Positions 1 through 64,000 of a stretch of DNA of 64,000 bases are shown here, in pieces. The translations under genes and the position numbers were made by a program. The notes below the pieces were generated by a model. That model ran no database searches. It was not told where the DNA came from and saw only the letters and a list, made by a program, of their open reading frames with translations. Location of the stretch: IMG/VR virus record IMGVR_UViG_3300037313_002214. One strand, written 5' to 3'. Positions within the stretch are counted from its first letter, which is position 1, and the number at the start of each line of letters is the position of its first letter. Source of the stretch: an uncultured virus (IMG/VR IMGVR_UViG_3300037313_002214) (taxonomy: Duplodnaviria > Heunggongvirae > Uroviricota > Caudoviricetes).

Positions 1-597
1 ATGCTCGCTAAGCGGCATCACGATTTGCTTGATAGTTTGCCTCGGGTGTTCCATGTTGCCGACATGACGCTGCGGCTTGGTTGGCACCCGAAGGTCGCTC
101 TACGAGAACTCTATCGTTGGACCCGCCAAGGGCTCGTCTGCTCGTTGGGTCGACAAAGCGGGGTGTACGCGAACCTGGTCGTGTCGGATTACCCGGATTG
201 GGAGATGGGACTTCGAATGGTGATGCCGACCGCTGTGGTGTCTGGCCTCGAAGTCCTTCGCCGTTCAGGGTGGATTACCCAGATTCCCTATTTGATCACA
301 GTTACAGTCAGCGCAGCGGAGCAGGTCTACCAGGTAGACAGGTTTGAAGTCACAGTACAAGGGCCTGAGTGGTTTGATGTGATGGCCGCAGGTACGCGTA
401 GCGGCGAGGGCGTCGCTCTACCATCCCTTGCGCCTGCGTGGGCGCTTGCCGACCTGGTGCAGCGAGAGGGATGGTGCGACTGTGGTGTTGGGCCTGACGA
501 TGTTTATTGGGATTACGTGACTTTGAGCGACCAGCGCGACTGGGCCGAAGCTTGTTCGGCTTTAGGGTTGGGTGAGCTACCGATGAATCCCGGGTAG
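1..597 (+). CDS. AbiEi-like (type IV TA antitoxin-like) winged-helix protein, possibly 5' incomplete
   Basis: N-terminal wHTH-like segment (LYRWTRQGLV..G...GVY) then VVSGLEVLRRSGWITQIP, resembling AbiEi-family proteins. Confidence 0.45.
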   Translation: MLAKRHHDLLDSLPRVFHVADMTLRLGWHPKVALRELYRWTRQGLVCSLGRQSGVYANLVVSDYPDWEMGLRMVMPTAVVSGLEVLRRSGWITQIPYLITVTVSAAEQVYQVDRFEVTVQGPEWFDVMAAGTRSGEGVALPSLAPAWALADLVQREGWCDCGVGPDDVYWDYVTLSDQRDWAEACSALGLGELPMNPG

Positions 598-718
598 TAC
601 AGCTCCAGTTTGCGCAAGCAGGACGTGGCTCTCGGAGCATCCGTTTAATTTTATTAACTTCGGTTTTGACGTTCGAGTTTGATTTGACTTCTACGTCGCG
701 TGAGCTTAAGGAAGTGTA

Positions 719-1504
719 ATGCGTTTGTTGGTTCTATCTGACCTCCATCTCGAAGTGTGGCGTGACTTTGCGCCGAAGTTCGACACTAAGAAAAGCCGGC
801 CGGATGTTGTGGTGTTAGCTGGGGACATCCACACAAAGGCGCGTGCTCCTGCCTGGGCGGCACAGGCCTTCCCAGGCACTCCAGTACTGTACGTTTCCGG
901 AAACCACGAATTTTACGGGGAAGCGCTGGATCAAGTGGGGGATGCTATTCGCCTTGAGTCCAAAAAGTATCCGAATGTGCATTACCTTGACTGCGACGAC
1001 CATGTGCTGCAAGGGATACGTTTCCTGGGCGTGACACTATGGACTGACTTTTTGCTATTTGGCTCGGACCTTAGATCCAATGTCATGGTCGATGTCGGTA
1101 ACGTGATGAACGACTACCAACGGATTCGTATAGCGTCGGCAGGTTATCGCAAGTTAAGGCCGCTAGACACCGCACAGCTGCACGTTTCGCAAAAGGCTTG
1201 GCTCGAGAGGAAGCTCAGTGAACCTTTCCCGGGCCCGACCGTGGTGATCACGCATATGGCGCCGTCGCGGCGATCTGTCGCCCCTGAATATGCATCAGAT
1301 CCGGTGTCGGGGGCATTTGCGTCAGACCTGGATGAGCTCGCGCGTCAGGCAACGCTTTGGATTCATGGGCATACCCATACGAGTTTCGACTATCTCTTGG
1401 GCCAGTGCAGAGTCGTGGCCAATCCTCTAGGCTATATGATGAGGGGCGGTCACGCTGAAAATGACGATTTCGACCCGAACTTCATTGTCGAGTTGACTTG
1501 CTAA
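719..1504 (+). CDS. Calcineurin-like metallophosphoesterase
   Basis: Motifs SDLH, AGDI, GNHEFY, THMAP, HGHTH. Confidence 0.9.
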   Translation: MRLLVLSDLHLEVWRDFAPKFDTKKSRPDVVVLAGDIHTKARAPAWAAQAFPGTPVLYVSGNHEFYGEALDQVGDAIRLESKKYPNVHYLDCDDHVLQGIRFLGVTLWTDFLLFGSDLRSNVMVDVGNVMNDYQRIRIASAGYRKLRPLDTAQLHVSQKAWLERKLSEPFPGPTVVITHMAPSRRSVAPEYASDPVSGAFASDLDELARQATLWIHGHTHTSFDYLLGQCRVVANPLGYMMRGGHAENDDFDPNFIVELTC

Positions 1505-1634
1505 ACGCCCAGTCCATAACACCGTGCGCTGGTCGAGCGGCAAGTGAGCCGATAGCGCTGTCTGCTCAGGCGCAGGCGGTATTGATAGCTCTCGGGATGT
1601 CAAGGCGACCTAGCAAATCGATTCTTCAAAACTC

Positions 1635-2885
1635 ATGACTGAACGAAGCATCGCTGTATTTGACTGTGATGGCCCGAATGTGGCTCGTCTGATCGGGTCC
1701 TTTAGTGTCTCCCGCGATGCTCAAGCTCGACTGCGCCGGGCTCAGTCACCTACGGCTGAGGATCTTCTCGACCGGTTTCTCGCTCTCTTCACAAAGGGAC
1801 GCGGCAACGTTCATGTGTCGCCAAATTCAGATGGAACTTATTTCTTGTCTGACTTCGCTCCTGGGGGCTGGGGCGCGAAATTTATTGCCAGGCAGTTACT
1901 TGAAGCGCGGCTGCTTTTGCCGGAGTCGTCCGTCGGGTGGCTAACACATTCGGCGGGCTTCGGGTCTGGACGTTTAGTGACATGCTTTGAAAAATCGAAT
2001 GTCCTGGACCTCGCAAAGGTCGACACGCGTCTTTCCGACCTAACCCCGACTTTGCTCGACAACTTCTACAGGTTTGTTCGGTATCCTGGACAGCAGCTCG
2101 ACGAAGATAGTTTGCGCCTACTGCGTCCAGGCTGCGATCTCGGAGGAGTACGGCCGAAAGCACTCATTTCCTATGATGGGTGTGAGCACATAGCCAAGTT
2201 CGGCCTCCCTGATGACGAATTCGACGTTCCTTTAGCTGAGTACGCTACACTGCGGCTGGCCTACCTTGCTGGCATCACAGTACCATCGTTTGAACTTGTT
2301 GAAATTGGATCTCGCAACGTCCTGTTAATCGAACGGTTTGATCGCACTGAGGCTGGGGTGCGCGTCCACTATTTGAGCGCATACAGTCTGCTAAATCCCC
2401 CGGTAGGCCAAGGGGACGACTCTCACTACATAGCGAAGCATTCGTACGCAGGGCTTGCAGAGGCCCTTGAATCAGACAAGTCGGGGCGCCCCGGTGCCGG
2501 CCCGGAGCTTTTTCGAAGAATGGTTTTCAATATCATGGTGGGAAATATTGATGATCATCTTCGTAACCATGCCGTGCTGATGAAGGAGTCTGGTGTGCTC
2601 GAGCTTTCTCCGGCGTTCGATCTATGTCCGCAAATTGAAGCTCCGTTCCGGTCACAAAGCATCGGTGTTGGCGCACTAGGTCGAGCGAGCACCGTCGCAA
2701 ATGCCCTCTCACAATGCAGCCGATTTCAGCTCAGTAGGCATCAAGCGATCACCATTGTAGGGCAGGTGAAAGATGCGCTTTCTGCCTGGCGTCAGACCTT
2801 TCGTGAGGCTGGAGCGTCAGCAGGTGACCTTCGCCGGCTGACACCCTGTTTTGCCGTAGCGGACGAGCCGATCCGAACGCAGTGA
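1635..2885 (+). CDS. HipA-family Ser/Thr kinase toxin
   Basis: LGGVRPK P-loop, IERFDR, GNIDDHLRNH catalytic loop, LSPAFDL. Confidence 0.85.
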   Translation: MTERSIAVFDCDGPNVARLIGSFSVSRDAQARLRRAQSPTAEDLLDRFLALFTKGRGNVHVSPNSDGTYFLSDFAPGGWGAKFIARQLLEARLLLPESSVGWLTHSAGFGSGRLVTCFEKSNVLDLAKVDTRLSDLTPTLLDNFYRFVRYPGQQLDEDSLRLLRPGCDLGGVRPKALISYDGCEHIAKFGLPDDEFDVPLAEYATLRLAYLAGITVPSFELVEIGSRNVLLIERFDRTEAGVRVHYLSAYSLLNPPVGQGDDSHYIAKHSYAGLAEALESDKSGRPGAGPELFRRMVFNIMVGNIDDHLRNHAVLMKESGVLELSPAFDLCPQIEAPFRSQSIGVGALGRASTVANALSQCSRFQLSRHQAITIVGQVKDALSAWRQTFREAGASAGDLRRLTPCFAVADEPIRTQ

Positions 2886-3028
2886 ACATCCAGTTTTCGA
2901 GATCCCAGCTGACACAGGATGCATCTTAGATCCGCCTGAGGGATGCTCCATATGCAATTATTTAGTTTTATTTGCGCTCGAATAAAGAGCAATAAAGCCT
3001 CCGGCTGGTACCAAGCGCTGCCGATCGG

Positions 3029-4225
3029 TCACCAGCCAATCCTGTGCTTGGCTTCGGTTTCGGCGTGGCGAGCATCGTCTGACGAATGCAAGTAGGTGTT
3101 GGTTGTGCTGATCGACTCATGCCCGAGGTTATCGCGCACATGGCGCAGGTCGACATCGTTGTTGGCCATATGGGAGCCGGCGGTGTGGCGCATCCAGTGC
3201 GCCGACGCATGCAAAATATGTGACGCGGCCGCTTCGCATTCAGGACCGCGCTGGCGTAGTCGAGCTGCTGTCTTGGCAAATATATCCTTGAAGATCTCGT
3301 GGATGCCGCCACGCGACATTGGTCGTGGCTTCCCGCCTATTGGTAACAGTAGCGGGGTGGTCTCGCCAGGCTCAGGGTAGGGCGAATGGCCCACCTCGCG
3401 CCGATATCGGGCTAACTCGACCATCAGCTCATCGGTAGCTGGAATGATGCGCAACTTGTCCCCTTTACCGAGCACTTCAAGCCACCAACGTTCTTCGCCT
3501 TCTCGGTCTCGACGGCGGAAAAACCCACCCATGTTGTTGCCAGCAATCTCGGAGATTCGCAGACCGCAGACGTAGCTCAGGGAAATGAGCCAGCGCAAAC
3601 GCAAGTAGTGCTCACGTTCCCGTGTCGTCTCCCGGGGTAACGCGTCAACGGTCATTTTGACTTCGCGCCACATGTCCTCGTCCAGGTAGCGAGTAACTCT
3701 CGACGCAGGCCGTCGCCGTCGTTCGCGCGACAGCGCGAGCGGATTGCCGGCCAGATAGCCTGCGTTAACCAGCCATGAAAACAGGGCATTAAGGATGGTC
3801 GCCGCTTGGCGCTCACTCGAAGGCGACAGTGGACCAGCGAATGGGCGCCACCCAGGGTGCGTCCGTGGATACTTGCGCCCCTCGGCCGTGAGCCAACGAC
3901 TGGCCGGCCTTGGGTCGCGCAGAAATTGTCGATATAGGAGCCAATCCTCATGGGTGATCGACGACAACGGTTTACCCAACTGTAGCGTAGACCAAAAGAG
4001 GAGGCGCTCTGCCTCCTTGCGATAGTTGTCGAAGGTGGTACGTTTGTCCAGAAAGCGTGCAAGCCAAGCCTTGATCGCATCGATATCGTTGTCGGCTCGG
4101 ATCTGGCACGCACCACTTTGCGCTCGGTTGTTTCCGTTCGAGCCGTCGATATGCGCAGGTACTGTAAATGACTCTAAGGGCACGACAGTGTGGATCGACA
4201 AAGCGAGGGCATTCATACCAGGCAT
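3029..4225 (-). CDS. Tyrosine recombinase/integrase
   Basis: GLRISE, GKGDKLR, HWMRHT, LGHESISTTNTY catalytic residues. Confidence 0.9.
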   Translation of the reverse strand: MPGMNALALSIHTVVPLESFTVPAHIDGSNGNNRAQSGACQIRADNDIDAIKAWLARFLDKRTTFDNYRKEAERLLFWSTLQLGKPLSSITHEDWLLYRQFLRDPRPASRWLTAEGRKYPRTHPGWRPFAGPLSPSSERQAATILNALFSWLVNAGYLAGNPLALSRERRRRPASRVTRYLDEDMWREVKMTVDALPRETTREREHYLRLRWLISLSYVCGLRISEIAGNNMGGFFRRRDREGEERWWLEVLGKGDKLRIIPATDELMVELARYRREVGHSPYPEPGETTPLLLPIGGKPRPMSRGGIHEIFKDIFAKTAARLRQRGPECEAAASHILHASAHWMRHTAGSHMANNDVDLRHVRDNLGHESISTTNTYLHSSDDARHAETEAKHRIGW

Positions 4226-4619
4226 GAGAACAGTGGGATGGCAACAATGTGCTGATTATAGAAAAAACACGCCACCCTTAGCGATAAGTTCTGGAAGGCG
4301 AGGGAGGCGGGCGACGGCACGTTCAACAGGCTTCACGTACTGGGCACATGTAGTAGAGGCATTTGTGCTGGTAAATCTCGCGACGTTCGCGTGACCTGAA
4401 AACAGTTATAATGACCTTATTGTCTGTTCGATATGACCAATTGACAAAAAACTCTTGGTTGTATCGCCCTTAGCGATTTTAACCCTTGAAAGGCTGCGAT
4501 GGCGGTCATCGGCTTCGACAAGCATCGATTTGGAACCCGGCTGAACGAGGAGCTGTCAGTGAATCGCCACGACTATCGTAGACACTCCTGAGCCATAATG
4601 TTGGGCACAAGGAGAAGGT

Positions 4620-4898
4620 ATGAGCGGAAAGCGGTACACAGAGGAATTCAAGATCGCGGCGGTCAAGCAGGTGGCGGAGCGCGGTCACCCGGCGAGCGAA
4701 GTCGCGGCGCGCCTGGGAGTGAGTATCCATAGCCTGTGCACCTGGACAAAGCGCTACGGCGTGCCCGAAGAGGAGCGCAAAGCGGTGGATTCCCAGGCCG
4801 AGGAAATGCGGCGCCTGAAGGCCGAGTTGAAGCGCGTCACGGAGGAGCGCGACATCTTGAAAAAGGCCGCGGTGTACTTTGCCAAGACGTCCGGGTAA
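4620..4898 (+). CDS. IS3 transposase OrfA (HTH)
   Basis: RYTEEFKIAAVKQV...ERDILKKA, typical of IS3 OrfA. Confidence 0.9.
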   Translation: MSGKRYTEEFKIAAVKQVAERGHPASEVAARLGVSIHSLCTWTKRYGVPEEERKAVDSQAEEMRRLKAELKRVTEERDILKKAAVYFAKTSG

Positions 4899-5770
4899 GG
4901 TACACCTTCATTGCTGAGTTTCAGGACCAATTCTCTGTGCGGCGGCTGTGCAAGGTGCTCGGCGTGCATCCCAGTGGTTTTTATGCCTGGCGTCTGAACC
5001 CCGAAAGCCGCCGCGCCAAAGAAGACAGGCGGCTGCTGGTTCCCATCAAGGAGTCATGGCTGGAAAGCGGCAGCGTGTACGGTTACCGCAAGGTCAGCGA
5101 TGACTTGCGCGAACTGGGTGAACAATGCGGTATCAATCGCGTTCATCGCCTGATGCGATCGGCCGGAATCCGCTCGCAGACCGGCTACGCCAAGCGCAAG
5201 TACAAACGCGGCGGCGCCCCTTCGCTGGTGGCGCCAAATCATTTGCAGCGCCAGTTTGACGTGCAGGAACCTAATCGAGTTTGGGTGACGGATATTACCT
5301 ATATCCGCACGTACGAAGGCTGGCTCTATCTGGCCGTGGTACTTGACCTGTTTTCGCGCCAGGTGGTCGGTTGGTCGATGAGTTCGCGCATCGATCGCGA
5401 GCTCGCGATAAACGCGCTCTTGATGGCCGTCTGGCGTAGGCAACCCAAGAATACGGTGATGGTGCATTCCGATCAAGGCAGTCAATTCAGTAGCTACGAT
5501 TGGCGCGACTTTCTGGACGCGCACAATCTGCAGCAAAGCATGAGCCGGCGCGGTAACTGCCACGATAACGCCGTTGCCGAGAGCTTCTTCCAGTTGCTCA
5601 AGCGGGAACGGATTCGTCGCAAAACCTATGGCACCCGTGAAGAAGCAAAGCAGGATGTCTTCGACTATATCGAGATGTTCTACAATCCGAAGCGGCGGCA
5701 CGGCTTCAGCAATGACCTGTCGCCGGTCGAGTACGAAAAGCAGTATTTTCAGCGGCTGTCGAGTGTCTAG
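4860..5770 (+). CDS. IS3 transposase OrfB (DDE), in the -1 frame relative to OrfA; start approximate
   Basis: WVTDITY, HSDQGSQF, DNAVAESFF motifs; G AAA AAG near 4859-4865 is a possible slip site. Confidence 0.9.
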
Positions 5771-5820
5771 AAAACTCGTGGCGATTCATGTCTAGAAGAG
5801 CGTGCATCGACACATTTTCG

Positions 5821-6252
5821 CTAGATGAGGGCGAGATCGATGCCCCTGCCGACATAAAAGAGACCAATAATAAATGCGAGCCAAGACAAGCCCCATAGAA
5901 CATACGAAGCGCGGGCCCACAAGTGATGGCCCTTCGCGCCTAAAAGGTTCGCGATCGAGTGATGTGCGTCGAGCACTCGAGCCGCTGGCATGAGTGCTGC
6001 GATAACAAGTCCAATAGCGAAAAACAGAAGGGCATTCTCGCCATAGTATTTGTACGCAGTAAAAATAGCTGTCTTCTCCTTCGTTAGCAGCGCCTGCATA
6101 AAGCCTAGCATTGCCACGCAACCGCCTCCGTGAAGGGTAAGAAGAGCCTTGAGCCCCTCAGTGGTATGTGAGTCTGCACGCAGAGTCTCCGCGTCTATGC
6201 GGTCCCACTTCTTGTCGCGCTCGTCAAGTATCTTCTGGAAGATATCTGTCAT
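5821..6252 (-). CDS. Hypothetical membrane protein (moron-like, lower GC)
   Basis: About three hydrophobic segments; opposite strand to phage late genes. Confidence 0.6.
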   Translation of the reverse strand: MTDIFQKILDERDKKWDRIDAETLRADSHTTEGLKALLTLHGGGCVAMLGFMQALLTKEKTAIFTAYKYYGENALLFFAIGLVIAALMPAARVLDAHHSIANLLGAKGHHLWARASYVLWGLSWLAFIIGLFYVGRGIDLALI

Positions 6253-6400
6253 GTTTGCCTAGCCTAAAAAATTTATTGTAGAGCAATTGCGGCTGCCAAC
6301 GGAAGTTTACGTCTTTGCATTGCGATTTGGAAAATGTCGGAACAACTTCATAGTTTATTGCTGAGTGATACGCTTGCTCTGTCATTCCAAGGAGCAAACC

Positions 6401-6946
6401 ATGTTCGTCGAAAAGTACCTTCAATCGCTCAACACGTCGGACCTGAGGGACGACGAACTGCATCACCAAACCGATGCGCTTGCCGCGGCTGCATTGGCTG
6501 ACCTGACGGGAGGATCCGGCGAAGTCCTGGGTTCGCTCCTCGCGCGCGCGAAGTACGCCGACGGCATCCAGCACAAGACCTTCGAGGCCGGCAATCAAAA
6601 CCTCGCTGTCTTGCTGCGAGCCTGGACAAAAGCGGTCACGCAAAAGGGCGTGGCCCGTCAGTGGCTCAAAATCAAGAACGAGTGGGACATCAAGGCAGCG
6701 CACGGGATGTACGAGAAGATCGCGCGCGTGTCGCTGGCTCACTGGTTGCAGGGTGAGTGCGAGGTGTGTCACGGAACCAAAATCGCCGCCGGCCGTGCGT
6801 GCACGTGCTGCGCCGGTACTGGCCGCGAACCGATTGCCGGCGGCGCGATGGAAGTGGAGCGGGTCAAAGACATGATCTCGGAATTGGAAGGGTTGTATCA
6901 GGCGCATGGAGCGCGCGCCGGTTCCAAATTACGCCGTGCCGCGTAG
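6401..6946 (+). CDS. Antitermination protein Q-like
   Basis: CEVCHGT...CTCCAGTG zinc finger; directly upstream of late operon and terminators. Confidence 0.7.
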   Translation: MFVEKYLQSLNTSDLRDDELHHQTDALAAAALADLTGGSGEVLGSLLARAKYADGIQHKTFEAGNQNLAVLLRAWTKAVTQKGVARQWLKIKNEWDIKAAHGMYEKIARVSLAHWLQGECEVCHGTKIAAGRACTCCAGTGREPIAGGAMEVERVKDMISELEGLYQAHGARAGSKLRRAA

Positions 6947-6992
6947 TTCCTCCGCTGTCGGTAGAATTGCAGCGATAGCACTTGGGGGAACG

Positions 6993-7445
6993 ATGAGCAC
7001 GGACGAAAACAGATTCCAAAAGGTCGAGTGGACTGGCGACCAGTGGGAGCCTAGCGACGATGACGACGCTAGCGGATTCCCGCTGCGGCCTCGCGGCGAG
7101 GGCATCGCCGATGCCGATCTGGAGTTGTTGACGCTGGCCGCACGCGCGATCGGGGCGCAGGCAGAACCTGTCGACGGCGAGGACTGGGTCAATCTGCACT
7201 TCGCCGATGGGAAGATCATCTATGCCTGGAACTCGCTCCGGCACAGCAGCGATGCGTTCGAACTAGCGGCAGATTTGGACATCGATGTTCTTCAATCAAC
7301 AGCCTATCGTGAGGCGCAGGCCGTAGCTCCGCTGCAGCGTGTCATCAGTGAGTCGTGGGGCGCCGACAAGAATGCCTCCACCCGCCGCGCTGTTACACGT
7401 GCCGCTGCTGAGATCGCTGTTGCGCAAGAAAAAAAACAGGCGTAA
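6993..7445 (+). CDS. Phage hypothetical protein (NinX-like)
   Basis: ELLTLAARAIG...WNSL..SSDAFELA...TRRAVTRAAAEI pattern; RBS GGGGGAA. Confidence 0.5.
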   Translation: MSTDENRFQKVEWTGDQWEPSDDDDASGFPLRPRGEGIADADLELLTLAARAIGAQAEPVDGEDWVNLHFADGKIIYAWNSLRHSSDAFELAADLDIDVLQSTAYREAQAVAPLQRVISESWGADKNASTRRAVTRAAAEIAVAQEKKQA

Positions 7446-7603
7446 ACTCCTGTTCCATACAGTTCCCTCGGCACCATGTAATGCGCGCTACGGCGCCAAC
7501 ATCACCCGAGGCAGTCGAGTGCTCAGCCCGCAGTAAAGCCGGCGCTCGCCTGCGCGAACCGTAATTTGTCTCGCTCACTTGGCAGATAGCCCTGGAGCAC
7601 ATC

Positions 7604-7635
7604 GAGCCCGCACCGAAAGGTCCGCGGGCTTTTTC
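7604..7635 (+). terminator. Rho-independent terminator (tR'-like)
   Basis: AGCCCGC...GCGGGCT stem followed by T run. Confidence 0.7.
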
Positions 7636-8046
7636 ATTTCCGACGCACAGCGGCTCGGCCCCGCTGATTCAAACCCGACTGTTGAATGCTGCGAACGCTG
7701 CCTTATGCGGGCGTCGGCGCCTCACCGGCGTAACCGGTGGCCACACACATGCGCTTTGCCTCCTGTTCTAGACGGGCGGGGCACGGCTCCAGCAGAGCGC
7801 AGTTGTGTGGTGCATGCGCATTAGCTGATGCGTAGATCGATACGACTTCCCGTGGACTCGCGTATCGGCGCTCGTTGACGCCATGAGCACAGCTAGCACA
7901 GAGGCTCACGGCCGAGAGCGCAGCAAGCGATTCACGGAGCCGGAACGCCAGCACCGGCCGCCACAAACAATTAGCAGGGCCGCAAGACCGTAAGACAACC
8001 GCCCTATATCAGCCCGCAAGGGTGCTCTCTTTTGATAGGTGACGAA

Positions 8047-8322
8047 ATGTCTGAACAAGTTATGGTCTGCAAGCTCCAACTGCACAGCAAAAATCCGATG
8101 AAGGGCTACAGCTCGACAAACGAGGAGATGCCTGGGCAGTCGGTTCATTTCGGCGCAGTGTGGGAAGGGTCGACCGAGAAACAGCAAGCGTCCGAAAACG
8201 CCGTGTTCGGCCACTGGACTCCGTATGCGGAGTTCAAGGGTTCCATTCTTAACCAAGCCGTCAACGACAAGCTTGTCGTCGGGAAGAAGTATTACGTGAC
8301 TTTCACGGAAGCGCCCGACTAA
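8047..8322 (+). CDS. Phage hypothetical protein
   Basis: AGGTG RBS, coding-like codon use, followed by terminator 8359-8393. Confidence 0.7.
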   Translation: MSEQVMVCKLQLHSKNPMKGYSSTNEEMPGQSVHFGAVWEGSTEKQQASENAVFGHWTPYAEFKGSILNQAVNDKLVVGKKYYVTFTEAPD

Positions 8323-8494
8323 GTACCGAGTCTCCTCCAAGTCTCTCTCTTGGACTTTGCCGCCTGGCGCAGTAATGCGAAGGCGGTTTTTTTATTCTGA
8401 GGTGCGCCATGCGCATGACCGTCGAAGCAGAGCGCGCCTGGGTGATGGTTCTCATCCAGTTGCAGCAGAACCGCAACGCAATGAAGGCTGCGGC

Positions 8495-8811
8495 ATGAAA
8501 ACTCCGGCAGACGTCTATCGCGCTGAGATCCTGCGCGCTGTGCTGGGGAGAGGGCGAATGAATCGAGGGTCGCGAACATCGAGCGGCTGAATCAGATTGC
8601 CGCACACCTGGTCGACTGCGAGGACGCCAAGATGATCCTGCGTGCGAAGGGATACGGCGCCGCCGGACAGACGTTTGTCGAGCTGGCGCGCAGCCTGCCC
8701 GAGAACGTGCGCGGCATGCTTCGCGAACTGTTCAAGTCACAAAGACTGCGGGCATCCGCTGCGCGATACCCAGATCTGGGCGAAGTGCATGACATCTGGA
8801 GTGCGCGGTGA
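8495..8811 (+). pseudogene. Small phage gene apparently frameshifted in a G run at 8545-8548
   Basis: One extra G joins MKTPADVYRAEILRAVLG to ERANESRVANIERLNQIAAHLVDCEDAK... Confidence 0.4.
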
Positions 8812-9167
8812 AGACTGTCGCGATCAAGTCGGGCTTGCTCACCATCGATTGGTGGGTGCGCCCGGCGATCGCACTCGTGCGCGCATGTCGCCGAATCGCG
8901 CCCGAACGCGTCGGCGCGTACCTTGATCGATGTGTCGAGCGCATCGTTGACTTTGGCATCAACCAGCGGCCTGCGCCTGCAAAACCAGCGCTGCTGCCGA
9001 CAACCGTCGCGTGGCTCGCAAATATCCGGGCCGAAGCCTCTGCGCCTGGTGCGCTCGTGGTCGTCGTGCAAGGCCCGCGCGGATCCATAGCGATCATCCC
9101 CGAAGACATAGTCGGCAAGTCCGACAACGAGCTGTTGGCATTCATCGCCGCACGGCTCGCTGAATAG
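8808..9167 (+). CDS. Phage hypothetical protein
   Basis: GTGA overlap with upstream ORF, same strand as late operon. Confidence 0.45.
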   Translation: MKTVAIKSGLLTIDWWVRPAIALVRACRRIAPERVGAYLDRCVERIVDFGINQRPAPAKPALLPTTVAWLANIRAEASAPGALVVVVQGPRGSIAIIPEDIVGKSDNELLAFIAARLAE

Positions 9168-9303
9168 TGAAAGCAGAATGGCTATCGCCTCAACCGACAT
9201 TCAGCACCGGCTGTCCTGCGATGCTGGTAACTCGTCGCGTGTCGCAATCGTCGATTTCGCCAACTTTCGTATCACTGGCGATACCGCGCTGTAAGGGCCA
9301 CTC

Positions 9304-11787
9304 ATGACCGTAATCTATAGCAGCAATTTCGACAGCGAGACATCTGGTCAGATAGCCACTGGCTGGGTCGCCAAGTCCGGAACTTGGGCGGTCGGCACGA
9401 GCAACCCGATCTCGGGCGCACAGTCGTTCGGGTCGACAACGGCTGTCGACCAAAATACCGCGCTGTACACCGGGGTGGCGGCGCAGACGTACACGAAAGT
9501 ACAGTTTACGCAGAAGCTGCCCGCGCTGTCGAACGCAGGCCACTATTCGCCCATTCTGCGCATGGATTCGGGCTACCTGAACGGTTACGTGTGGTTGATC
9601 GACTTCAACTACAACGCAGGTAAGCTCACGCCGCGGCTCTACACGCGCACCAACGGGTCCTTCCCGGCACCGCAGGTTGGCGCCACGATGTCCACGGTGT
9701 TCGCCGTCGGCGACATCATCAATGTGGAATGTATCTCATCGGGCAGCACGCACGAGATACGCATTTGGCGATCCACCGATGTCAAGCCGACTACCGCTAC
9801 GGCGTCGTTCACCGAATCGTCATTTGCGAGCGGTTACGTTGGCCTTTTCCGTACGGGCGCGGGTTCGGTTGGCACTGCGGTTGATGACTTCAGCCTGGAT
9901 GACGGCGTAGTGCAGGCGGCAACCGCTGTCACGATGACTGGTCCGACTTCTGGCACGGCTGGATCGGCATCGTCGGTGTACACGATTGGCGCGAACGGCG
10001 CGATCACTGGCACAGTTACGATTACACCGACCCCGGTCACGGGCATCACGTTCACGCCAACGAGCGTCCAGATCAGCAGTGCGTCCCCCACGGCGACATT
10101 CACCGCGACGGCGGCATCCGCAGGAACGTACACCATTGCGGTTACGAACAACGGAAGTTTGACGAACCCGGCGAGCATCACGTACACGGCATCTGCCGCC
10201 GACACGACGCCGCCGACGTTCCAGAGCGCGGTCGTGGCGAACGCATCGCCAACGGTCATCACCGTGACGATGAGCGAGACACTGGCCGCCAGCACGCCGC
10301 CAACCTCGGCTTTCACGGTATCCGGCGGCAAAACCGTTACGGCCGTGGGCAATCCGTCCGGGGCGACGTTCACGCTGACGGTAAATAGCGCGTACGTCTC
10401 CACCGACACGATCACGGTTAGCTACACGCAACCCGGCGCGAATCCGCGCCTGCAAGATGCCGCCGGCAATCTGACCGCAAGCTTTGGACCGTCCGCCGTC
10501 ACAAACAACGTCGGCGCAACCACCGTCAACGCGCTGACCAATGGCACCGGCAATGTCCTGTTCTCGCCGTACAACTGGAATGTGGACGCGAACACCGCAA
10601 AGACCATCAATCCGGGGGCGTACTTCAAGACGTTGTTCACGGGGTCGAGCTGCACGCTCCAATTCGACATGACGAACATCGTGTCGCCGGTCCCGCAGAT
10701 TTCTTACATCGTAGATGGCGTCGGCGGCTGGACGACCGTAAATATCGCAGCAAGCGTGACCATCGCCGTGCCGAGCACGACGTCCATGTTCAACAACAAG
10801 GGCGGCCACGTCCTGGAAGTGGTGTTCAAGAGTTCGTATCTGGCAGGTCCGCGCTGGTCTCCTCAGTCCACGGCGCTTGTACTGACGGGTATCGTTCTGG
10901 ACTCTGGCGCGACGCTGACGCAGGCGACGGCCAAACCATTGCGTGCATTGTTCTTCGGCGACAGCATCACCGAAGGCGTCCGCACGATGGACGGCTCGTA
11001 CACCAACGACATGGACCGGGCAAACTCCCGTATCGCCTGGGCGTATCAAGCGGCGCAGTTGCTCGGCGCTGAAGTGGGTATCGTGGGGTTCGGTTCGCAA
11101 GGATTGACTAATCCCGGCAGCGGTGGCGTCCCGGCCCTCGTGGACTGCTACAACCTCCTATATTCGGGTGTAAGCCGTTCGTTTGCCTCCGTGCCGGACT
11201 TCATTGCGATTTTGCACGGGACGAACGACTCGGGGGACGTGACAACGGCCCTCACGACCGTGCTTAATGGGCTGCTGTCCGCGACGCCGGCCACGACGAA
11301 GATCATCGTTCTGCGCCCGTTCAATGGAACGCACGCGACCGACCTGCAGGCAGGCATTGCAGCATGCACGACCCCGAGCCGTGTCACATACGTGGATACG
11401 ACGGGATGGTTTATCACGGCTGACAGCGCGGATGGCCTACACCCGTACGGCAATGTGAGTATGAACCGACTCGGCCCAATGGCGGCGACGGCGATTCGCT
11501 CGGCGCTGAATTCCGCGGGAGTGACGACCGCACGCACGGTAACACTGACGCTCGGCGACACGACTGGAGCTCTCGCAAACCTGACAGGGCTTAAGGTCGC
11601 GGCATTCGACCAGCCTACGCCAGACCTACGCGGCGCGCCTGTGTATAAGTCCTCAACGCAGACCACAGACGCGAGCGGGGTTCTGACGTTCACGATGCAG
11701 TCGACGCTTGCTGCGGGCGGGGCGTGCGGCGTCTCCGTGCAGATGGCGGACGGCAGAAACTTCGACGTATCCGCTACGGTGGCGTAA
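9304..11787 (+). CDS. Thr/Ser-rich multidomain protein with SGNH/GDSL hydrolase domain (probable virion-associated esterase)
   Basis: FFGDSITEG, GFGSQG, HGTND, DGLHP blocks; beta-rich N-terminal domains. Confidence 0.8.
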   Translation: MTVIYSSNFDSETSGQIATGWVAKSGTWAVGTSNPISGAQSFGSTTAVDQNTALYTGVAAQTYTKVQFTQKLPALSNAGHYSPILRMDSGYLNGYVWLIDFNYNAGKLTPRLYTRTNGSFPAPQVGATMSTVFAVGDIINVECISSGSTHEIRIWRSTDVKPTTATASFTESSFASGYVGLFRTGAGSVGTAVDDFSLDDGVVQAATAVTMTGPTSGTAGSASSVYTIGANGAITGTVTITPTPVTGITFTPTSVQISSASPTATFTATAASAGTYTIAVTNNGSLTNPASITYTASAADTTPPTFQSAVVANASPTVITVTMSETLAASTPPTSAFTVSGGKTVTAVGNPSGATFTLTVNSAYVSTDTITVSYTQPGANPRLQDAAGNLTASFGPSAVTNNVGATTVNALTNGTGNVLFSPYNWNVDANTAKTINPGAYFKTLFTGSSCTLQFDMTNIVSPVPQISYIVDGVGGWTTVNIAASVTIAVPSTTSMFNNKGGHVLEVVFKSSYLAGPRWSPQSTALVLTGIVLDSGATLTQATAKPLRALFFGDSITEGVRTMDGSYTNDMDRANSRIAWAYQAAQLLGAEVGIVGFGSQGLTNPGSGGVPALVDCYNLLYSGVSRSFASVPDFIAILHGTNDSGDVTTALTTVLNGLLSATPATTKIIVLRPFNGTHATDLQAGIAACTTPSRVTYVDTTGWFITADSADGLHPYGNVSMNRLGPMAATAIRSALNSAGVTTARTVTLTLGDTTGALANLTGLKVAAFDQPTPDLRGAPVYKSSTQTTDASGVLTFTMQSTLAAGGACGVSVQMADGRNFDVSATVA

Positions 11788-11967
11788 ATGGCACAAATTT
11801 ACCTGCACCAAGCGCTTGTCGGTGGCCGTACGTACCTTGCGCCGGCGGCTCCTCCAGCAACTCAACCTGCTGGGTATGTTGATGTGCCCTCATCGCGGAC
11901 CGTCAACTTCGATGGCGGCACAAACCGTGTCGACTTCAGCGGTGGAACTAACCGAGTGAACTTCTGA
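11788..11967 (+). CDS. Small protein with internal repeat (VNFDGGTNR/VDFSGGTNR/VNF)
   Basis: 59-aa ORF coupled on both sides (TAAATG, TGATG); not in the supplied ORF track. Confidence 0.6.
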   Translation: MAQIYLHQALVGGRTYLAPAAPPATQPAGYVDVPSSRTVNFDGGTNRVDFSGGTNRVNF

Positions 11968-12287
11968 TGGCAGACCCTACATTCGTTGGTGGCAAGTGGA
12001 TTTGCCTAAAAGACCCGGATGACATCCGGTACTACAAGTTCGGCTTTGCCAAGGATCTGGCTGATTCTGGAACCACGGGCGCGTCGGCGGTAGCCATCGT
12101 ATCCGGTGTGACGCTAGCGACTGACAACACCGGAGCCAACCCGCGCATCGTCGGTACGGACGTAATAGTCAAGCTTAGCGGCCTGGATATTTCCGCGAAC
12201 CCGGTCAACTTCTGCACGATCCGCCTTACCTGCGCAAACGGCGAGCAGATCGACCGGACGATGTGGTTCGTTCGTGAGGATCATTGA
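11967..12287 (+). CDS. Phage virion adaptor-like protein (KDPDD family)
   Basis: KDPDDIRYY...IRLTCANGEQIDRT pattern. Confidence 0.55.
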   Translation: MADPTFVGGKWICLKDPDDIRYYKFGFAKDLADSGTTGASAVAIVSGVTLATDNTGANPRIVGTDVIVKLSGLDISANPVNFCTIRLTCANGEQIDRTMWFVREDH

Positions 12288-12511
12288 TGAGCGATCAACG
12301 CAAACAGCCAAGCTACACGGCTCCTCCTGGCGTTGTGCTGCTGAAGGCTACTGTGCCATATGACCATGCTGCCACCGTTGCCGCGCTCACATCTGGCATA
12401 CCCGAGAAGGTGGGCGTGGCTGCGCCGACGCAATATGCGCGAGCGCCGGCCGGCGATGGCATTTCGGCCGGTACCAGCCGGCCATTAGCTGTGCAGACCA
12501 TCTCTCGCTGA
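12284..12511 (+). CDS. Hypothetical protein
   Basis: Overlaps upstream stop, in operon. Confidence 0.45.
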   Translation: MMSDQRKQPSYTAPPGVVLLKATVPYDHAATVAALTSGIPEKVGVAAPTQYARAPAGDGISAGTSRPLAVQTISR

Positions 12512-12517
12512 GCCCCA

Positions 12518-12838
12518 ATGAAGCTACAGACCTTGAAGCCGCGTCTCACGACAGCCGGTAATCGCCTCGCCACCTTCGATCCGCCCAGGCCCGACACAGT
12601 CGAGCGTAAGCGTGGTTGGGCTGGCGTACAGGACCGGAATCGGATCCGTGCCCGCGACTGCGGACTCTGCCAAGAGTGTCAGCGTAATGGCAGGGTTAGC
12701 GTGGGCGTAGCTGTCGACCATAAGACTCCGCTCTGGATGGGCGGAAGCGATGAAGACAGCAATAAAGAACTCCTGTGCCAACCTTGTCATGATGCTAAGA
12801 CCGCCCGGGAGGCGGCGGCGCGTGCGCGCGGCACCTGA
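12518..12838 (+). CDS. HNH endonuclease (terminase-associated, HK97 gp74-like)
   Basis: RDCGLCQEC, VDHKTPL..GG, LCQPCHDAKT; immediately upstream of terS. Confidence 0.9.
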   Translation: MKLQTLKPRLTTAGNRLATFDPPRPDTVERKRGWAGVQDRNRIRARDCGLCQECQRNGRVSVGVAVDHKTPLWMGGSDEDSNKELLCQPCHDAKTAREAAARARGT

Positions 12839-12939
12839 CGGCCAAAGGGAGGGGCGGGGGCAAACTCCGGAACTCTTCTTCGACCGACACCGCATGCCCT
12901 CTCATCCGCAGATTATTTTCCCCGTGGAGGAATTTGTTA

Positions 12940-13398
12940 ATGGCTTTAACAGGCAAACAGCGAGCCTTCGCCGATGCCGTGTTGGCCGGGTTCTCCAATA
13001 AGGAGGCGGCGATTCGCGCCGGATACAGCGAAAAAACGGCATCAGCTGCCGGGTCCAGGCTTGTTAAAGAGCCGCCGGTAAAAAGTTACATCGATAGCAA
13101 GAGGAAGCCATCTGCAAGTGCCGGCAAGTCTCTGCCGCCTTCAGGGGTGCCCGGCGGTTCGGACGAAGTCAATTTCGATATCCCGCATACCGACGATCCG
13201 ATCAAGTTCCTCACCAACATCATGAACGAGCCGGCTGCGGATATCCGTTATCGGATCGATGCCGCAAAGGCTATGTTGCCGTTCAAGCATCAGAAATTAG
13301 GCGAGGGCGGCAAGAAGGATGCGCAGGCCGACGCGGCGAAGAAAGCCGCTAACAAATTCGGTACGCCGGCGGCGCCTGGGCTCAAGCGCGTGAAGTAA
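12940..13398 (+). CDS. terS: Terminase small subunit
   Basis: LTGKQRAFA...AAIRAGYSEKTA...GSRL; position. Confidence 0.85.
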   Translation: MALTGKQRAFADAVLAGFSNKEAAIRAGYSEKTASAAGSRLVKEPPVKSYIDSKRKPSASAGKSLPPSGVPGGSDEVNFDIPHTDDPIKFLTNIMNEPAADIRYRIDAAKAMLPFKHQKLGEGGKKDAQADAAKKAANKFGTPAAPGLKRVK

Positions 13399-13408
13399 AG
13401 GAGTAAAA

Positions 13409-15094
13409 ATGGAGTGGTCCACAGCCTGCCTCGATTGGAAAGAGCGGCTGAAGAAGGGCCAGTCCATCATTCCGCCGCCGCTGTTTCCGGAGCAGGCCGA
13501 GCATGCAGTCCACATTTTCAAGCAACTGAAGATCGTCGATGCGCCAGGGAGTCCGACATTCGGCGACGCCTGTGACCAATGGGTGTTCGACCTGGTGGCT
13601 TCGATCTTCGGCGCGTACGACGCGCGGCCCGATTCGCCCACAGAGGGGCGGCGACTGATCACCGAGTGGTTCATCCTGATCCCGAAGAAGAACTCGAAGT
13701 CGACCATCGCGGCCGGGATCATGATGACGGCGCTGATCCTGAATTGGCGCATGTCGGGCGAGTTCACGATTCTGGCGCCGACGCTGGAGGTGGCCGCGAA
13801 CTCCTTCGCGCCGAGCCGGGACATGGTGAAGCACGAGGAGGATCTGGACGACCTGATGCAGGTCCAGACCCATATCAAGACCATTACCCACCGCGGCACA
13901 TCTGCGACGCTGAAGGTGATCGCAGCTGACGCGAATACAGCTGCGGGTAAGAAGTCCGTTGGCACGCTGGTTGACGAAATCTGGCTGTTCGGTAAGCAGG
14001 CGAACGCAGAGAACATGCTTCGCGAAGCGATCGGTGGCCTAGCGTCGCGACCGGAAGGCTTCGTCATCTACCTGACGACACAGTCCGACGAGCCGCCCGC
14101 TGGCGTGTTCCGGCAGAAGCTGCAATATGCGCGCGATGTCCGCGATGGGAAGATTGTTGACGCCCGCTTCGTGCCCGTGTTGTACGAATTCCCAGAGGAG
14201 ATGATCGCCGCCGGCGAACATCTGAAACCGGAAAACTTCGGCATCGTCAATCCAAACCTCGGGTTCTCGGTGGATGCAGAATTTCTCGAGCGCGAGCTTC
14301 GCAAGGCCCAGGCCGGCGGTGAGGAATCGCTGCGTGGCTTTCTCAGTAAGCACCTCAACGTAGAAATCGGCCTGAATCTTCGGTCTGATCGTTGGCCAGG
14401 CGCCGAATTTTGGGAGCAGCAGGGAGTGCTCGAGCGGGCGTTCTCGCTTGAGGACCTGATCGCTCGATCGGAAGTCGTGACCATGGGCGGCGATGGCGGC
14501 GGCCTGGATGACTTGCTGGGGCAATATGCCATCGGTCGATGCAAGGATACGCGCCGATGGCTCGGATGGGGGCACGCCTGGGCTCACCCATCGGTACTTG
14601 AGCGGCGCAAGGAAATCGCGCCTCGGCTGCAAGACTTCGCCAAAGATGGCCACCTTACTCTCGTGAAACGCATCGGTGAGGACGTCGAGCAGTTCGCGGC
14701 TAACGTGGCCAAGGTCCACGAGGCGGGCCTGCTGAACAAGATGGGTATTGACCCCAGTGGTATCGGAGGCATTCTTGATGCGATGTTGCAGGCGGGGATT
14801 CCTGAGGATCGAATCGTCGGCATCTCACAGGGCTGGAAGCTCACCGGCCCCATCAAGACAGCTGAGCGCAAGCTCGCTGAGGGCGTGTTCGTGCATGGCG
14901 CGCAGCCGTTGATGGCTTGGTGTGTTGGCAATGCTCGTGTCGAGCCACGTGGAAACGCCATCCTTATCACGAAACAGATTTCCGGCTCGGCCAAGATCGA
15001 CCCCCTGATGGCGATGCTCAACGCGGTTGAGCTTATGTCATTGAACCCGACTGCCGACAGCGGCGAGATTACCCAGGGCTTCGTACTCCTGTAA
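13409..15094 (+). CDS. terL: Terminase large subunit
   Basis: IPKKNSKST Walker A, LVDEIW Walker B, KIDPLMA nuclease end. Confidence 0.95.
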   Translation: MEWSTACLDWKERLKKGQSIIPPPLFPEQAEHAVHIFKQLKIVDAPGSPTFGDACDQWVFDLVASIFGAYDARPDSPTEGRRLITEWFILIPKKNSKSTIAAGIMMTALILNWRMSGEFTILAPTLEVAANSFAPSRDMVKHEEDLDDLMQVQTHIKTITHRGTSATLKVIAADANTAAGKKSVGTLVDEIWLFGKQANAENMLREAIGGLASRPEGFVIYLTTQSDEPPAGVFRQKLQYARDVRDGKIVDARFVPVLYEFPEEMIAAGEHLKPENFGIVNPNLGFSVDAEFLERELRKAQAGGEESLRGFLSKHLNVEIGLNLRSDRWPGAEFWEQQGVLERAFSLEDLIARSEVVTMGGDGGGLDDLLGQYAIGRCKDTRRWLGWGHAWAHPSVLERRKEIAPRLQDFAKDGHLTLVKRIGEDVEQFAANVAKVHEAGLLNKMGIDPSGIGGILDAMLQAGIPEDRIVGISQGWKLTGPIKTAERKLAEGVFVHGAQPLMAWCVGNARVEPRGNAILITKQISGSAKIDPLMAMLNAVELMSLNPTADSGEITQGFVLL

Positions 15095-15102
15095 GGAACA
15101 CT

Positions 15103-16395
15103 ATGGAACTATTCGATGCGCTGGCTGCTACCGCGCACTGGCGGCATGCGCCTTCGCGTTCGGAAGAGTCGAAGGTGTCGAACCAAGCGCAATACGGCCC
15201 AGATGTAATGGAGGCCTTCGGAATCGCGCCGTCCGGTACGACAGTGTCGGCGACGTCCGCGATGCGTGTGTCGGCGGTCGCTGCGTGCGTGGCGAAAATC
15301 GCCGGCGCAATCGTCAGCATGCCGATCCACGAGTACGCGCTGGACGGCGGCGAGATTCCCTCCCGGCTGCCGCGCAGCGACTTGTGGTATCTGCTCAACG
15401 AGCAGCCCAGCCCGCAGTACACCGCCGCGTCGATGTGGGAGGGTGTCAGTATGGCGCAGCTTCTGCGCGGCGATGCCTACGCACTGCTGCGCTGGCGGAT
15501 GAATGGCACGATTCGCGAGATCTTGCCACTGCCGTGGGGTAGCGTCTCACCGATTCGCTCTCCGGTTGAAGGCGTGCGCTACTACGTCAATTTGCCTTAT
15601 CACGGCATCTCGACTTGGTTTGATCCCTCCGACATCCTCCACTTTCCTGGCCTGGGCTTCGACGACAACGTAATGCGGTCGATGTCGGTAATCCAGTTCG
15701 GCGCCCGTTCGGCGATCGGCAACGCCCTTGCGATGGACGAATACAGCGGCAAGTTTTTCGAGGGCGGCGCGCACCCGTCGATCATCCTGCAGGCCTCGGC
15801 AAAGATGAGCGACACGCAGATCGGCCAGATGCAAGCGGCGTTTGCAAGCAGGTATGCCGGCCTGGCGAATGCTCACCGCCTGCCCCTCGTACTGACCGAA
15901 GGTATCACGGCGAAAGAGCTGAGCTTGTCAGCCGAGGATGCTCAGTTGCTCGAGGCCCGCAAGTTCCAGGTCATGGACATCGCCCGAGCGTTCGGCGTCC
16001 CTGGCTTCATGATCAACGAGAGTACCGGATCGACGTCCTGGGGTTCTGGTCTGGAGACGAACGGTAAAGCCTTCGTCCAGTACACCCTGCAGACGTGGCT
16101 TCGCAAAATCGAGCAGGAGCTAAACCGAAAGCTCTACCCACGAAATAACGGCCGATTTCTCGAGTTCAACCGCGAGGCGCTATACGAAACCGACCTCAAG
16201 GCACAGGGCGAGTACTCGCGATCTGCCGTTGGCGGGCCGGGCTCTGGCGATGGGTGGATGACAGTGAATGAAATCCGGCGCCGGCAACGCATGCCGCCCG
16301 TGCCGGGTGGAGACGAAATCTACCGCGCCCCACGCGATCAATCCCAACCCGGAAGCAAAGCACCCAATGAACAAGATCCTTCAGCTGTATCGTGA
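15103..16395 (+). CDS. HK97-family portal protein
   Basis: LLRGDAYA, IARAFGVP, MTVNEIR motifs. Confidence 0.95.
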   Translation: MELFDALAATAHWRHAPSRSEESKVSNQAQYGPDVMEAFGIAPSGTTVSATSAMRVSAVAACVAKIAGAIVSMPIHEYALDGGEIPSRLPRSDLWYLLNEQPSPQYTAASMWEGVSMAQLLRGDAYALLRWRMNGTIREILPLPWGSVSPIRSPVEGVRYYVNLPYHGISTWFDPSDILHFPGLGFDDNVMRSMSVIQFGARSAIGNALAMDEYSGKFFEGGAHPSIILQASAKMSDTQIGQMQAAFASRYAGLANAHRLPLVLTEGITAKELSLSAEDAQLLEARKFQVMDIARAFGVPGFMINESTGSTSWGSGLETNGKAFVQYTLQTWLRKIEQELNRKLYPRNNGRFLEFNREALYETDLKAQGEYSRSAVGGPGSGDGWMTVNEIRRRQRMPPVPGGDEIYRAPRDQSQPGSKAPNEQDPSAVS

Positions 16396-17359
16396 CAACG
16401 CTGGCCGTGAGAAGCGGCCGGTCAACGTCGCTCGTAACGCGGACGAGGCCTCGTTGTACATCTACGATGTTATCGACTCGTATTGGGGCGTGAGCGCGGT
16501 TCAGGTGATCGACGCCCTGGGCCAAGTGGCGGACGCCCAAGTGCTGAACGTCTACATCAACAGCCCGGGCGGTGACGTGTTCGAAGGCCGAGCCATCATG
16601 GCCGCGCTGTCGCGCTTCGCCGGTAAGAAGATCGCCCATATCGACAGCCTGTGTGCGAGCGCAGCTACCAGCATCGCGCTGGCGTGCGATGAGGTCGAGA
16701 TTACCGAGGGCGCCTTCTTCATGATCCACAACGCCAGCGGCTTCGCCTGGGGCGACAAGAACGCGATGCGCGAGACCGCTGATCTGCTGGAAAAGGTCGA
16801 AGGGTCGATCGTGCACGACTACGTGTCCAAGACCGGTAAGGATGATCAGCAGATCATCGGCTGGATGAATGCTGAGACGTGGTTCAACGCGACTGAGGCG
16901 CTCGACAACGGGTTCGTGGACCGCGTAACGCCATCGCCGACCGCAAACAAGAGCGCGACCAACATGTGGAACTTGGCGGCGTACGCCCGTGTGCCGCAAG
17001 CGCTGACAAACGCGGTGACGCCGAAAGAGCCCGTGAAACCGCAGGCGAAGGTAGTGGTGACGCCATCGGCTGAAGGAGACGACGCGCTCAATGCAGACGA
17101 AGTGAAATTCCTTCGTGAGATGGCGGTCATGCACGAAGCTGCGATCGCGCTCGCGAAAGAGGTTCTACCGCTGGCCACATCAGACGATGTTGAGGATCTA
17201 GCCGAAAGCATCATCAGCAGCCAAGCCGGCGAACTGGAGCTGATGAAGACCTGGATTGATCTTGGCGCGACGCCAGAACCAGATGAAGGTCCGGAGCCTG
17301 CGCCAAACAACAGCGTATCGCAATCCGTTCGTAACCGTCTCACCCTGCTGCAGTTGTAA
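16367..17359 (+). CDS. ClpP-like head maturation protease with C-terminal DUF305-like helical segment
   Basis: INSPGGDVF, CASAATSIA, FMIHNA, ETWFNATEALDNGFVD. Confidence 0.9.
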   Translation: MNKILQLYRDNAGREKRPVNVARNADEASLYIYDVIDSYWGVSAVQVIDALGQVADAQVLNVYINSPGGDVFEGRAIMAALSRFAGKKIAHIDSLCASAATSIALACDEVEITEGAFFMIHNASGFAWGDKNAMRETADLLEKVEGSIVHDYVSKTGKDDQQIIGWMNAETWFNATEALDNGFVDRVTPSPTANKSATNMWNLAAYARVPQALTNAVTPKEPVKPQAKVVVTPSAEGDDALNADEVKFLREMAVMHEAAIALAKEVLPLATSDDVEDLAESIISSQAGELELMKTWIDLGATPEPDEGPEPAPNNSVSQSVRNRLTLLQL

Positions 17360-17432
17360 CGCTTCTCGCGCTACGTCCTGCTTCATCCCACCGGGAGCCC
17401 ATGCGGCTCCCTTTTCTTTTTGAAGGAATCAC

Positions 17433-18635
17433 ATGGCTGACACCATCCAAGCCCTGCGCGAGAAGATTGCCAACCTCGCGACCCAAGCGAACAATCTGGT
17501 TGCCGAAAAGGGCGATCAGAAATGGACCCCCGAAGAGCAGACGAAGTTCGACAACTTCGCCAGCGAGATCACGGCCGCAAAGGCTTCGATCGCGAATATC
17601 GAGCGCATGCGTGAGCTCGACGCCGACAAGTTCTTCAACGACGCGTCGCGGAAGCCGCCGAAGCAGGATGGCGCCGTCGAGATCTCCGCCCTGGTCGCCG
17701 TGGCCCTGTACATGCGCCATGGCCAGAACGTCACCGCCGAGCAGGCCGCTGCGATCCGCAACGCCATGTCGACGACGACCCCGAGCGAGGGTGGCTACAC
17801 CGTTCCGGCCGAGGTGGCGGCAATGGTCATCGACCGCCTGAAGGCCTTCGGCGGCATGCGCAGCGTCGCAACGATCCTGACGACTGAGACCGGCCACGCG
17901 ATGAACTTCCCGACCAGCGACGGCACGGCCGAAGTCGGCGAGATCCTGGCCGAGAACGCGGCGGCGACCGGCAACGACATCACGTTCGGCACTGTGGGCC
18001 TGCCGGTCTTCAAGTACTCGTCGAAGAAAATTGCCCTGCCGGTGGAACTGATTCAGGACAGCGCGATCGACGTCGTTGCCTTCGTCGTGAACCGCCTGGC
18101 GACGCGCATCGCGCGTATCCAGAACCTGCATTACACCACTGGCACTGGCTCTGGCCAGCCGAATGGCGTCATCACGGCGTCCACGGTCGGTAAGGTCGGC
18201 GCCACCGGGCAGACGCTGACGGTCATCTACGACGACCTGGTCGACCTGAAGCACTCGGTCAACCGTGCGTACCGCTCGAGCGCCGAGTGGATGATGAACG
18301 ACCTGAGCGTCGCCGCGGTCTCGAAGCTGAAAGACACCGTCGGCCGTCCGATCTGGATCCCGTCCGTCACCGAAGGCGCGCCGGATCTGCTGCTGGGCAA
18401 ACCGGTCAACGTCAACGACGACATGGCGGTCATGGCCGCCAACGCGAAGTCGATCGCGTTCGGCGACTTCTCGCAGTACACGATCCGCGACGTCAAGAAC
18501 AGCACGACGATGCGTCGTTTCGACGACTCGGCCTTCGCCCTGAACGGCCAGGTCGGCTTCTGCGGCTGGACTCGCTCGGGCGGCAATCTGCTCGACACCG
18601 CGGCAATCCGCCTTTACCAGAACAGCGCAACCTGA
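17433..18635 (+). CDS. HK97-fold major capsid protein
   Basis: EGGYTVP, ELIQDS, LKDTVGRPIW, FGDFSQY. Confidence 0.95.
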   Translation: MADTIQALREKIANLATQANNLVAEKGDQKWTPEEQTKFDNFASEITAAKASIANIERMRELDADKFFNDASRKPPKQDGAVEISALVAVALYMRHGQNVTAEQAAAIRNAMSTTTPSEGGYTVPAEVAAMVIDRLKAFGGMRSVATILTTETGHAMNFPTSDGTAEVGEILAENAAATGNDITFGTVGLPVFKYSSKKIALPVELIQDSAIDVVAFVVNRLATRIARIQNLHYTTGTGSGQPNGVITASTVGKVGATGQTLTVIYDDLVDLKHSVNRAYRSSAEWMMNDLSVAAVSKLKDTVGRPIWIPSVTEGAPDLLLGKPVNVNDDMAVMAANAKSIAFGDFSQYTIRDVKNSTTMRRFDDSAFALNGQVGFCGWTRSGGNLLDTAAIRLYQNSAT

Positions 18636-18684
18636 TCGTAACTGGTGGCCGGCTTAGGCCGGCTGCCGCCACTGGAGATAGAAC

Positions 18685-18852
18685 ATGGCAGAAGCCCAGA
18701 AAGTAAAAGCGCGCGTCCTGGTTACGTGCGACCTCGGTCAACCCAACGACGTCATCGAGATCGATGCGAAGCAGGCAAAGGCACTGGCCGGTACGGTCGA
18801 TGCCGATCCCGAGGCGGTCGCATACGCCGAGTCGCTGAAGACCGCCCAGTAA
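18685..18852 (+). CDS. Small head-associated protein
   Basis: 55-aa ORF with GGAG RBS between capsid and connector genes. Confidence 0.6.
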   Translation: MAEAQKVKARVLVTCDLGQPNDVIEIDAKQAKALAGTVDADPEAVAYAESLKTAQ

Positions 18853-18906
18853 TCGAGCGGGCCCGGTCCTGCGCCGGGCCTAACAAGGAATTTAGAGGAA
18901 GCGCCA

Positions 18907-19446
18907 ATGGCTGAACGATTGATTACTCCGCCGTCCGCGTTGGCGGTGTCACTCGATGCAGCCCGTCGGGTTGCGCGAGTCAGCGGCACTTCGCTGGATG
19001 CCGAGCTGACCGACAAGATTCAGGGCTTCACGGAAGACGCCGAGCACGCGACGGCGCGAGCCTTCGTCCAACAGACCTGGGCTGTGTTTCTCGACGCCTT
19101 CCCGGATGCGATCAAGCTCCCAAAGTCGCCACTGATTAGCGTCGATCACGTCAAGTTTTACGACGCGGACGGCGTTTTGCAGACCCTCGATCCACAAGAC
19201 TATCTTGTCGATGACAAGAGTGAGCCAGGCTGGGTCGTGCCGGCACCGGGGCTTGCGTGGCCAGCTACTGCGACGCGCATTAACGCCGTCGAAGTGCAGT
19301 TCGTGTGTGGCTACGGCCAAAGTGACCAGAGCGTGCCAGCATCGATCAAGCAGTACATCCTCGGCATGCTCGAGAACGAGTACTACCCCAATGCAAACGC
19401 CCAGTTCCTGGGGCGCTTGCTGGATCGAGAAAAGGTGTACGGATGA
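18907..19446 (+). CDS. Head-tail connector (gp6-like)
   Basis: Position; AEHATARAFVQQTW, F.CGYG, VPASIKQ. Confidence 0.85.
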   Translation: MAERLITPPSALAVSLDAARRVARVSGTSLDAELTDKIQGFTEDAEHATARAFVQQTWAVFLDAFPDAIKLPKSPLISVDHVKFYDADGVLQTLDPQDYLVDDKSEPGWVVPAPGLAWPATATRINAVEVQFVCGYGQSDQSVPASIKQYILGMLENEYYPNANAQFLGRLLDREKVYG

Positions 19447-19793
19447 CCGCGCCGTTTCGACTTGATGAGCAGGTGACGATCGAGCAGCGGTCGATTCTCC
19501 GGGATCCAGAGTACGGCACGGAGACCGAGCAGTGGGACATCATTGCTGATCACATCTGGGCTAACGCTCAGGACATTCTTCCGAGTCGCAATGCCGAATC
19601 GACGACGAATGGCCTCGCCACTGTGCTAACGCGCACTCGTCTTCGGATCCGTATCGATGATCGCATCGCACCCGAAATGCGCGTTACGCTGCACGATAAG
19701 AGTGGCCGACAAATGAAGATCAAGGCTGGGCCGGCTCTTCTGGATGATCGCCGGCACGTCGAATTCATGTTGGAGGGTTTCGGCCATGGATGA
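19443..19793 (+). CDS. Head closure/adaptor protein
   Basis: Position; LDEQVTIEQ, RLRIR, EMRV. Confidence 0.8.
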   Translation: MTAPFRLDEQVTIEQRSILRDPEYGTETEQWDIIADHIWANAQDILPSRNAESTTNGLATVLTRTRLRIRIDDRIAPEMRVTLHDKSGRQMKIKAGPALLDDRRHVEFMLEGFGHG

Positions 19794-20268
19794 CCAGGCG
19801 ATCATCGGTGGTCGTGAGCTTGACGCGTTCCTCCAGCAGCTTCCGGTAAAGGTGGAGCGCAACATTCTGCGCGCGGCGATGCGGGCCGGCGCGAACGTCT
19901 TTAAGGCTGCAGCCAAAGAAGCCGTCCCGGTCGACGATGGCGACTTGAAGGCCAGCATTCGTGTCACGACCAGAACAAAGAACGGCACGGTTTATGCCTC
20001 GCTCAAGGCCGGCGGGAAAAAAGCCCCGCATTGGCACTGGGTCGAGTTCGGAACCGCTGCGCACAAGATCAGGGCCAAGCCGAACCATGCTCTTTCGTTT
20101 GGTGGCGTCACGGTGCACGAGGTAGATCACCCAGGTGCGAAGCCAAAGCCGTTTATGCGGCCAGCGTTCGACTCCGCAGCTGCTGCAGCAGTTGCTGCTG
20201 CGGCTGCGAAGATACGTGAGCGCCTTACGAAAGAGGGTATTAACACACCCGCTCCGGAGGATGGATGA
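19786..20268 (+). CDS. HK97 gp10-family protein
   Basis: PVDDGDLKASI, VEFGT, PFMRPAFD. Confidence 0.9.
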   Translation: MDDQAIIGGRELDAFLQQLPVKVERNILRAAMRAGANVFKAAAKEAVPVDDGDLKASIRVTTRTKNGTVYASLKAGGKKAPHWHWVEFGTAAHKIRAKPNHALSFGGVTVHEVDHPGAKPKPFMRPAFDSAAAAAVAAAAAKIRERLTKEGINTPAPEDG

Positions 20269-20666
20269 CGGCGAAGATTATCCGCGCACTGCTTGTCGGT
20301 GCCACGGAAATTACCTCGGATGTGCCGGTAGATCGTATCGTTGCTGGCACCGTTAAGGCGGGTACGCCGCTGCCAGCCTTGGGAATTACCGAGATAGGCG
20401 GCGCCCCAGTCGGCTCAATGGACGCCCAGGCCGAGTTCTCGATTGTGACTGAGAGGGTGCAGGTTACAGCGATGTGCAAGACGTATCCAGAGGTAAAGGC
20501 ATTGCTCAAGTTGGTTCGGCGTGCCTGCAACTTCCAGCGCGGCACGATAGCGGGCGAAAACGTCGTCAGCATTGTGCGCGATACGGTTGGCCCGGATCTT
20601 GATGATCCAGCCGGCAACAGCTTCCAAAGCATTGACTTCAAAGTCACGTACTACGAACAGAACTAG
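20265..20666 (+). CDS. Tail completion/terminator protein
   Basis: Position and size; LPALGITEI, RVQVT. Confidence 0.7.
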   Translation: MTAKIIRALLVGATEITSDVPVDRIVAGTVKAGTPLPALGITEIGGAPVGSMDAQAEFSIVTERVQVTAMCKTYPEVKALLKLVRRACNFQRGTIAGENVVSIVRDTVGPDLDDPAGNSFQSIDFKVTYYEQN

Positions 20667-20688
20667 CAGCATAAACATCATCAACCCG

Positions 20689-20720
20689 AGCCCGCACAGC
20701 TTCCGCTTGCGGGCTTTTTT
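20689..20720 (+). terminator. Rho-independent terminator
   Basis: AGCCCGCA...TGCGGGCT followed by T run. Confidence 0.7.
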
Positions 20721-20740
20721 CATTCGCAAAAGGAACAGAC

Positions 20741-21961
20741 ATGGGCACTGGCTCGGGCGTATATAAGCAGGTAACGTACAAAGTCGAAACCACCTATGGT
20801 ACGGCGCCGGGCGCCGCGTCGGCGCAGTCGTTGCGTCGTGTGACGTCGTCCCTGGACTTGACCAAGGACACCTATCAATCGAACGAGATCCGCCCTGACT
20901 TCCAGGTCGCGGACTTCCGTCACGGCCTGCGTAAGGTCGGCGGGTCCATCAGTGGTGAACTGTCGGCGAAGACGTACGGCGACTTCATCGCAGCCGCCCT
21001 CAAAAAGGATTTCGTTGCCGGAGTTAGCGTGGCCAGCGCCTCCATTACGGTGGGCGGCACGGCAGGAGCATGGACGCTCACGCGTGCAGCCGGCTCGTGG
21101 CTGACTGATGGTGTCAAGTTGGGCGACGTGGTGCGCCTGACCGCTGGTGCGTTCAATGCGAGTAACCTGAACAAGAACATCCAGGTTACCGCCATTACCG
21201 CGACGGTCCTGACCGGTATCGTGCTGAACGGATCGAGCCTGACGGCGGAGGGGCCTATCGCGAGCGCAACGCTCACCGTCTACGGTAAAAAAACGATGGT
21301 CCCGCAGACCGGTCATACGGACAAGTCCTTCTCGATCGAGCACTGGCATCCGGACGTCGGCGCGACTGGCGCAAGCGACCTTTTCACCGGCTGCAAGGTT
21401 TCGAAGGTGACGTTCACGCTGCCGGCTACAGGCATGGCGACCGTGGCTGTCGAGTTTACGGGTAGGGACGCGACGCCAGGCACGGCCCAATACTTCACGT
21501 CGCCAACGGCGGTGACGGTCACGGGCACGATGGCGGCTGTGAACGGTGTTGTGAAAGTAGGTGCCGCTACCGGCGGCACCATCACCAGCGCGAGCATCGA
21601 GATCTCGTGCGCACAGTCGAGTGAGCCGGGCATCGGCTCGAACGTCGCGGACCAAGTGGCTACCGGCCGCGTCATCGTTACCGGCCAAGTGACTGCGAAG
21701 TTCGATTCGACCGCGCTGCGTGACGCCTTCTACAACGAGACCGAGATCAGCGCATACCTCGCCTTCACGGCCGACAACACCGCCGCGTCCGACTTTATCG
21801 CGTTCAGCATGAACCGGATCAAGGTGAACGGCGCGTCGAAGGACGATGGCGAAAAGATCCTGATCCAGACGATCCCGTTCCAGGCGCTGCTGAACACCGA
21901 TGGCGGCGCGACTCAGCCCGAGGATCTGACGACCATCAGCGTGCAGGACTCAGCTTACTGA
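20741..21961 (+). CDS. Major tail tube protein
   Basis: SNEIRPDFQVADFRHG..VGGSISGELS, SFSIE; position. Confidence 0.85.
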   Translation: MGTGSGVYKQVTYKVETTYGTAPGAASAQSLRRVTSSLDLTKDTYQSNEIRPDFQVADFRHGLRKVGGSISGELSAKTYGDFIAAALKKDFVAGVSVASASITVGGTAGAWTLTRAAGSWLTDGVKLGDVVRLTAGAFNASNLNKNIQVTAITATVLTGIVLNGSSLTAEGPIASATLTVYGKKTMVPQTGHTDKSFSIEHWHPDVGATGASDLFTGCKVSKVTFTLPATGMATVAVEFTGRDATPGTAQYFTSPTAVTVTGTMAAVNGVVKVGAATGGTITSASIEISCAQSSEPGIGSNVADQVATGRVIVTGQVTAKFDSTALRDAFYNETEISAYLAFTADNTAASDFIAFSMNRIKVNGASKDDGEKILIQTIPFQALLNTDGGATQPEDLTTISVQDSAY

Positions 21962-22072
21962 TCCATTTCGCCGCAGTAGCGGCAACCAAGGCACCGACCG
22001 GCTGCCGTCGCCTTTCGCGGGCGCGGCGGCCGGCACGGGCAATACTTCAACCTCTCCGCGAAAGAGAAAACA

Positions 22073-22522
22073 ATGAACGCAACCGCACAACCCTCCGATC
22101 TGCTGACCAAACTGGTGGCCTCCCTGGACATCGACGCATTTGACGACGTGCCGACAGGTCGTCTGGTTCTCGTGAACCCGAAAACGAAGGAGCCTACCAG
22201 CACGTACATCGAACTGGCCAGCCCGGAGCACGAGTCGCGCAAACGCATCGACCTGGCGCGCACCCGCAAACTACGCGCCGAGTTCTCCGCCACCGGAAAG
22301 ATGCCGTCGTCCGATCCGCTGGAGGACATGGAGGACGAGCTCGACTATCTGGTCGCATCGGTGTTGGGCTGGAACGTCACCCGCGGCAGTCAGCCCGTCG
22401 AGTGCACGTCGACCAACGTGCGCGCGCTGCTGTCCGACCCGACGAAGCAATGGCTGCGCACCCAGGTCCGCGCCGGCATCAACAAGACCGAGCTTTTTAT
22501 CGCCGACTCCGCGAAAGCCTGA
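22073..22522 (+). CDS. Tail assembly chaperone (gpG-like)
   Basis: Between tail tube and tape measure genes; ends in a T-rich slippery tract. Confidence 0.75.
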   Translation: MNATAQPSDLLTKLVASLDIDAFDDVPTGRLVLVNPKTKEPTSTYIELASPEHESRKRIDLARTRKLRAEFSATGKMPSSDPLEDMEDELDYLVASVLGWNVTRGSQPVECTSTNVRALLSDPTKQWLRTQVRAGINKTELFIADSAKA

Positions 22523-22845
22523 CGGAGTGCTGCCGCGCCGAGTACGAGCTGTCGGCGCGGCTCGGTGACGGCGCAACGCTACGCACCCATTTGCAACGCG
22601 CAGCGAAGAACACCGGTGAGCGAGATCCGCGGCTTAACATCCAATGGCCGCGGCTCGGCCGGGTACTCTGGGACGCCTTCCGTGGTATCGGTCGCTCAAT
22701 GACGATGAATGGGCCCGGGCCGATCACGCCGCAGGACATCTTGGCGTATCAAACACTTTACAGCGTGACGTTCACGGCGTGGGAATTGGAGGTGATCGAA
22801 GCCTTCGATGCGATCGCGCTGGAGGCGATGCACAAGAAGGAGTGA
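22494..22845 (+). CDS. Tail assembly chaperone frameshift extension (gpT-like, -1 frame)
   Basis: Overlapping -1 frame ORF (GPGPITPQDILAY...WELEVIEAFD) with no good start of its own; CTTTTTAT at the overlap. Confidence 0.7.
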
Positions 22846-22915
22846 CGGGGCGCGAAATCAGCACCCCATCTAGCGTGGATGGTGGCGGTGCGTTCCTACC
22901 CAGGCTTTGCGACCT

Positions 22916-23182
22916 TCAGCCGGCCTTTTTCTTCGCATCCGCCGCACCGGCTAATCGTTGCGCGCGCATATTCCTGATGACCGAAAGCGCGCCCTCTAAG
23001 AATAGCTTTTCGGTGTCGGTAAAGCCTTCTTCGGTCGCAAGTGAGACTTCGAGGCGAGCGACAATTTCCGCGTTCATCGAGCGATTGTTCAGCTTGGCGG
23101 ACTCGGCGATGCGGTCGCGCATCCCCTCGGGGAGGCGGACGACGAACTGCTCTGCAGTCCGGCTTGGTGGTTTTGTACTCAT
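22916..23182 (-). CDS. Arc/Mnt-family ribbon-helix-helix repressor
   Basis: [33 protein letters not shown]. Confidence 0.9.
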
Positions 23183-23195
23183 TGCCGCAACGTAC

Positions 23196-23249
23196 TAGCA
23201 AAGTGCGATATTTTCAATAATATGTAGTTGCGATCATCGCAAAGTGCGA
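23196..23249. promoter_or_regulatory. Putative Arc/Mnt operator pair in a divergent promoter
   Basis: GCAAAGTGCGA at 23198-23208 and 23239-23249 (TCGCA-aag-TGCGA palindrome); TATAGT follows. Confidence 0.55.
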
Positions 23250-23288
23250 GTATAGTGCAGGACATTGACACAGTGAAAGGAGGGCGAC

Positions 23289-23453
23289 ATGTCTCAGGTC
23301 ACGGCGCCGGTTCAGATTCAAATCCGAACGAGCGCTGCAAATAAAGACTGGCTGAAGCGAGCGGCCGACGCTCAAGAGCGATCGGTGAACTGGCTCATCC
23401 ACAAGATGTTTACCGATGCGCGTCTCGCTGAAGAGGCAAAGCAGAGTGCGTAG
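23289..23453 (+). CDS. Small Arc-like ribbon-helix-helix protein
   Basis: 54 aa, VQIQIRTSAANKDWLKRAADAQERSVNWLI; strong AGGAGG RBS; not in the ORF track. Confidence 0.75.
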   Translation: MSQVTAPVQIQIRTSAANKDWLKRAADAQERSVNWLIHKMFTDARLAEEAKQSA

Positions 23454-23531
23454 CGGGAAAGAAAAAGCCCTGATCGGCTTGGCGGCAGGATCAGGGCTCT
23501 TGGTGAATCCACAGATGAATGAGGAATCGGA

Positions 23532-23726
23532 ATGAAGACTATCACAAGTGACAACGGCGCGCAATCGAATGATGGCCTGAGCGCGCAACAGCGTGAACTC
23601 CTGGTCAACTTCAGCAACATGAGCAAGACGGCCCGTGACACGTTTTTCGCTATGTCGCGAGAGTTCGCACGGATGCTGCCGCACCACCGTCCGCAACTGA
23701 AGTTGGTCGCGGGAGGCGCAGCATGA
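23532..23726 (+). CDS. Small helical protein, similar to 51451-51648
   Basis: GAGG RBS; LSAQQRELLVNFSNMSKTAR. Confidence 0.65.
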   Translation: MKTITSDNGAQSNDGLSAQQRELLVNFSNMSKTARDTFFAMSREFARMLPHHRPQLKLVAGGAA

Positions 23727-24451
23727 ACGACATGATCACTATTGGCGGCATCGAATTGGCTCCGATCGAGTATCGCGGCCAGCGCGTGATGACGCTGGCT
23801 ATGATGGACGCGGTGCATCGTCGCCCGGAAGATACGGCTCGCCGGACTTTCAATAAGCATCGGGCTCGGCTGGTTGAAGGGGAAGATTACCACGAGGTGA
23901 CTGCGGACGAAATTCGTACGCAGTCGCTCGGCGAAGCATTCGCCCCTCGAACGCCGAAAGGCACGCTTCTGACAGAAACTGGCTATTCGATGCTGGTCAA
24001 AAGCTTCACCGACGACCTGGCATGGGATGTGCAGCGCCAGTTGGTAAAGTCGTATTTTGGCAAACAAGGAGGATTTGACCAGCTTGCTATGCTCCCGCCA
24101 GAGCAGCGCGCACTGGTGCAATTGATGTGCGAGAACGCCGAAATCAAGGCTCGCCAGACGCAAATAGAGGTGAAGCAGAGTGAGCAGGCTGAAGCTATCA
24201 AGCGTATCGAGGTCAAGCAGTCTGCCTTCGAAAACGGACATTCGTTCTTCACCGCTGTTGCCTTCTGCGCGCTGCGTGAGATCAAGCTGTCGATGCGGGA
24301 CCTGCAGCGCCTGGGCAGGAAGGCCGGTGCGATCAGTCGTAAGAAAGACATCCCGATCGATAAGGTCCGCGACGTCCGGTATGGCATGGTCAACTCGTAC
24401 CACGAGGAGACGTTGACTCAAGCCCTCAACGAAATTCATGGGGGTATGTGA
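23723..24451 (+). CDS. ORF6N-domain phage antirepressor-like protein
   Basis: IEYRGQRVMTL..MD.VH, EGEDY, LLTETGYSMLVKSFTDDLAWDVQRQLVKSYF. Confidence 0.85.
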   Translation: MNDMITIGGIELAPIEYRGQRVMTLAMMDAVHRRPEDTARRTFNKHRARLVEGEDYHEVTADEIRTQSLGEAFAPRTPKGTLLTETGYSMLVKSFTDDLAWDVQRQLVKSYFGKQGGFDQLAMLPPEQRALVQLMCENAEIKARQTQIEVKQSEQAEAIKRIEVKQSAFENGHSFFTAVAFCALREIKLSMRDLQRLGRKAGAISRKKDIPIDKVRDVRYGMVNSYHEETLTQALNEIHGGM

Positions 24452-25020
24452 TGGAAGTCTTAAAACTGAAGTTGATCGGCACCTCTCCGCTGATGATGCA
24501 CAGCGACCGGTTGGCGAATCCACTGCTGCCCGAGACAAAGGCGCATAAGTCGCTGACCGCGAAGCGCAAGAAGACCGATGAGGACCATCTGGCGATCGCG
24601 CGGTCCGAATTTATAAGTGGGCTGTATTACAGCGAGTCGGCCGGCGTGTACGTGCCAGGTCAAAATCTCGACGCAACATTTTTGGCCGGCGCCAAGTTGC
24701 AGAAGCTCGGCACAGCGTGGAAGCGAGGGGCGCTGGTCGTCACCGACCGTGTGAAATTGTTGTATGACGGCCCGCGCACACCGGAGGCGCTGTGGGAGGA
24801 CACGCGATTCGTCGACTGCCGCGGCGTCAAGGTCGGCACTGCAAAAGTGATGCGCTACCGGCCGGTGTTCATGGAGTGGGCTGCCGAACTAGAGTTGGCG
24901 TTCAACCCTGAAATCATGAATGAGGGTGAAGTCAAGAAAGCTATTGCAGATGCTGGTGCTCTGATCGGTGTTTGTGAGTATCGCCCACGTTTCGGCCGAT
25001 TTCAGGTGGCCTATGGATGA
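24448..25020 (+). CDS. Stand-alone Cas7/RAMP-like RNA-binding protein (Vipr-like)
   Basis: N-terminal strand LKLIGTSPLMMH, VYVPGQNL, C-terminal Gly-rich loop IGVCEYRPRFGRFQV; adjacent pentamer arrays. Confidence 0.7.
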   Translation: MMEVLKLKLIGTSPLMMHSDRLANPLLPETKAHKSLTAKRKKTDEDHLAIARSEFISGLYYSESAGVYVPGQNLDATFLAGAKLQKLGTAWKRGALVVTDRVKLLYDGPRTPEALWEDTRFVDCRGVKVGTAKVMRYRPVFMEWAAELELAFNPEIMNEGEVKKAIADAGALIGVCEYRPRFGRFQVAYG

Positions 25021-25480
25021 CGACGACAAAATGTCGCTACTCCCGGAGTGGCGCCAAGCTGTAAGGGACTTCCTCGCAGCCGGCTTCAAAGAGGGCGATG
25101 TGGTTTCGCACTCGTGGCTTGAAGAGCGCTTCGGCATGAAGAAGCTCGAGGATGATAGGCCACTGTTGCCGGTCGACTGGAATGCGCGCCAGTTTGAATG
25201 GCTTCGAAACATCGAGGCATTTCGAGCTGAACTGCTCGAGCAGCATCAGATTTTTTTGAGCAGCGTATTCGGCGAGGGGTACCGATTGGTGCCGCCGCGC
25301 GAGCAAACTGCGATCGCGCAAGAGCGGTTCGAGCGCGAGGCTAAGCGGTCTTATCGCAAGGCAGCTAACACGCTGAAGAACGTGCGAATTGGTGAGTTGA
25401 CCGAGTCTGAGAGGAAGGAAAATCTGGATGCGATCGCGCGCATTGCGATGCTGCGCGGCTTCCATAGGTCGATTGAGTAG
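25013..25480 (+). CDS. Accessory protein of the RAMP-like cassette
   Basis: Overlaps the RAMP gene stop; LSSVFGEGYRLVPP resembles a wHTH wing, followed by a coiled region. Confidence 0.7.
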   Translation: MDDDDKMSLLPEWRQAVRDFLAAGFKEGDVVSHSWLEERFGMKKLEDDRPLLPVDWNARQFEWLRNIEAFRAELLEQHQIFLSSVFGEGYRLVPPREQTAIAQERFEREAKRSYRKAANTLKNVRIGELTESERKENLDAIARIAMLRGFHRSIE

Positions 25481-25494
25481 GATGCCGTAACGGC

Positions 25495-25844
25495 CAGCGT
25501 CCCGCTCGCGGGGCGCTGTTCGATGCGAAAGCATCATGCGGCGGGCCTTAGCTCGGTTTGCTAAGGTCTGGCATGGTTAGGTCCGCTGAGGCTAGGTAGG
25601 CTGGGTTATGGGCTGACAACAGCGTCTAGCGCCTTCTAACGAGGGCGCTATTCGGTGCGGTACGCTGCGCTACGGTGTGTCACGGCAAGACGTGGTAAGC
25701 CGGGCCGCGGTAAGGCATGGGCTGACAACAGCAGCCAGCATCTTCAATGAGGGTGCTGGTTGATGCGGTAAGCATCGATGGCATGGTATGGTGGGCTGAG
25801 CAATGGCGAGGCATGGCCGGGTCTGGTCGACTGCGGCGAGATAG
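25495..25844 (+). ncRNA. Three tandem hairpin plus (GGY-NN)n pentamer arrays; putative guide RNAs
   Basis: Hairpins 25495-25518, 25627-25650, 25735-25759; 5-nt periodic tracts 25540-25608, 25654-25718, 25780-25844; exact 16-mer ATGGGCTGACAACAGC at 25608-25623 and 25717-25732. Confidence 0.8.
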
Positions 25845-25848
25845 TAGT

Positions 25849-25880
25849 GCACGGGAGCCCCTAATGGGGGCTTTTCGTGC
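25849..25880 (+). terminator. Hairpin/terminator closing the array
   Basis: GCACGGGAGCCCC-taat-GGGGGCTTTTCGTGC followed by TTT. Confidence 0.6.
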
Positions 25881-25927
25881 TTTGCATTTCACTGGTGTAA
25901 TATTTCCCCTCTCAACTAGGAGGGGGT

Positions 25928-26290
25928 ATGAGCTCAATCACGATTCATGCTGGAGACTTCCCAAAAGGGAAGGCATCGTTAGGGTTCGGTGTAATTACTT
26001 TCCCATGGCAACCTGGAGACGGGTTCAGTGCTGGAAACAGCGTGGTGCTAAAAAATCATCTGGAGTCCGTTGAAATCGCGTCAGAGGAGTCGGTAAAACG
26101 GGTAGGCGGAACGCTTGGGTGGGGCATAGCAGGAGCCACATTGCTCGGGCCGGTGGGTCTGCTTGCGGGGCTACTGCTTGGGGGCAAAGGCAAAGATGTG
26201 ACATTTGTGGCTGTCTTTAAGGACGGGAAAAAGATGCTTGCCACGGCCGATGCGAAAACATACACGAAATTGCAGGCCATAGTTTTTTAG
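25928..26290 (+). CDS. Hypothetical moron protein with Gly-zipper hydrophobic segment
   Basis: AGGAGG RBS, lower GC, GWGIAGATLLGPVGLLAGLLLGG; double terminator 26308-26357. Confidence 0.7.
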   Translation: MSSITIHAGDFPKGKASLGFGVITFPWQPGDGFSAGNSVVLKNHLESVEIASEESVKRVGGTLGWGIAGATLLGPVGLLAGLLLGGKGKDVTFVAVFKDGKKMLATADAKTYTKLQAIVF

Positions 26291-26369
26291 ATTCCACTTC
26301 TCAAGTGAAGCCAGCCTTGCGCTGGCTTTTTTATTGCCACCTTCGGGTGGCATTTTTATTGGAGCTCAC

Positions 26370-29300
26370 GTGATTGTTGGCGATCTCGAAATCAGATTGC
26401 GCGCAGATATTGCTCGCCTACAAAGAGACATGGATGACGCTCGCCGGGTCGTAGGCGACGCTGCCACGGCAATGGGTCGCGCTGCCGAGATGGCCAAGAA
26501 CGCGCTGGCCGGTATTGCTAGCGCCGTAGGGCTGGCGAAAATAGCCCAGATGAGTGACGAATACTCGAAGCTCACGGCCCAACTGCGCCTCGCGACAGAT
26601 AGCACTAGTGAGTATGCTCAAGCCTATGCTGACGTCAAGCGTATCGCTAACACTTCGCAGTCGGATTTGGCCGCAACTGGCTCGCTGTACGCGTCTCTCG
26701 CTCGCGCAACAAAAGATCTAGGAACGTCGCAGAAAGGCGTAGCCGATATTACCGAAGCAGTAAATCTCGGGCTGAAGATCTCAGGCGCTGGCGCTCAGGA
26801 GTCCGCGGGTGCGATCCTGCAGCTTTCGCAGGCCTTTGCAGCAGGCGCTTTAAGAGGCGATGAGTTCAATAGCGTCGCCGAGTCCGCGCCGCGTCTGATG
26901 AAGGCGCTAGCCGACAACATCGGTGTCCCAGTGGGCGCTTTGCGTACGATGGCTGAGCAGGGAAAATTAACTGCCGACGTGGTGGCTAAGGCGCTCCCTC
27001 AGGCTCTCGTACAACTGCGTGGCGAAGCTGGGCAAATTCAAACTATCGCAGGCAGCTTCGTAGTCTTAAAGAACAGCGTGCTCGAGTTCACGGGCGTACA
27101 AGCCCAGTCGAGCGGCGCCGTGACGGTGCTTACCAGCGGCATCAACCTGCTGGCGAATAATCTTAACGTCCTGGCGGGTGCGGCAGCCACAGTCGCCGCA
27201 GTGAAGCTAGGCAATTGGCTCAACGGTACCATCTCAAGTGCGACGAGCGCCTTCACCGCCAATCGGCAGTTGGCAGCGTCCACTATTGCGACGGCCGAGG
27301 CGAATGCGACCGCAACGGCGCAGGCATCGCTGCTGGCAAATGCCCGCTTGGCTGAGGTTCGCGCTGCCACGCTGGCAGCATCCGGGGAAGTGCAGCTAGC
27401 GCTGACCACCAACGCCCTTATCCCGGCTCAAGCACGTGCGGCTGCTGCAGCTGAGGCGCACGCTGTCGCCATGGGGCAGCTCACCGTAGCGCAGCGCACC
27501 GCCGCTCTCGGCGCAACGGCAGCGTCACGGATCATTGGTGGCCTTGGCGGTCCGCTTGGAGCGCTGATCACCGTGCTCGGTCTGGCAGCGACGGCGTGGT
27601 CCTGGTACAAGGAAAAGCAAGATGAAGCGACCCGTAAAGCGCAAGAGGACGTTGGTCAATCTACCAATGAGATCGTCGACAACCTAAAGCAGCAAAACGA
27701 GCAAATGCGTCAGCGGATTCAGTTGGCGCAGCGATATGGCGATATCGATGCCGCTCAAGACAGCCCCGCGCTTCAGCGCATGGCTGAGCTGCAACAAAAG
27801 ATCAACGACTTAAAGGCCCAGGGCGCCGGCATCTCGTCTGGCGATTCGGTCGCACTCATCGACTATGAGGGACAACTGTCTGACCTCAAGAAGGTCGTCG
27901 ACCAAAATAAGGAATACAAGGCAACCTTGGAGTCGACTGGCAAGGCGGCACTCGACCTCATCACTGTCCAGCAGCAGCTCGCCGGTGTGAACCAGCAGTA
28001 TCTGGATGACCTTACGAAATTAAAGGCCGCACTTGACAAGGGGGCAATTAGCCAGGGCGAATACGTCGCCGTTGTGTCGAAGCTTGCAAAGGACACATAC
28101 ACGGGCTCGACCGCTGGCAAGTTGTTTGCGCAAAGTTTGGATGCCCAGGCGGCAGCCATTGAGCGCGCTGCAGAGGCGCAGAGCCTTCGAAACCAGCGAG
28201 ATCAGGAACATATCCAGTTCCTGAAAAGCAGCGGGCAGGTAGACGACGAGGCCACGATCAGGGCGGCAGCCGCGGCACAAGTGAAGGATCTCAACGATCA
28301 GATCACGGCGCAACAAAGGCTCATGGGTGTCGAGCGGCAGCGTCAGGTCAGCGCTGAGCAAATGGCGCAGAAGCAGGCTGAAATCAACGGTAAGGTAGCT
28401 AACTTGCGCATCCAGATCGACAACGCGCAGAAAAAGCGCGACGAGGATCTGTTCCTGCTCGAGCAGCAGCGCTATCGTCAGGCTGTTGGCAACGCGGCTG
28501 ATTTGATCGAGAGTGAGCAGGCTGAGTTGGCAAGCCTTCGGCAGCAAACCCAAGCCCAAATTGACTACAACGAACAAATCGGCCTGAGCCAAACCCAGGT
28601 GGCCGCATTGACCGCGGCGCACCTTGAAGAGGCGGCAGCGCGCAAGGATGCAGAATCCGTTACGGCTGAAGGACTCGACCTCACCGGCGAGCGCGCGCAA
28701 CGCATACGCGACGAGGCAGCGGCGATCCGTGAGCGTGCTGCAGCGGTGGTCGATGGCGCGGCAAAGCAGCAGCGCTACGATCAGTGGAAGCAGGCGATCG
28801 ATCAGTATGGCCAAGTCTTCCAGCAGGGCTTCGCCGACATGCTGAACAATGGCAACGCTGGCTGGCAGTCGTTCACGAAGTCCCTCGTGACCACGTTCAA
28901 GACGTCGGTGGTCGACCAGATCTACAAAATGTTCGCTAGGCCGATTATCGTGCAGTTGGTCGGTAGCTTCATGGGCATTAGCCCGACCGCCATCGCCGGT
29001 GAGATCGCTAGCCAGCCGAACGCATATGGTGTCACCGCGAATAGTGGCTCTGGCGTTGGAAGTGCCATCAGTGCAGCACAGGTGGCGTCGACGCTTTACA
29101 AGGCCGTTAGCGGCGGGTTCTCGGCGCTGGGTACGACTGTGGCGGATGCGGTTCAGGCGGGCATGTATCAGACTGGCATGACGACGCAAATTGCTAGCAA
29201 CGGCGCTTTCGCGACCGGGGTCGGCACTGCGGCAAGCTACGGCGCTGGTGTTCTGGGTGGCCACTACATCGGCAATGCGATCGCGGGTGACTACAGTATC

Positions 29301-31457
29301 AACCATGGCCAAGCGGTTACGAGCATCGCTTCCGTAATCGGTGCGGTAATTGGTGGACCGATTGGCGGGATCATCGGCGGTGCTGTCGGTGGCCTGATCA
29401 ACCGCGCCTTCGGACATGGCTCGACCGAGGTCCAGTCTCAAGGCCTTCAAGGTACTCTCACGGCTAGCAGCCTGGCCGGCAACAGCTATCAGAATCTGCA
29501 TCAGGGTGGCGGGTGGTTCACCAGCGATCGTAACTGGAAGGACACCAAGGCGTTCACTGAACAAATGGTGGCCCAGTTCACGCAGGGGTTGGCCGCAATC
29601 GAGTCGACATCCTCGGGCTTCGCGAAAGCGCTGGGCGTGTCTGCGGATTGGGTATCTACCTACTCGAAAGACTTCAACCTGGCACTGACAGGCGATGCGG
29701 CGAAGGACCAGCAGGCCATCACGGACTTTTTCAGCGGAATCGGTGACGAGATCGCGAAGAAGCTAGTGCCGAATCTGGACCAATTCAGCAAGACTGGCGA
29801 GACTGCATCGGCGACACTCGAGCGTCTGGCCGGCGACTTCGAAGCCACTGACCAAGTCGCGCAGCTTATCGGCAAGACGGCTGCGGAGGCATTTGGTACC
29901 GCGGGCATTGAATCGGCGAAGGCGCGCGAGCAGTTGGTTAGCCTGGCTGGCAGTGCGTCGACGCTGACGTCGCAGGCGCAATCGTACGCACAGAACTATC
30001 TGACCGATTCCGAGAAGCTGGCGCCGGTGCAGAAAGCGCTTGATGCTGCGATGGCGAGCCTTGGCCTGTCGTCGATCCAGACGCGGGATCAGTTCAAGGC
30101 AGTCGTCAACTCTCTCGATCTGACGACTGAAGCCGGCGCGAAGGAGTTCACGTCCTTGATGGCCCTTGCGGATGCGTTCGCGCAGGTGCATCCGGCTGCC
30201 AACGACGCGGCGACCGCAGTTCAGAACGCAGCCGACGCACTCCAGGCGATCAAGGACTCTGCTGGCACATTGGTTGGTGACGTCGACAGTGCGTTCTCGG
30301 TGTTGCAGAAGGTGGTCGAGCGCGAGAAGACTGCAGTCCAGACGGCTATCGACGCGCACACTGCTGCGGTGAGCAAGCTGCAAAGCCTGTCTCAGTCGCT
30401 TCACAGCACCCTGAACAGCATGATGTCGCCAGATCAGCAGGCGATGGCGCGCACGGCTGGCCAGGCGCAAATTCGGGCAGCACTGGCGATCGCGAAAGCG
30501 GGCGGGCCGCTGCCGGATGCGGACTCCCTTAAGGATGCCTTGAGCGCGGTATCGAAGACGTCGACCGACCAATTCAAAACGTATCAGGACTACCTCAAGG
30601 ATCTGTATAAAACGCAGAACGACATCGCGGCGCTGGGTCAGGTCACGGATGATCAGCTTTCGGTAGAGCAGAAAGCGCTCGCGACGGCGCAGGACCAACT
30701 GAAATCGCTTGACTCGGTGCTGACGAAAGCGCAGGACCAGATCGACGTGCTGAAGGGGCAGTCCACCACTCTGCTGTCGATCGATCAAGCGATTCAGGGT
30801 CTGTCGACGGCGATCATGGCCGCGCAGGCCAATCCTGTTGTTGCGGCCACATCGACCATCAACAAGGCTTACCAGTCGTCGCTTGGTCGTGCGCCGGATG
30901 CCGCTGGCTTGGCGTACTGGCAGCAGCAGGCCGCTGCCGGCGTGTCTCCAGGCGACATTCAGAAGGCTATTTCGACGTCTCCAGAGGCGACGCTGCAAGG
31001 CATGTACCAAACTATGTTGCATCGCTCAGCCGATGCTGCGGGTCTGAATTACTGGCTCACGCAGCTGCAACACGGCGTGTCGTGGTCGGACGTCGGTAAT
31101 GCGCTGATGAACAGTGCCGAAGCGAATGGGAAGGTTCCTGGCTTCGCGTCTGGCGGTGACTTCGGTGGCGGCTGGCGCATCGTCGGTGAGAACGGCCCGG
31201 AACTGGAGGCAACAGGACCGGCGCGCATCTTCAACGCGCAGCAAACGTCGTCGCTGATGAGTCGATTGACCAGCCCAGCGAGCAACAACGATGCGCTGCT
31301 TGTCGAGCTAAAGGCTGTTCGTCAGGAACTTGCGGACCTCCGCCAGAAGAACAGCGCTGAGAACATCGCCCAGGTGAAGCAGTTGCAAACCACAGTCGAT
31401 CTGCTCACACGAGTGATCTACGGCGGCGACTCCATCCAAACCAAAGCAGTGAGCTAA
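26370..31457 (+). CDS. Tail tape measure protein
   Basis: ~1695 aa, Ala-rich; QLSQAFAAGALRGDEFNSVAE tape motif; FASGG...VGENGPEL C-terminus; GTG start after GGAG. Confidence 0.95.
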   Translation: MIVGDLEIRLRADIARLQRDMDDARRVVGDAATAMGRAAEMAKNALAGIASAVGLAKIAQMSDEYSKLTAQLRLATDSTSEYAQAYADVKRIANTSQSDLAATGSLYASLARATKDLGTSQKGVADITEAVNLGLKISGAGAQESAGAILQLSQAFAAGALRGDEFNSVAESAPRLMKALADNIGVPVGALRTMAEQGKLTADVVAKALPQALVQLRGEAGQIQTIAGSFVVLKNSVLEFTGVQAQSSGAVTVLTSGINLLANNLNVLAGAAATVAAVKLGNWLNGTISSATSAFTANRQLAASTIATAEANATATAQASLLANARLAEVRAATLAASGEVQLALTTNALIPAQARAAAAAEAHAVAMGQLTVAQRTAALGATAASRIIGGLGGPLGALITVLGLAATAWSWYKEKQDEATRKAQEDVGQSTNEIVDNLKQQNEQMRQRIQLAQRYGDIDAAQDSPALQRMAELQQKINDLKAQGAGISSGDSVALIDYEGQLSDLKKVVDQNKEYKATLESTGKAALDLITVQQQLAGVNQQYLDDLTKLKAALDKGAISQGEYVAVVSKLAKDTYTGSTAGKLFAQSLDAQAAAIERAAEAQSLRNQRDQEHIQFLKSSGQVDDEATIRAAAAAQVKDLNDQITAQQRLMGVERQRQVSAEQMAQKQAEINGKVANLRIQIDNAQKKRDEDLFLLEQQRYRQAVGNAADLIESEQAELASLRQQTQAQIDYNEQIGLSQTQVAALTAAHLEEAAARKDAESVTAEGLDLTGERAQRIRDEAAAIRERAAAVVDGAAKQQRYDQWKQAIDQYGQVFQQGFADMLNNGNAGWQSFTKSLVTTFKTSVVDQIYKMFARPIIVQLVGSFMGISPTAIAGEIASQPNAYGVTANSGSGVGSAISAAQVASTLYKAVSGGFSALGTTVADAVQAGMYQTGMTTQIASNGAFATGVGTAASYGAGVLGGHYIGNAIAGDYSINHGQAVTSIASVIGAVIGGPIGGIIGGAVGGLINRAFGHGSTEVQSQGLQGTLTASSLAGNSYQNLHQGGGWFTSDRNWKDTKAFTEQMVAQFTQGLAAIESTSSGFAKALGVSADWVSTYSKDFNLALTGDAAKDQQAITDFFSGIGDEIAKKLVPNLDQFSKTGETASATLERLAGDFEATDQVAQLIGKTAAEAFGTAGIESAKAREQLVSLAGSASTLTSQAQSYAQNYLTDSEKLAPVQKALDAAMASLGLSSIQTRDQFKAVVNSLDLTTEAGAKEFTSLMALADAFAQVHPAANDAATAVQNAADALQAIKDSAGTLVGDVDSAFSVLQKVVEREKTAVQTAIDAHTAAVSKLQSLSQSLHSTLNSMMSPDQQAMARTAGQAQIRAALAIAKAGGPLPDADSLKDALSAVSKTSTDQFKTYQDYLKDLYKTQNDIAALGQVTDDQLSVEQKALATAQDQLKSLDSVLTKAQDQIDVLKGQSTTLLSIDQAIQGLSTAIMAAQANPVVAATSTINKAYQSSLGRAPDAAGLAYWQQQAAAGVSPGDIQKAISTSPEATLQGMYQTMLHRSADAAGLNYWLTQLQHGVSWSDVGNALMNSAEANGKVPGFASGGDFGGGWRIVGENGPELEATGPARIFNAQQTSSLMSRLTSPASNNDALLVELKAVRQELADLRQKNSAENIAQVKQLQTTVDLLTRVIYGGDSIQTKAVS

Positions 31458-31461
31458 GCCG

Positions 31462-33063
31462 ATGATGATAATCGACCCCGTCACCCTGGGTGACGTGGCG
31501 TGCACGCGCGCGTCCGTAAAGTACGTGTACGACCGGACCGGCACGCTTGTACAGGTGCCGGCCAATACCCTGGCGGTGACGTATGACCCTAGCGATTTGA
31601 CAAAGGCGCCATATGCGCTGGTAGAGCCTGCCGCCACGAATTTGATCTCGCAATCCTCAAATTTCGCGACAGGCTGGGCTAAGACATTAGTTTCCATAAC
31701 GTCGAACGCCGGAGCGGCGCCGGACGGCACCAGCTCGGGCACGCTCGTCGCCACGACGGGAACATCCGGATGCATTCTTTACTACGCAATCGTTGCGCCG
31801 AGTAACACGCTGACGTACAGCATATTTTTTAAGTTCGGCAATGCCGCGTTGCCGAATGCTCGTTCGTATGGGTTCTACAACATCACGACCGGGTTGGACC
31901 TAGCTTACGCTCAAGTCAACTACGCAGATGGCAGCGTGTCACTCATCGGCCCGCAGGCGGCCAATGCTGTCGGTACGTCCGAAGACGTTGGCGGGGGGTG
32001 GTACAGGCTGAGCCTCACCGTCACAAATGGCGTAAGCCCCGGTGACACACTCTACGTTTATGCTGGTGCCACCGGGGGCGTCTACGCAGTCGGCGAACAG
32101 TGGATGATTTGGGGCGCCCAAGTTGAGGCTGGCGCCGGCGCGACCAGCTATATTCCTACCACTACTGCTGCAGTCACTCGTACTGCGGACACCATCGCTT
32201 CTGGCGCTGGCCTCGTGTTTTCGAACGTGCCGATCACTGAAACGCCGTACAGCAGCACGACAACATACGCGCAGAATGCGATTGTCTACGACCCTGCGAC
32301 ATACCTGATGTACCAGTCGCTCATCGCGAGCAACGTCGGCAAGGCCCTGACCGACACGACCTCCTGGACGCCCCTTCTGACAATGGTGAATCGCTGGTCG
32401 ATGTTCGACCAGTACAACAACACGCAGACCAGCAACGCCGAGGAAATCATTGTTGTGGTGCAGCCGAGCGCGCTCGCGCAAGGGGTCTACATCGGCAATG
32501 CCGATGCGAGCGATATCCGCGTCTCTACGTACGATCCGACAGATGGTTTGGTGTATCAAGAAACCCAAAATCTGATCATTTCGGATTCGGGGAGCTCCTT
32601 CTACAACTGGTGCTTCAAGCGCATCCGCAAGAAGTCCTATGCCGTGTCGGTGCAACTGCCGCCTTACTACACTGGGCTTGTGACAATTACACTGCGGAAG
32701 CCCGGCGGGACGGCGAAATGCGGTATGTCCGTGCTTGGCCCGCTCGTCGACGTTGGCCTTTCCCAATACGGGCTGTCGCGCGAGATCAAGGACTACTCTA
32801 CCGTCAACTTCAATTTCGATGGCACGAGCAACGTCGTCAAGCGCAACTTCGCAAAGATCATGGACGTTGATGTACTCATCGACAACGTCTACATCGATAG
32901 CGTCATCGAATCGCTCGAGAACTACCGACAGAAGCCGGTCGCCTGGATTGGCGCGGCGGCGTACGGGTCTGCCTGCCTATACGGCACCTACACCAGCTTT
33001 AAGAACGTCATCCAGTATCCGACTCAGTCGGCGATGAACCTGCAAATCCAAGGAACCGTTTAA
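31462..33063 (+). CDS. Tail tip protein with inserted carbohydrate-binding-like domain
   Basis: Follows tape measure; VEPAATNL...WGAQVEAGAGATSYIPT; NRWSMFD. Confidence 0.7.
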   Translation: MMIIDPVTLGDVACTRASVKYVYDRTGTLVQVPANTLAVTYDPSDLTKAPYALVEPAATNLISQSSNFATGWAKTLVSITSNAGAAPDGTSSGTLVATTGTSGCILYYAIVAPSNTLTYSIFFKFGNAALPNARSYGFYNITTGLDLAYAQVNYADGSVSLIGPQAANAVGTSEDVGGGWYRLSLTVTNGVSPGDTLYVYAGATGGVYAVGEQWMIWGAQVEAGAGATSYIPTTTAAVTRTADTIASGAGLVFSNVPITETPYSSTTTYAQNAIVYDPATYLMYQSLIASNVGKALTDTTSWTPLLTMVNRWSMFDQYNNTQTSNAEEIIVVVQPSALAQGVYIGNADASDIRVSTYDPTDGLVYQETQNLIISDSGSSFYNWCFKRIRKKSYAVSVQLPPYYTGLVTITLRKPGGTAKCGMSVLGPLVDVGLSQYGLSREIKDYSTVNFNFDGTSNVVKRNFAKIMDVDVLIDNVYIDSVIESLENYRQKPVAWIGAAAYGSACLYGTYTSFKNVIQYPTQSAMNLQIQGTV

Positions 33064-34121
33064 TGGCAATCACTACATTGCTCGATCCAACACTACTGCC
33101 AGCGCGAACGATGGATCAAGCCGCGTTCGACGCAGCGATGGCCTACCTCATGACCAATCTGCCGACGTGGGGATCTCAGACGAATGCGCTCCAAGCCAAC
33201 CTGAACAGCATAGCGTACGGCGGGGCCTATGCGATTCCGTACACGTTCAAAACGGGGCAGGCCGCTAGCACTGACCCCGGCGCAGGCAAGATCGGAATTC
33301 TGACTTCCGGGGCGCAGAATGCCGCGACCGCGATCTACGTCGACGTGCTTAATAACGTGAGCACCGACGTAACCACATTGCTAGATTCTATGAGTGGCTC
33401 GACGAGCTCGGTGTTGGGGCAGCTTCGTCTCGTTAAACAAGGCGATGCGAGCAAGTGGTTGACGTTCAATGTCACCTCAGTGGGCGCTCCGACCGGCTAT
33501 CGTGTCTACTACGTCACACCGTCCGGAAGCAGCGCGGCGAGCCCCTTTGTGGATACCGATGCCCTTATTCTGTCTTTCACGCGCACGGGTGACAAGGGCG
33601 ATACAGGCTTGACAGGCCCTATTGGACCAGCGGGCGGCGGCTTCGCTCTGCTGGGCTCAGCAAACATTACAACCGCTGTCACCAACATCGATTTCCTGAG
33701 CCTGTTTTCGGACACATATGACAACTATCGTGTCGATCTGTTAGGGATTCTTCCGTCGGCATCTGACACGCTGTACCTGCGCTTTGCAACTGGCGGCGTG
33801 GTTGACACGAATAGCGTCTACACAGCTAACTTCGTCTCAACTAGCACAATCGCGTCGTCGTCGTCAAACACGACCCTGTGCAATGGTTCAAGCGTTCCCA
33901 CCACAGGCATCGGGACTACGCTGACTCTCGATATTCGAAATGCGCGGTCTACAACCAGAAGCAAGTCTTACGGCGCTCGCGGACAATCCAACGGTACTGT
34001 TGTAACCGGCGAAGCAATCTATGCAAACACGACTGCTATCAGCGGATTGCGCCTGTACTGGGGCGCGGGAAACACGTTCGCGGCCGGTAAGGTCCTCGTG
34101 TACGGCGTCAAGAACAGCTAA
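33063..34121 (+). CDS. Tail fibre/receptor-binding-like protein
   Basis: Short collagen-like GDKGDTGLTGPIGPAG segment; beta-rich C-terminus. Confidence 0.65.
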   Translation: MAITTLLDPTLLPARTMDQAAFDAAMAYLMTNLPTWGSQTNALQANLNSIAYGGAYAIPYTFKTGQAASTDPGAGKIGILTSGAQNAATAIYVDVLNNVSTDVTTLLDSMSGSTSSVLGQLRLVKQGDASKWLTFNVTSVGAPTGYRVYYVTPSGSSAASPFVDTDALILSFTRTGDKGDTGLTGPIGPAGGGFALLGSANITTAVTNIDFLSLFSDTYDNYRVDLLGILPSASDTLYLRFATGGVVDTNSVYTANFVSTSTIASSSSNTTLCNGSSVPTTGIGTTLTLDIRNARSTTRSKSYGARGQSNGTVVTGEAIYANTTAISGLRLYWGAGNTFAAGKVLVYGVKNS

Positions 34122-34132
34122 CGGAGTTCAGC

Positions 34133-34573
34133 ATGACATATCAAGTAATGGACAATGGTGTCGTGCGCGACGCCACGGAGGAAGAGAGTGCTGAGATCCA
34201 GGCGCGCTCCGTGGATGCGATGGACTCGATTAAAGCATCGAAGAACGAGGAGATTAACGCATGGCGCGCGGCAGCGAATCTGTCCACCTTCCCGCACGCG
34301 GGCAAGCTGATAGCCTGCGATTCGTTGTCCCGATCGGACCTGGACGGCGTCGCAAACGCCATCGCGCTATCGGGCTCGTTCCCGACTGGCTTCCCTGGCG
34401 CCTGGAAAGCGACCGACAACTCGATGATCCCATTAGCGGATCTCGATGCGTTCCGTGCCTTGTACGCGTCGATGACGGCGCAAGGAACCGCGAACTTTAA
34501 CCATGCCCAGGCCCTGAAGACGCAGCTCGCATCGGCGAGCACGCCGGAAGAGGTAGCGGCGATCGTATGGTGA
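34133..34573 (+). CDS. DUF4376-like tail fibre accessory protein
   Basis: EINAWR, WKATDNS, ASTPEEVAAIVW. Confidence 0.7.
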   Translation: MTYQVMDNGVVRDATEEESAEIQARSVDAMDSIKASKNEEINAWRAAANLSTFPHAGKLIACDSLSRSDLDGVANAIALSGSFPTGFPGAWKATDNSMIPLADLDAFRALYASMTAQGTANFNHAQALKTQLASASTPEEVAAIVW

Positions 34574-34577
34574 TGCC

Positions 34578-35045
34578 ATGACCTTTCGCGCAGGGTTCTA
34601 CAAGGGCACGCATGCAGGGGTTCCGGGCATCTACAACCGCTTGGTGCGCTGGTGGACGCGCAGCCCCTATTCGCACGTCGAGCTGGTGTTCCGAGATGGC
34701 GAAGAGGCCGCATCCTCGTCTTACATGGACGGCGGGGTGCGCTTCAAGAAGATCGACTTCGATCCGGCTCTCTGGGACTTCGTCGACTTGCCCGATCACA
34801 TGGAGGCTCCGGCGCTGGCTTGGTTCAACGCGCACAAGGGCGATGCTTACGACTTGATGGGCAATCTGCACTTCGTCGTGGAGCCCATTGGCGACGATAA
34901 GCGGAAGTGGTTCTGCTCGGAGGCTGTAGCCGCGTCGCTCGGCATGCCCTATCCGGCGCGCTTCGATCCCGGCACGCTTTATGCGGCCCTCAGCTTCCTC
35001 CACCAACCCGCCCTCGAGGCGGGTTTTTTTATGGGACACCCGTGA
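34578..35045 (+). CDS. Permuted papain-like (YaeF/YiiX-type) protein
   Basis: YSHVELV ... YD ... WFCSEAVA (His before Cys). Confidence 0.65.
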   Translation: MTFRAGFYKGTHAGVPGIYNRLVRWWTRSPYSHVELVFRDGEEAASSSYMDGGVRFKKIDFDPALWDFVDLPDHMEAPALAWFNAHKGDAYDLMGNLHFVVEPIGDDKRKWFCSEAVAASLGMPYPARFDPGTLYAALSFLHQPALEAGFFMGHP

Positions 35046-35302
35046 GCGATCAATCACAGGCAGAAGCGCTTGCGACAGCGCGTATCGACATCGCCCGCCT
35101 AGAAGTAGAGGTCGGGCACCTCACGCGAAGCATGGCGGACCTTCAAGAGAGTAACCAGCAACTGACCGCGAAGCTCGATCAAGTGCTGCTTACCCTCTCG
35201 GAGGCCCGCGGAGGCTGGAAGACGCTCATGGTGGTCGGCGGCGCGGCATCGACAATTGGTGCGGCGATCGCGTGGTTCATTCAACACCTGGGGAAGGCAT
35301 GA
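35042..35302 (+). CDS. Coiled-coil protein with C-terminal TM segment (holin/antiholin-like)
   Basis: Directly upstream of the endolysin; one C-terminal TM segment. Confidence 0.55.
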   Translation: MSDQSQAEALATARIDIARLEVEVGHLTRSMADLQESNQQLTAKLDQVLLTLSEARGGWKTLMVVGGAASTIGAAIAWFIQHLGKA

Positions 35303-35823
35303 ACCTCATAACAGCAAATCAACTCAAGCGAATCTTGCCCCTCGCCGGCGCGCGCGCCGACACGTTTTGCGCGCCGCTGAACATCGCTATGGCGGAATTC
35401 GTAATCAACACACCGGAACGCCAGGCGGCATTCATCGCGCAGATCGCCCACGAGTCAGGCCAGTTCCGATACGTGCGCGAGCTCGCGAGTGGGGCCGCGT
35501 ACGAAGGCCGCGCCGACCTCGGGAACACGATGAAGGGCGACGGCGTTCGATTCAAGGGACGTGGCCTGATTCAGATCACGGGTCGCACCAACTACAAGGC
35601 ATGTGGTGACGCGCTCGGTCTCGATCTGATCCTCTATCCGGAACTGCTCGAGGAGCCCATGTATGCATGCCGCTCGGCCGCTTGGTTCTGGAAGACGCAC
35701 GGCCTGAACGAGCTTGCCGACGCCGGCGACCAGGTCAAGATCACCCGCCGCATCAATGGCGGCACCAACGGGCTTGCCGAGCGGCTGGCCTACTTCGAAA
35801 TCGCACGAAAGGTCATCGCATGA
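35299..35823 (+). CDS. Glycoside hydrolase family 19 endolysin
   Basis: AQIAHESG, FKGRGLIQITGRTNY, INGGTNGL. Confidence 0.95.
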   Translation: MNLITANQLKRILPLAGARADTFCAPLNIAMAEFVINTPERQAAFIAQIAHESGQFRYVRELASGAAYEGRADLGNTMKGDGVRFKGRGLIQITGRTNYKACGDALGLDLILYPELLEEPMYACRSAAWFWKTHGLNELADAGDQVKITRRINGGTNGLAERLAYFEIARKVIA

Positions 35824-36017
35824 AAGATCGCATCCGCATTGCAGCGCAATACCTCGCCGCGCGTCTGAGCGAGGCTTCCACCTGGCAGGGGATTGGTTTT
35901 GTAGTGGCACTGACCGGCTCGAAGTTCGGGTTCGGTATGGACTGGGGGCAGGCTGCAGGCCTCGGCGGCATCATCTCCGCGGTACTGAAGATGGTCTTCC
36001 CGGACCCGACAAAATGA
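35820..36017 (+). CDS. Holin-like two-TM protein
   Basis: RLSEASTWQGI, two hydrophobic segments, lysis cassette. Confidence 0.6.
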   Translation: MKDRIRIAAQYLAARLSEASTWQGIGFVVALTGSKFGFGMDWGQAAGLGGIISAVLKMVFPDPTK

Positions 36018-36120
36018 GCACGCCTGACTGCTTCTTTCTCGGCATGGCGATCGGTGCATTTACGGCGGCAGTCGTCGTGATCTATGCCGTTGCCGTGTGT
36101 GCGGCGGGACTGGAGGGGAG

Positions 36121-36678
36121 ATGATTGCGGCTCTCCTCTTGCGCCTCGGCGTGCCGCGCTGGATCGCCATCGCGGTCTTGTGCGCCTTATCGGCCGGGGC
36201 CGCGCTTGCCTACCGCTCGCACTTGATCAACACAGGAATCGCCATCGAATCCGCGCGGCGCGACAAGATCGACGCGGAGCGTGATCGCCAGGCTAAGGCT
36301 GCACTTGCCGACGTAAATGCTCGCGTCCACAAAGCCCAGGCCCAACTCGCCGATGCAATGGCCGATGTGGCCAAACTTCAATCGGAGCTCACACATGAAC
36401 AAGCGAATTCGGCTGCTCTCCAGTCTGACCTTGCTGCTGGCCGTCGCAGGCTGTCAGTCGCCATCTCCGGCACCTGCCATCCTGCTCAAACCGAACAAGC
36501 TGCAGGTGCCACCGTTGCCGGCGTGGATTCGGGAGGCGAGCCAGCAACCGCAACTCTCGACGGACGAGTGGCAAGCGATCTTGAATGGGCGCGGTCGACC
36601 CGCAACGAAGCCATCACTGCACTCCAAGCCTGCGCCGCTTCCTACGACGCCGTGAAAGCGGCGAACGACGCTCAGTAA
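36121..36678 (+). CDS. Rz-like i-spanin
   Basis: N-terminal TM, coiled coil, DLAAGRRRLSV..C. Confidence 0.85.
   Translation: MIAALLLRLGVPRWIAIAVLCALSAGAALAYRSHLINTGIAIESARRDKIDAERDRQAKAALADVNARVHKAQAQLADAMADVAKLQSELTHEQANSAALQSDLAAGRRRLSVAISGTCHPAQTEQAAGATVAGVDSGGEPATATLDGRVASDLEWARSTRNEAITALQACAASYDAVKAANDAQ
36395..36655 (+). CDS. Rz1-like o-spanin lipoprotein nested in Rz (+1 frame)
   Basis: Signal peptide MNKRIRLLSSLTLLLAVAGC with lipobox; Pro-rich mature part. Confidence 0.8.
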   Translation: MNKRIRLLSSLTLLLAVAGCQSPSPAPAILLKPNKLQVPPLPAWIREASQQPQLSTDEWQAILNGRGRPATKPSLHSKPAPLPTTP

Positions 36679-36692
36679 CCAGAAAGGCCAGC

Positions 36693-37874
36693 ATGACGAA
36701 GCAGAACATAGTCGACCCGAAGCTGCTCGAGTACGGTCCCACGACTCGCCAGGTGGAATATGTCGAGGCGGCAAATCGATTCGGTAGCGTGCGTGCGGCA
36801 GCGCGCGAACTAGGGGTGCCGCGGAGCACGGTGCAAGATGCGATCGAGCGCTTAAAGGTTGCAGCTGCCGCGCTGGGCTACGCTCCAGGGCATTTCGAGA
36901 GCGGCGTGGCCCCAGGCTTCAGCATGGGCAAAGTCACCGTACAGCGCGGGCCAAGCAGAGAGGTCGAGCGCACCTGGGAGCGGCAGAGCCCAGATTTCAA
37001 GGCTTGGCTGCAAGCGATTCGAGCCACTATCGATGAAGCTCGGGTGACACTTCCGCGGGTAAAGCCGACGAAGGGACCGGGTCACGCCGATTCGAAGCTG
37101 TGCAACCTGTTCGTGCTGACCGACGCGCACGTTGGCGCACTGGCCTGGCACCGTGAGGGCGGGGCGGATTGGGATCTGTCGATCGCAGAGCAAACGATTA
37201 TTGGCGCGTTCCGGCACATGATCGCAACCGCACCGAAGGCACGCCGCGCTGTTGTAACATTCCTCGGCGATGTGGTCCACCAGGATTCGAACAAGTCTGT
37301 CACGCCCGCTCACGGCCACTTGCTTGATGCTGACAGCCGGCCGCGCAAGATCATCAGTGCTGTGGTGCGTATCATGCGAACGATCATCAGGATGGCGCTC
37401 GAGACCCATGATGAAGTTCATGTCGTCTGCGGAGAGGGTAACCACGACGAATACACGAGCGGCAACGTCCTGCCTGAAGTGTTTGGGATCCTCTACGAGA
37501 ACGAGCCACGGGTAACGGTCAACGATGCCGTGCTGCCGTACTACGTCATCCAGCATGGAAAAGTCATGCTCGGGTTCCACCACGGACACAAAAAGGCGCC
37601 ACCACAATTACCTCTGTTCTTCGCCACAGCGCACGCGCAGATGTGGGGCGAGACGACGAAAAGATACGCCCACTGTGGACATCGACATCACGTCGAGGAA
37701 AAGGAGCACTCCGGGATGAAGGTGATTCAGCACTCGACCCTGGCGGCCCGCGACGCGCATGCATCCCGCGGCGGCTGGTTCTCCGAGCGGCAGGCAATCG
37801 CTATTACCTACCATGAGGAGCATGGAGAGGTGGCGCGTCTGACGGTCACGCCGGAGATGTTGCAGGCTGTGTGA
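36693..37874 (+). CDS. HTH plus calcineurin-like phosphoesterase
   Basis: GSVRAAARELGVPRSTV HTH; TDAHVG, LGDVVH, GNHD, HHGH, GHRHH. Confidence 0.8.
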   Translation: MTKQNIVDPKLLEYGPTTRQVEYVEAANRFGSVRAAARELGVPRSTVQDAIERLKVAAAALGYAPGHFESGVAPGFSMGKVTVQRGPSREVERTWERQSPDFKAWLQAIRATIDEARVTLPRVKPTKGPGHADSKLCNLFVLTDAHVGALAWHREGGADWDLSIAEQTIIGAFRHMIATAPKARRAVVTFLGDVVHQDSNKSVTPAHGHLLDADSRPRKIISAVVRIMRTIIRMALETHDEVHVVCGEGNHDEYTSGNVLPEVFGILYENEPRVTVNDAVLPYYVIQHGKVMLGFHHGHKKAPPQLPLFFATAHAQMWGETTKRYAHCGHRHHVEEKEHSGMKVIQHSTLAARDAHASRGGWFSERQAIAITYHEEHGEVARLTVTPEMLQAV

Positions 37875-38105
37875 TTCGATATTGGCGGCGATCCTTCGGT
37901 CGCGTCAGCACCCGCACGGCTATCTCAATCGGTACGCCAGCTTCGAAGAGGGCGCGTGCAACACTTGCTGCACTATGCGCAGCTCTGGCGTTTAGGGCCG
38001 CATCGATCATCATGGCCGTACGGCGGTCGGTTCTTTTATCCATGTGGAAACACTCTCACGCCTGAGATGTCACTGTGTTGAACTAGCGCAAATACTGCTG
38101 CTATA

Positions 38106-38121
38106 CTGTATAAATGTACAG
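38106..38121. promoter_or_regulatory. LexA (SOS) box
   Basis: CTGT-ATAAATGT-ACAG, preceded by TATACT. Confidence 0.8.
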
Positions 38122-38404
38122 TATTGTCAAAAGATTGCGAGAGCGTGGCCGGCGCCTGCACGATCGGGAGATTTCCGCTAGCCCGGGAGTGCGCGGCGAG
38201 CTCGTGGTCGCAATTTGCGGGAGCGGCCCTGAGGCTACTATCTATGCGCCGAATGACCAGCAACGGCGACCACTCATTCCGGAGCTGCGGAATGCCCAAC
38301 TTGTCACAATGACGTCAACGGGTATGCTTTTTTACGGCACGGAGCGCGCGCCGGATGGCGCTGAATACGTTCAGGAATGGTCGGTCCGCTTGCTTGAGCG
38401 GTAG
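38114..38404 (+). CDS. Small putative SOS-inducible protein
   Basis: ATG lies inside the SOS box; 96-aa ORF. Confidence 0.65.
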   Translation: MYSIVKRLRERGRRLHDREISASPGVRGELVVAICGSGPEATIYAPNDQQRRPLIPELRNAQLVTMTSTGMLFYGTERAPDGAEYVQEWSVRLLER

Positions 38405-38606
38405 GCAAATTCCGTACAATTGGGAAAACCTATCGACCACAAAATCAATCACTTACGGATGCCTTCTCGCACTTTAATAGTACAGAATGCATACCGTAAG
38501 GTATTGATATGCAAGCAAATTAAGGTTGCGGCGCAACTGCCCTCTAAGCTGCACTCTGATCTTGCAAACCTATGCGCGTCCTTTGGTTGAACAACATGAG
38601 CAGACC

Positions 38607-39857
38607 TTACGCTACCGCGTTTTCCCGAATAGAGGATACGCTTGCGACTGCGGCCGGCCTGGCGCAGTAGTCGGCCCATACCTGCATGAGTATCTTGCGC
38701 TTCTCGATCAGGTCGCCGCGGCGGTAGGCGGCCTCAACCTTGTCCGGCAGGCTGTGGGCGAGCGCATGTTCGCAGACCTCGCGCGGAAACGAGTTCGCCG
38801 CCGACTCCGCACACCAATCCCGGAACGTGGATCGGAAGCCGTGCACTGTGATGTCTTTGCGGCCCATTCGATGCAGCACCGCTATCATGCTGACGTTTGA
38901 AATCGTCGCTCCGTCACCGTCGCCCTGGCGCTGCCCAGGGAATACGTAGTCGCCAATCTTGGGCGATGATTTCAGTAGATCTATTGCGGTGGTCGACAAC
39001 GGTACGCGGTGTTCGCGCCCACCCTTCATCCTTTCGGCCGGAACTGTCCATATTGCGGTGTCCAGGTCGATCTCATCCCAGCGCGCGCCACGTACCTCAC
39101 CAGACCTTGCCGCCGTTAAGATGCAAAACTCCAGAGCCCTTGCCGACGATCCCTTCCGCTGGCGCAGGTCGGCCATAAAGGCGCCGATTTCTTGCCAGGG
39201 AAGGGCGGCATGGTGTTCGACCTGAACGACACGACTCGGGTCCGCCAATAAGTGGTCTAGATGGCCGCGCCACCGGGCCGGGTTTTCGCCGCCGCGATAT
39301 TTGCTGACTGTGGCCCAATCAAGGATGCTTTCCATCCGGCCCCGAATTCGCATCGCGGTCTTCGTCTTCGATTCCCATATTGGCTGCAGGATTTTGACCA
39401 CGAGAGGCGTGTCGATCGATGCCACGGGCAGAGTCCCTATTACGGGACTGACATACGTCGCAATCGTCGTCTCCCATTGGCCGGTATGCCTTGCATTCTT
39501 CCAGCCACTACGATGGGCCGCAATGTATGCCTTTGCGCAGTCATCGAACGTCATGGCCTTCGCGCGTTCAAGTGCGGCGCTCAGCTGCGCAGCCTTGCGC
39601 ATCTCCAGAGGATCTCCGCCGTCCAGGAGCGTCGCGCGGCAATCCCTGGCCTTCTCGCGAGCCTTCCCAAGCGTCACTGTGTGCACTGGTCCGAGCCCCA
39701 TCTGGCGCTCTTTGCCTCCGCGCACATACCGAAAAATCCAACTCTTTGAGCCTGTCTTGGATACCTGCAGATAAAGTCCCGCTCCATCGCCATAGTAGCC
39801 GGGTTTGTTCGCCCTATTGACCGCCATTGCCGTCAACTTCTCAACCGTCCGCGCCAC
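38607..39857 (-). CDS. int: P4-like prophage integrase with arm-binding domain
   Basis: DGAGLYLQV..GSKSWIFRY, ARSGEVRG, HGFRSTFRDW, LAH...AY; GTG start after GGAGG. Confidence 0.95.
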   Translation of the reverse strand: MARTVEKLTAMAVNRANKPGYYGDGAGLYLQVSKTGSKSWIFRYVRGGKERQMGLGPVHTVTLGKAREKARDCRATLLDGGDPLEMRKAAQLSAALERAKAMTFDDCAKAYIAAHRSGWKNARHTGQWETTIATYVSPVIGTLPVASIDTPLVVKILQPIWESKTKTAMRIRGRMESILDWATVSKYRGGENPARWRGHLDHLLADPSRVVQVEHHAALPWQEIGAFMADLRQRKGSSARALEFCILTAARSGEVRGARWDEIDLDTAIWTVPAERMKGGREHRVPLSTTAIDLLKSSPKIGDYVFPGQRQGDGDGATISNVSMIAVLHRMGRKDITVHGFRSTFRDWCAESAANSFPREVCEHALAHSLPDKVEAAYRRGDLIEKRKILMQVWADYCARPAAVASVSSIRENAVA

Positions 39858-39862
39858 TTTCC

Positions 39863-40104
39863 TACCTCCATTTCTACCCACATCGATACGCTGGATTTTA
39901 ACGCACTTTGCTGAACTATCGCGGACTGTACGATCCAGATTTTTCTAGTAGGATCATGGGGTTAGCTTACGTTGGTGAACTCTGACGAACTCATCCATAA
40001 CGGAGCTACGATCCGGACAACCTGTTCCGCTTCAACCACAATATAAAGGGCGTATAGAAAAATATTGATGTGGTTGATGCGCGTACCCCCATTTCAACCC
40101 CCAT
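39863..40104. other. Putative intact attP with arm-type repeats and a host-gene 3' end
   Basis: TACCTCCATTTCTACCCACAT (39863-39883) and TACCCCCATTTCAACCCCCAT (40084-40104) flank RSYDPDNLFRFNHNIKGV* (40001-40057). Confidence 0.65.
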
Positions 40105-40105
40105 G

Positions 40106-40309
40106 TCACGACAGGGACTTTTTTACGCCTATTTGGAGTTTTCTTTGCCATGCCGCGATGTCTTCTTCGTCCCAGGCGACCATGCGCGGGCCGATCTGGA
40201 TTGGCTCCGGGAACGTGCCGGCCTTCATCTTGGCGTAGATTGTTGTCTTGCCAAAGCCGACGATTTTTTTAACATCTGGCAGGCGAAGAAATTGTTTTGG
40301 GGTGCTCAT
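40106..40309 (-). CDS. AlpA-family excisionase/regulator
   Basis: FLRLPDV...GFGKTTIY..MKAGTFPEPIQIGPRMVAW. Confidence 0.9.
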   Translation of the reverse strand: MSTPKQFLRLPDVKKIVGFGKTTIYAKMKAGTFPEPIQIGPRMVAWDEEDIAAWQRKLQIGVKKSLS

Positions 40310-40356
40310 TCGGGCGCTCCTAATCACATAATTTTCTGAGACGTTCTGCACTGTTT

Positions 40357-40965
40357 TTACCCCTCTTGTTTGGTGTGAGCTTCGATAGCGGCGACCGGCG
40401 TGCAGAAGCTGGCCGACCATCCGTATGTCTTGCCGTCGATTTCGACGTCGAGTGCCCCATTTCCATGTGCGCAAGTGATTACTGCGTCCTCGAACCGCTC
40501 TGGGCTTATCCACTGTCGTACTGTCGCGCCTTTAACGTAACCGAGCGCGCGCCAATCAGGCCGCTCTGCATCTTTCTCCACCGTTCCCGCTGCGGGAGCC
40601 GCGCAGTTGCTCGAAAAATTCGATGAACTGTTTGTTTGGGCCGCGCGCAGCCGCTCGACTTCGGCGATCAGTTCAAGCACAGCAGCGGGGTTGGCTGCGG
40701 CGATGAATTGCGCGTCACGCTTAGCGAGTTCGTCCCACGCATAGTGTTCCTCGTCGCTGTATTCCTCGTGGATTTCGCTGTCGTCACGGTTAAGGCTATC
40801 CATCAGCGGTCGCCCCTTTCCGTCGGTGACGACATACGCCGTGTAGCCATAGCCGCCGTCTTCGTCTGTGCCATAGTGACCCTCAGACTTCACGGTATCC
40901 ACTTCCCACGGGCCAGGAGTCGCCGCCAGTGCCAGCGCCTTCAGCTTTTCGATGTCCACGGTCAT
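40357..40965 (-). CDS. Ead/Ea22-like early protein
   Basis: LKALALAATPGPW, DAQFIAAANPAAVLELIAEVE. Confidence 0.75.
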   Translation of the reverse strand: MTVDIEKLKALALAATPGPWEVDTVKSEGHYGTDEDGGYGYTAYVVTDGKGRPLMDSLNRDDSEIHEEYSDEEHYAWDELAKRDAQFIAAANPAAVLELIAEVERLRAAQTNSSSNFSSNCAAPAAGTVEKDAERPDWRALGYVKGATVRQWISPERFEDAVITCAHGNGALDVEIDGKTYGWSASFCTPVAAIEAHTKQEG

Positions 40966-41336
40966 GCTGCTTCCTTCTGGCGTCTAGCGCCCTTGTATTG
41001 CGGTTGCGGATTGCGCGGCAGTGGCCAGCGCGGCGCGTATAGGATGTCGAACCACGACCCGCTCTTGTTCGGTACGACCAAGCCGGGCACATCAAGGTAG
41101 CCGGGTTCGGACTGAACTACGATGGCATCCAGCACTTCGCACGGCACGGCGATGTCGTAGCCGCTGTGGTAGTAGCCCAGGTGCTCGGCAACTCTGGATT
41201 CTGCGTACTTGCCGGCGGCCTCGGTTCGGTAGCAATAGCCCTTGTCATTCGGACGCCATAGCGTGATGTACTTGTCCTGTCGGGCCGTGTGCTTCACGCT
41301 GACAACGTAGAATTCGCGCTCCTTTTCGATGTCCAT
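40962..41336 (-). CDS. Phage hypothetical protein
   Basis: Coupled in early-left operon; YITLWRPNDKGY. Confidence 0.65.
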   Translation of the reverse strand: MDIEKEREFYVVSVKHTARQDKYITLWRPNDKGYCYRTEAAGKYAESRVAEHLGYYHSGYDIAVPCEVLDAIVVQSEPGYLDVPGLVVPNKSGSWFDILYAPRWPLPRNPQPQYKGARRQKEAA

Positions 41337-41337
41337 T

Positions 41338-41589
41338 TCATGCCTCCTTGGTGGCGTGCTTGCGGCCCTCGGCGATTTCACCCCACGGATCGGCGTCGGC
41401 CAGTTCGGCGTCAACGCGATCCTTCAAGATCCGAGTGAACGTGCGCGTGCTGTCGGACGTGTCGCAAAACCCACTAGTGCATTCGTAGCCGTCTGAAACG
41501 CGGAAGACGCCGTAATAAATCTGCGTCCAGCCGCCCATGCTGCGCTCGCGTGTCACGGTGATCTCGTGGCCTTTGTATATGGTCAGCAT
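41338..41589 (-). CDS. Phage hypothetical protein
   Basis: Coupled in operon. Confidence 0.6.
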   Translation of the reverse strand: MLTIYKGHEITVTRERSMGGWTQIYYGVFRVSDGYECTSGFCDTSDSTRTFTRILKDRVDAELADADPWGEIAEGRKHATKEA

Positions 41590-42515
41590 CAGGCTTCCTC
41601 CTTCCCACTGTTCTTAGGTGCAGGGGCGGCATCACTAAACCGAGCGTCGCCTGGGCAATCATATTTGTTGTCTTCGCTCGCGCTCGTAGAGCTGTTCTTG
41701 AGGCGTCGCACAAGCGTAGGCGTGGCAGCAAGCATGGCGGCCCAGCAGAGGCGTGCTCGGTGTGCAGCCTTCTGGCATCCGGTCATCCGTTCGTACTCTT
41801 CCCACTCCTCGGCTTTGCTGAAAAATGGGTCAGGCCATGACTCGAAGCCACAGGTAACCATTTCCTCGGCCGGCTCAATCGGTACCATCTGCCAGCCCTC
41901 TGGCGCTGTTCCAGCAGTGCGCCCATCGATGTAGGCGACCAGATCGCTGTAATTGCAGCGGCAGTTGAGATAGCTGCTTACAAGATTGGCGAACGCAGGC
42001 GTGTCGATGCTCACCGTCTTCCGTTCTGCCAGCTCGCGTTTCCCGGCGATGCGACCCTTTTCGCGGCCTGCAATGTGCCCATCGTCGTACCCTGTGGCAT
42101 AGGCTTCTTTCTTCTCGCGCTCAAGCTGGCGGATACGCTCTACCTGCTCGGCTACTTCAGCATTCCTTGCGTCGATGGTTTCCCCGGCGAGGGACACGGC
42201 GGCGTCGTAGGCAGCCTGCAGTTCGCGGATACGCTCGGCATACGGGGCGACGAGTTCGCCGATTTGCTTGGCGCTGTAGAATCCGATGCCATTTAACTGC
42301 ACTGCAGGGCGTGGCGGCAGTTCTTCCACGATAGGGGCGGAGACAGGAGCGGTACGGCGGGCGCGGGCTTTCCATGCCTGCCACCTGTCCTCGGTCAATT
42401 CGTCGAAGTAGTACCAGCCTGCTATGTCGTGTGCGGTGCCTTCTGTTTGCGAAGCGGTCAATTCTGCCCATTCTTCAAACGCCGTGCGCTCTGTGTCTAG
42501 GTTCAGATCAGCCAT
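41589..42515 (-). CDS. Mosaic phage early protein
   Basis: ERTAFEEW..WQAWKAR and PEGWQMVPIEP..EM...WAAMLAA modules. Confidence 0.65.
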   Translation of the reverse strand: MADLNLDTERTAFEEWAELTASQTEGTAHDIAGWYYFDELTEDRWQAWKARARRTAPVSAPIVEELPPRPAVQLNGIGFYSAKQIGELVAPYAERIRELQAAYDAAVSLAGETIDARNAEVAEQVERIRQLEREKKEAYATGYDDGHIAGREKGRIAGKRELAERKTVSIDTPAFANLVSSYLNCRCNYSDLVAYIDGRTAGTAPEGWQMVPIEPAEEMVTCGFESWPDPFFSKAEEWEEYERMTGCQKAAHRARLCWAAMLAATPTLVRRLKNSSTSASEDNKYDCPGDARFSDAAPAPKNSGKEEA

Positions 42516-42721
42516 TGGTCGACTCCTCGACATAGTTCTCTACTTGCTGCGGAAATGTGCGCCCATGCAGATGAAAGCGAGCGAAACGCTCTGCACCTTC
42601 AGCCTCGTAAATCACTTGCTCGATTGGAAGAAGTTCGCGTCCGCCGTATGCAGCGTCGAATTCGGCGTCACTCATATCAGAAATCGGCGTTTCATCCGCG
42701 CGGTCATCAGAGTAAAGTGCA

Positions 42722-43732
42722 TCACGCATTCTTCTTCTCCTGTTCAGCGCTTGCGGCGATAGCTGCGCGCTCTCGGATTGCAATGGGCACGTCGTCACAG
42801 CCGAGCCGTTCGCCAAGCTTCATGATCGCGGCATCCACGAACGGAGGCTTGCCATAGGCGACTGGCAGGCGGCGGTACAGCCACATCATCATGTTCAAGG
42901 AATCGGCCAGAAGCTTCTCATCGGTATCCTCGCCAGCATTCGATGCATGGGGTTCGACCGAATTGGCGAGGTCGTTGCACAGCATGACAAGCTGCGGCCC
43001 GCTGACGACGGTTCCGGCTTCGATGATGCCAGCCTTCACAGCGGCGGCATGGATCGCTTCGGCCAGCTTGTCGGCGTCACTTTGCGGTGCGCGGGCGAGG
43101 GCTGCGCGATGCCACGACATCACATAATCGACCAATGCCTGTCCCTCGTTGCCGACACCCTTGCAGTAGGCGATCACATGATTCCAGAACTCATCATTAT
43201 CGATGCTCGCGCTTGCCGTGGTGGCCGCAGGGGGTGCAATCTTTCCGGCGCCGTCGCACATCGAGCAATCGGCATCGTCGTAGCCGTCAAGCTGTCCGAT
43301 GTACGTTCCAACACCGTAGCAACCGGGACAAACGATCTTTTCAGCCGCTCCTGCCTGCTGTGCGGCCGGTGCGGCAAGCCTGTTGTGCAGCCTCTTGGCG
43401 TCCGCGAACAGCTTGCGCATATCGCATTCCAGGCCAGAATTCGGGCATGTGCCGTTCTCGTCGGCACAGTCACGGCACATTGGGCGCGGTCGCGCGTCCA
43501 GCGTCTCGGCGCACTCGATCAGGCGGCGCAGGGTGTAGATTTCTTCCCTCGTCGCGGCAGGTGCTTCGGGCGCGGCTTGGCGGGCAAGAGCCTCCTTCAC
43601 GTCTCGCAGATGGCACATCATCGCGGTTGCTCCATCGGTCGGCACTGGGAACTTGTCGATCCAGCGCGATACGCGGTCCAGCTTCTCGGCCAGCTTGTCC
43701 AGGTCTACGCCTGCGGTGTTATGGTTATCCAT
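42722..43732 (-). CDS. Mosaic phage early protein with Cys clusters
   Basis: CRDC, CPGC...CSMC; operon position. Confidence 0.6.
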   Translation of the reverse strand: MDNHNTAGVDLDKLAEKLDRVSRWIDKFPVPTDGATAMMCHLRDVKEALARQAAPEAPAATREEIYTLRRLIECAETLDARPRPMCRDCADENGTCPNSGLECDMRKLFADAKRLHNRLAAPAAQQAGAAEKIVCPGCYGVGTYIGQLDGYDDADCSMCDGAGKIAPPAATTASASIDNDEFWNHVIAYCKGVGNEGQALVDYVMSWHRAALARAPQSDADKLAEAIHAAAVKAGIIEAGTVVSGPQLVMLCNDLANSVEPHASNAGEDTDEKLLADSLNMMMWLYRRLPVAYGKPPFVDAAIMKLGERLGCDDVPIAIRERAAIAASAEQEKKNA

Positions 43733-44040
43733 TGTTCTGTCCTTCAGGCCGCAAGGGCAAATTCGTTGTCGTGAAGCGCGGCGCGATACGGTTGTAAAGC
43801 AGGTGGTGCACGATACGGTCGCGGAAATCCGCCGCCCATACCTCGCGCGGCTTCGGGCGCGTGATGACGAAGCAGATCGACCGCCCAGGGCGATACGTTC
43901 CGCCCAGCAGTTCGTCGCGCAGCTGAGCTAAGTTGCGCTCTTGGTTTTGTTCGAACGCGATAGCGCTGGCGGAGCTGCGCTTCGCATGGCGGCAGTCCAG
44001 ATAGGCCTGTACAAGTTCATCGAAAGAAAAGTCAGCATGG
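43725..44040 (-). pseudogene. Truncated DGR reverse transcriptase (N-terminal ~90 aa only)
   Basis: ELVQAYLDCRHAKR...TYRPG...KPREVWAADFRDRIVHHLL, then a stop ~15 codons after IAPRF; no YxDD. Confidence 0.9.
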
Positions 44041-44053
44041 TGGCGGCCGGGAT

Positions 44054-44163
44054 AATCTGCGGACGGCGCGGGCGCGCAACTCGGCCGACTTGTTGTTGTT
44101 GTTCTGGTTGCCGTTGTTGAAGTTCTGATTCCAGGCATATTCATCGTTGGAAGCGTGCTGCGT
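44054..44163 (-). ncRNA. DGR template repeat (TR)
   Basis: AAC-rich 110-bp repeat that differs from both VRs only at adenines. Confidence 0.95.
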
Positions 44164-44335
44164 TTGTTCGTGCTATCTACGTCACCCCTCCGAAGGTCGC
44201 CTTGACCGATCAGCGGGGAAACTGCGCCAGACGGTCCCGAACTATGTCGGGAGGTCCCTGCTATGCGCATGGCGGTGGCCTTATGAGCCAGCGGCACGAC
44301 CAGATTAAGAAATCGCTCAGTCATGGCAGCCTTGA

Positions 44336-44689
44336 CTACCGTGAAGCGGGCGATGCGGAACGGCGCCAACCACTTGCCTGCTTGCCGATGCTGGTCGTGA
44401 GCTCGACTGCGGCGGCATACTGCTTCGTCGATATCAGGCGCTTGTCGCGCGAGAGACGAATCAGCAGTTCTGCCACCTGCAGACGCTCGACGAGATCCTG
44501 CAGGTGCGCCGCCTTTTCCCGGGCGACGTTGGCCCGGTAAATCAGGGTTACGATCTCCACGACTTCATCGCGAATCTTTCCGCCGATCGATGCCTTGAAA
44601 TCACGCGGCATGTTCTTGGCGAGGTCCGTGACGACGTCGAGGAGGTCATACGCCACCCTGTAAATCGGCAAGCTTGTGTGGAGTGCCAT
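44336..44689 (-). CDS. avd: DGR accessory variability determinant (four-helix bundle)
   Basis: 117 aa, basic; LPIYRVAYDL, IGKQASGW; lies between VR and TR. Confidence 0.9.
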   Translation of the reverse strand: MALHTSLPIYRVAYDLLDVVTDLAKNMPRDFKASIGGKIRDEVVEIVTLIYRANVAREKAAHLQDLVERLQVAELLIRLSRDKRLISTKQYAAAVELTTSIGKQASGWRRSASPASR

Positions 44690-44706
44690 GCTGAGAAATT
44701 GTTAAA

Positions 44707-45165
44707 TTACTGAATGGTCAATCTGCGGACGGCGCGGGCGCGCAACTCGGCCGACTTGCTGCTGAGGATCTGGGTGCCGTAGCCGAAGTGCTGAGTCCAG
44801 GCATAGTCATCGTAGGAAGCGTGCTGCGCGCCGGACCAGTAGTAGCGCTCCTCGAACTGATCCTTCAGGTTCGCGAACAGCAGGGCTTGTTCGCGGCGCG
44901 TCGGCAGCTCGCCGCCTGCCTTCTCGGCGAATTCCTTCGCTTGCGCCCAGGTGACATCGTCGACATCGCCCGGCAGCAGGATGAGGTGATGCGACGGCTT
45001 GCCATCGGCGCTGAGGATGATGCCGGCGTAGTGTTCACCCGGCTGCAGTTCGATCTCCGCCTGTGCGATGCGAGTGACGCGCGGGGCCTGGGCTTTGAAC
45101 GCCTGGATCATGTCGCTGACCTGCTGGTGTGCGGCTTCGATGTCCGCGAGAGTAACGGTGGTCAT
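44707..45165 (-). CDS. DGR target 1, DUF1566/C-type-lectin-like; VR 44720-44829
   Basis: LPTRRE, YYWSG, AW.QHF..G.Q, ARAVRR; 14 mismatches to TR, all at TR adenines. Confidence 0.9.
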   Translation of the reverse strand: MTTVTLADIEAAHQQVSDMIQAFKAQAPRVTRIAQAEIELQPGEHYAGIILSADGKPSHHLILLPGDVDDVTWAQAKEFAEKAGGELPTRREQALLFANLKDQFEERYYWSGAQHASYDDYAWTQHFGYGTQILSSKSAELRARAVRRLTIQ

Positions 45166-45192
45166 GTGCGGCTCCGAAAAATAGATGAATTG

Positions 45193-45801
45193 TTAAATTG
45201 CGAATCTGCGGACGGCGCGGGCGCGCAACTCGGCCGACTTGCTGGTGTCGTCCTGGTCGCCGTAGTCGAAGTCCTGAGTCCAGGCAGATCCATCGTAGGA
45301 AGCGTGCTGCGTGCTCGACCAGTACCAATCGTCAGCAAAGTCCTGCTCGCCGCCTTCTACGAATGCCGATGCCGCAGTTTGCGCAGGGATCTCTGCGGTG
45401 TATGCGTAGGTGGGCGGCACGGCAGAGACGTTCATGCCGGAGCGACCGTACAGCGAATTGCTGCGGGTGGTCGGCTTCAGATTGCGGTATAAGACCTCCA
45501 GCTCGTCCTGGCTCGGGACGTACCAGTCCGTGTGACCGCCGATCGTCAGGGCACGAGCCCAGTTCGCAAGCTCGCTGCCGCATTCGGCCATCGCTACGGT
45601 GTTCTTCATCCCGTCGCAGTAGCTATCGGCGCCATCGACGCGGTCTTCCGCCTCCAGCCAGGCTACGTCTGCGCGCTCCCCCTCGGCCTTCGGGGCGACA
45701 ATAAGGATGTGCGGCACGCCGTCAACCTGAATGCGGCCGGCGTAGAAGCCGCCCTCGAAAGGCTCGCCCAGGATCGTCGGATGGTCGTTTTGATGGCTCA
45801 T
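45193..45801 (-). CDS. DGR target 2, DUF1566/C-type-lectin-like; VR 45203-45312
   Basis: GGHTDWYVPSQDEL, WYWSSTQ, ARAVRR; 12 mismatches to TR, all at TR adenines. Confidence 0.9.
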   Translation of the reverse strand: MSHQNDHPTILGEPFEGGFYAGRIQVDGVPHILIVAPKAEGERADVAWLEAEDRVDGADSYCDGMKNTVAMAECGSELANWARALTIGGHTDWYVPSQDELEVLYRNLKPTTRSNSLYGRSGMNVSAVPPTYAYTAEIPAQTAASAFVEGGEQDFADDWYWSSTQHASYDGSAWTQDFDYGDQDDTSKSAELRARAVRRFAI

Positions 45802-45997
45802 GGTTTCTCCTTGTTTTACTTCGGTTGGTCGTTGGTCTTTGGTTTTCCGTCAGCCGCTGTGCTGGTGTTGATCTCGTCCAGGTCGCGGTAGTAGCGACTT
45901 GATCCGCGGTTCGTGCGGTAGGTCTGCATCGCCTTGCGGTCTTCGGCGGTGAGTCCCTGTTCGGTCTCACCGAAGTTGCGGCGGATTCGACGCTTTC

Positions 45998-46897
45998 TCA
46001 TCCCTGGGCCTCGCCGCCAAGTGCTTCGACCAGATCGGCCAGAAGCTTCGCGTACTCGCCCGTCATCAGGGCGAAGTCGTTGTCGAAGCGTTCGTTATGG
46101 TCGTACGTGATCGCGTCGTTTTCCTTGATGACGTCGAGCGGCTTGACGCTCTTGATTTCCAGCTGCTCGGTCAGCACGAACGAGATCCGGCTGTTCCAGG
46201 TCATGGCCAGGCGCACGCACTGTTTGCCGCGGGCGATGTGCTCACGCATCTCGCCGACTTCGAGCGTGTGACGCTTGTAGCCGACTTGGGCCTTGCTTTC
46301 ACCGGTAGCGCGCAGCGTGGCATCCTGGTCGATCGTGAAGTTATGCGGTGCCTCGTCGGACTCGAGCCATGCGGTCATCACGGCGACCGGCGAGCGCTGC
46401 ACGCGCAGCGATTCCAGCGGCAGCTTGTCGACGGCCTTCAGCAGGAACTTGATGACGTCATCCGCTTTGTTCGCACTGGCTGCGTCGACCACGAGCCAGC
46501 CGTTGACGGGATCGATCCACACGTTGGTTTCAGACTGGACGGAGAGGGCGCGCGGCAGCAGTTCGTCGGCGACGCGCTCCTTCAGTTCTTTCATGGCCTT
46601 CTTCCCGGGCGGGAAGCCTTGCTGCTCTTCGAGCTCCGCGGCCCGCGCCTTCGCCACTTGATTGACTGCCTTCGCCGGCAGGATCTTCTTTTCGGTGGCC
46701 AGCGTTAGCAGGAACTGGCCGTTCACGGCGTGCACCAAAGGCGTACCGGTTCCGCGCGGCGCCTTCCAGCCCTGGCGCAGCAGTTCGTTACTCGATGCCG
46801 GCGTGAAGGCCTGGGAGGCGAGGGCGTCGGCCAGGCGACCGGCGGTCATGTCCCAGTTTTGCGGAAGTCGATACACCTGCAGGTTCTTGAAAAACAT
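45998..46897 (-). CDS. rdgC: Recombination-associated protein RdgC
   Basis: MFFKNLQVYRL, EKKILPA, LLPRA, RFDNDFALM, ALGGE. Confidence 0.92.
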   Translation of the reverse strand: MFFKNLQVYRLPQNWDMTAGRLADALASQAFTPASSNELLRQGWKAPRGTGTPLVHAVNGQFLLTLATEKKILPAKAVNQVAKARAAELEEQQGFPPGKKAMKELKERVADELLPRALSVQSETNVWIDPVNGWLVVDAASANKADDVIKFLLKAVDKLPLESLRVQRSPVAVMTAWLESDEAPHNFTIDQDATLRATGESKAQVGYKRHTLEVGEMREHIARGKQCVRLAMTWNSRISFVLTEQLEIKSVKPLDVIKENDAITYDHNERFDNDFALMTGEYAKLLADLVEALGGEAQG

Positions 46898-47194
46898 CTT
46901 GGGTTCCTTGTTGTTGTGGGTTCGGCGATTACTGCAGCGCCGCTTGGCTGTAGACAATGGTCAGTACCAGCACGACAGCAGCAACGCAGTGGATCGCGTA
47001 AGAAGCCAGTCGCGCACTGATCTGGTAGCGGCTCATGATTCGGCCACCAGAGTCACGCCCAGGGCACCGGCGTCGTACGCGGCGTCGAGCAGGTCGTTGC
47101 GGTCGCCAATCACGGATACGGTCTTGATGCCGCGGGCGGTTCGAATCGTGATACGAAAGCGCATGGTGATCTCCAGATGGTCGAGTAGTTCGGG

Positions 47195-47629
47195 TTAGTA
47201 GATTTCGCGCGCTTCGGTACACACTCGAATCGCGGCGCGCACGATGGCTGCGAGGATTGCTGCGTCTTTATCCGGATGGTCGGCATACGATTCCGTGACG
47301 TCACGCCGGCGGCTGCCGTTGCCAACAGAGACGCAGCCTTCATCGTCGTCGGGTCGGACGCTCAGGCCCAACAAGCCAATCAGCGGACCAGCTGCGGCCC
47401 AGTCGCGGCGCCAGTGGGGCGGGGTCGTTGGCCGAGTCGATGCGAACTCCAAGCGGCTGTTTGTGCCGCCCACGAGGGACCGGCCACGCCGCGGCACGAG
47501 GCTTTCGCTCAGCCCCAGGAAGGCCGGGGCTTCAAAACGAAGAAGGAACCAGTTCTTGTGCACGGCTGCCAGTGCGATTTCATCGGCGAACACTTCGCGC
47601 AGGTAGGCTTCATCCCATTGCTTGCTCAT
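47195..47629 (-). CDS. Phage hypothetical protein
   Basis: PHWRRDWAAAGPLI; early-left operon. Confidence 0.55.
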   Translation of the reverse strand: MSKQWDEAYLREVFADEIALAAVHKNWFLLRFEAPAFLGLSESLVPRRGRSLVGGTNSRLEFASTRPTTPPHWRRDWAAAGPLIGLLGLSVRPDDDEGCVSVGNGSRRRDVTESYADHPDKDAAILAAIVRAAIRVCTEAREIY

Positions 47630-47637
47630 GTCTTTCC

Positions 47638-47826
47638 TCACGCAGCCAAGGGAGGAAACTTCACGCGCAGTTCGGCCATGAATAGATCGAACTCGGTGTC
47701 GTCCATGTCCGTGCAGTCGTGCCAGCCCGGTGCGCGCGCCTCGACTTCCAGCGGGTGAATCCAGTTCGCTTCGCGGCCGGTAGGGCTCACCATGAATCGG
47801 TAGCCGTCGTTCTTCAGGGTGTTCAT
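47638..47826 (-). CDS. Phage hypothetical protein
   Basis: AGGA RBS; WIHP...GWHDCTDMDD. Confidence 0.6.
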   Translation of the reverse strand: MNTLKNDGYRFMVSPTGREANWIHPLEVEARAPGWHDCTDMDDTEFDLFMAELRVKFPPLAA

Positions 47827-48015
47827 CGTTTGATCCTATTCGTCTCTCGCTCTGCCTCAACCATCTTCCAGCCCAGTTCCATCCGGACCTGATCCGGCGC
47901 CGGCGGCGGTGTTCTGTCCGCCTGGCGCCGGTGCATCCAACTACGCACTTGTTGATTGCTCGGCTTGGTCGTCTGCGTCATTGCGGCTCCTGGTTGAGTT
48001 CGCTACGTTGAACAC

Positions 48016-48056
48016 AGTATCACATACGTGTTTAAAAAGATCAACACAAACGTGAT
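48016..48056 (-). promoter_or_regulatory. pL-like promoter with two operators (OL)
   Basis: Minus strand TTGATC-17bp-GATACT; AWCAC-N4-GTGWT palindromes at 48019-48032 and 48043-48056. Confidence 0.75.
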
Positions 48057-48583
48057 GATTGGGTTAAAATTCGTCCATCAGGTGAGTTCTGCTGATTGCA
48101 AGCCTGGGGCGGGGAGGGAAACTCCGACGCTAAAGGCCCAGAGAGCAACCGAGCTGACGGAATCAGCCGCCCTACATGCAGAAAACACACAGGTGTAGGG
48201 GGATAGGTGAGACTGCGACCTGGTGAAAAAAACGGGGGGGCGAGGGTGAGACTCACACAAGGTGGCGAAGAGAGAGCCTTGTACCCGAAAGTCTGTCGGA
48301 TGGTGCCTCGGGCGTGAAAACGCTTGTCGAGCTAACGCCTGAAGGAAGCGAAACGTACGCGCTCGCATATGCACGCGTATTAGCTATATCTCTGGGGTTG
48401 GGGGCTAGAGAAAAAACGTAAGTAAAGAAAAGATATCGCCGAGCACGATAGTGCGAGAGCTTGCGAAGCAAGCGTGCAGCGAAGCGGCCGTAGTAGAAGC
48501 CAGCTTGATTAGATAACAGTCGAGTTGTCTATATTCTGAGTTCGAGTTATCTAATGCGCGCGTGCGCAGGAGGGATAGAGGCC

Positions 48584-48775
48584 GTGACCAAACTGAACGT
48601 GCCCTACGCGGAAAAAGACGAAGCCCGACGGTTGGGCGCTCGATGGAATGCTGAGCTGAAGACTTGGTATGTTCCGCCTGGCCTGCTGCTGACTGTATTT
48701 GAGCGATGGCTGCCAAGGTTCGACATGAAGCTGCCACGCGGCGATCGTAAGCCTCGGAAGCGTCGTGTAAAATGA
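48584..48775 (+). CDS. DUF5710-like small protein
   Basis: LNVPYAEKDEARRLGARW....KTWYVP. Confidence 0.8.
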   Translation: MTKLNVPYAEKDEARRLGARWNAELKTWYVPPGLLLTVFERWLPRFDMKLPRGDRKPRKRRVK

Positions 48776-48808
48776 GATGATCTGTTGATCTCAGTCTTAA
48801 GTTGCCTC

Positions 48809-49429
48809 ATGACATTAGAAGAGTACATTGCTAAGTACCGACGTGGCTCCGCGGCATTAACGCTCGCTGAGGCAAAAATTGCAGGCATTGACTACCCGCT
48901 GCCATCTGGATGGTTTAAGAAGAACCGTTTAAAAGATGTGGATGGCGATGCAATGTACGCTGCGATGCGAGCTCGCAAGGCGGATTTGAGGGCAAGAAAA
49001 GAAACTAATATTGCACTCTTCGGCGCTACGCCGAAGGAGTCAAAGAAGGTGCGGAAAGCTAAGCGGGTAGTGGCGAAGGCAATGAAGACACTGGGCCTGA
49101 CGATTGCGCCCATATCCGTGCCGGCGGAGCCAAGCTCGGCCCCCAAGCCGCTCCCTTCCGCATCAGAGTGGGGTGCCTATGTCAACTCGGCAGAATTCCT
49201 CAAGTCATTCGAATGGCGTCAGTTGCGGCTCCAGGCGTTCAAAAAGTATGGTCGCGTTTGCCTTTGCTGTGGCGCGACGCCTGGGGCTGGGGTGGTCCTA
49301 AACGTTGATCACGTTAAGTCGCGCCGCCGATTTCCCGCTCTAGCGCTAGACATCGAGAATCTACAGGTCTTATGCGAAGATTGTAATCACGGCAAAGCTA
49401 ACCAAACTGTCGACTTCCGAGCCGGCTGA
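48809..49429 (+). CDS. HNH endonuclease with basic N-terminal extension
   Basis: WRQLR...CLCCG, VDHVK, NLQVLCEDCNHGK. Confidence 0.9.
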   Translation: MTLEEYIAKYRRGSAALTLAEAKIAGIDYPLPSGWFKKNRLKDVDGDAMYAAMRARKADLRARKETNIALFGATPKESKKVRKAKRVVAKAMKTLGLTIAPISVPAEPSSAPKPLPSASEWGAYVNSAEFLKSFEWRQLRLQAFKKYGRVCLCCGATPGAGVVLNVDHVKSRRRFPALALDIENLQVLCEDCNHGKANQTVDFRAG

Positions 49430-50048
49430 TACTTCGCGATCGGTCGAGTTGTAGCCGGCTAATCGGACTGACTACGTCAGGCGCTGCGCGTCCCAGGCTT
49501 CGTACTGCGCCAGGCCCGGCGCTACCGATTGCGCAACTCTGTGCCGGCGTGAATGTCGAGATTCAAATTTCGCCCTGCGGATTCTACAGGGCGGAATCAG
49601 CTGGTTATCACCAAGCCCTGCTTTGCTGTTCCTCTTCGCTTTGCTCTGGCGCCGGCTCCCACATACTTCGCAGCAAGCCGACCACTCGCCTGAATGCCGA
49701 TTTACTGGCAGGGGGCGCCTGAATCTCAGACGCGCCATCTTGATGAGGCGGTTCGATCTGCGTGGCGTCCGCGTCATGCGCGTCGAGCATCATTTATGCT
49801 ACTCCTTAAGTATGCAGCAACTCACCAGTTCCATTGCATATAGGAATAATACCATGTTATTTTGGCAAAAGACCAACACATTCTCACGTTCCCGTGCGTA
49901 ATAAGAATTTTCGGGAGACATGGCAATAGCCGAGAATCCAGCGAGGTTGAGGTGCTCGCCCCACTGGCGACGATGTAATCGTTTAGTGCCTGTGCGGCCG
50001 CAGAGATGCACTGTCGGTCATGGCTGCTCAGTGTTTGGATTTCTCACT

Positions 50049-50804
50049 CTACAGGCGCCCCGTCACGACTCGGCCGGGCTGATAGACCACACGTCCGACG
50101 ATGTTGCACTGGCCGCTGCGCATGTTGATCGGTCCGAAATCTGGATTGAATGAATGCAGATACCACTGACCGCCCTGGTAGCGCAACTGCTTGACACAAG
50201 CTTCGCCATCGAAGTTGACGGCGTACACCTCGCGGCTTATCGGGCGCGTATCCGCGGTGTTGATGACGACGACATCATCTTCAAACAACATCGGCTCCAT
50301 GCTGCAGCCTGAAACACGCATTGCGAGCAACTGGGCCGGTGAAAGGTTGTGCTTCTCAATCACAGATCTCGGCATGGGTAGCAAGCCCCAATCCTCAAGC
50401 ACTGGCTCAGTCTCGAAGCGGGCGACACCAGCATGAAGTTTCAGCTTCACGAACCGGATCGGTAGCGTGTGCAGCTCGTCGCCTACACGTACAGGTCGAG
50501 CCCCAGGAAACAGCCTCAAGACGTCGGCGCCTGTCGGGATTGTTGCAGCGCTTGGCTGATCGTTTTGGAGCACATCGAGTATTGGCGCAGGAAGGCCGGC
50601 GCCAGTGACCTTAGCGATCGCCATCACTTGTTTCAGGCTAGGGCTATGCTTGACGTTCTCCCATCCGGAAATGTTGGCCTTCGTATAGCCGCGGTCGTCG
50701 CCCATCTCGAGCGCTAGTTTAGCGCCGAGGTCCTCTTGAGATAGTCCGGCTGCCTTCCGCGCATCGCGGATCCAGGCAGCCAAAAGTTGTTTTAGATCAT
50801 CCAT
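50049..50804 (-). CDS. XRE-HTH plus S24 peptidase (CI/LexA-like) repressor
   Basis: HTH; HAG cleavage-like site, GCSMEP, VKQL. Confidence 0.9.
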   Translation of the reverse strand: MDDLKQLLAAWIRDARKAAGLSQEDLGAKLALEMGDDRGYTKANISGWENVKHSPSLKQVMAIAKVTGAGLPAPILDVLQNDQPSAATIPTGADVLRLFPGARPVRVGDELHTLPIRFVKLKLHAGVARFETEPVLEDWGLLPMPRSVIEKHNLSPAQLLAMRVSGCSMEPMLFEDDVVVINTADTRPISREVYAVNFDGEACVKQLRYQGGQWYLHSFNPDFGPINMRSGQCNIVGRVVYQPGRVVTGRL

Positions 50805-50874
50805 ACGGACAGTATAGAAAGGTTGAGTGCAAAGGTACAGAATTACTTGACCTTGCCCAACATGCAAACCTATA

Positions 50875-50890
50875 CTGTATGAACATACAG
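50875..50890. promoter_or_regulatory. LexA (SOS) box
   Basis: CTGT-ATGAACAT-ACAG, preceded by TATACT. Confidence 0.75.
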
Positions 50891-50922
50891 TGTTTCGGAC
50901 CTACAATATGAACGCCCGATGG

Positions 50923-51207
50923 CTAGCGCTTTCTCCCCGGCCTTAGAGCGTCAATGATGGACTGAACCATTTGTTGAGTTTTTTGGACCTCCGCCTTGAG
51001 TTGCCGATTTTCTTCGCTCAGGCGCTGGGTCTGGGCAAGGATGGTGGCGAGAGAGGCGCCGCCTGACATGGCGGTGCAGCGAAGGATGATCTCGTCGTTC
51101 ATCGAATGATCTTCGCGCTCGGCGGCTTCTTTGAGGTCGGCGTGCAACTCGGCGGGCAGGCGCATCGCGGTCTTGATGGGAGGCTTCTTGGGCGGCTGTT
51201 CTTTCAT
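50923..51207 (-). CDS. Arc-family DNA-binding protein
   Basis: TAMRLPAELHADLKEAAEREDHSMNDEI. Confidence 0.85.
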   Translation of the reverse strand: MKEQPPKKPPIKTAMRLPAELHADLKEAAEREDHSMNDEIILRCTAMSGGASLATILAQTQRLSEENRQLKAEVQKTQQMVQSIIDALRPGRKR

Positions 51208-51450
51208 GCGCGCGATTCTTGCGCGTTTCGGAACAGCAGTGTTGCGAGTGCCATACAAACGATGGCACTTTTCCGGTCAGGATACCGTATTGAGACCGGA
51301 AGTGATAACTAGAGCTTTATGTTTGCGTAGGGCAATGTGATACTTAGTCGTTTTATGCATCGTAAATAGCCCATAAAGACCGCTCTTTTCGTTGCATGTA
51401 GGACATGTCCTACGCCATATAGTTAGTAGGACACTTGCAAAGGAGTAAAG

Positions 51451-51648
51451 ATGTCAGACGAGACGATGCCGAAGTTGGTCCTTGCGGCCGAGAATGACAA
51501 TGATGAGTTTCAGTTGACGGTTCAGGAGCGGCGCCTGGTGTCGAATTTTCGCGCCATGAAGCGTAGTGCGCAGTCTGTGTTCGTTGAGATGTCGGAGTCA
51601 TACCGTCGAACGACCCCGGCGGAGGCAATCAAACTGCAACTACTCTGA
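51451..51648 (+). CDS. Small helical protein, similar to 23532-23726
   Basis: AAGGAG RBS; LTVQERRLVSNFRAMKRSAQ. Confidence 0.65.
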   Translation: MSDETMPKLVLAAENDNDEFQLTVQERRLVSNFRAMKRSAQSVFVEMSESYRRTTPAEAIKLQLL

Positions 51649-52122
51649 GCGCCCGACAATCGTGGCGTCGTTATATTCTGCGGCTGCCTTGCAGGCGCCG
51701 TATATCATAAGCTTGCCTTCGTCGCTCGAGCGGCGATATAGCTCAAGAATCATTTTCTCTCGCGCGTTCAATCGTTCGAGTGTCGTCTCGGACGACAGCG
51801 AAACATCTTCCATATAGTTGGCATCGCGCCCAACAGGCCGGCTCCGTGGGCCATCGTTGACTGCCCTGTACTGAGTAAGGGGCTCCTCAACGCCCAGTTT
51901 ATTTAGGTCCACTTCTGTCGCATTTCCCTGACCGTTTGCCAGCCAGTTCGGATTTACATCGAGTGCGGCAGCAATGTCGACGATACGGCGTGCGCTGGAC
52001 CGAATACCCGATTCCAGATTCCCGATCGTGCTCTGCGTGACGCCGCTTAGCTTCGCTAGCGCCGCCTGGGTAAGCCCCTTTTGTTCTCGGGCCCAGATGA
52101 GCCGCTTTGCCAAAGTATCCAT
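51640..52122 (-). CDS. Primary prophage repressor (XRE HTH, no S24 domain)
   Basis: LAKRLIWAREQKGLTQAALAKLSGVTQSTIGNLESG; divergent from Cro-like gene. Confidence 0.85.
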   Translation of the reverse strand: MDTLAKRLIWAREQKGLTQAALAKLSGVTQSTIGNLESGIRSSARRIVDIAAALDVNPNWLANGQGNATEVDLNKLGVEEPLTQYRAVNDGPRSRPVGRDANYMEDVSLSSETTLERLNAREKMILELYRRSSDEGKLMIYGACKAAAEYNDATIVGRSE

Positions 52123-52186
52123 ATCACGAATGTAATACATAACACAATCACGTTGGTGTTGACGGTCCAAACACGAACGTGATATT
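52123..52186. promoter_or_regulatory. OR region with three operators and a pR-like promoter
   Basis: ATCACgaatGTAAT 52123-36, ATCACgttgGTGTT 52147-60, AACACgaacGTGAT 52170-83; TTGACG...GATATT. Confidence 0.75.
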
Positions 52187-52194
52187 GTTTGCCC

Positions 52195-52449
52195 ATGGAT
52201 ACGCAAAAAATCACGTCGGACCTACTAAAGTCCGGGCTTACTCAGCAGGAGTTGGCCGATCTGGTCCCATGCGGGCAATCGACGATTGCTGCGTATTTGG
52301 CGGGAACCCGGGGATCGCGCCCCTCGAAATTCATCGGCGACCGACTCGAGGAGCTGCATGCCGAGCGCTGCTCTGGTGCCACGGGCGATTCGCCGATGCG
52401 TCGTGCGACCGACTCAAAGGATGCTGCATCGAGGCCAGGCAGCAGCTGA
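52195..52449 (+). CDS. Cro-like HTH protein
   Basis: GLTQQELADLVPCGQSTIA; divergent from repressor. Confidence 0.85.
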   Translation: MDTQKITSDLLKSGLTQQELADLVPCGQSTIAAYLAGTRGSRPSKFIGDRLEELHAERCSGATGDSPMRRATDSKDAASRPGSS

Positions 52450-52643
52450 CCAGCACGCTTAGCCCCGCAATAGATCGTAACGACGCCGGCGCAACCCAGT
52501 TGAAGCGGTACAGCGATCAAATCGCAGTTCAGCAGTACGAAGGCAGTGTCCGGCATGTTGAGCTCCAGGGTTGGCGAAGTTTCGATGTAAGCATTCTCTC
52601 AACAACAAGTTTCCAAAACATCATTTTTTAGCGAGACAAGAGC

Positions 52644-53096
52644 ATGAACGCCAAAGACGCTTTCCACCAAACCGTTCACTCCGCACCTGGCGGTTGCATC
52701 GCCCTGGCTGCTCGTCTCGGTATGTCGGCAACGATCCTGCGCAATAAGGCCAATCCGAACAACGAGGCCAACGTCGTGACCATCGACGACATCGAGCGTG
52801 TGATGTCGCTGACGGAAGACTACTCGGTTTTGCACGCTCTGGCTGAGTCACATGGCTTTGTCTTGACGAAGCTCGAAGAACAGCCCGCTTCGGACATGGG
52901 CGTGCTTGAAAACGTCACCTGCATTTGGCAGCGCTTGGGCGACGTCGCGAATGAGGTCCATATGACGCTGGAAGATGGTCGCGTCGAACAACACGAAGTG
53001 GAAAGGGTGCGCGCGGCGGTGTTCAAGGCCTTCCGTCCAATGATGCAGCTGATCGAGCGCCTGAACGGCATGTCCGAGAAACCGGCTTCGCTGTAA
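52644..53096 (+). CDS. Phage regulatory CII-family protein
   Basis: PGGCIALAARLGMS...LRNKANPN; LEDGRVEQHE. Confidence 0.8.
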   Translation: MNAKDAFHQTVHSAPGGCIALAARLGMSATILRNKANPNNEANVVTIDDIERVMSLTEDYSVLHALAESHGFVLTKLEEQPASDMGVLENVTCIWQRLGDVANEVHMTLEDGRVEQHEVERVRAAVFKAFRPMMQLIERLNGMSEKPASL

Positions 53097-53153
53097 GGAA
53101 GACCCAGGCGGCGGGCATGCTGCCACCAATACCTCGAACAGGGAGCCCAAGAG

Positions 53154-53360
53154 ATGACAAACGTATCGAAGCTGCTGGACACGCTGCGCAAGCGGTTCGA
53201 CATCAAGAGCGACTCGGCCCTGGCCCGCGAGTTGGGCATGACGCCGCCGGACATCAGCAAGCTGCGCTCGGGGATGCGACTGCTGAGCGACCGCACGATT
53301 CTTCGAATCCACGAGCGCTTGGACTTGCCGGTGAAGGAGATTCGCGAGCTGGCGTCCTAG
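53154..53360 (+). CDS. Small HTH protein
   Basis: IKSDSALARELGMTPPDISKLRSG. Confidence 0.75.
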   Translation: MTNVSKLLDTLRKRFDIKSDSALARELGMTPPDISKLRSGMRLLSDRTILRIHERLDLPVKEIRELAS

Positions 53361-53535
53361 GCCTGAACAAAGAAAGGAAGCAGATGCAGCAAAACGAAGA
53401 AGAGCAACAGCCGGCGCCGATCGAGCCCGGGCATGTGATGAGCAAGAAGAAGTACCGAGAGCTGCTGGAAGGACAGCAGAAATGAAAAAGCCCGCGGCCA
53501 GGCGGGCTTAGTGAAGCAACTACAAGGGAGAGCGC

Positions 53536-54042
53536 ATGTTATCAGAAAAAATCACGCCGGCGGCGCACGTCGGTGAAGATCAGTCCTCGCGCCAGTTCGA
53601 AGCGCGCGCGGCACACTGGTCGAATCTCGCGGTCCAGCTGCTTGGCGCGGCCAAGACGCTGGCCAACGACTACCTGCAGGAAGAGCGCGACGACATCAGC
53701 GCCTGCGTCAGCCCTGAACATCACAAGGCGGTGCGTGCGCTGTTCGGCGCCATCAACGGCGCGGATCATGCCGGCCTGTCCTATGCGTGCGCCGTGCTCG
53801 CGGCAATGGATATCGGCCGCGGCGTGTTCTGGTCGGTCACTGGTCAGGAGTTTGGCGCATCGTCTCTGCCTGACCTGATCCGGGAAAACGACTGGCTCCG
53901 CCCCGGCGACATCGTCTATCAGGCGCAAGCGGTCGGTCGCCAGAAGCTGACCGCAGCTGACTTCGCGCAGGCCGTCGCTGCGAACGCTTCCGTTCGCGAT
54001 CCGCGCGTTATCGACATGTTCGAAGTCGGAGGTGCAGCGTGA
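53536..54042 (+). CDS. Phage hypothetical protein
   Basis: RBS and operon coupling. Confidence 0.55.
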   Translation: MLSEKITPAAHVGEDQSSRQFEARAAHWSNLAVQLLGAAKTLANDYLQEERDDISACVSPEHHKAVRALFGAINGADHAGLSYACAVLAAMDIGRGVFWSVTGQEFGASSLPDLIRENDWLRPGDIVYQAQAVGRQKLTAADFAQAVAANASVRDPRVIDMFEVGGAA

Positions 54043-54668
54043 AAATGGCGAAACCTTCCGAGCGCGACATCGAAGCAGCCGGCGACCTGATGTCCATTCT
54101 GCACGACATTGACAAGGGTTATTACCCCGAGCGCGGCGCAAAGGAGAATGCGCCGACGTTCTTTGACGAAGAAGATCCCGAGCATCTGCGCGCCTTCTAC
54201 GATGCCGTCAAGGCCACGCTGGATAAAGGGCCTGGTTATCCCGGCCGCGTCATCGGTGGCATGTGTTACGTGATCATGTGGGATAAGAACGAGATCGTCG
54301 ATCCTGCGGCCGATGTGATCGAGCTCCATCCACGTCTGGTTGAGGCGCTGAGCTTTCAGGGTGCGACAACACTGGCGGCTAAAGACGTGCTGGCCGAGCG
54401 CAGACGGCAAGTCGAGCAAGAAGGCTGGCATCCTGATCAGGACGACGACTACGAGGATGGGCAGCTTTCCATGGCCGCTGCGTGCTATGCCATGCAAGGC
54501 AACGCCCTTAACTACGGGCCACCTGAAGATTGGCCGTGGGACAAGGAATGGTGGAAGCCGACGGACGACCGCCGGAACCTGGTTAAAGCTGCTGCCTTGA
54601 TCCTGGCCGACATCGAACGCATCGACCGGGCTACTGCAGCGCCATGCCAGAACGGCGGTGCAGCATGA
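54039..54668 (+). CDS. Phage hypothetical protein
   Basis: DVLAERRRQVEQEGW...RRNLVKAAALILADIERIDR module. Confidence 0.7.
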   Translation: MKMAKPSERDIEAAGDLMSILHDIDKGYYPERGAKENAPTFFDEEDPEHLRAFYDAVKATLDKGPGYPGRVIGGMCYVIMWDKNEIVDPAADVIELHPRLVEALSFQGATTLAAKDVLAERRRQVEQEGWHPDQDDDYEDGQLSMAAACYAMQGNALNYGPPEDWPWDKEWWKPTDDRRNLVKAAALILADIERIDRATAAPCQNGGAA

Positions 54669-55114
54669 GCCGCTCCCGCTACGTCACCCCATCCCGCACC
54701 GTGGAGCGCATCGAGCGCGTGCGCACCCTGATCACTGCCCTGCAGGTCAGCGAACTCTCGCGCGATGAGGTCGGCGGTCTGCTCGCCATCGGCCCGTCGG
54801 GCGTTCGCAAGTACATGGTCGACCTGCACGGCCTCGTCGAATCGGTGTATGTCGCTGGCCACCTGGTGTGCCGCCTCACGAGCGACGCAGCGAAGGTCGA
54901 CGCCTACCTCGCCAGGCTGGACGAGCAAGCAGCTTCGCGCCCGGCGAAGCCTCGCAAGTGCGAACTGACGATCGCGGCTCAGGATCCGGCGCGCCACTTC
55001 CACATCATGGAGGACGACGTCGAGTTCAAGGTGCGCGTGTCGAAGGCCATTCCGGCGCATCACCCGCTGATGGCGGCGTTCTTCAACTTGGTGCCGTCGG
55101 GGGTGTGGGCATGA
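54665..55114 (+). CDS. Winged-helix phage protein
   Basis: ATGA coupling; HTH-like LSRDEVGGLLAIGPSGVRKYM. Confidence 0.6.
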   Translation: MSRSRYVTPSRTVERIERVRTLITALQVSELSRDEVGGLLAIGPSGVRKYMVDLHGLVESVYVAGHLVCRLTSDAAKVDAYLARLDEQAASRPAKPRKCELTIAAQDPARHFHIMEDDVEFKVRVSKAIPAHHPLMAAFFNLVPSGVWA

Positions 55115-57108
55115 AGCGTGATCTCATGACCATGGGTCTCGACCTCGGCTCTGAACTCATCATCGACAACTTCGCCGGCGGCGGCGGAACCAGTACCGGT
55201 CTCGAGGCGGCGTTCGGACGTCCGGTCGATATCGCGATCAACCATGACCCGGAAGCGCTCGCGATGCACGCCATCAATCACCCGTACACAAAGCACCTTT
55301 GCGAGAGCGTGTGGGACGTCGACCCGATCGAGGTAACGAACAATCAGCCTGTTGGCCTGGTTTGGCTGTCACCGGACTGCAAGCACTTCAGCAAAGCAAA
55401 GGGCGGAAAGCCGGTCGAGAAGAAGATCCGCGGCCTGGCGTGGGTGACGATGCGCTGGGCGGCAAAGTGCAAACCGCGCGTCATCATGCTGGAGAACGTC
55501 GAGGAGTTCCAGACGTGGGGCCCGCTGACGATGAAGGTCGTTGACGGCGCCGAAGTCTGGTATCCGGATCCGGCAAAGCGGGGCGTCACGTTCCGGAGCT
55601 TCGTTCGCCAGTTGGAGGGGCACGGCTACAAGGTCGAATATCGTGAGTTGCGCGCCTGCGACCACGATACGCCGACCATCCGAAAGCGCTTCTTCCTGGT
55701 CGCGCGCCGTGATGGTCTGCCGATCCGTTGGCCGATGGCGACGCATGGTGCTCCGGACTCCGTCGGCGTCCGTGCCGGTAAGCTGCAGCCGTACCGCACC
55801 GCGGCGGAATGCATCGACTGGGCGCTGCCGTGCCCGTCGATCTTCGATCGCAAGCGTCCCTTGGCGGATGCAACGCTGCGCCGTATCGCAAAGGGCATCA
55901 TGCGGTACGTCGTGGACGCAGAATCGCCGTTCATCGTCGGCCGAGGAGCCGCAGTTGTGCCGAGTATCGTCCCGGTCACGCATCAGGGCGGCGATCGTAG
56001 CGAATCCGTGCGCGAGCCGTTCCGAACTATCACCGGTGCCCAGCGCGGTGAGAAAGCCCTGGCGACAGCCACGATGGTGCAAGTCGGGTACGGCGAGCGT
56101 GAAGGCCAGGCGCCCCGTGCGCTCGACATCGAGAAGCCGCTTGGCACCGTGGTTGGATCGAGTAAGGCGGCGCTTGTCACGGCCTTCCTGAACGAGCACG
56201 CCAATGCGAGCAACCAGCGTGTGATGCCTGCGGACGAGCCGCTGCGTACGATCTGCGCCCAGGTCAAGGGTGGGCACTTCAGCATGGTGTCGGCAGCGCT
56301 TGTCGGGGTTGGAGGCCGCGCCGGCGACAGCCGTCCACGTGGCGCCGATGAGCCGACGGCCACCATTACTGCTAAGGCGGATACCGCGGTTGCGACGGCG
56401 TTCCTCGCGAAGCACTACACGGGGGTCGTAGGTTCTCAGCTCGAGCAGCCGATCGGCACGGTGACCAGCACGGATCACCACAGCTTGGTGACAGCGCATC
56501 TGACCAAGTTCCGCACCGGATCGACCGGCAGCGACATGGTTGATCCGATGCCGACCATCACCGCGGGCCCAAAAGAAAATCCGGCCGGCGCTCCGCATGC
56601 GCTTGGCGTGGTGACCAGCAACCTTATCAAGCTTCGTGGCACGTCAACGGCTGCGAGCATGGACGAGCCGATCGGCACGATCAGCGCCCAGGGGCAGCAT
56701 CATGCCGAGGTGCGCGCATTCCTGCTCAAGTACTACGGCACTGATCAGGATCCGCGACTGGGGGAGCCGTTGCACACCGTGACGACGAAAGATCGTTATG
56801 GCTTGGTGACGATCCAGGGGCAGGATTACGAGATCGTCGACATCGGTCTGCGCATGCTCGCTCCGCACGAACTGTATCGCGCTCAGGGCTTCCCGGCCGA
56901 TTACATCATCGACGAGATTCCTGACCCGGCGAAGCTGTTCGTCGACGGCCATCAGGTCGACGTTGATCCACTTTCGCTGCCACGCGTCCCGCTGACCAAG
57001 TCTGCGCAGGTCCGCATGTGCGGCAACAGTGTGTGCCCGCCGCTTTCGGAAGCGCTCATCCGCGCGAACTTCGCGCACGAACGTCAAATTGCCGGGAGGG
57101 CAGCATGA
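55111..57108 (+). CDS. C5 cytosine DNA methyltransferase with internal repeats
   Basis: FAGGGG, SPDCKHFS, ENVEEF, RKRFF, CGNSV. Confidence 0.92.
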   Translation: MKRDLMTMGLDLGSELIIDNFAGGGGTSTGLEAAFGRPVDIAINHDPEALAMHAINHPYTKHLCESVWDVDPIEVTNNQPVGLVWLSPDCKHFSKAKGGKPVEKKIRGLAWVTMRWAAKCKPRVIMLENVEEFQTWGPLTMKVVDGAEVWYPDPAKRGVTFRSFVRQLEGHGYKVEYRELRACDHDTPTIRKRFFLVARRDGLPIRWPMATHGAPDSVGVRAGKLQPYRTAAECIDWALPCPSIFDRKRPLADATLRRIAKGIMRYVVDAESPFIVGRGAAVVPSIVPVTHQGGDRSESVREPFRTITGAQRGEKALATATMVQVGYGEREGQAPRALDIEKPLGTVVGSSKAALVTAFLNEHANASNQRVMPADEPLRTICAQVKGGHFSMVSAALVGVGGRAGDSRPRGADEPTATITAKADTAVATAFLAKHYTGVVGSQLEQPIGTVTSTDHHSLVTAHLTKFRTGSTGSDMVDPMPTITAGPKENPAGAPHALGVVTSNLIKLRGTSTAASMDEPIGTISAQGQHHAEVRAFLLKYYGTDQDPRLGEPLHTVTTKDRYGLVTIQGQDYEIVDIGLRMLAPHELYRAQGFPADYIIDEIPDPAKLFVDGHQVDVDPLSLPRVPLTKSAQVRMCGNSVCPPLSEALIRANFAHERQIAGRAA

Positions 57109-57533
57109 CCCAACGTCAAAACATCCGCCGCCCGCAACCGGGCGAGATCCCGTACCTTGCCGGCGAGTACCTATACAAGTACGGCTCCTGCACCGAGGCC
57201 GAATTGTTCCTGGCCGTGAACTTTGGGAAAAGCAAGTATGAGCGCGACGTTGCCCTGCAAGGCGCAATTCGTGGCGGCTGGCTGATCGAAACCGAGCGCG
57301 GAAAGATCGCCTGCAGCCGAGCAGCTACCGACTACTACGACGAGCAGAGCGAGAAGCCGGAAGAGAAGTACGTCGGCCAGATCGCTCCGGCGCCGACGCG
57401 CAACGTGTTCGCAAGCCCGGGCCTGAGCAAGAAGTACCAGATCAACAGCCGCGGTACGCGCCTGGACATTCCGGCCTGGTCGAATCGTCCGGAGGGCTTT
57501 GGGTTCAAGAGCATTGCTGGAGGTGATGCATGA
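57105..57533 (+). CDS. Phage hypothetical protein
   Basis: ATGA coupling. Confidence 0.55.
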   Translation: MTQRQNIRRPQPGEIPYLAGEYLYKYGSCTEAELFLAVNFGKSKYERDVALQGAIRGGWLIETERGKIACSRAATDYYDEQSEKPEEKYVGQIAPAPTRNVFASPGLSKKYQINSRGTRLDIPAWSNRPEGFGFKSIAGGDA

Positions 57534-57925
57534 GCGCCGCCTTCAACGAACGCGGTCCGTTTCGGGTCGGCGAGGTGTGCATCATCGTCAAAACCATAAG
57601 CTTCCCGGAGTTGATGGGGCGTGAGGTCACGATCATCTCGCCACCTACCCGCGGCGTTATTGCCAATACAGGCGAAGAGGTTGTTGGCTATTTGGTTGAC
57701 TTGGTTCACCGAGGGCGTCGGATTGGAGTTCCAGAGGATTGTCTTCGCCGGCGCCGTCCCCCTGCCACTGGCGAGCAGATGATCCGAGCCATGTTCGATG
57801 TGTCGGCAGCCGAGCGGCGTAAGCCTGCGCCCGCCTGGCAGGCGCCATACGACACCGCACAAGCACTGATGAAGATGGGCGCGCGCGTCAAGTCTGGGAG
57901 GTTGGCAGTGGAGGTTGTGGCATGA
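57530..57925 (+). CDS. Phage hypothetical protein
   Basis: ATGA coupling. Confidence 0.55.
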   Translation: MSAAFNERGPFRVGEVCIIVKTISFPELMGREVTIISPPTRGVIANTGEEVVGYLVDLVHRGRRIGVPEDCLRRRRPPATGEQMIRAMFDVSAAERRKPAPAWQAPYDTAQALMKMGARVKSGRLAVEVVA

Positions 57926-58608
57926 AAGAGCGCCCAATCCTCTTCAGCGGCCCGATGGTGCGCGCACTGCTCGATGGGACGAAAACGCAGTCGCGGCGCG
58001 CACTGCGTTATCAGCCCGACTACCCAATCCAAATAGCCACGGACCCGCATACCAATCGGTTTCAGTACGGCGGCCAAGAACCGATTACGGAGGCAGCGCT
58101 GTTGCGCGATTGCCCGTATGGCCGGCCTGGCGATCGCCTGTGGGTGCGAGAGACCACGCATCGCCGGCCAATGCTGAATCTTCTGACTGGGGAGCCGCTT
58201 GCGCCCAAGTACGACGGAGGCGCTTACACCGTTGACGGCGTCGACGTGCTGACGCCTGATGGGTTCGACATCGCATGGTGGTACTCGCGCAAAGCCTGTC
58301 CGTCCATCCACATGCCTCGCTGGGCCAGCCGCATCCTGCTGGAGATCACCGGCGTGCGCGTCGAGCGGCTGCAGGACATCAGCCCGCGCGACGCGCGCGA
58401 AGAAGGATTGCATCGGTACCCGTACGACTGGCACGATTCCGAATTCCCGCTGGACGACGTGGCATATGAACCGTTCGCCGGGTTCGGCACCCGCTATTCC
58501 TGTGCGTCGCAGGCCTACCGCGCGCTATGGGAGAGCATCAACGGTGCCGGCAGCTGGGACGTCAATCCCTGGGTGTGGGTGGTCGAGTTCAAGCGGGTGG
58601 CGCCATGA
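57922..58608 (+). CDS. ASCH-like phage protein
   Basis: MKERPILFSGPMVRALLDGTKTQSRR, GDRLWVRET, PSIHMPRWASRI, NPWVWVVEF. Confidence 0.8.
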   Translation: MKERPILFSGPMVRALLDGTKTQSRRALRYQPDYPIQIATDPHTNRFQYGGQEPITEAALLRDCPYGRPGDRLWVRETTHRRPMLNLLTGEPLAPKYDGGAYTVDGVDVLTPDGFDIAWWYSRKACPSIHMPRWASRILLEITGVRVERLQDISPRDAREEGLHRYPYDWHDSEFPLDDVAYEPFAGFGTRYSCASQAYRALWESINGAGSWDVNPWVWVVEFKRVAP

Positions 58609-58613
58609 AAACG

Positions 58614-58865
58614 TTACCCCTTAACTTCCCGCTGAAAGCCGGCATACGTCACCTCAACGTCAAAGTCATTTTGCACCGCGTTGCTAACGTCTATGTACGT
58701 GCTGTTGTAGCCAAAGCCGGCAATCGCAATCCCCATGATATTGCCACCCGTAGCACCCTGTGGGTGGGGCAAGAACGCCATGCCTGGAGAGTAATCCGGG
58801 TGCTCCTGCAGGCGGCGGTTCAGTTCTGCAATGTACAGGTCTTCGTTCAGTCGTGGCTTTTCCAT
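58614..58865 (-). CDS. Hypothetical protein (antisense moron)
   Basis: AGGAG RBS on minus strand; fills the gap between plus-strand genes. Confidence 0.5.
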   Translation of the reverse strand: MEKPRLNEDLYIAELNRRLQEHPDYSPGMAFLPHPQGATGGNIMGIAIAGFGYNSTYIDVSNAVQNDFDVEVTYAGFQREVKG

Positions 58866-58897
58866 GGGCGACTCCTTGTCAAAAAGGACATCCTAGC

Positions 58898-59449
58898 ATG
58901 CTGAGCCGGTCAGCCCTAAAGCCAGGCAAGCCACTCCAGCGCAAGACGCCGATGTCGCGCGGCAGCGGCTTCAAGACCCCATCCTCCGGCGCCGGCGTGC
59001 TGCGCGTAGCTGCGGTTCGACACAAGACTGCTAAGGAGGCGAAGACGCTGAAGCTGACCAAGCCGCGTAAGCAGCTGAAATCGAATGGCCCGAAGATGAC
59101 GCCGATCCGCGCCTCGGCCCAGGGCCAGGACTGCACGCTGCGCTTCCCAGGCATCTGTAACCGAAACCCGGACACCACTGTCTGGTGCCACTCGAACCGT
59201 CTGGCGGACGGTAAGGGCATGGGCCTGAAAGCGCCGGACGAGGAAGGCTGCTATGGGTGTTACGACTGCCACGCTTGGCTCGACGGCGGGTATGCGGCCA
59301 GCGGGACCAGTAGGGAATCGGTTGACGCGCGCTTCGACGCTGCCCGGGAAGAGAGCCGGCAGATCTTGCGGGCTAAAGGCCTGCTTCGAAATAGCGAGAC
59401 CGCGCCGGTTGCAGCCGCCGCGGCCTCTGAACAAATCACCGTGGAGTAA
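58898..59449 (+). CDS. DUF1364/YbcO-like nuclease-domain protein
   Basis: SAQGQDCTLRFPGIC, TTVWCH, GMGLKAPD, CYDCHAWLD. Confidence 0.8.
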   Translation: MLSRSALKPGKPLQRKTPMSRGSGFKTPSSGAGVLRVAAVRHKTAKEAKTLKLTKPRKQLKSNGPKMTPIRASAQGQDCTLRFPGICNRNPDTTVWCHSNRLADGKGMGLKAPDEEGCYGCYDCHAWLDGGYAASGTSRESVDARFDAAREESRQILRAKGLLRNSETAPVAAAAASEQITVE

Positions 59450-59451
59450 TT

Positions 59452-62070
59452 ATGTCTGGCAACATTTTACAAGAATATAACGCCTTCCTTCGCGATAAGA
59501 TCCGCCTGGCGCCGGCGCGTGGCTTCGATGTGCAACTCGACCAGATCAATCCGGGTCTCAAGCCGCACACTCGCGACATCGTCCGATGGGCTCTGCAGGG
59601 CGGCCAGCGCGCCATCTTCGCCTCGTTCGGCCTGCATAAGACCAGCACGAACCTCGAGGTAATGCGCCAGATAGGTATCCGCTTTCCGGAGATGTACCGG
59701 CTGATCGTCCTGCCGCTCGGGGTGCGCCAGGAGTTTGCCCGCGAAGTCGCCAAGCGCTTCACCAGTGACTATGCCATCGATCTGAAGTTCATCCGGTCGG
59801 ACGCCGAAATCGACGGCCCCGGTACCGTCTACATGACGAACTATGAATCGGTCCGCGAAGGCAAGATCACGATCGGCCGCTTTGGCGCGACGTCGCTGGA
59901 CGAGGCGAGCGTCCTGCGCAGTTACGGCAGCAAGACCTATCAGGAGTTCTTGCCGATGTTCGACCAGGTCGAGTTCAAGTTCGTCTTCACGGCGACGCCG
60001 AGCCCGAACCGCTTCAAGGAGCTGATCCACTATGCTGGTTTCCTGGGCGTCATGGACACCGGGCAGGCCCTGACCCGCTTTTTCCAGCGCGACAGCGAGA
60101 AGGCCGGCAACCTGACGCTCTACCCGCACAAGGAGCAGGAGTTCTGGCTGTGGGTTGCCAGTTGGGCGTGCTTCATCCGCCGTCCGAGTGACCTGGGTCA
60201 TTCGGACGAAGGCTATGACCTGCCTCCACTCGAGGTGCGTTACCACGAGGTGCCGAGCGACTATGAAGCTGCGGGCGCGGAGAAGAACGGACAGGGCCTC
60301 CTGATCCCGAACGTCGCAATGGGGCTTTCGGCTGCAGCCGGCGAGAAGCGTCAAAGTATGGCTGCTCGCGTTGCGAAGGTGGCGGAAATCGTTGGCGAGG
60401 CACCGAACGACCACTTTGTCGTCTGGCATGACCTCGAGGATGAGCGCCATGCCATTCAGGCGGCGGTGCCGGAAGCGATGAGCGTTTGGGGTACGCAGGA
60501 CCTGGAGCAGCGCGAGCAGCGCATCGCAGACTTTAGCGACGGTAAGTTTCGGATCCTTTCGACCAAGCCGATTATCGCCGGATCCGGCTGCAACTTCCAG
60601 GTGCACTGCCACCGCGAGATCTTCGCTGGTATCGGGTTCAAGTTCAACGACTTCATACAGGCCGTCCACCGCGTGCAGCGGTTCCAGCAAACGCGCCCGG
60701 TCGTCATCGACATCATCCACACGGAGGTCGAGCGCGCGGTGCTGGCCGAGTTGCAAGAGAAGTGGCGCCGACACGACGAGATGCAGGAAAAGATGGGCGA
60801 GATCATCCGCACCTATGGCCTGGACCAGCTGTCGATGCAGGATTCACTCGCGCGCACGATCGGCGTCGAGCGGCATGTCGTGAAGGGCGAGCGCTTCACG
60901 GTGGCGAACAACGATTGCGTGCTGGAGGCGATCGAGCAGCCGGACAACTCGGTCGGACTGATCGTCACCAGCATCCCGTTCGCGAATCACTACGAGTACA
61001 CGCCCAGCTACAACGACTTTGGCCATACCCAGGACAACGCCCACTTCTGGGCGCAGATGGACTTCCTGACGCCGCAGCTGCACCGGATCCTGCAGCCGGG
61101 GCGCATCTATGCCTGTCACGTCAAGGATAGGATCAACTTCGGGAATGTGACCGGCGCCGGCGTGCCGACCGTAAGTCCATTCCACGCCGAAGCGCTGTTT
61201 CATGGGATGAAGCACGGCTTCGACTACATGGGCATGATCACGGTCGTTACCGACGTCGTGCGCGAGAACAACCAGACCTACCGACTGGGCTACAGCGAGG
61301 TGTGCAAGGACGGCACGAAGATGGGCGTCGGCTCGCCGGAATACATCCTGCTGTTCCACAAGCCGCAGTCCGATCGCAGCCGAGGCTACGCTGACGTTCC
61401 AGTGACAAAGGCAAAGCCGCTTTGTCAGGACGACGACGGCATGCCAGTTAGCTTCGATCGTCGTCTCGCGCCGATCCCCGGTACCGGCTACAGCGTCGCG
61501 CGCTGGCAGGTCGATGCCCATGCGTTCTGGCGATCGAGTGGAGATCGCCTGCTCAGTGCAGCCGAGTTGGCCAGCTATGGTCCTGCCAAGCTGGCGAAGA
61601 TGTTCACGGACTTGTCGCTGTCGAATGTCTACAACTACGAATACCACGTAGCGGTTGGCGAAGCCATGCTCGCCAATAAGACGCTGCCGGCCGATTACCT
61701 TAGCTTGGCGCCCGGGAGCAGCGATCCGATGGTCTGGCATGACATCGTGCGTATGCGCACCCTGAACGGCGAGCAGTCGGCACGCGCGGTCGAGAAGCAC
61801 GTCTGCCCATTCCAGATCGACATCGTCGACCGCCTCATCCAGCGCTACAGCAACCCGGACGACATCGTCTATGACCCATTCTGCGGCCTGGGTACGGTAC
61901 CGGTCAGGGCGATGAAGCTGGGTCGCCGCGGCGCCGGATCGGAGCTCAACCCATCCTACTTCGCGGACCAGGTGCACTACTGCCGTGCGATGGAGCGCGA
62001 GGTCAGCATGCCGTCGCTCTTCGACATGGAGGCGATGGATGCGGAGCAGCCGGAGCGGGAGGCAGCATGA
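59452..62070 (+). CDS. SNF2-like helicase domain fused to an N4/N6 DNA methyltransferase
   Basis: GLHKT, LDEAS, TATP, QAVHR..RF; TSIPF and DPFCGLGT. Confidence 0.85.
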   Translation: MSGNILQEYNAFLRDKIRLAPARGFDVQLDQINPGLKPHTRDIVRWALQGGQRAIFASFGLHKTSTNLEVMRQIGIRFPEMYRLIVLPLGVRQEFAREVAKRFTSDYAIDLKFIRSDAEIDGPGTVYMTNYESVREGKITIGRFGATSLDEASVLRSYGSKTYQEFLPMFDQVEFKFVFTATPSPNRFKELIHYAGFLGVMDTGQALTRFFQRDSEKAGNLTLYPHKEQEFWLWVASWACFIRRPSDLGHSDEGYDLPPLEVRYHEVPSDYEAAGAEKNGQGLLIPNVAMGLSAAAGEKRQSMAARVAKVAEIVGEAPNDHFVVWHDLEDERHAIQAAVPEAMSVWGTQDLEQREQRIADFSDGKFRILSTKPIIAGSGCNFQVHCHREIFAGIGFKFNDFIQAVHRVQRFQQTRPVVIDIIHTEVERAVLAELQEKWRRHDEMQEKMGEIIRTYGLDQLSMQDSLARTIGVERHVVKGERFTVANNDCVLEAIEQPDNSVGLIVTSIPFANHYEYTPSYNDFGHTQDNAHFWAQMDFLTPQLHRILQPGRIYACHVKDRINFGNVTGAGVPTVSPFHAEALFHGMKHGFDYMGMITVVTDVVRENNQTYRLGYSEVCKDGTKMGVGSPEYILLFHKPQSDRSRGYADVPVTKAKPLCQDDDGMPVSFDRRLAPIPGTGYSVARWQVDAHAFWRSSGDRLLSAAELASYGPAKLAKMFTDLSLSNVYNYEYHVAVGEAMLANKTLPADYLSLAPGSSDPMVWHDIVRMRTLNGEQSARAVEKHVCPFQIDIVDRLIQRYSNPDDIVYDPFCGLGTVPVRAMKLGRRGAGSELNPSYFADQVHYCRAMEREVSMPSLFDMEAMDAEQPEREAA

Positions 62071-62555
62071 AGAAGCCGCGCAACAAGAAATACCGCCCGA
62101 AGGGCTACACAACCAACGTCCTGTCGATCTTCGGTGGCATGAGCGACACCCACCGCGACAAGCTGCAGGAGATCCAGACCCTCAATCACTTGGCCATGGT
62201 CGACATGGCGCAAGGGCGGGGCACCCGCGCACAGTGGAACCGCATCGTAGGCGCCATCAACATCGCAAACGTCATGTGCGAGATGGGCATTGGCGACGAG
62301 TTCCGCCAGACGACCATCGCTGCGCGCGACGCGCTGCTCTCCATCGGTAAGCGTGCGGCACTCACTAACGATCGTTTCGTCTGCACTGGCCCCGAGCTCA
62401 CGGCCATCAATCACGCCCTGGACTGCCACGACGCGCAGCTGGTGAACTCTCGTTCCATCGACGTCGACCACGCAGCGATCGAGGTCGCGCGCCGCGTGCG
62501 CCACCGGATCAACAGCACGAGCGTGATGCGGGAGATCCGGAAGGAGGTGGCGTGA
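62067..62555 (+). CDS. Phage hypothetical protein
   Basis: KKPRNKKYRPK start, coupling. Confidence 0.65.
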   Translation: MKKPRNKKYRPKGYTTNVLSIFGGMSDTHRDKLQEIQTLNHLAMVDMAQGRGTRAQWNRIVGAINIANVMCEMGIGDEFRQTTIAARDALLSIGKRAALTNDRFVCTGPELTAINHALDCHDAQLVNSRSIDVDHAAIEVARRVRHRINSTSVMREIRKEVA

Positions 62556-63205
62556 TGCCGAACGACGTCCGCAAGCCGGATCCGCGCCGGGCATACCAGC
62601 GCACTCGCATCCTCGCCGCTGTCCAAGCCGGGCCACTAACTGCGCAGCAAGTGGCCGACAAGCTGCACCTTTCACGCGGTGGCGCCCAGTGGCACATAAA
62701 CGGAATGATGGCCGAGAAGCCGCGACTTTTGCATGTCGCGGGCCACGCCCGTAATCAAGAGGGACAGCGATCGGCGCCGACGTATGGCCTGGGTGACAAG
62801 CCGGATGTGCCGTTTCGGAAGGCGAGAGCACCTAAGGGTCGCGTCACAGTCGACGACCGGTACGAGCAGATTATGAAGAAGCTAGGTGCGCGCCCGATGA
62901 CGGCAGCCGAGGTCGTGGACGAGATGCTGCTGCAGCGCGCCCGGGTCTACCTCATTGATCTGCACGCCGCCGGCCGGATTCACGTCGTTTCTTGGCGCCA
63001 GGATGCGTCCGGCGCATGGCGGTCACCGGTATATGCCGTCGGAGCTGCTGCTGACGCGGAGCGCCCGGCACCGCAGAGTGAGCATGAGAAGTGCGCCCGT
63101 TACTGGGTCAGGCTCAAGGCTGACCCGCACCGGCACGGCCACTACCTGCAGCGGAATCGAATGCGCAAGAACCCGCAGACCTGGCTGTCTGCACTCATGG
63201 GATAG
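62552..63205 (+). CDS. Tandem winged-helix phage protein
   Basis: Two repeats of HTH...HV..W/H...P.Y..G...D. Confidence 0.6.
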   Translation: MMPNDVRKPDPRRAYQRTRILAAVQAGPLTAQQVADKLHLSRGGAQWHINGMMAEKPRLLHVAGHARNQEGQRSAPTYGLGDKPDVPFRKARAPKGRVTVDDRYEQIMKKLGARPMTAAEVVDEMLLQRARVYLIDLHAAGRIHVVSWRQDASGAWRSPVYAVGAAADAERPAPQSEHEKCARYWVRLKADPHRHGHYLQRNRMRKNPQTWLSALMG

Positions 63206-63219
63206 GGAGGGGGATTGAC

Positions 63220-63933
63220 ATGGGATGCATGTTGAATCTGCAAACCGTTGGAAGCGGTGAAGTGACAATGTCGAGTCGCGAGATTGCCGACTTGGTCGAG
63301 TCCCGGCATGACAAGGTGAAGCAAAGCATCGAACGGCTCGCCGACCGCGGCGCCATCTCTCATCCCCCACTGGGGGAATACCTCGATAGCCTGGGACGGC
63401 CGGCCGCGGAGTATCGTTTGACGAAACGAGACTCCTACGTCGTGGTCGCTCAGCTCTCGCCCGAGTTCACTGCGCGCCTTGTCGATCGTTGGCAGGAACT
63501 GGAAGCGCGCGCGCCGGCGCCCGTCGAGCTGTCGCGCCTGCAGATCCTCGAAATGGCAATGGAGTCCGAACGGGAGCGCGTTGCGCTTGCCGCGCAGATT
63601 GAGGCGGCGAAACCAGCGTTGGAATTCGTGGGTCGCTACGTCGAATCGACCGGCCTGATGACCTTCCGCCAGGTGGCGAAGCTGCTGAAGGTCAAGGAGC
63701 CTGAGTTCCGCCATTTTCTTCACTCGCAGAAGATCATGTACCCGCTGAATGGCGAGTGGACGGCGCACGCGAACCACATTGAGGCCGGGCGCTTCGAGAT
63801 GCGCGCCGGTACCGCCCAGGGCAACGGCCACGCCTACAACACGGCCAAGTTCACCGCGAAGGGCGTGGAATGGGTCGCCGGCGAACTGGCCAAATGGCAG
63901 TTGAAGCAACGCGGGGAGTGCACCGATGTGTGA
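63220..63933 (+). CDS. Rha/KilA-C (ANT) antirepressor-like protein
   Basis: MSSREIADLVESRHDKVKQSIERL, LVDRWQELE, AKPALEFV, KFTAKGVEW. Confidence 0.88.
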   Translation: MGCMLNLQTVGSGEVTMSSREIADLVESRHDKVKQSIERLADRGAISHPPLGEYLDSLGRPAAEYRLTKRDSYVVVAQLSPEFTARLVDRWQELEARAPAPVELSRLQILEMAMESERERVALAAQIEAAKPALEFVGRYVESTGLMTFRQVAKLLKVKEPEFRHFLHSQKIMYPLNGEWTAHANHIEAGRFEMRAGTAQGNGHAYNTAKFTAKGVEWVAGELAKWQLKQRGECTDV

Positions 63934-64000
63934 CCTCTCGACCCTTCGCCGGATGGCGGAGTCGGCGCCGTCCGTCACCGTCGACTCGGAGACGATTCTT

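Follow-up and report, generated by a model that had tools for sequence, protein, structure and literature searches.

A type II-like VIPR cassette in a phage tail module carries a guide matching the tape-measure gene start of sibling phages

Introduction

What do arrays of five-base repeats placed just before a phage tape-measure gene read, and how is it to be understood that one of them nearly spells the first codons of that very gene? This question was raised by 64,000 nucleotides of an uncultured Caudoviricetes virus (IMG/VR IMGVR_UViG_3300037313_002214), the whole stretch being referred to here as the window. An earlier note, made from the letters alone, had claimed that the dinucleotides of the third array give the 5' end of the tape-measure gene in a code that matches two bases and skips one. 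A repeat of this kind, in which a conserved triplet alternates with 2-base spacers at a period of 5 bases, is reminiscent of a TRAP binding site.

VIPR is a recently described form of RNA-guided silencing (bioRxiv 10.64898/2026.04.26.720920, 10.64898/2026.04.26.720927, 10.64898/2026.10.15.759431), and Escherichia phage SUSP1 and a Pseudomonas fulva prophage are the type II exemplars of the same three preprints. In type II systems the gene for Vipr, a small RAMP protein of about 20 kDa, is directly followed by the accessory gene vap1. As described there, type II vrRNAs consist of 9-16 tandem YNNGG (GGY-NN) repeats with variable NN and of a conserved structured 3' tail, the vrRNA tails of SUSP1 being functional and described as having a pseudoknot. 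Cryo-EM revealed a gapped R-loop in which pairing begins at the tail-proximal end of the guide (10.64898/2026.04.26.720927), and self matches of at least 80% were reported for none of the clades tested by the first preprint (10.64898/2026.04.26.720920). Natural targets are called at a cut-off of 0.8 identity in both preprints.

Results

Comparison by blastn with five sibling loci directly revealed an insertion of about 3.5 kb (22850..26344, +) that separates the tail-chaperone (G/GT) genes from the tape-measure gene: sibling similarity of 78-82% extends up to window positions 22830-22849 and resumes at 26345-26371 in three of the five loci (L193, L213 and L212), no second piece being obtained for L186 and L176, and the ends flanking the cassette lie about 10-35 bases apart in the siblings. 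This VIPR cassette brings along regulators of its own as well as a small cargo gene, and the first gene after it is the tape-measure gene (26370..31457, +), which encodes 1695 aa and whose best match among the PHROG tape-measure families has E 2.4e-92. On the left side of the cassette, the divergent control region holds a promoter-like site (TTGCGA, 17 bases, TATAGT; 23228..23256, +), recognised as a consensus match only (9/12 in a consensus scan). Since a scan of 23500-26500 detected no promoter-like site, transcription of the vrRNAs may be shared with vipr and vap. Just upstream of vipr, an anti-repressor-like protein with an ORF6N domain is encoded (23723..24451, +; PHROG anti-repressor, best E 3e-35; Pfam ORF6N, E 7.9e-14). 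The last gene of the insertion encodes 120 aa (25928..26290, +) of the function-unknown family PHROG 12025 (E 8.8e-24) and is followed on its 3' side by two terminator-like hairpins, located by a terminator scan at 26307-26329 and 26335-26352. The carrier is a temperate siphophage from soil, its host range lying probably in the Oxalobacteraceae.

Membership of the locus in the VIPR family is directly established. The vipr gene (24448..25020, +) encodes 190 aa of RAMP fold with 43% identity (E 1e-56) to Vipr of SUSP1, which is itself encoded between two vrRNA-bearing intergenic regions, in the locus layout that the preprint describes. The PDB matches listed by Foldseek for the AlphaFold2 model of the window protein (pLDDT 90.2) were CRISPR-Cas effector-complex or Csm3/Cas6 entries (E from 2.3e-4, TM 0.31-0.52), and searches of Pfam, NCBIfam and PADLOC gave no match to Vipr. 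The SUSP1 residues placed on the GGY or DNA strands are H17, K33, R39, K82, R138, D177, W178 and R179 (10.64898/2026.04.26.720927); counted by hand on one pairwise alignment, they map to the identical H18, K34, R40, K83, R138 and R179 and to the conservative E177 and Y178, and the SUSP1 contacts E71, M72 and K88 differ, the window Vipr having Q72, N73 and T89. The accessory gene vap (24968..25480, +, as the longest ORF) encodes a protein that is 32% identical over 116 aa (E 4e-18) to the product of the SUSP1 gene after vipr and that matches PHROG 5926; translation probably begins at the ATG at 25013, giving an overlap of 8 bases with the vipr stop as in Pseudomonas phage Medea1. Beyond the window, vap was found by tblastn in 11 viral loci, 10 of which also have vipr, and vipr adjoins GGY-NN arrays in 11 other viral loci; arrays as such were found in 17 viral loci, 11 with vipr, and the array architecture beside vipr and vap is also seen in SUSP1. 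Judged by these sequence comparisons, the window locus is a type II-like VIPR cassette, a system published together with its code.

Three vrRNA modules were delimited on the plus strand. vrRNA1 (25521..25654) consists of the hairpin GATGC GAAA GCATC, a guide of 12-15 GGY-NN units (25540/25550-25609), the range reflecting its uncertain 5' limit, and the tail GGGCTGACAACAGC plus hairpin, and vrRNA2 (25654..25761) of 13 GGY-NN units (25654-25718) and again the tail GGGCTGACAACAGC plus hairpin. For these two modules the tail GGGCUGACAACAGC and hairpin are predicted to form a 4-pair and a 13-pair stem, and compensatory changes were seen in 13/17 predicted pairs among 30 related tails. vrRNA3 (25762..25880) has the hairpin GATGC GGTAA GCATC and 13 units (25775-25839); it lacks the canonical GGGCUGACAACAGC tail and carries the non-canonical tail GATAGTAGTGCAC, which resembles the SUSP1 tails (GGATGGTAGTAGCCAC) and that of the last module of L056. 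The tail is followed by a long hairpin, rich in G+C and with U predominating in its 3' arm, which the consensus terminator scan did not list and which we read as a terminator. Comparison of 24500-27000 with all Rfam families at E up to 10 returned weak rows on terminators only and none on the arrays, and in the phage collection blastn found no match to the array region.

Read in 5-base steps from 25775, array 3 is TCGAT GGCAT GGTAT GGTGG GCTGA GCAAT GGCGA GGCAT GGCCG GGTCT GGTCG ACTGC GGCGA, in which unit 1 is non-canonical because its TC belongs to the stem of the preceding hairpin and in which 11/13 triplets still fit G[GC][TC]. Our reading gave the same NN string as the earlier note, namely AT AT AT GG GA AT GA AT CG CT CG GC GA, and the tape-measure gene starts at 26370 with GTG ATT GTT GGC GAT CTC GAA ATC AGA TTG CGC GCA GAT; the similarity claimed for codon positions 1 and 2 was reproduced in each of its figures (21/26 bases, 8/13 dinucleotides and 13/13 second positions identical). 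The 13-unit site begins at 26370 as proposed but ends at 26407 and not at 26408. As directly observed, every one of the five mismatches to the resident gene falls at a first codon position (codons 1, 3, 6, 9 and 10). When both strands of the window were scanned, the best match of array 3 was +26370 with a score of 21, the runners-up reaching 18 and then 17. The earlier note had named equally good matches of shuffled NN strings in the window as evidence against its reading and had estimated chance at about 1e-3 over both strands and three arrays; a score of 21 was reached anywhere in the window by 4/2000 unit-shuffled and 2/2000 base-shuffled guides, frequencies that come close to this estimate, so that shuffled strings did less well than the actual guide. 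Under other skip rules array 3 scored 17 (0-base) and 18 (2-base) in the window, and the 26 obtained with a 3-base skip is due solely to the finding of array 3 itself. Arrays 1 and 2 had no outlier match in the window (best 15/24 and 17/26). The proposed code, in which the wobble base is passed over, is identical to what has been published for VIPR vrRNAs as the 1-nt skip rule (10.64898/2026.04.26.720920), and the proposed pairing with template-strand DNA instead of mRNA fits the targeting of either DNA strand and the cryo-EM gapped R-loop reported for the system (10.64898/2026.04.26.720927).

A gapped-pattern search of the kind suggested in the earlier note located, as that note had predicted, perfect targets in other phages, and the relation between guide and target is thus directly observed. 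Units 2-13 gave 28 exact matches in viral contigs, 28/28 at the ATG of tape-measure homologues; as the 24-base gapped pattern stands at the ATG in all 28 contigs, all 13 units match (26/26). Among these matches 10/12 skipped positions vary, the remaining two being the G of ATG codons. In the genome collection there was a single exact match of units 2-13, in Pseudoduganella rivuli, with a full site of 26/26. Five target phage genomes reached 26/26 with the 1-base skip only, other rules giving 16-19, and vipr, vap and arrays were looked for in these five genomes and none was found. The best-matching sibling loci share with the window a major tail protein at 85-91% and a chaperone at 88-92% identity. 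A TRAP-like ring that binds GGY and leaves the spacers without meaning was also considered; together with chance resemblance it is exceedingly improbable, despite the TRAP-like periodicity, since the protein next to the arrays is a Vipr homologue, the guide has natural targets, shuffled guides reach 21 only at the frequencies given above, and chance would have to account for 28 exact 24-base gapped matches at one gene start.

The same matches bear on whether vrRNA3 could be a dead or decoy guide, that is, an orphaned or degenerated module which has lost the ability to load Vipr and whose tape-measure match is a relic. Its tail is unlike those of the other two modules and its first unit is non-canonical, as such a reading would expect; however, 13/13 NN pairs are intact against the 28 targets, the triplet G[GC][TC] is kept in 11 of its 13 units, and the tail is of the type that is functional in SUSP1 according to the preprint and that the last module of L056 also has, so that a dead guide is very unlikely.

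For a wider view of the target family, 47 members were drawn by a pattern of codons 12-22 only, the first 11 codons being unused; the tape-measure N-terminus as query had yielded only 6 related loci, and the codon pattern was used in its place. vrRNA3 matched 26 bases in 28 members, 25 in 11, 24 in 3, 23 in 3 and 21 in 2, these 47 contigs being phylogenetically non-independent. All 45 non-carriers thus score 23-26 of 26, and the two members at 21 belong to the window's own phage lineage and are the only ones with arrays upstream of the tape-measure gene. Among sequencing runs, none of RNA was listed as containing the stretch; four with partial DNA coverage contained short near-identical contigs, in which no variant of the guide-target pair was found.

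For vrRNA1 and vrRNA2, no target was detected in viral contigs with the exact full patterns or with exact 10-unit 3' parts of the arrays, in metagenome contigs with exact 11-unit parts, or in the related loci collected. Nor was any detected for array 2 in the five target phage records or for both arrays in 401 genomes of the family of Pseudoduganella rivuli, each with up to three mismatches, and across the five whole target genomes the best scores of both arrays fell in the range given by shuffled guides. As exact or near-exact matches were sought, targets with more mismatches or for other guide limits would escape these searches.

vrRNA3 does not have its best target in the resident gene, which is related to the true targets and carries mismatches to the guide. 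At its near-target (26370..26407, +; codons 1-13; 21/26 read bases, the homologous sibling site having 26/26), which begins 25 bases past the right end of the cassette, the resident codons are GTG for ATG, GTT for ATY, CTC for ATG, AGA for CGN and TTG for CTN. Within the family sample (n=47) two of the resident codons, the GTG start and the CTC of codon 6, are confined to the carrier, and the other carrier-type variants occur singly among the 45 non-carriers, nine of which have GTY as codon 3, two AGG as codon 9 and three TTR as codon 10. Over 11 window genes AGR makes up 6.6% of Arg codons and TTR 16.5% of Leu codons; codon 19 of the resident gene, outside the site, is also AGA. Sliding 13-codon windows against 30 homologues detected no excess divergence at the site, and divergence at read positions was 5/26 in the first 13 codons as compared to 18-49% over whole alignments; therefore, the five mismatches may reflect the normal drifting apart of a distant allele and not an escape that was selected.

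Since the resident gene differs at five read bases, it is most likely spared by vrRNA3, five mismatches being sufficient as far as we infer from the sequence. Its identity of 80.8% (21/26) is at or just over the 0.8 natural-target cut-off of both preprints, and some binding of vrRNA3 to the resident gene may occur. Such binding is the core of an autoregulatory reading, according to which vrRNA3 would weakly bind the start of its own tape-measure gene via mismatches and thereby quiet the tail genes in the lysogen or time their expression. This would accord with a self match that reaches the preprints' cut-off, with the position of the near-target in the first gene after the cassette, and with the significant self near-matches to tail genes in L056 (18/20) and Medea1 (19/24). 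However, a guide for self-control should fit its own gene best, whereas 28 other phages fit vrRNA3 perfectly and the resident gene is the worst of 47; moreover, the mismatches at units 9 and 10 fall in the tail-proximal half, where pairing starts (10.64898/2026.04.26.720927), and the guides reported in the preprints spare their own contig or locus. Autoregulation is consequently considered unlikely, and it is quite probable that vrRNA3 silences siblings devoid of VIPR while the resident allele is spared.

Discussion

Following the published mechanism, we propose that Vipr would coat the vrRNA, with one protomer per GGY-NN repeat hiding each GGY, and that the NN pairs would be offered to double-stranded DNA, each pairing with two target bases while the third is flipped out. 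The R-loop would extend from the tail end of the guide toward its 5' end, and the bound complex would block transcription. Provided that the vrRNAs are expressed and the complex forms, as we infer, vrRNA3 would target the first 13 tape-measure codons of VIPR-less siblings with the same tail module; binding would silence the sibling tape-measure gene and probably also the tail genes behind it, and this repression would cripple a co-resident or superinfecting sibling.

The recognition code of VIPR could be recovered from raw sequence alone, and it led straight to natural targets, which extends the published rule beyond the E. coli and Pseudomonas models to distant phages of soil. Three features are not described in the published VIPR passages considered here: a guide directed against the first codons of a structural gene, the tape measure, of siblings; a target homologue retained by the carrier at the borderline of 0.8 identity; and a weapon and spared allele side by side at the insertion junction. 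Three of the resident changes, namely the alternative start codon and the replacements of CGN by AGA and of CTN by TTG, are the only silent kinds that a wobble-blind code senses. If the mismatches protect the carrier, the pair of alleles is a natural test of mismatch tolerance in VIPR.

With type II VIPR of SUSP1 and P. fulva the window locus shares the vipr-vap pair, GGY-NN vrRNAs with a structured 3' tail, as predicted here for vrRNA1 and vrRNA2, a 1-base skip that falls on the wobble base, competing mobile elements as targets and a cassette without a nuclease gene. By contrast, its host is probably among soil Oxalobacteraceae as compared to Enterobacteria or Pseudomonas, the cassette lies within the tail module, the array has two tail types, and the target is codons 1-13 of the sibling tape-measure gene, whereas a satellite recombinase or a lysis-lysogeny regulator is targeted in the published cases described. 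Moreover, the window carrier has a target homologue of 80.8% identity adjoining the cassette, in contrast to the clades of the first preprint. The closest phage Vipr, with 71.8% identity, is that of Medea1 (MW862109.1, a record without VIPR annotation), where a regulator, an Arc-like protein, a Rha anti-repressor, vipr, vap, a vrRNA and a small gene follow one another as in the window, again among tail genes, and where the guide has its 19/24 near-match in the phage's own tape-measure gene. Medea1 differs in having one vrRNA instead of three and its cassette between the tail-tip genes K and I instead of before the tape-measure gene.

With the Cas7/Csm3 filaments that form class 1 CRISPR backbones, Vipr has in common the RAMP fold seen here and, according to the preprints, one protomer per fixed guide step with periodic base flipping; with CRISPR interference without cleavage it shares, again according to the preprints, repression by binding. 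VIPR differs in being devoid of CRISPR repeats, spacers and adaptation genes, in a guide step of 5 against a target step of 3, and in that 2/5 guide bases pair. No CRISPR-type repeat was found in the cassette, the single weak Rfam row, CRISPR-DR28, lying on a terminator and scoring 18.6 bits where the gathering value is 35, and PADLOC, Pfam and NCBIfam recognised no cas family among the five cassette proteins.

Tentatively, the cassette and the altered tape-measure start could also be regarded as a linked weapon-immunity unit, a nuclease-free homing-like element that spreads by silencing-driven marker exclusion, a possibility to which we attach a small probability. The guide would silence the tail operon of every empty-site sibling, at a site 25 bases from the insertion point, and a sibling would escape only by recombining in the 5' end of the carrier tape-measure gene, dragging the cassette along; on this view L056 and Medea1, whose guides have near-matches in nearby tail genes, would bear the same signature. 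By analogy, homing endonuclease genes and phage marker exclusion likewise involve a mobile cassette, a target in the cassette-less allele by the insertion point and a carrier allele altered at the recognition site. Unlike homing endonucleases, the cassette has no nuclease and no break-driven copying, so that any drive would come from silencing alone and the likeness is one of analogy, not of membership.

Array 3 and the tape-measure gene

Three arrays of G[GC][TC]NN pentamers are found on the plus strand at 25490-25880, and array 3 (25775-25839, plus strand), the guide vrRNA3, carries 13 NN pairs: AT AT AT GG GA AT GA AT CG CT CG GC GA. The earlier note had claimed that these pairs, read two bases on and one off, follow codon positions 1 and 2 of the resident tape-measure gene, which starts at 26370 on the plus strand with GTG ATT GTT GGC GAT CTC GAA ATC AGA TTG CGC GCA GAT (PHROG tape-measure families, best E 2.4e-92). 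This was borne out: 21 of 26 bases match, all five mismatches are first codon positions, and the site ranks first (score 21; runners-up 18 and 17) when both strands of the window are scanned with the two-on, one-off mask. Equally good shuffled guides, named in the note as refuting evidence, are rare: a score of 21 anywhere in the window was reached by just 4/2000 unit-shuffled and 2/2000 base-shuffled guides. Arrays 1 and 2 gave no comparable match in the window with the same mask. The match between array 3 and the tape-measure gene is real, and chance is an unlikely explanation.

The gapped-pattern search proposed in the note, run with units 2-13 of vrRNA3 (24 specified bases), returned 28 exact matches in viral contigs, each opening a long frame that begins MIIGDMEIRLRADIARLQRDMD and encodes a protein homologous to the resident tape-measure product. 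All 28 start three bases past an ATG and therefore all 13 units of vrRNA3 match. The matches comprise 26 distinct 108-base sequences in which 10 of the 12 skipped positions vary, the invariant two being the G of ATG codons; thus the wobble-blind code spans alleles differing by silent drift. In five target phage genomes, 26/26 is obtained with a one-base skip only, skips of 0, 2 and 3 giving 16-19. In the genome collection, the single exact match opens a frame of 1512 codons in Pseudoduganella rivuli FT92W, a member of the Oxalobacteraceae.

Assignment to VIPR

The arrays belong to no Rfam family, and the lead to related loci was the 14-base motif GGGCTGACAACAGC directly after arrays 1 and 2. 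Scanning viral contigs for it detected 118 loci, 17 of which have pentamer arrays of the same type adjoining the motif. Two genes upstream of the window arrays, 24448-25020 and 24968-25480, co-occur with arrays in other viral loci as seen by tblastn: homologues of each were found in 11 other loci, with both in 10, and they stand either 5' or 3' of the arrays. The two proteins gave no match in Pfam, NCBIfam or PADLOC. These parts correspond to those described for VIPR, namely the small RAMP protein Vipr, the accessory protein Vap and vrRNAs in which 9-16 YNNGG repeats precede a conserved 3' tail (10.64898/2026.04.26.720920). According to the same source, the NN pairs define a double-stranded DNA target with every third base skipped, the skip usually being the codon wobble position, and targets lie on either strand, require no PAM and are transcriptionally repressed upon binding. 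The two-on, one-off reading of array 3 in the earlier note was therefore right, for a mechanism already published in 2026.

Window Vipr shows 43% identity (E 1e-56) to the protein of Escherichia phage SUSP1, the published type II reference, whose gene is flanked on both sides by intergenic regions densely filled with GGT-NN repeats; Vap is 32% identical to the SUSP1 accessory gene product (E 4e-18). For the AlphaFold2 model of window Vipr (pLDDT 90.2, from 11 sequences), the PDB matches listed by Foldseek are CRISPR-Cas effector-complex (type III Csm, Cmr, type VII) or Csm3/Cas6 entries. In one pairwise alignment with SUSP1, read by hand, six of eight Vipr contact residues named in the report of the cryo-EM structures (10.64898/2026.04.26.720927) are identical and two conservative, and three further named residues differ. 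Thirty related vrRNA tails fold as a 4-pair and a 13-pair hairpin, with compensatory changes in 13 of the 17 pairs. The tail of vrRNA3, GATAGTAGTGCAC plus a long hairpin, differs from those of vrRNA1 and vrRNA2 and resembles the SUSP1 tails and that of the last module of another viral locus, L056. Because of the Vipr and Vap homology to SUSP1 and the structured tails, the window locus is a type II-like VIPR. A look through RNA sequencing runs found none containing the stretch; its vrRNAs would be expressed and would form a complex with Vipr.

Target phages and the insertion

Judging by sequence similarity, the target phages are siblings of the window phage in the tail module: the sibling loci that match best share 85-91% identity with the window in the major tail protein and 88-92% in the chaperone, and four of the five whole target genomes encode a major tail protein 81-87% identical to that of the window, the fifth (G005) giving no match. 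Their head genes are more distant from those of the window than the tail module is. In the siblings the chaperone genes are directly followed by the tape-measure gene. Similarity to five sibling loci ends at window positions 22830-22849 and restarts at 26345-26371 in three of them, and therefore about 3.5 kb is inserted in the window, comprising a divergent control region, an anti-repressor-like gene, vipr, vap, the three vrRNAs and a small gene. Neither vipr, vap nor arrays were found in the five target genomes, for three of which the tool gives a completeness of at least 98%.

In one of the siblings (L212, 2282-4442), the same chaperone/tape-measure junction contains another insert, about 2.1 kb long and lacking arrays, and the junction seems to be favoured for cargo insertion. 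At the left insertion edge, the C-terminal 65-69 or so residues of a 184-aa ORF (22644-23198) resemble, at 43-57% identity, the sibling sequence immediately ahead of the tape-measure gene and may be a duplicated piece of the chaperone gene that arose when the cassette entered. Elsewhere in the window, a 214-aa ORF in the minus-strand region 41589-44369 has a match in PHROG to a reverse-transcriptase family (E 2.6e-28) and adjoins two ORFs of unknown function; the same prophage could here encode a defence module built on an RT, retron-like or of another kind. Separate from the integrase at 38607-39881, a second one (3029-4225, minus) lies near the left end of the window together with a transposase (4736-5770, plus).

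The resident allele

A family sample of 47 contigs was collected with a degenerate pattern restricted to codons 12-22, which keeps the guide-site codons 1-13 out of the choice except for 12-13. Codons 1-13 match vrRNA3 at 26/26 in 28 contigs, 25/26 in 11, 24/26 in three, 23/26 in three and 21/26 in two, so that the 45 non-carriers have three mismatches at most. Both 21/26 contigs represent the window's own phage lineage, are identical in the region and are the sole ones of the 47 with arrays upstream. No other member has the GTG start or has CTC at codon 6, and the non-carriers include GTY at codon 3 in nine, AGG at codon 9 in two and TTR at codon 10 in three. Three of the five resident changes leave the protein unchanged (alternative start codon, CGN to AGA, CTN to TTG), and these types are the only silent changes that a wobble-blind code can detect; across 11 window genes, 6.6% of Arg codons are AGR and 16.5% of Leu codons are TTR. 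The mismatched units 9 and 10 fall in the tail-proximal half of vrRNA3, the half in which pairing is described to begin (cryo-EM, 10.64898/2026.04.26.720927). This pattern fits a carrier in which drift or selection has moved its own target site away from the guide. Alternatively, the cassette may sit in a lineage whose tape-measure allele already differed, with no selected escape: the tape-measure genes are strongly diverged overall (32-75% amino-acid identity), the change at read positions in the first 13 codons (5/26) is no higher than the 18-49% over whole alignments, AGA also occurs at resident codon 19 beyond the guide site in a generally A+T-richer 5' end, and the 47 contigs are related and not independent.

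The resident site is 80.8% identical to vrRNA3, or 83% without the doubtful first unit. Since 0.8 identity is the cut-off given in the preprints for natural targets, weak binding of vrRNA3 to the resident site is possible; 10.64898/2026.04.26.720920 reports that no self match of at least 80% occurred in the clades tested there. The boldest reading, though a rather improbable one, is that cassette and spared allele form a linked unit spreading by silencing empty-site siblings.

Other guides and loci

For arrays 1 and 2, no targets were found in the collections searched for exact matches or in other searches allowing up to three mismatches. A 203-base soil-metagenome contig (record 13 of sequencing run X18) matches the vrRNA1 tail and most of vrRNA2 with one letter different, and carries a different stretch of GGY-NN units before the point corresponding to window position 25609; here the guide part would have been exchanged naturally and the tail retained.

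Each guide was scored on the locus that carries it, 200 unit shuffles serving as null, and three stood out: window vrRNA3, the last L056 guide and the guide of Pseudomonas phage Medea1. The L056 guide matches 18/20, antisense, at plus 4363-4392, in the last part of a 211-aa gene; this gene lies 1.9 kb upstream and precedes chaperone-size genes and a tape-measure gene. The Medea1 guide has a 19/24 near-match in its own tape-measure gene; in this phage (MW862109.1; 8995-10234, and 4752) the cassette, with Rha anti-repressor, vipr, vap and one vrRNA, lies inside the tail genes and is not annotated as VIPR in the record, and its vipr product is 71.8% identical to that of the window. Among guides of other loci, those of L083 and L117 score 20/22 and 19/22 on the Medea1 host-specificity gene. 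A 9-unit guide of another viral VIPR locus (L014) matches one of the target phages (G003) at 18/18 and the window large-terminase gene (13409-15094) at 17/18, antisense on the minus strand at about 13463-13488 (coordinates by hand), with the skips on wobble positions; the window phage may itself be a target of another VIPR. VIPR guides in this clade seem often to target structural genes of relatives.

Comparison with known systems

L056 has, in minus orientation, two vrRNA modules (arrays at about 2446-2620) before its tape-measure gene, and its 5-kb piece gave no vipr or vap match. In this it resembles the solo vrRNAs that, together with satellites, are the subject of 10.64898/2026.10.15.759431. 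As the VIPR mechanism was already published in 2026, the window locus adds one more VIPR to those described. What is new is the target class of vrRNA3, a borderline self match whose changes resemble escape, and the position of the target adjoining the insertion.

Follow-up and report, generated by a model that had tools for sequence, protein, structure and literature searches.

Possible self-avoidance by a phage-borne VIPR guide at the start of the tape-measure gene

The tape-measure protein (TMP) gene of the prophage studied here starts 528 nt downstream of a guide, vrRNA3, which lies in the same orientation and whose letters, read with gaps, nearly spell the first 13 codons of that gene. Five letters differ, and the question raised by this locus is how they came to differ. 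A first-pass annotation had proposed that the phage recoded its own copy so that the guide hits sibling phages and not itself. We analyzed the window, by which we mean the whole stretch of 64,000 nucleotides, together with related loci. From the sequences, vrRNA3 is probably aimed at the TMP start of sibling phages, and the resident site would be spared by its five mismatches.

The cassette and its setting

Terminase, capsid, tail and integrase genes mark the window as a prophage. A 3.5-kb insertion separates its tail assembly chaperone gene from its TMP gene; in relatives with the same synteny (L066, L118 and L067) the chaperone gene directly abuts the TMP start. In blastn comparisons, positions 20000–22849 and 26345/26371 onward are collinear with these three loci, where the two blocks lie 8–36 nt apart. 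The features of the region are as follows.

22073–22522 and 22402–22845, plus strand: tail assembly chaperone G and an overlapping ORF (phrog_313, E 2.1e-7)
22850–26344, no strand assigned: 3.5-kb insertion (moron) between chaperone and TMP genes, with regulators, VIPR genes, vrRNA arrays and a small membrane-protein gene
22916–23182, minus strand, and 23289–23453, plus strand: divergent pair of small ribbon-helix-helix/Arc-like regulators (PHROG Arc-like matches, E down to 7.6e-20)
23723–24451, plus strand: ORF6N/anti-repressor-like gene (Pfam ORF6N, E 7.9e-14; PHROG anti-repressor)
24448–25020, plus strand: vipr, a 190-aa RAMP-like protein and predicted guide-binding subunit (phrog_4652, E 6e-73)
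24968–25480, plus strand: vap, accessory gene (phrog_5926, E 7.7e-40, residues 26–167)
25522–25651, plus strand: vrRNA1, with a 5′ hairpin GATGC-GAAA-GCATC (25522–25535), 16 pentamers (25538–25617) and the tail ATGGGCTGACAACAGC plus a hairpin
25652–25760, plus strand: vrRNA2, with 15 pentamers (25652–25726) and the same tail as vrRNA1
25762–25885, plus strand: vrRNA3 (array 3 of the first-pass annotation), with a 5′ hairpin (25762–25776), 13 pentamers (25778–25842), a terminal-type tail and a terminator hairpin
25928–26290, plus strand: 120-aa glycine-zipper membrane protein (phrog_12025, E 8.8e-24)
26307–26352, plus strand: two tandem terminator-like hairpins closing the insertion
26370–26408, plus strand: codons 1–13 of the resident TMP gene (26370–31457 in full), a near-cognate 21/26 site for vrRNA3

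The ORF at 22402–22845 may be the frameshift extension GT of chaperone G. Promoter-like sites lie between the two regulator genes (23228–23256 on the plus strand and 23277–23249 on the minus strand), and homologues of the Arc-like regulators are found upstream of vipr in six other array loci. The ORF6N gene is not conserved in other VIPR loci, its tblastn matches being confined to contigs of its own phage. The glycine-zipper gene is a separate moron gene, and L068, where there is no VIPR, also carries it upstream of TMP. The VIPR cassette is mobile: it occupies the same junction in G004, whose TMP N-terminus is unrelated, and L065 carries a different insert, of 2.1 kb, at the same chaperone–TMP site. 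In the public runs X12–X14, no contig spans 26370–26408; the likeness of one X12 contig to the window stops at 26370 and is followed by unlike sequence.

The vipr product had no Pfam or PADLOC match, and its homologues form 934 clusters, all unnamed. Its AF2 model (mean pLDDT 72.7) was compared with the PDB using Foldseek; the ten top-ranked matches are type III Cas7-family (Csm/Cmr) chains, for example Csm3/Cmr4, and later rows add type VII Cas7, all of them weak (best E 1.8e-3, none at E ≤ 0.001, TM 0.2–0.46). Homologues of vipr that are 65–89% identical adjoin arrays in 11 of 12 other array loci, and in the same 11 vap is kept 3′ of vipr. The order vipr–vap–arrays is preserved in 74 of the 80 loci found with the vipr protein. 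The vap product had no Pfam match; the likelier start of its gene is the ATG at 25013, which overlaps the vipr stop, rather than the GTG at 24968 that opens the longest ORF.

The three arrays stand out by their NNGGY periodicity, which scores 33–34 of 39 at 25538, 25652 and 25778 (34/39 for vrRNA1); the mean over the window is 14.3 (sd 3.0), and the highest score elsewhere is 27. Their 16, 15 and 13 pentamers fit the VIPR criterion of 9–16 tandem YNNGG repeats. The NN letters are hypervariable: the 168 arrays from 74 related loci carry 157 different NN strings. The ATGGGCTGACAACAGC tail and hairpin that follow vrRNA1 and vrRNA2 also follow arrays in 12 other loci, the tails having been compared by sequence. 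vrRNA3 ends in the tail that also closes the final vrRNA of G004, G005, G006 and L023, and has GAGA where the ATGGG unit usually stands. The vrRNA3 pentamers read ATGGC ATGGT ATGGT GGGCT GAGCA ATGGC GAGGC ATGGC CGGGT CTGGT CGACT GCGGC GAGAT; since four units are imperfect and the conserved ATGGG unit is missing before the tail, vrRNA3 could be impaired. No Rfam family covers the arrays at the gathering threshold. In the window we found no tandem or CRISPR-like repeats and no tRNAs, and there are no cas genes among its Pfam matches. One other candidate for the arrays, the repeat family at 44027–45324 (the only large one in the window), was rejected; it belongs to a diversity-generating retroelement and leaves at least 14 non-pairing positions against the TMP site even when G:U pairs are allowed.

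By its sequence features the locus is a VIPR borne by a prophage. This identity follows from the NNGGY arrays with kept handles and tails, the conserved gene pair, the weak Cas7-type RAMP likeness and the fit to the published description (bioRxiv 10.64898/2026.04.26.720920). VIPR has been described in three 2026 preprints (bioRxiv 10.64898/2026.04.26.720920, 10.64898/2026.04.26.720927 and 10.64898/2026.10.15.759431). In the available text of the first and its companions, protomers of Vipr align with the GGY triplets along the RNA and expose the NN dinucleotides, which pair with double-stranded DNA with every third base skipped, and the bound complex blocks transcription. From the architecture we infer a type II system of the Pseudomonas fulva prophage clade, an assignment in which our protein was set beside the published Vipr by description. 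The system is already known; the self-avoidance detail would be new, and is unproven.

The gapped match at the tape-measure start

A 1695-aa tape-measure ORF (Pfam TMP_3, E 2.8e-55) begins at 26370, with a GGAG at 26361–26364, five bases 5′ of the start. Positions 26370–26408 read GTG ATT GTT GGC GAT CTC GAA ATC AGA TTG CGC GCA GAT. The guide consists of 13 pentamers of the form N1N2-GGY and is non-contiguous as a sequence; with one skipped base, its N1N2 letters spell ATx ATx ATx GGx GAx ATx GAx ATx CGx CTx CGx GCx GAx, and the skipped base falls on the wobble position. When the guide was rebuilt from the mismatch list of the first-pass annotation, taking every fifth base from 25778 gave AAAGGAGACCCGG, which equals the implied guide string exactly and is the sole match among sampling periods 2–11. 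The second letters of the pentamers, TTTGATATGTGCA, equal codon position 2 of the site at 13 of 13 codons, while codon position 1 matches at 8 of 13. The resident site thus scores 21/26 with mismatches in units 1, 3, 6, 9 and 10, and the claim that all five fall at codon position 1 was confirmed. So was the rarity of AGA: in a heuristic gene set it accounts for 27 of 996 Arg codons (2.7%) and is the rarest of them. In the same set TTG makes up 14.3% of Leu codons.

Contiguous searches do not recover this relationship. No guide-like contiguous sequence was found in the window in four orientations (best other match, 16 mismatches in 39), blastn-short gave no match, and clusters of shared 6-mers were random. 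A gapped scan of the window (9.1e7 comparisons) returned six matches at 21, all of them one alignment, and 18 at 20. A score of 21/26 is therefore about the chance maximum inside the window alone, and the significance of the match comes from relatives.

We compared 72 unique relatives, 53 of which have the resident's N-terminus class. Against these 53, vrRNA3 scores 26/26 in 27, 25/26 in 21, 24/26 in 3 and 23/26 in 2, which bears out the earlier proposal that the guide matches siblings while matching the resident imperfectly. The TMP starts of L003 and L007 match at 25/26, and the 26-base pattern has 28 exact matches in IMG/VR. A search for the guide itself in other phages recovered only the two contigs of its own phage. 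It is the family consensus of the TMP start, and the resident is the most divergent of the 54 class alleles. That a periodic noncoding array should resemble a gene start by chance is an explanation to which we give next to no weight. The window-internal score would permit it, but it is refuted by the exact IMG/VR matches to 26 specified bases and by scores of 25–26 at the homologous start codon in 48 of the 53 class relatives, and the same code yields in-frame targets for other guides.

In the mechanism that we consider probable, vrRNA3 would spell the consensus first 13 codons (MIIGDMEIRLRAD) of a siphophage TMP family. Since it equals the sibling consensus, a prophage expressing it should silence the TMP gene, and the tail genes downstream of it, in a sibling that superinfects or is induced alongside. 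The five read-letter differences would weaken binding to the resident site and spare the phage's own tail operon, so that self and non-self would be told apart by sequence divergence at the target. At 21/26 (81%), the resident lies above the cut-off of at least 80% NN match that the available text of the first preprint applies to natural targets (bioRxiv 10.64898/2026.04.26.720920), and may for that reason still be bound.

Origin of the five mismatches

The resident differs from its relatives in the kind of change as well as in the number. All 72 unique relatives start with ATG, and the resident GTG is the sole exception among 73 alleles. Four first-position options are synonymous (at the initiator, Arg9, Leu10 and Arg11), and the resident uses three of them; in the 53 class relatives none is used in 47, one in 5 and two in 1. 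In the family, conservation of the target segment is about four times that of the remaining gene (1.50 NN differences per pair observed against 6.07 expected), and among 46 alleles the resident has the largest mean difference in it, 4.73 compared with 1.50 for pairs without the resident.

A check of cassette-free relatives, defined as those with no cassette within ±4 kb, gave a divided answer on the resident codons. Of the 53 class relatives, cassette-free ones have GTT at codon 3 in 20 cases, CTT-Leu at codon 6 in 4, AGG at codon 9 in 2 (L065 included) and TTG/TTA at codon 10 in 3; GTG and AGA occur in none. Four of the five mismatch states are thus standing variation. Elsewhere in the TMP gene, 20% of codons differ from the nearest relatives in their first base, and the codon family has switched at 9/37 to 12/35 of the conserved Arg/Leu sites (24–34%). 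Against this divergence, four to five changes in 13 codons are not exceptional (P = 0.26 for an excess over the gene background against L065, and 0.10 against L066 and L118). The closest TMP relative found, L065, is only 81% identical in protein, and for this reason the five changes cannot be ordered in time. Searches for a closer one gave one locus at 59% in GTDB contigs, one locus already in our set in metagenome contigs, and six matches (best 59%) in 401 genomes of the order of G012; G001, the nearest record, is without this region.

To place this site among others, we took 147 guides from 74 related loci as a panel and scored their self and non-self windows out of 20. A best self match of at least 16/20 was found for 45 guides, as compared to 6.2 for unit-shuffled guides (31% versus ~4%), and of at least 17/20 for 17 guides as compared to 0.4. 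No self window among the 147 guides reached 19–20 (maximum 18/20), while 40 guides reached at least 19/20 in the loci of other phages. Near-self sites lie in the wobble register in 33 of 45 cases (expected, 1 in 3), and near-self matches of 80–86% occur in several other VIPR loci. Of the 41 guides that have a near-self site, 21 have a better non-self match whose encoded peptide shares at least 6/10 residues with that of the self site. At Leu/Arg family mismatches opposite CT or CG guide letters, TTR/AGR is held by the resident 13:3, compared with 33:46 at non-self sites (Fisher p = 0.0054), a contrast that rests on about 10 independent events, the window's Leu event being counted twice owing to context truncation and YALFR/YTLFR probably being one site; without this phage the counts are 10:3 and 32:46 (p = 0.032). 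The panel supports self-avoidance beyond this locus at the level of sequence, and the lack of near-perfect self sites together with the TTR/AGR bias suggests a possible general rule.

The allele may have changed in response to the guide, or the guide may have been able to settle only in a phage that had diverged beforehand. Active recoding would mean that the arrival of the cassette or guide was followed by first-position changes, fixed by selection against self-silencing and synonymous where possible (ATG to GTG, CGN to AGA, CTN to TTG). The parts of that proposal that held up are the existence of the guide, the extreme position of the resident against a consensus guide, and the use of three synonymous options where relatives use none to two; the choice of the rarest Arg codon and the rare codon families held by residents across the panel point the same way. 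Other parts did not hold, in that the variants pre-exist without the cassette and there is no excess over background divergence. Since L065, with a different insert, has AGG at codon 9, an AGR codon may have been in place before the cassette. Val3 and Leu6 are frequent as natural variants, filtering would account for the panel asymmetry just as well, and the case is a single lineage examined after the fact. On balance we hold recoding to be unlikely. We are similarly tentative about an extension of it, a linked guide–target pair in which the cassette would silence consensus siblings while the resident was recoded through a change of initiator and the six-fold codons for Arg and Leu, the only synonymous routes left. 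Immunity would then come only from co-inheriting both, a drive-like arrangement, and we regard this as speculative.

Compatibility filtering, or neutral divergence, would have the resident allele drift first, with the consensus guide persisting only in such a phage and nothing recoded. This is possible, if somewhat doubtful. It accords with the occurrence of each of the four mismatch states without the cassette, with the background rates of first-position change and Arg/Leu family switching, and with a mobile cassette at the same junction in G004, but it sits less easily with a resident that is the extreme allele in a stretch some four times more conserved than the rest, and with a GTG unique among 73 starts. 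Autoregulation, in which the resident site is still recognized and vrRNA3 damps expression of the resident TMP and tail genes, for instance by keeping late genes under tight control in the lysogen, we consider improbable. An NN match above the preprint cut-off, the target's position 528 nt downstream in the same orientation and the 80–86% near-self matches of other loci are what such a site would look like, but the guide is perfect in dozens of other phages and never in its own, no panel self window exceeds 18/20 while 40 guides score higher elsewhere, and the available text of the preprints reports no self matches of at least 80% and self scores below non-self scores.

Known systems and the other guides

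The locus shares with published VIPR a ~20-kDa, putatively RAMP-like protein with an accessory gene, downstream arrays of ~100-nt RNAs with 9–16 YNNGG repeats and a conserved tail, NN letters that match coding DNA on either strand with the one-base skip on the wobble position, carriage by prophages directed at other phages and, as far as the preprint text available goes, self matches below non-self matches. It differs in that guides here match late tail genes (TMP start, tail-tube-like and gpJ-like) and not mainly lysis–lysogeny regulators, and a guide from another phage matches a terminase gene. The own-genome site here stands at 81% NN, whereas the first preprint, in the text available, gives none of at least 80% for the guides it tested. 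Class 1 CRISPR-Cas filaments (Cas7/Csm3/Cmr4) are alike in that a RAMP protein polymerizes on a guide RNA with bases periodically displaced and in the conserved handles on guide arrays, and the best fold matches of the window protein, though weak, are Csm3, Cmr4 and type VII Cas7. The locus differs from them in having no repeat-spacer array, no cas1/cas2 or other cas genes and no PADLOC match; its guide is gapped (two bases read, three hidden) and so is the target (two read, one skipped). CRISPR systems rely on the flanks of the target for self/non-self checks. VIPR is reported to have no PAM (bioRxiv 10.64898/2026.04.26.720920), so flank-based checks of that type would not apply. Superinfection-exclusion and inter-phage interference morons resemble the cassette as self-contained units with their own regulators and terminators, inserted in late operons and acting against related phages. 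Their specificity differs, VIPR carrying it in a programmable RNA and not in a protein, and the resident here would be protected by a difference in target sequence and not by an immunity protein.

The locus is a natural test case, in that one guide has perfect natural targets by the dozen and, in the resident, a near-target with five defined differences, three of them silent. The VIPR preprints, in the text available, argue that wobble skipping blocks synonymous escape (bioRxiv 10.64898/2026.04.26.720920 and companions), and the available portion of the October preprint (10.64898/2026.10.15.759431) contains no mention of six-fold codons or arginine. If silent changes suffice for escape, that claim needs qualifying; if the pattern holds widely, synonymous change can let VIPR targets escape, and phages may mark self by rare-family Leu/Arg codons.

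For vrRNA1, the 10-unit pattern had no exact match, and nothing above chance was found in the window and L003–L008. The 10-unit pattern of vrRNA2 has two exact matches in IMG/VR. In L167, an unrelated phage, vrRNA2 matches a tail-tube-like gene in frame at 24/26. The match lies in an open frame of 157 residues, for which the window has no homologue.

The vrRNA3 guide and its VIPR locus

The resident tape-measure (TMP) gene, a 1695-codon ORF with a Pfam TMP_3 domain (E 2.8e-55), begins at 26370-26408 with GTG ATT GTT GGC GAT CTC GAA ATC AGA TTG CGC GCA GAT. Homologous genes in relatives share this start codon position, and the GTG at 26370 is therefore the TMP start. No contiguous sequence like this site was found elsewhere in the window (best other match, 16 of 39 positions mismatched, in four orientations), and the only large family of repeats in the window (44027-45324), considered as a guide source, is a diversity-generating retroelement (DGR) unrelated to the site. 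The first-position string implied by the mismatch list of the first-pass annotation was sought at fixed spacings in noncoding 25450-25930 and occurs there once, with period 5, from 25778. The vrRNA3 pentamers starting there are ATGGC ATGGT ATGGT GGGCT GAGCA ATGGC GAGGC ATGGC CGGGT CTGGT CGACT GCGGC GAGAT. Letter 1 agrees with codon position 1 at 8 of 13 codons and letter 2 with position 2 at 13 of 13, so that 21 of the 26 read letters agree and the five that do not (in codons 1, 3, 6, 9 and 10) are without exception at codon position 1, as that annotation had it. Its remark that AGA is rare here also holds in a heuristic gene set of the phage, in which AGA makes up 2.7% of Arg codons and TTG 14.3% of Leu codons. 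When all registers of 25480-25900 were scanned against all positions on both strands (9.1e7 comparisons), 21/26 was the top of the distribution, with 18 matches at 20, and is thus not beyond chance in the window alone.

Features of the arrays and the TMP start are as follows.

Directly before vrRNA1 and before vrRNA3: a small hairpin
3′ end of the first two arrays (vrRNA1, vrRNA2): ATGGGCTGACAACAGC followed by a hairpin
Third array (vrRNA3): leads into a terminator
26307-26352: two terminator-like hairpins, just before the GGAG of the TMP gene
5 bases upstream of the GTG at 26370: GGAG

The NNGGY periodicity of the arrays at 25538, 25652 and 25778 is 33-34 of 39, against a window mean of 14.3 (sd 3.0) and at most 27 elsewhere. 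A search with the 16-mer ATGGGCTGACAACAGC retrieved 12 further phage loci bearing such arrays, and in 11 of these the arrays adjoin homologues of the ORFs at 24448-25020 and 24968-25480. Neither protein has a match in Pfam or PADLOC, and both fall in PHROGs of unknown function. The 24448-25020 protein has 934 homologous clusters, all unnamed; sources among the matches listed include Burkholderia, Cupriavidus, Pandoraea, Pseudomonas and a Xanthomonadaceae bacterium. With its AF2 model (pLDDT 72.7), the top Foldseek PDB results were mostly Csm3/Cmr4/Cas7 chains, as weak matches. In the published VIPR system, a ~20-kDa ancestral RAMP (Vipr) is accompanied by an accessory gene, vap; each vrRNA consists of 9-16 YNNGG repeats and a conserved tail; the NN letters read the target with a one-base skip, mostly at the wobble position; dsDNA is bound on either strand, leading to transcriptional repression; and the natural targets are competing phages and satellites (bioRxiv 10.64898/2026.04.26.720920). 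A VIPR filament and a gapped R-loop triplex are described in a structural companion study (10.64898/2026.04.26.720927). Every sequence-level hallmark of VIPR is present at the window's locus, which on these grounds is a member of this recently described family, with the 24448-25020 protein as its putative Vipr.

Compared with three related loci (L066, L118 and L067), the window has an insertion, 22850-26344, that separates the tail chaperone from the TMP start. The closest TMP relative, L065, carries a different, 2.1-kb insert at this junction, and G004 has a related VIPR cassette there, ahead of a TMP whose N-terminus is unrelated. Given these varied inserts, and none in L066, L118 and L067, the cassette is mobile and the junction a hot spot. 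A 120-aa glycine-zipper membrane protein (phrog_12025; 25928-26290) is encoded after the vrRNAs and before the TMP gene; its gene accompanies VIPR in G004 and in L068 precedes the TMP gene on its own. As for the other guides, vrRNA2 matches a tail-tube-like gene of another phage, in frame, at 24/26, and this gene has no counterpart in the window; no vrRNA1 target was found with a 10-unit exact pattern, or above chance in the window and L003-L008.

Comparison with relatives, made at the level of sequence, decides that the vrRNA3-TMP match exceeds chance. vrRNA3 matches the homologous TMP start at 25/26 in L003 (TMP 81% identical) and in L007, and its 26-base pattern has 28 exact matches in IMG/VR. 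We assembled a panel of 72 unique relatives from the collected TMP loci plus L008 and L040, merging entries with identical first 240 nt; L063/L064, which are the resident phage itself, were left out before counting, as were L087/L089, in which the tblastn match runs from residue 2 and the guessed start is no start codon. An N-terminus at most 2 residues from MIIGDMEIRLRAD is found in 53 panel alleles, which match vrRNA3 at 26/26 (27 alleles), 25/26 (21), 24/26 (3) or 23/26 (2). The proposal that the guide fits sibling phages better than the resident is thus borne out (48/53 at 25-26/26, against 21/26), and vrRNA3 is, judging by its read letters, aimed at the tape-measure start of siblings.

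Probable sparing of the resident allele

The first-pass annotation had further proposed that the phage recoded its own TMP start to avoid the guide. The guide spells the consensus of the family, from which the resident stands apart, at 21 matches against a lowest value of 23 in the 53 class alleles; the resident start is GTG, whereas all 72 relatives have ATG. The 13 codons offer four synonymous choices at the first position (initiator, Arg9, Leu10, Arg11); the resident uses three, while of the class relatives 47 use none, five use one and one uses two. In a pairwise set of 46 alleles (the resident and 45 relatives picked from the MI[IV]GD... and MVISE... classes where the sequence to hand was 600 nt or longer), relatives differ from each other in the target segment by a mean of 1.50 NN letters, against 6.07 expected at their own background rate, and pairs with the resident by 4.73, the highest of all 46. 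Against self-avoidance, relatives carry Val at codon 3 (20/53), Leu at codon 6 (4/53), AGG at codon 9 (2/53, L065 among them) and TTG/TTA at codon 10 (3/53). Within ±4 kb of the gene in the relatives sharing these states, neither vipr/vap (tblastn) nor arrays were found (periodicity score at most 29), and Vipr has no match in G012, one such relative seen genome-wide. Relatives with no cassette in this range share the resident state at codon 10 and, as AGG, the AGR family at codon 9, but none has GTG or AGA. In the rest of the N-terminal region, 20% of codons have a different first base in the resident than in its nearest relatives, and a family switch is seen at 12/35 (L065) and 9/37 (L066) conserved Arg/Leu codons. 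Four to five position-1 changes within the 13 target codons do not stand out against this background (P = 0.26 for L065; 0.10 for L066 and L118).

What stands of the recoding proposal is an outlier allele using three of four synonymous options; its changes lie within background, and several of its states occur with no cassette near the gene. We consider it possible, though less likely than not, that the phage recoded its TMP start after acquiring the guide, and filtering of alleles that were already divergent explains the same data. No TMP relative closer than L065 was found among GTDB contigs, metagenome contigs and 401 genomes of G012's order. The likeliest reading, to which we lean, is that the five mismatches protect the resident allele, and it agrees with the lack, throughout the clade, of self matches close to perfect. 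The first VIPR preprint calls targets at an NN match of at least 80% and gives no self match at that level (bioRxiv 10.64898/2026.04.26.720920); the resident match of 81% lies above this line, and escape of its site from vrRNA3 binding is accordingly assumed.

Near-self matches across the clade

Eighty loci were collected with a Vipr alignment, including as much as 10 kb on each side of vipr; 74 contained arrays (168 arrays; 157 distinct guides, 147 with at least 10 core units). Each guide was given a self score, its highest match over 10 units within its own locus with arrays masked, and shuffled unit order served as control. Scores of at least 16/20 were reached by 45 guides against 6.2 for shuffled, and at least 17/20 by 17 against 0.4; none of the 147 guides scored 19 or 20, the highest being 18. 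In 33/45 cases the near-self match falls in the wobble register of an ORF no shorter than 100 aa. Against other loci, 40 guides reached at least 19/20 and 13 reached 20/20. For 21/41 near-self guides the better non-self match codes a peptide that shares 6/10 or more residues with the one at the self site, and is by that resemblance a sibling's homologous site.

Leu/Arg family-switch mismatches at self sites comprised 13 collapsed events with rare-family codons (TTR/AGR) in the resident opposite common-family letters (CT/CG) in the guide and 3 of the reverse, against 33:46 at imperfect non-self matches (Fisher p = 0.0054), a comparison with unequal score thresholds (self at least 16, non-self 17-19) and crude event collapse. 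Without the window's phage the ratios are 10:3 and 32:46 (p = 0.032); some events come from one shared site, and the window's Leu event was counted twice through context truncation. In its accessible part, an October 2026 preprint reports that vrRNA-targeting vrRNAs have self match scores below non-self and argues that wobble skipping bars synonymous escape; 'six-fold' and 'arginine' were not found in that part (10.64898/2026.10.15.759431). Silent escape by initiator swap or six-fold Arg/Leu codons was likewise not found in the accessible VIPR literature searched.

Guides of other loci and other elements of the window

A vrRNA of another phage, L009 (array at oriented position 2211), matches window 13447-13506 (minus strand) at 19/20 over its best 10 units, in the 5′ part of the gene for the terminase large subunit (13409-15094), the wobble base being the one skipped; this match makes the window's phage a likely target of VIPR in its turn. 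G005, a 26-kb provirus (the L014 contig), has two vrRNA arrays near 13326-13433 and no Vipr match. One of its guides matches its own contig at 15216-15254 in all 10 core units, antisense to a gene's C-terminal codons, and guides of G004 and L023 also match this contig. G005 resembles the 'orphan vrRNA' elements in the accessible part of the October 2026 preprint, but differs in its perfect self match. The G002 (L015/L198) guide at 37440 is the second case of a guide directed at the family of a cassette-adjoining resident gene, here a gpJ-like tail-tip gene (Pfam FNIII-A_GpJ, Phage-tail_3): it scores 18/22 in L019, 17/22 in G007 and 16/22 on its own copy (G002 38796-40556). L211, L218, L219 and L196 have TTG in their own copy against guide CT at the Leu of 'WELYRI' in this gene. 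The best self match of one L194 guide, 17/24 at 10081, lies inside its own vipr, in the conserved 'TKAH..LT.KR' region.

The DGR at 42722-45801 (minus strand) appears to have lost its reverse transcriptase: ~100 N-terminal residues are left, followed by a stop at 43725 and an unrelated 336-aa ORF. Its parts are listed below.

44027-44175, minus-strand element: template repeat, AAC-rich
44161-44355: RT-15 RNA (Rfam RF03018, 163.6 bits)
44336-44689: bAvd
C-termini of Lcl_C/C-type-lectin-like ORFs 44707-45165 and 45193-45801: two variable repeats

Early genes on one side and an HNH-like ORF on the other flank a noncoding, purine-rich, low-GC region (48040-48560; GC 0.52, GC skew +0.18) with repeated motif GGTGAGACT and no Rfam match. 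At 3029-5770 and 38607-39881 there are two genes for tyrosine integrases and one for an IS-type transposase (rve), the second integrase preceded by structural genes; the window may combine pieces of two elements or be a permuted prophage.
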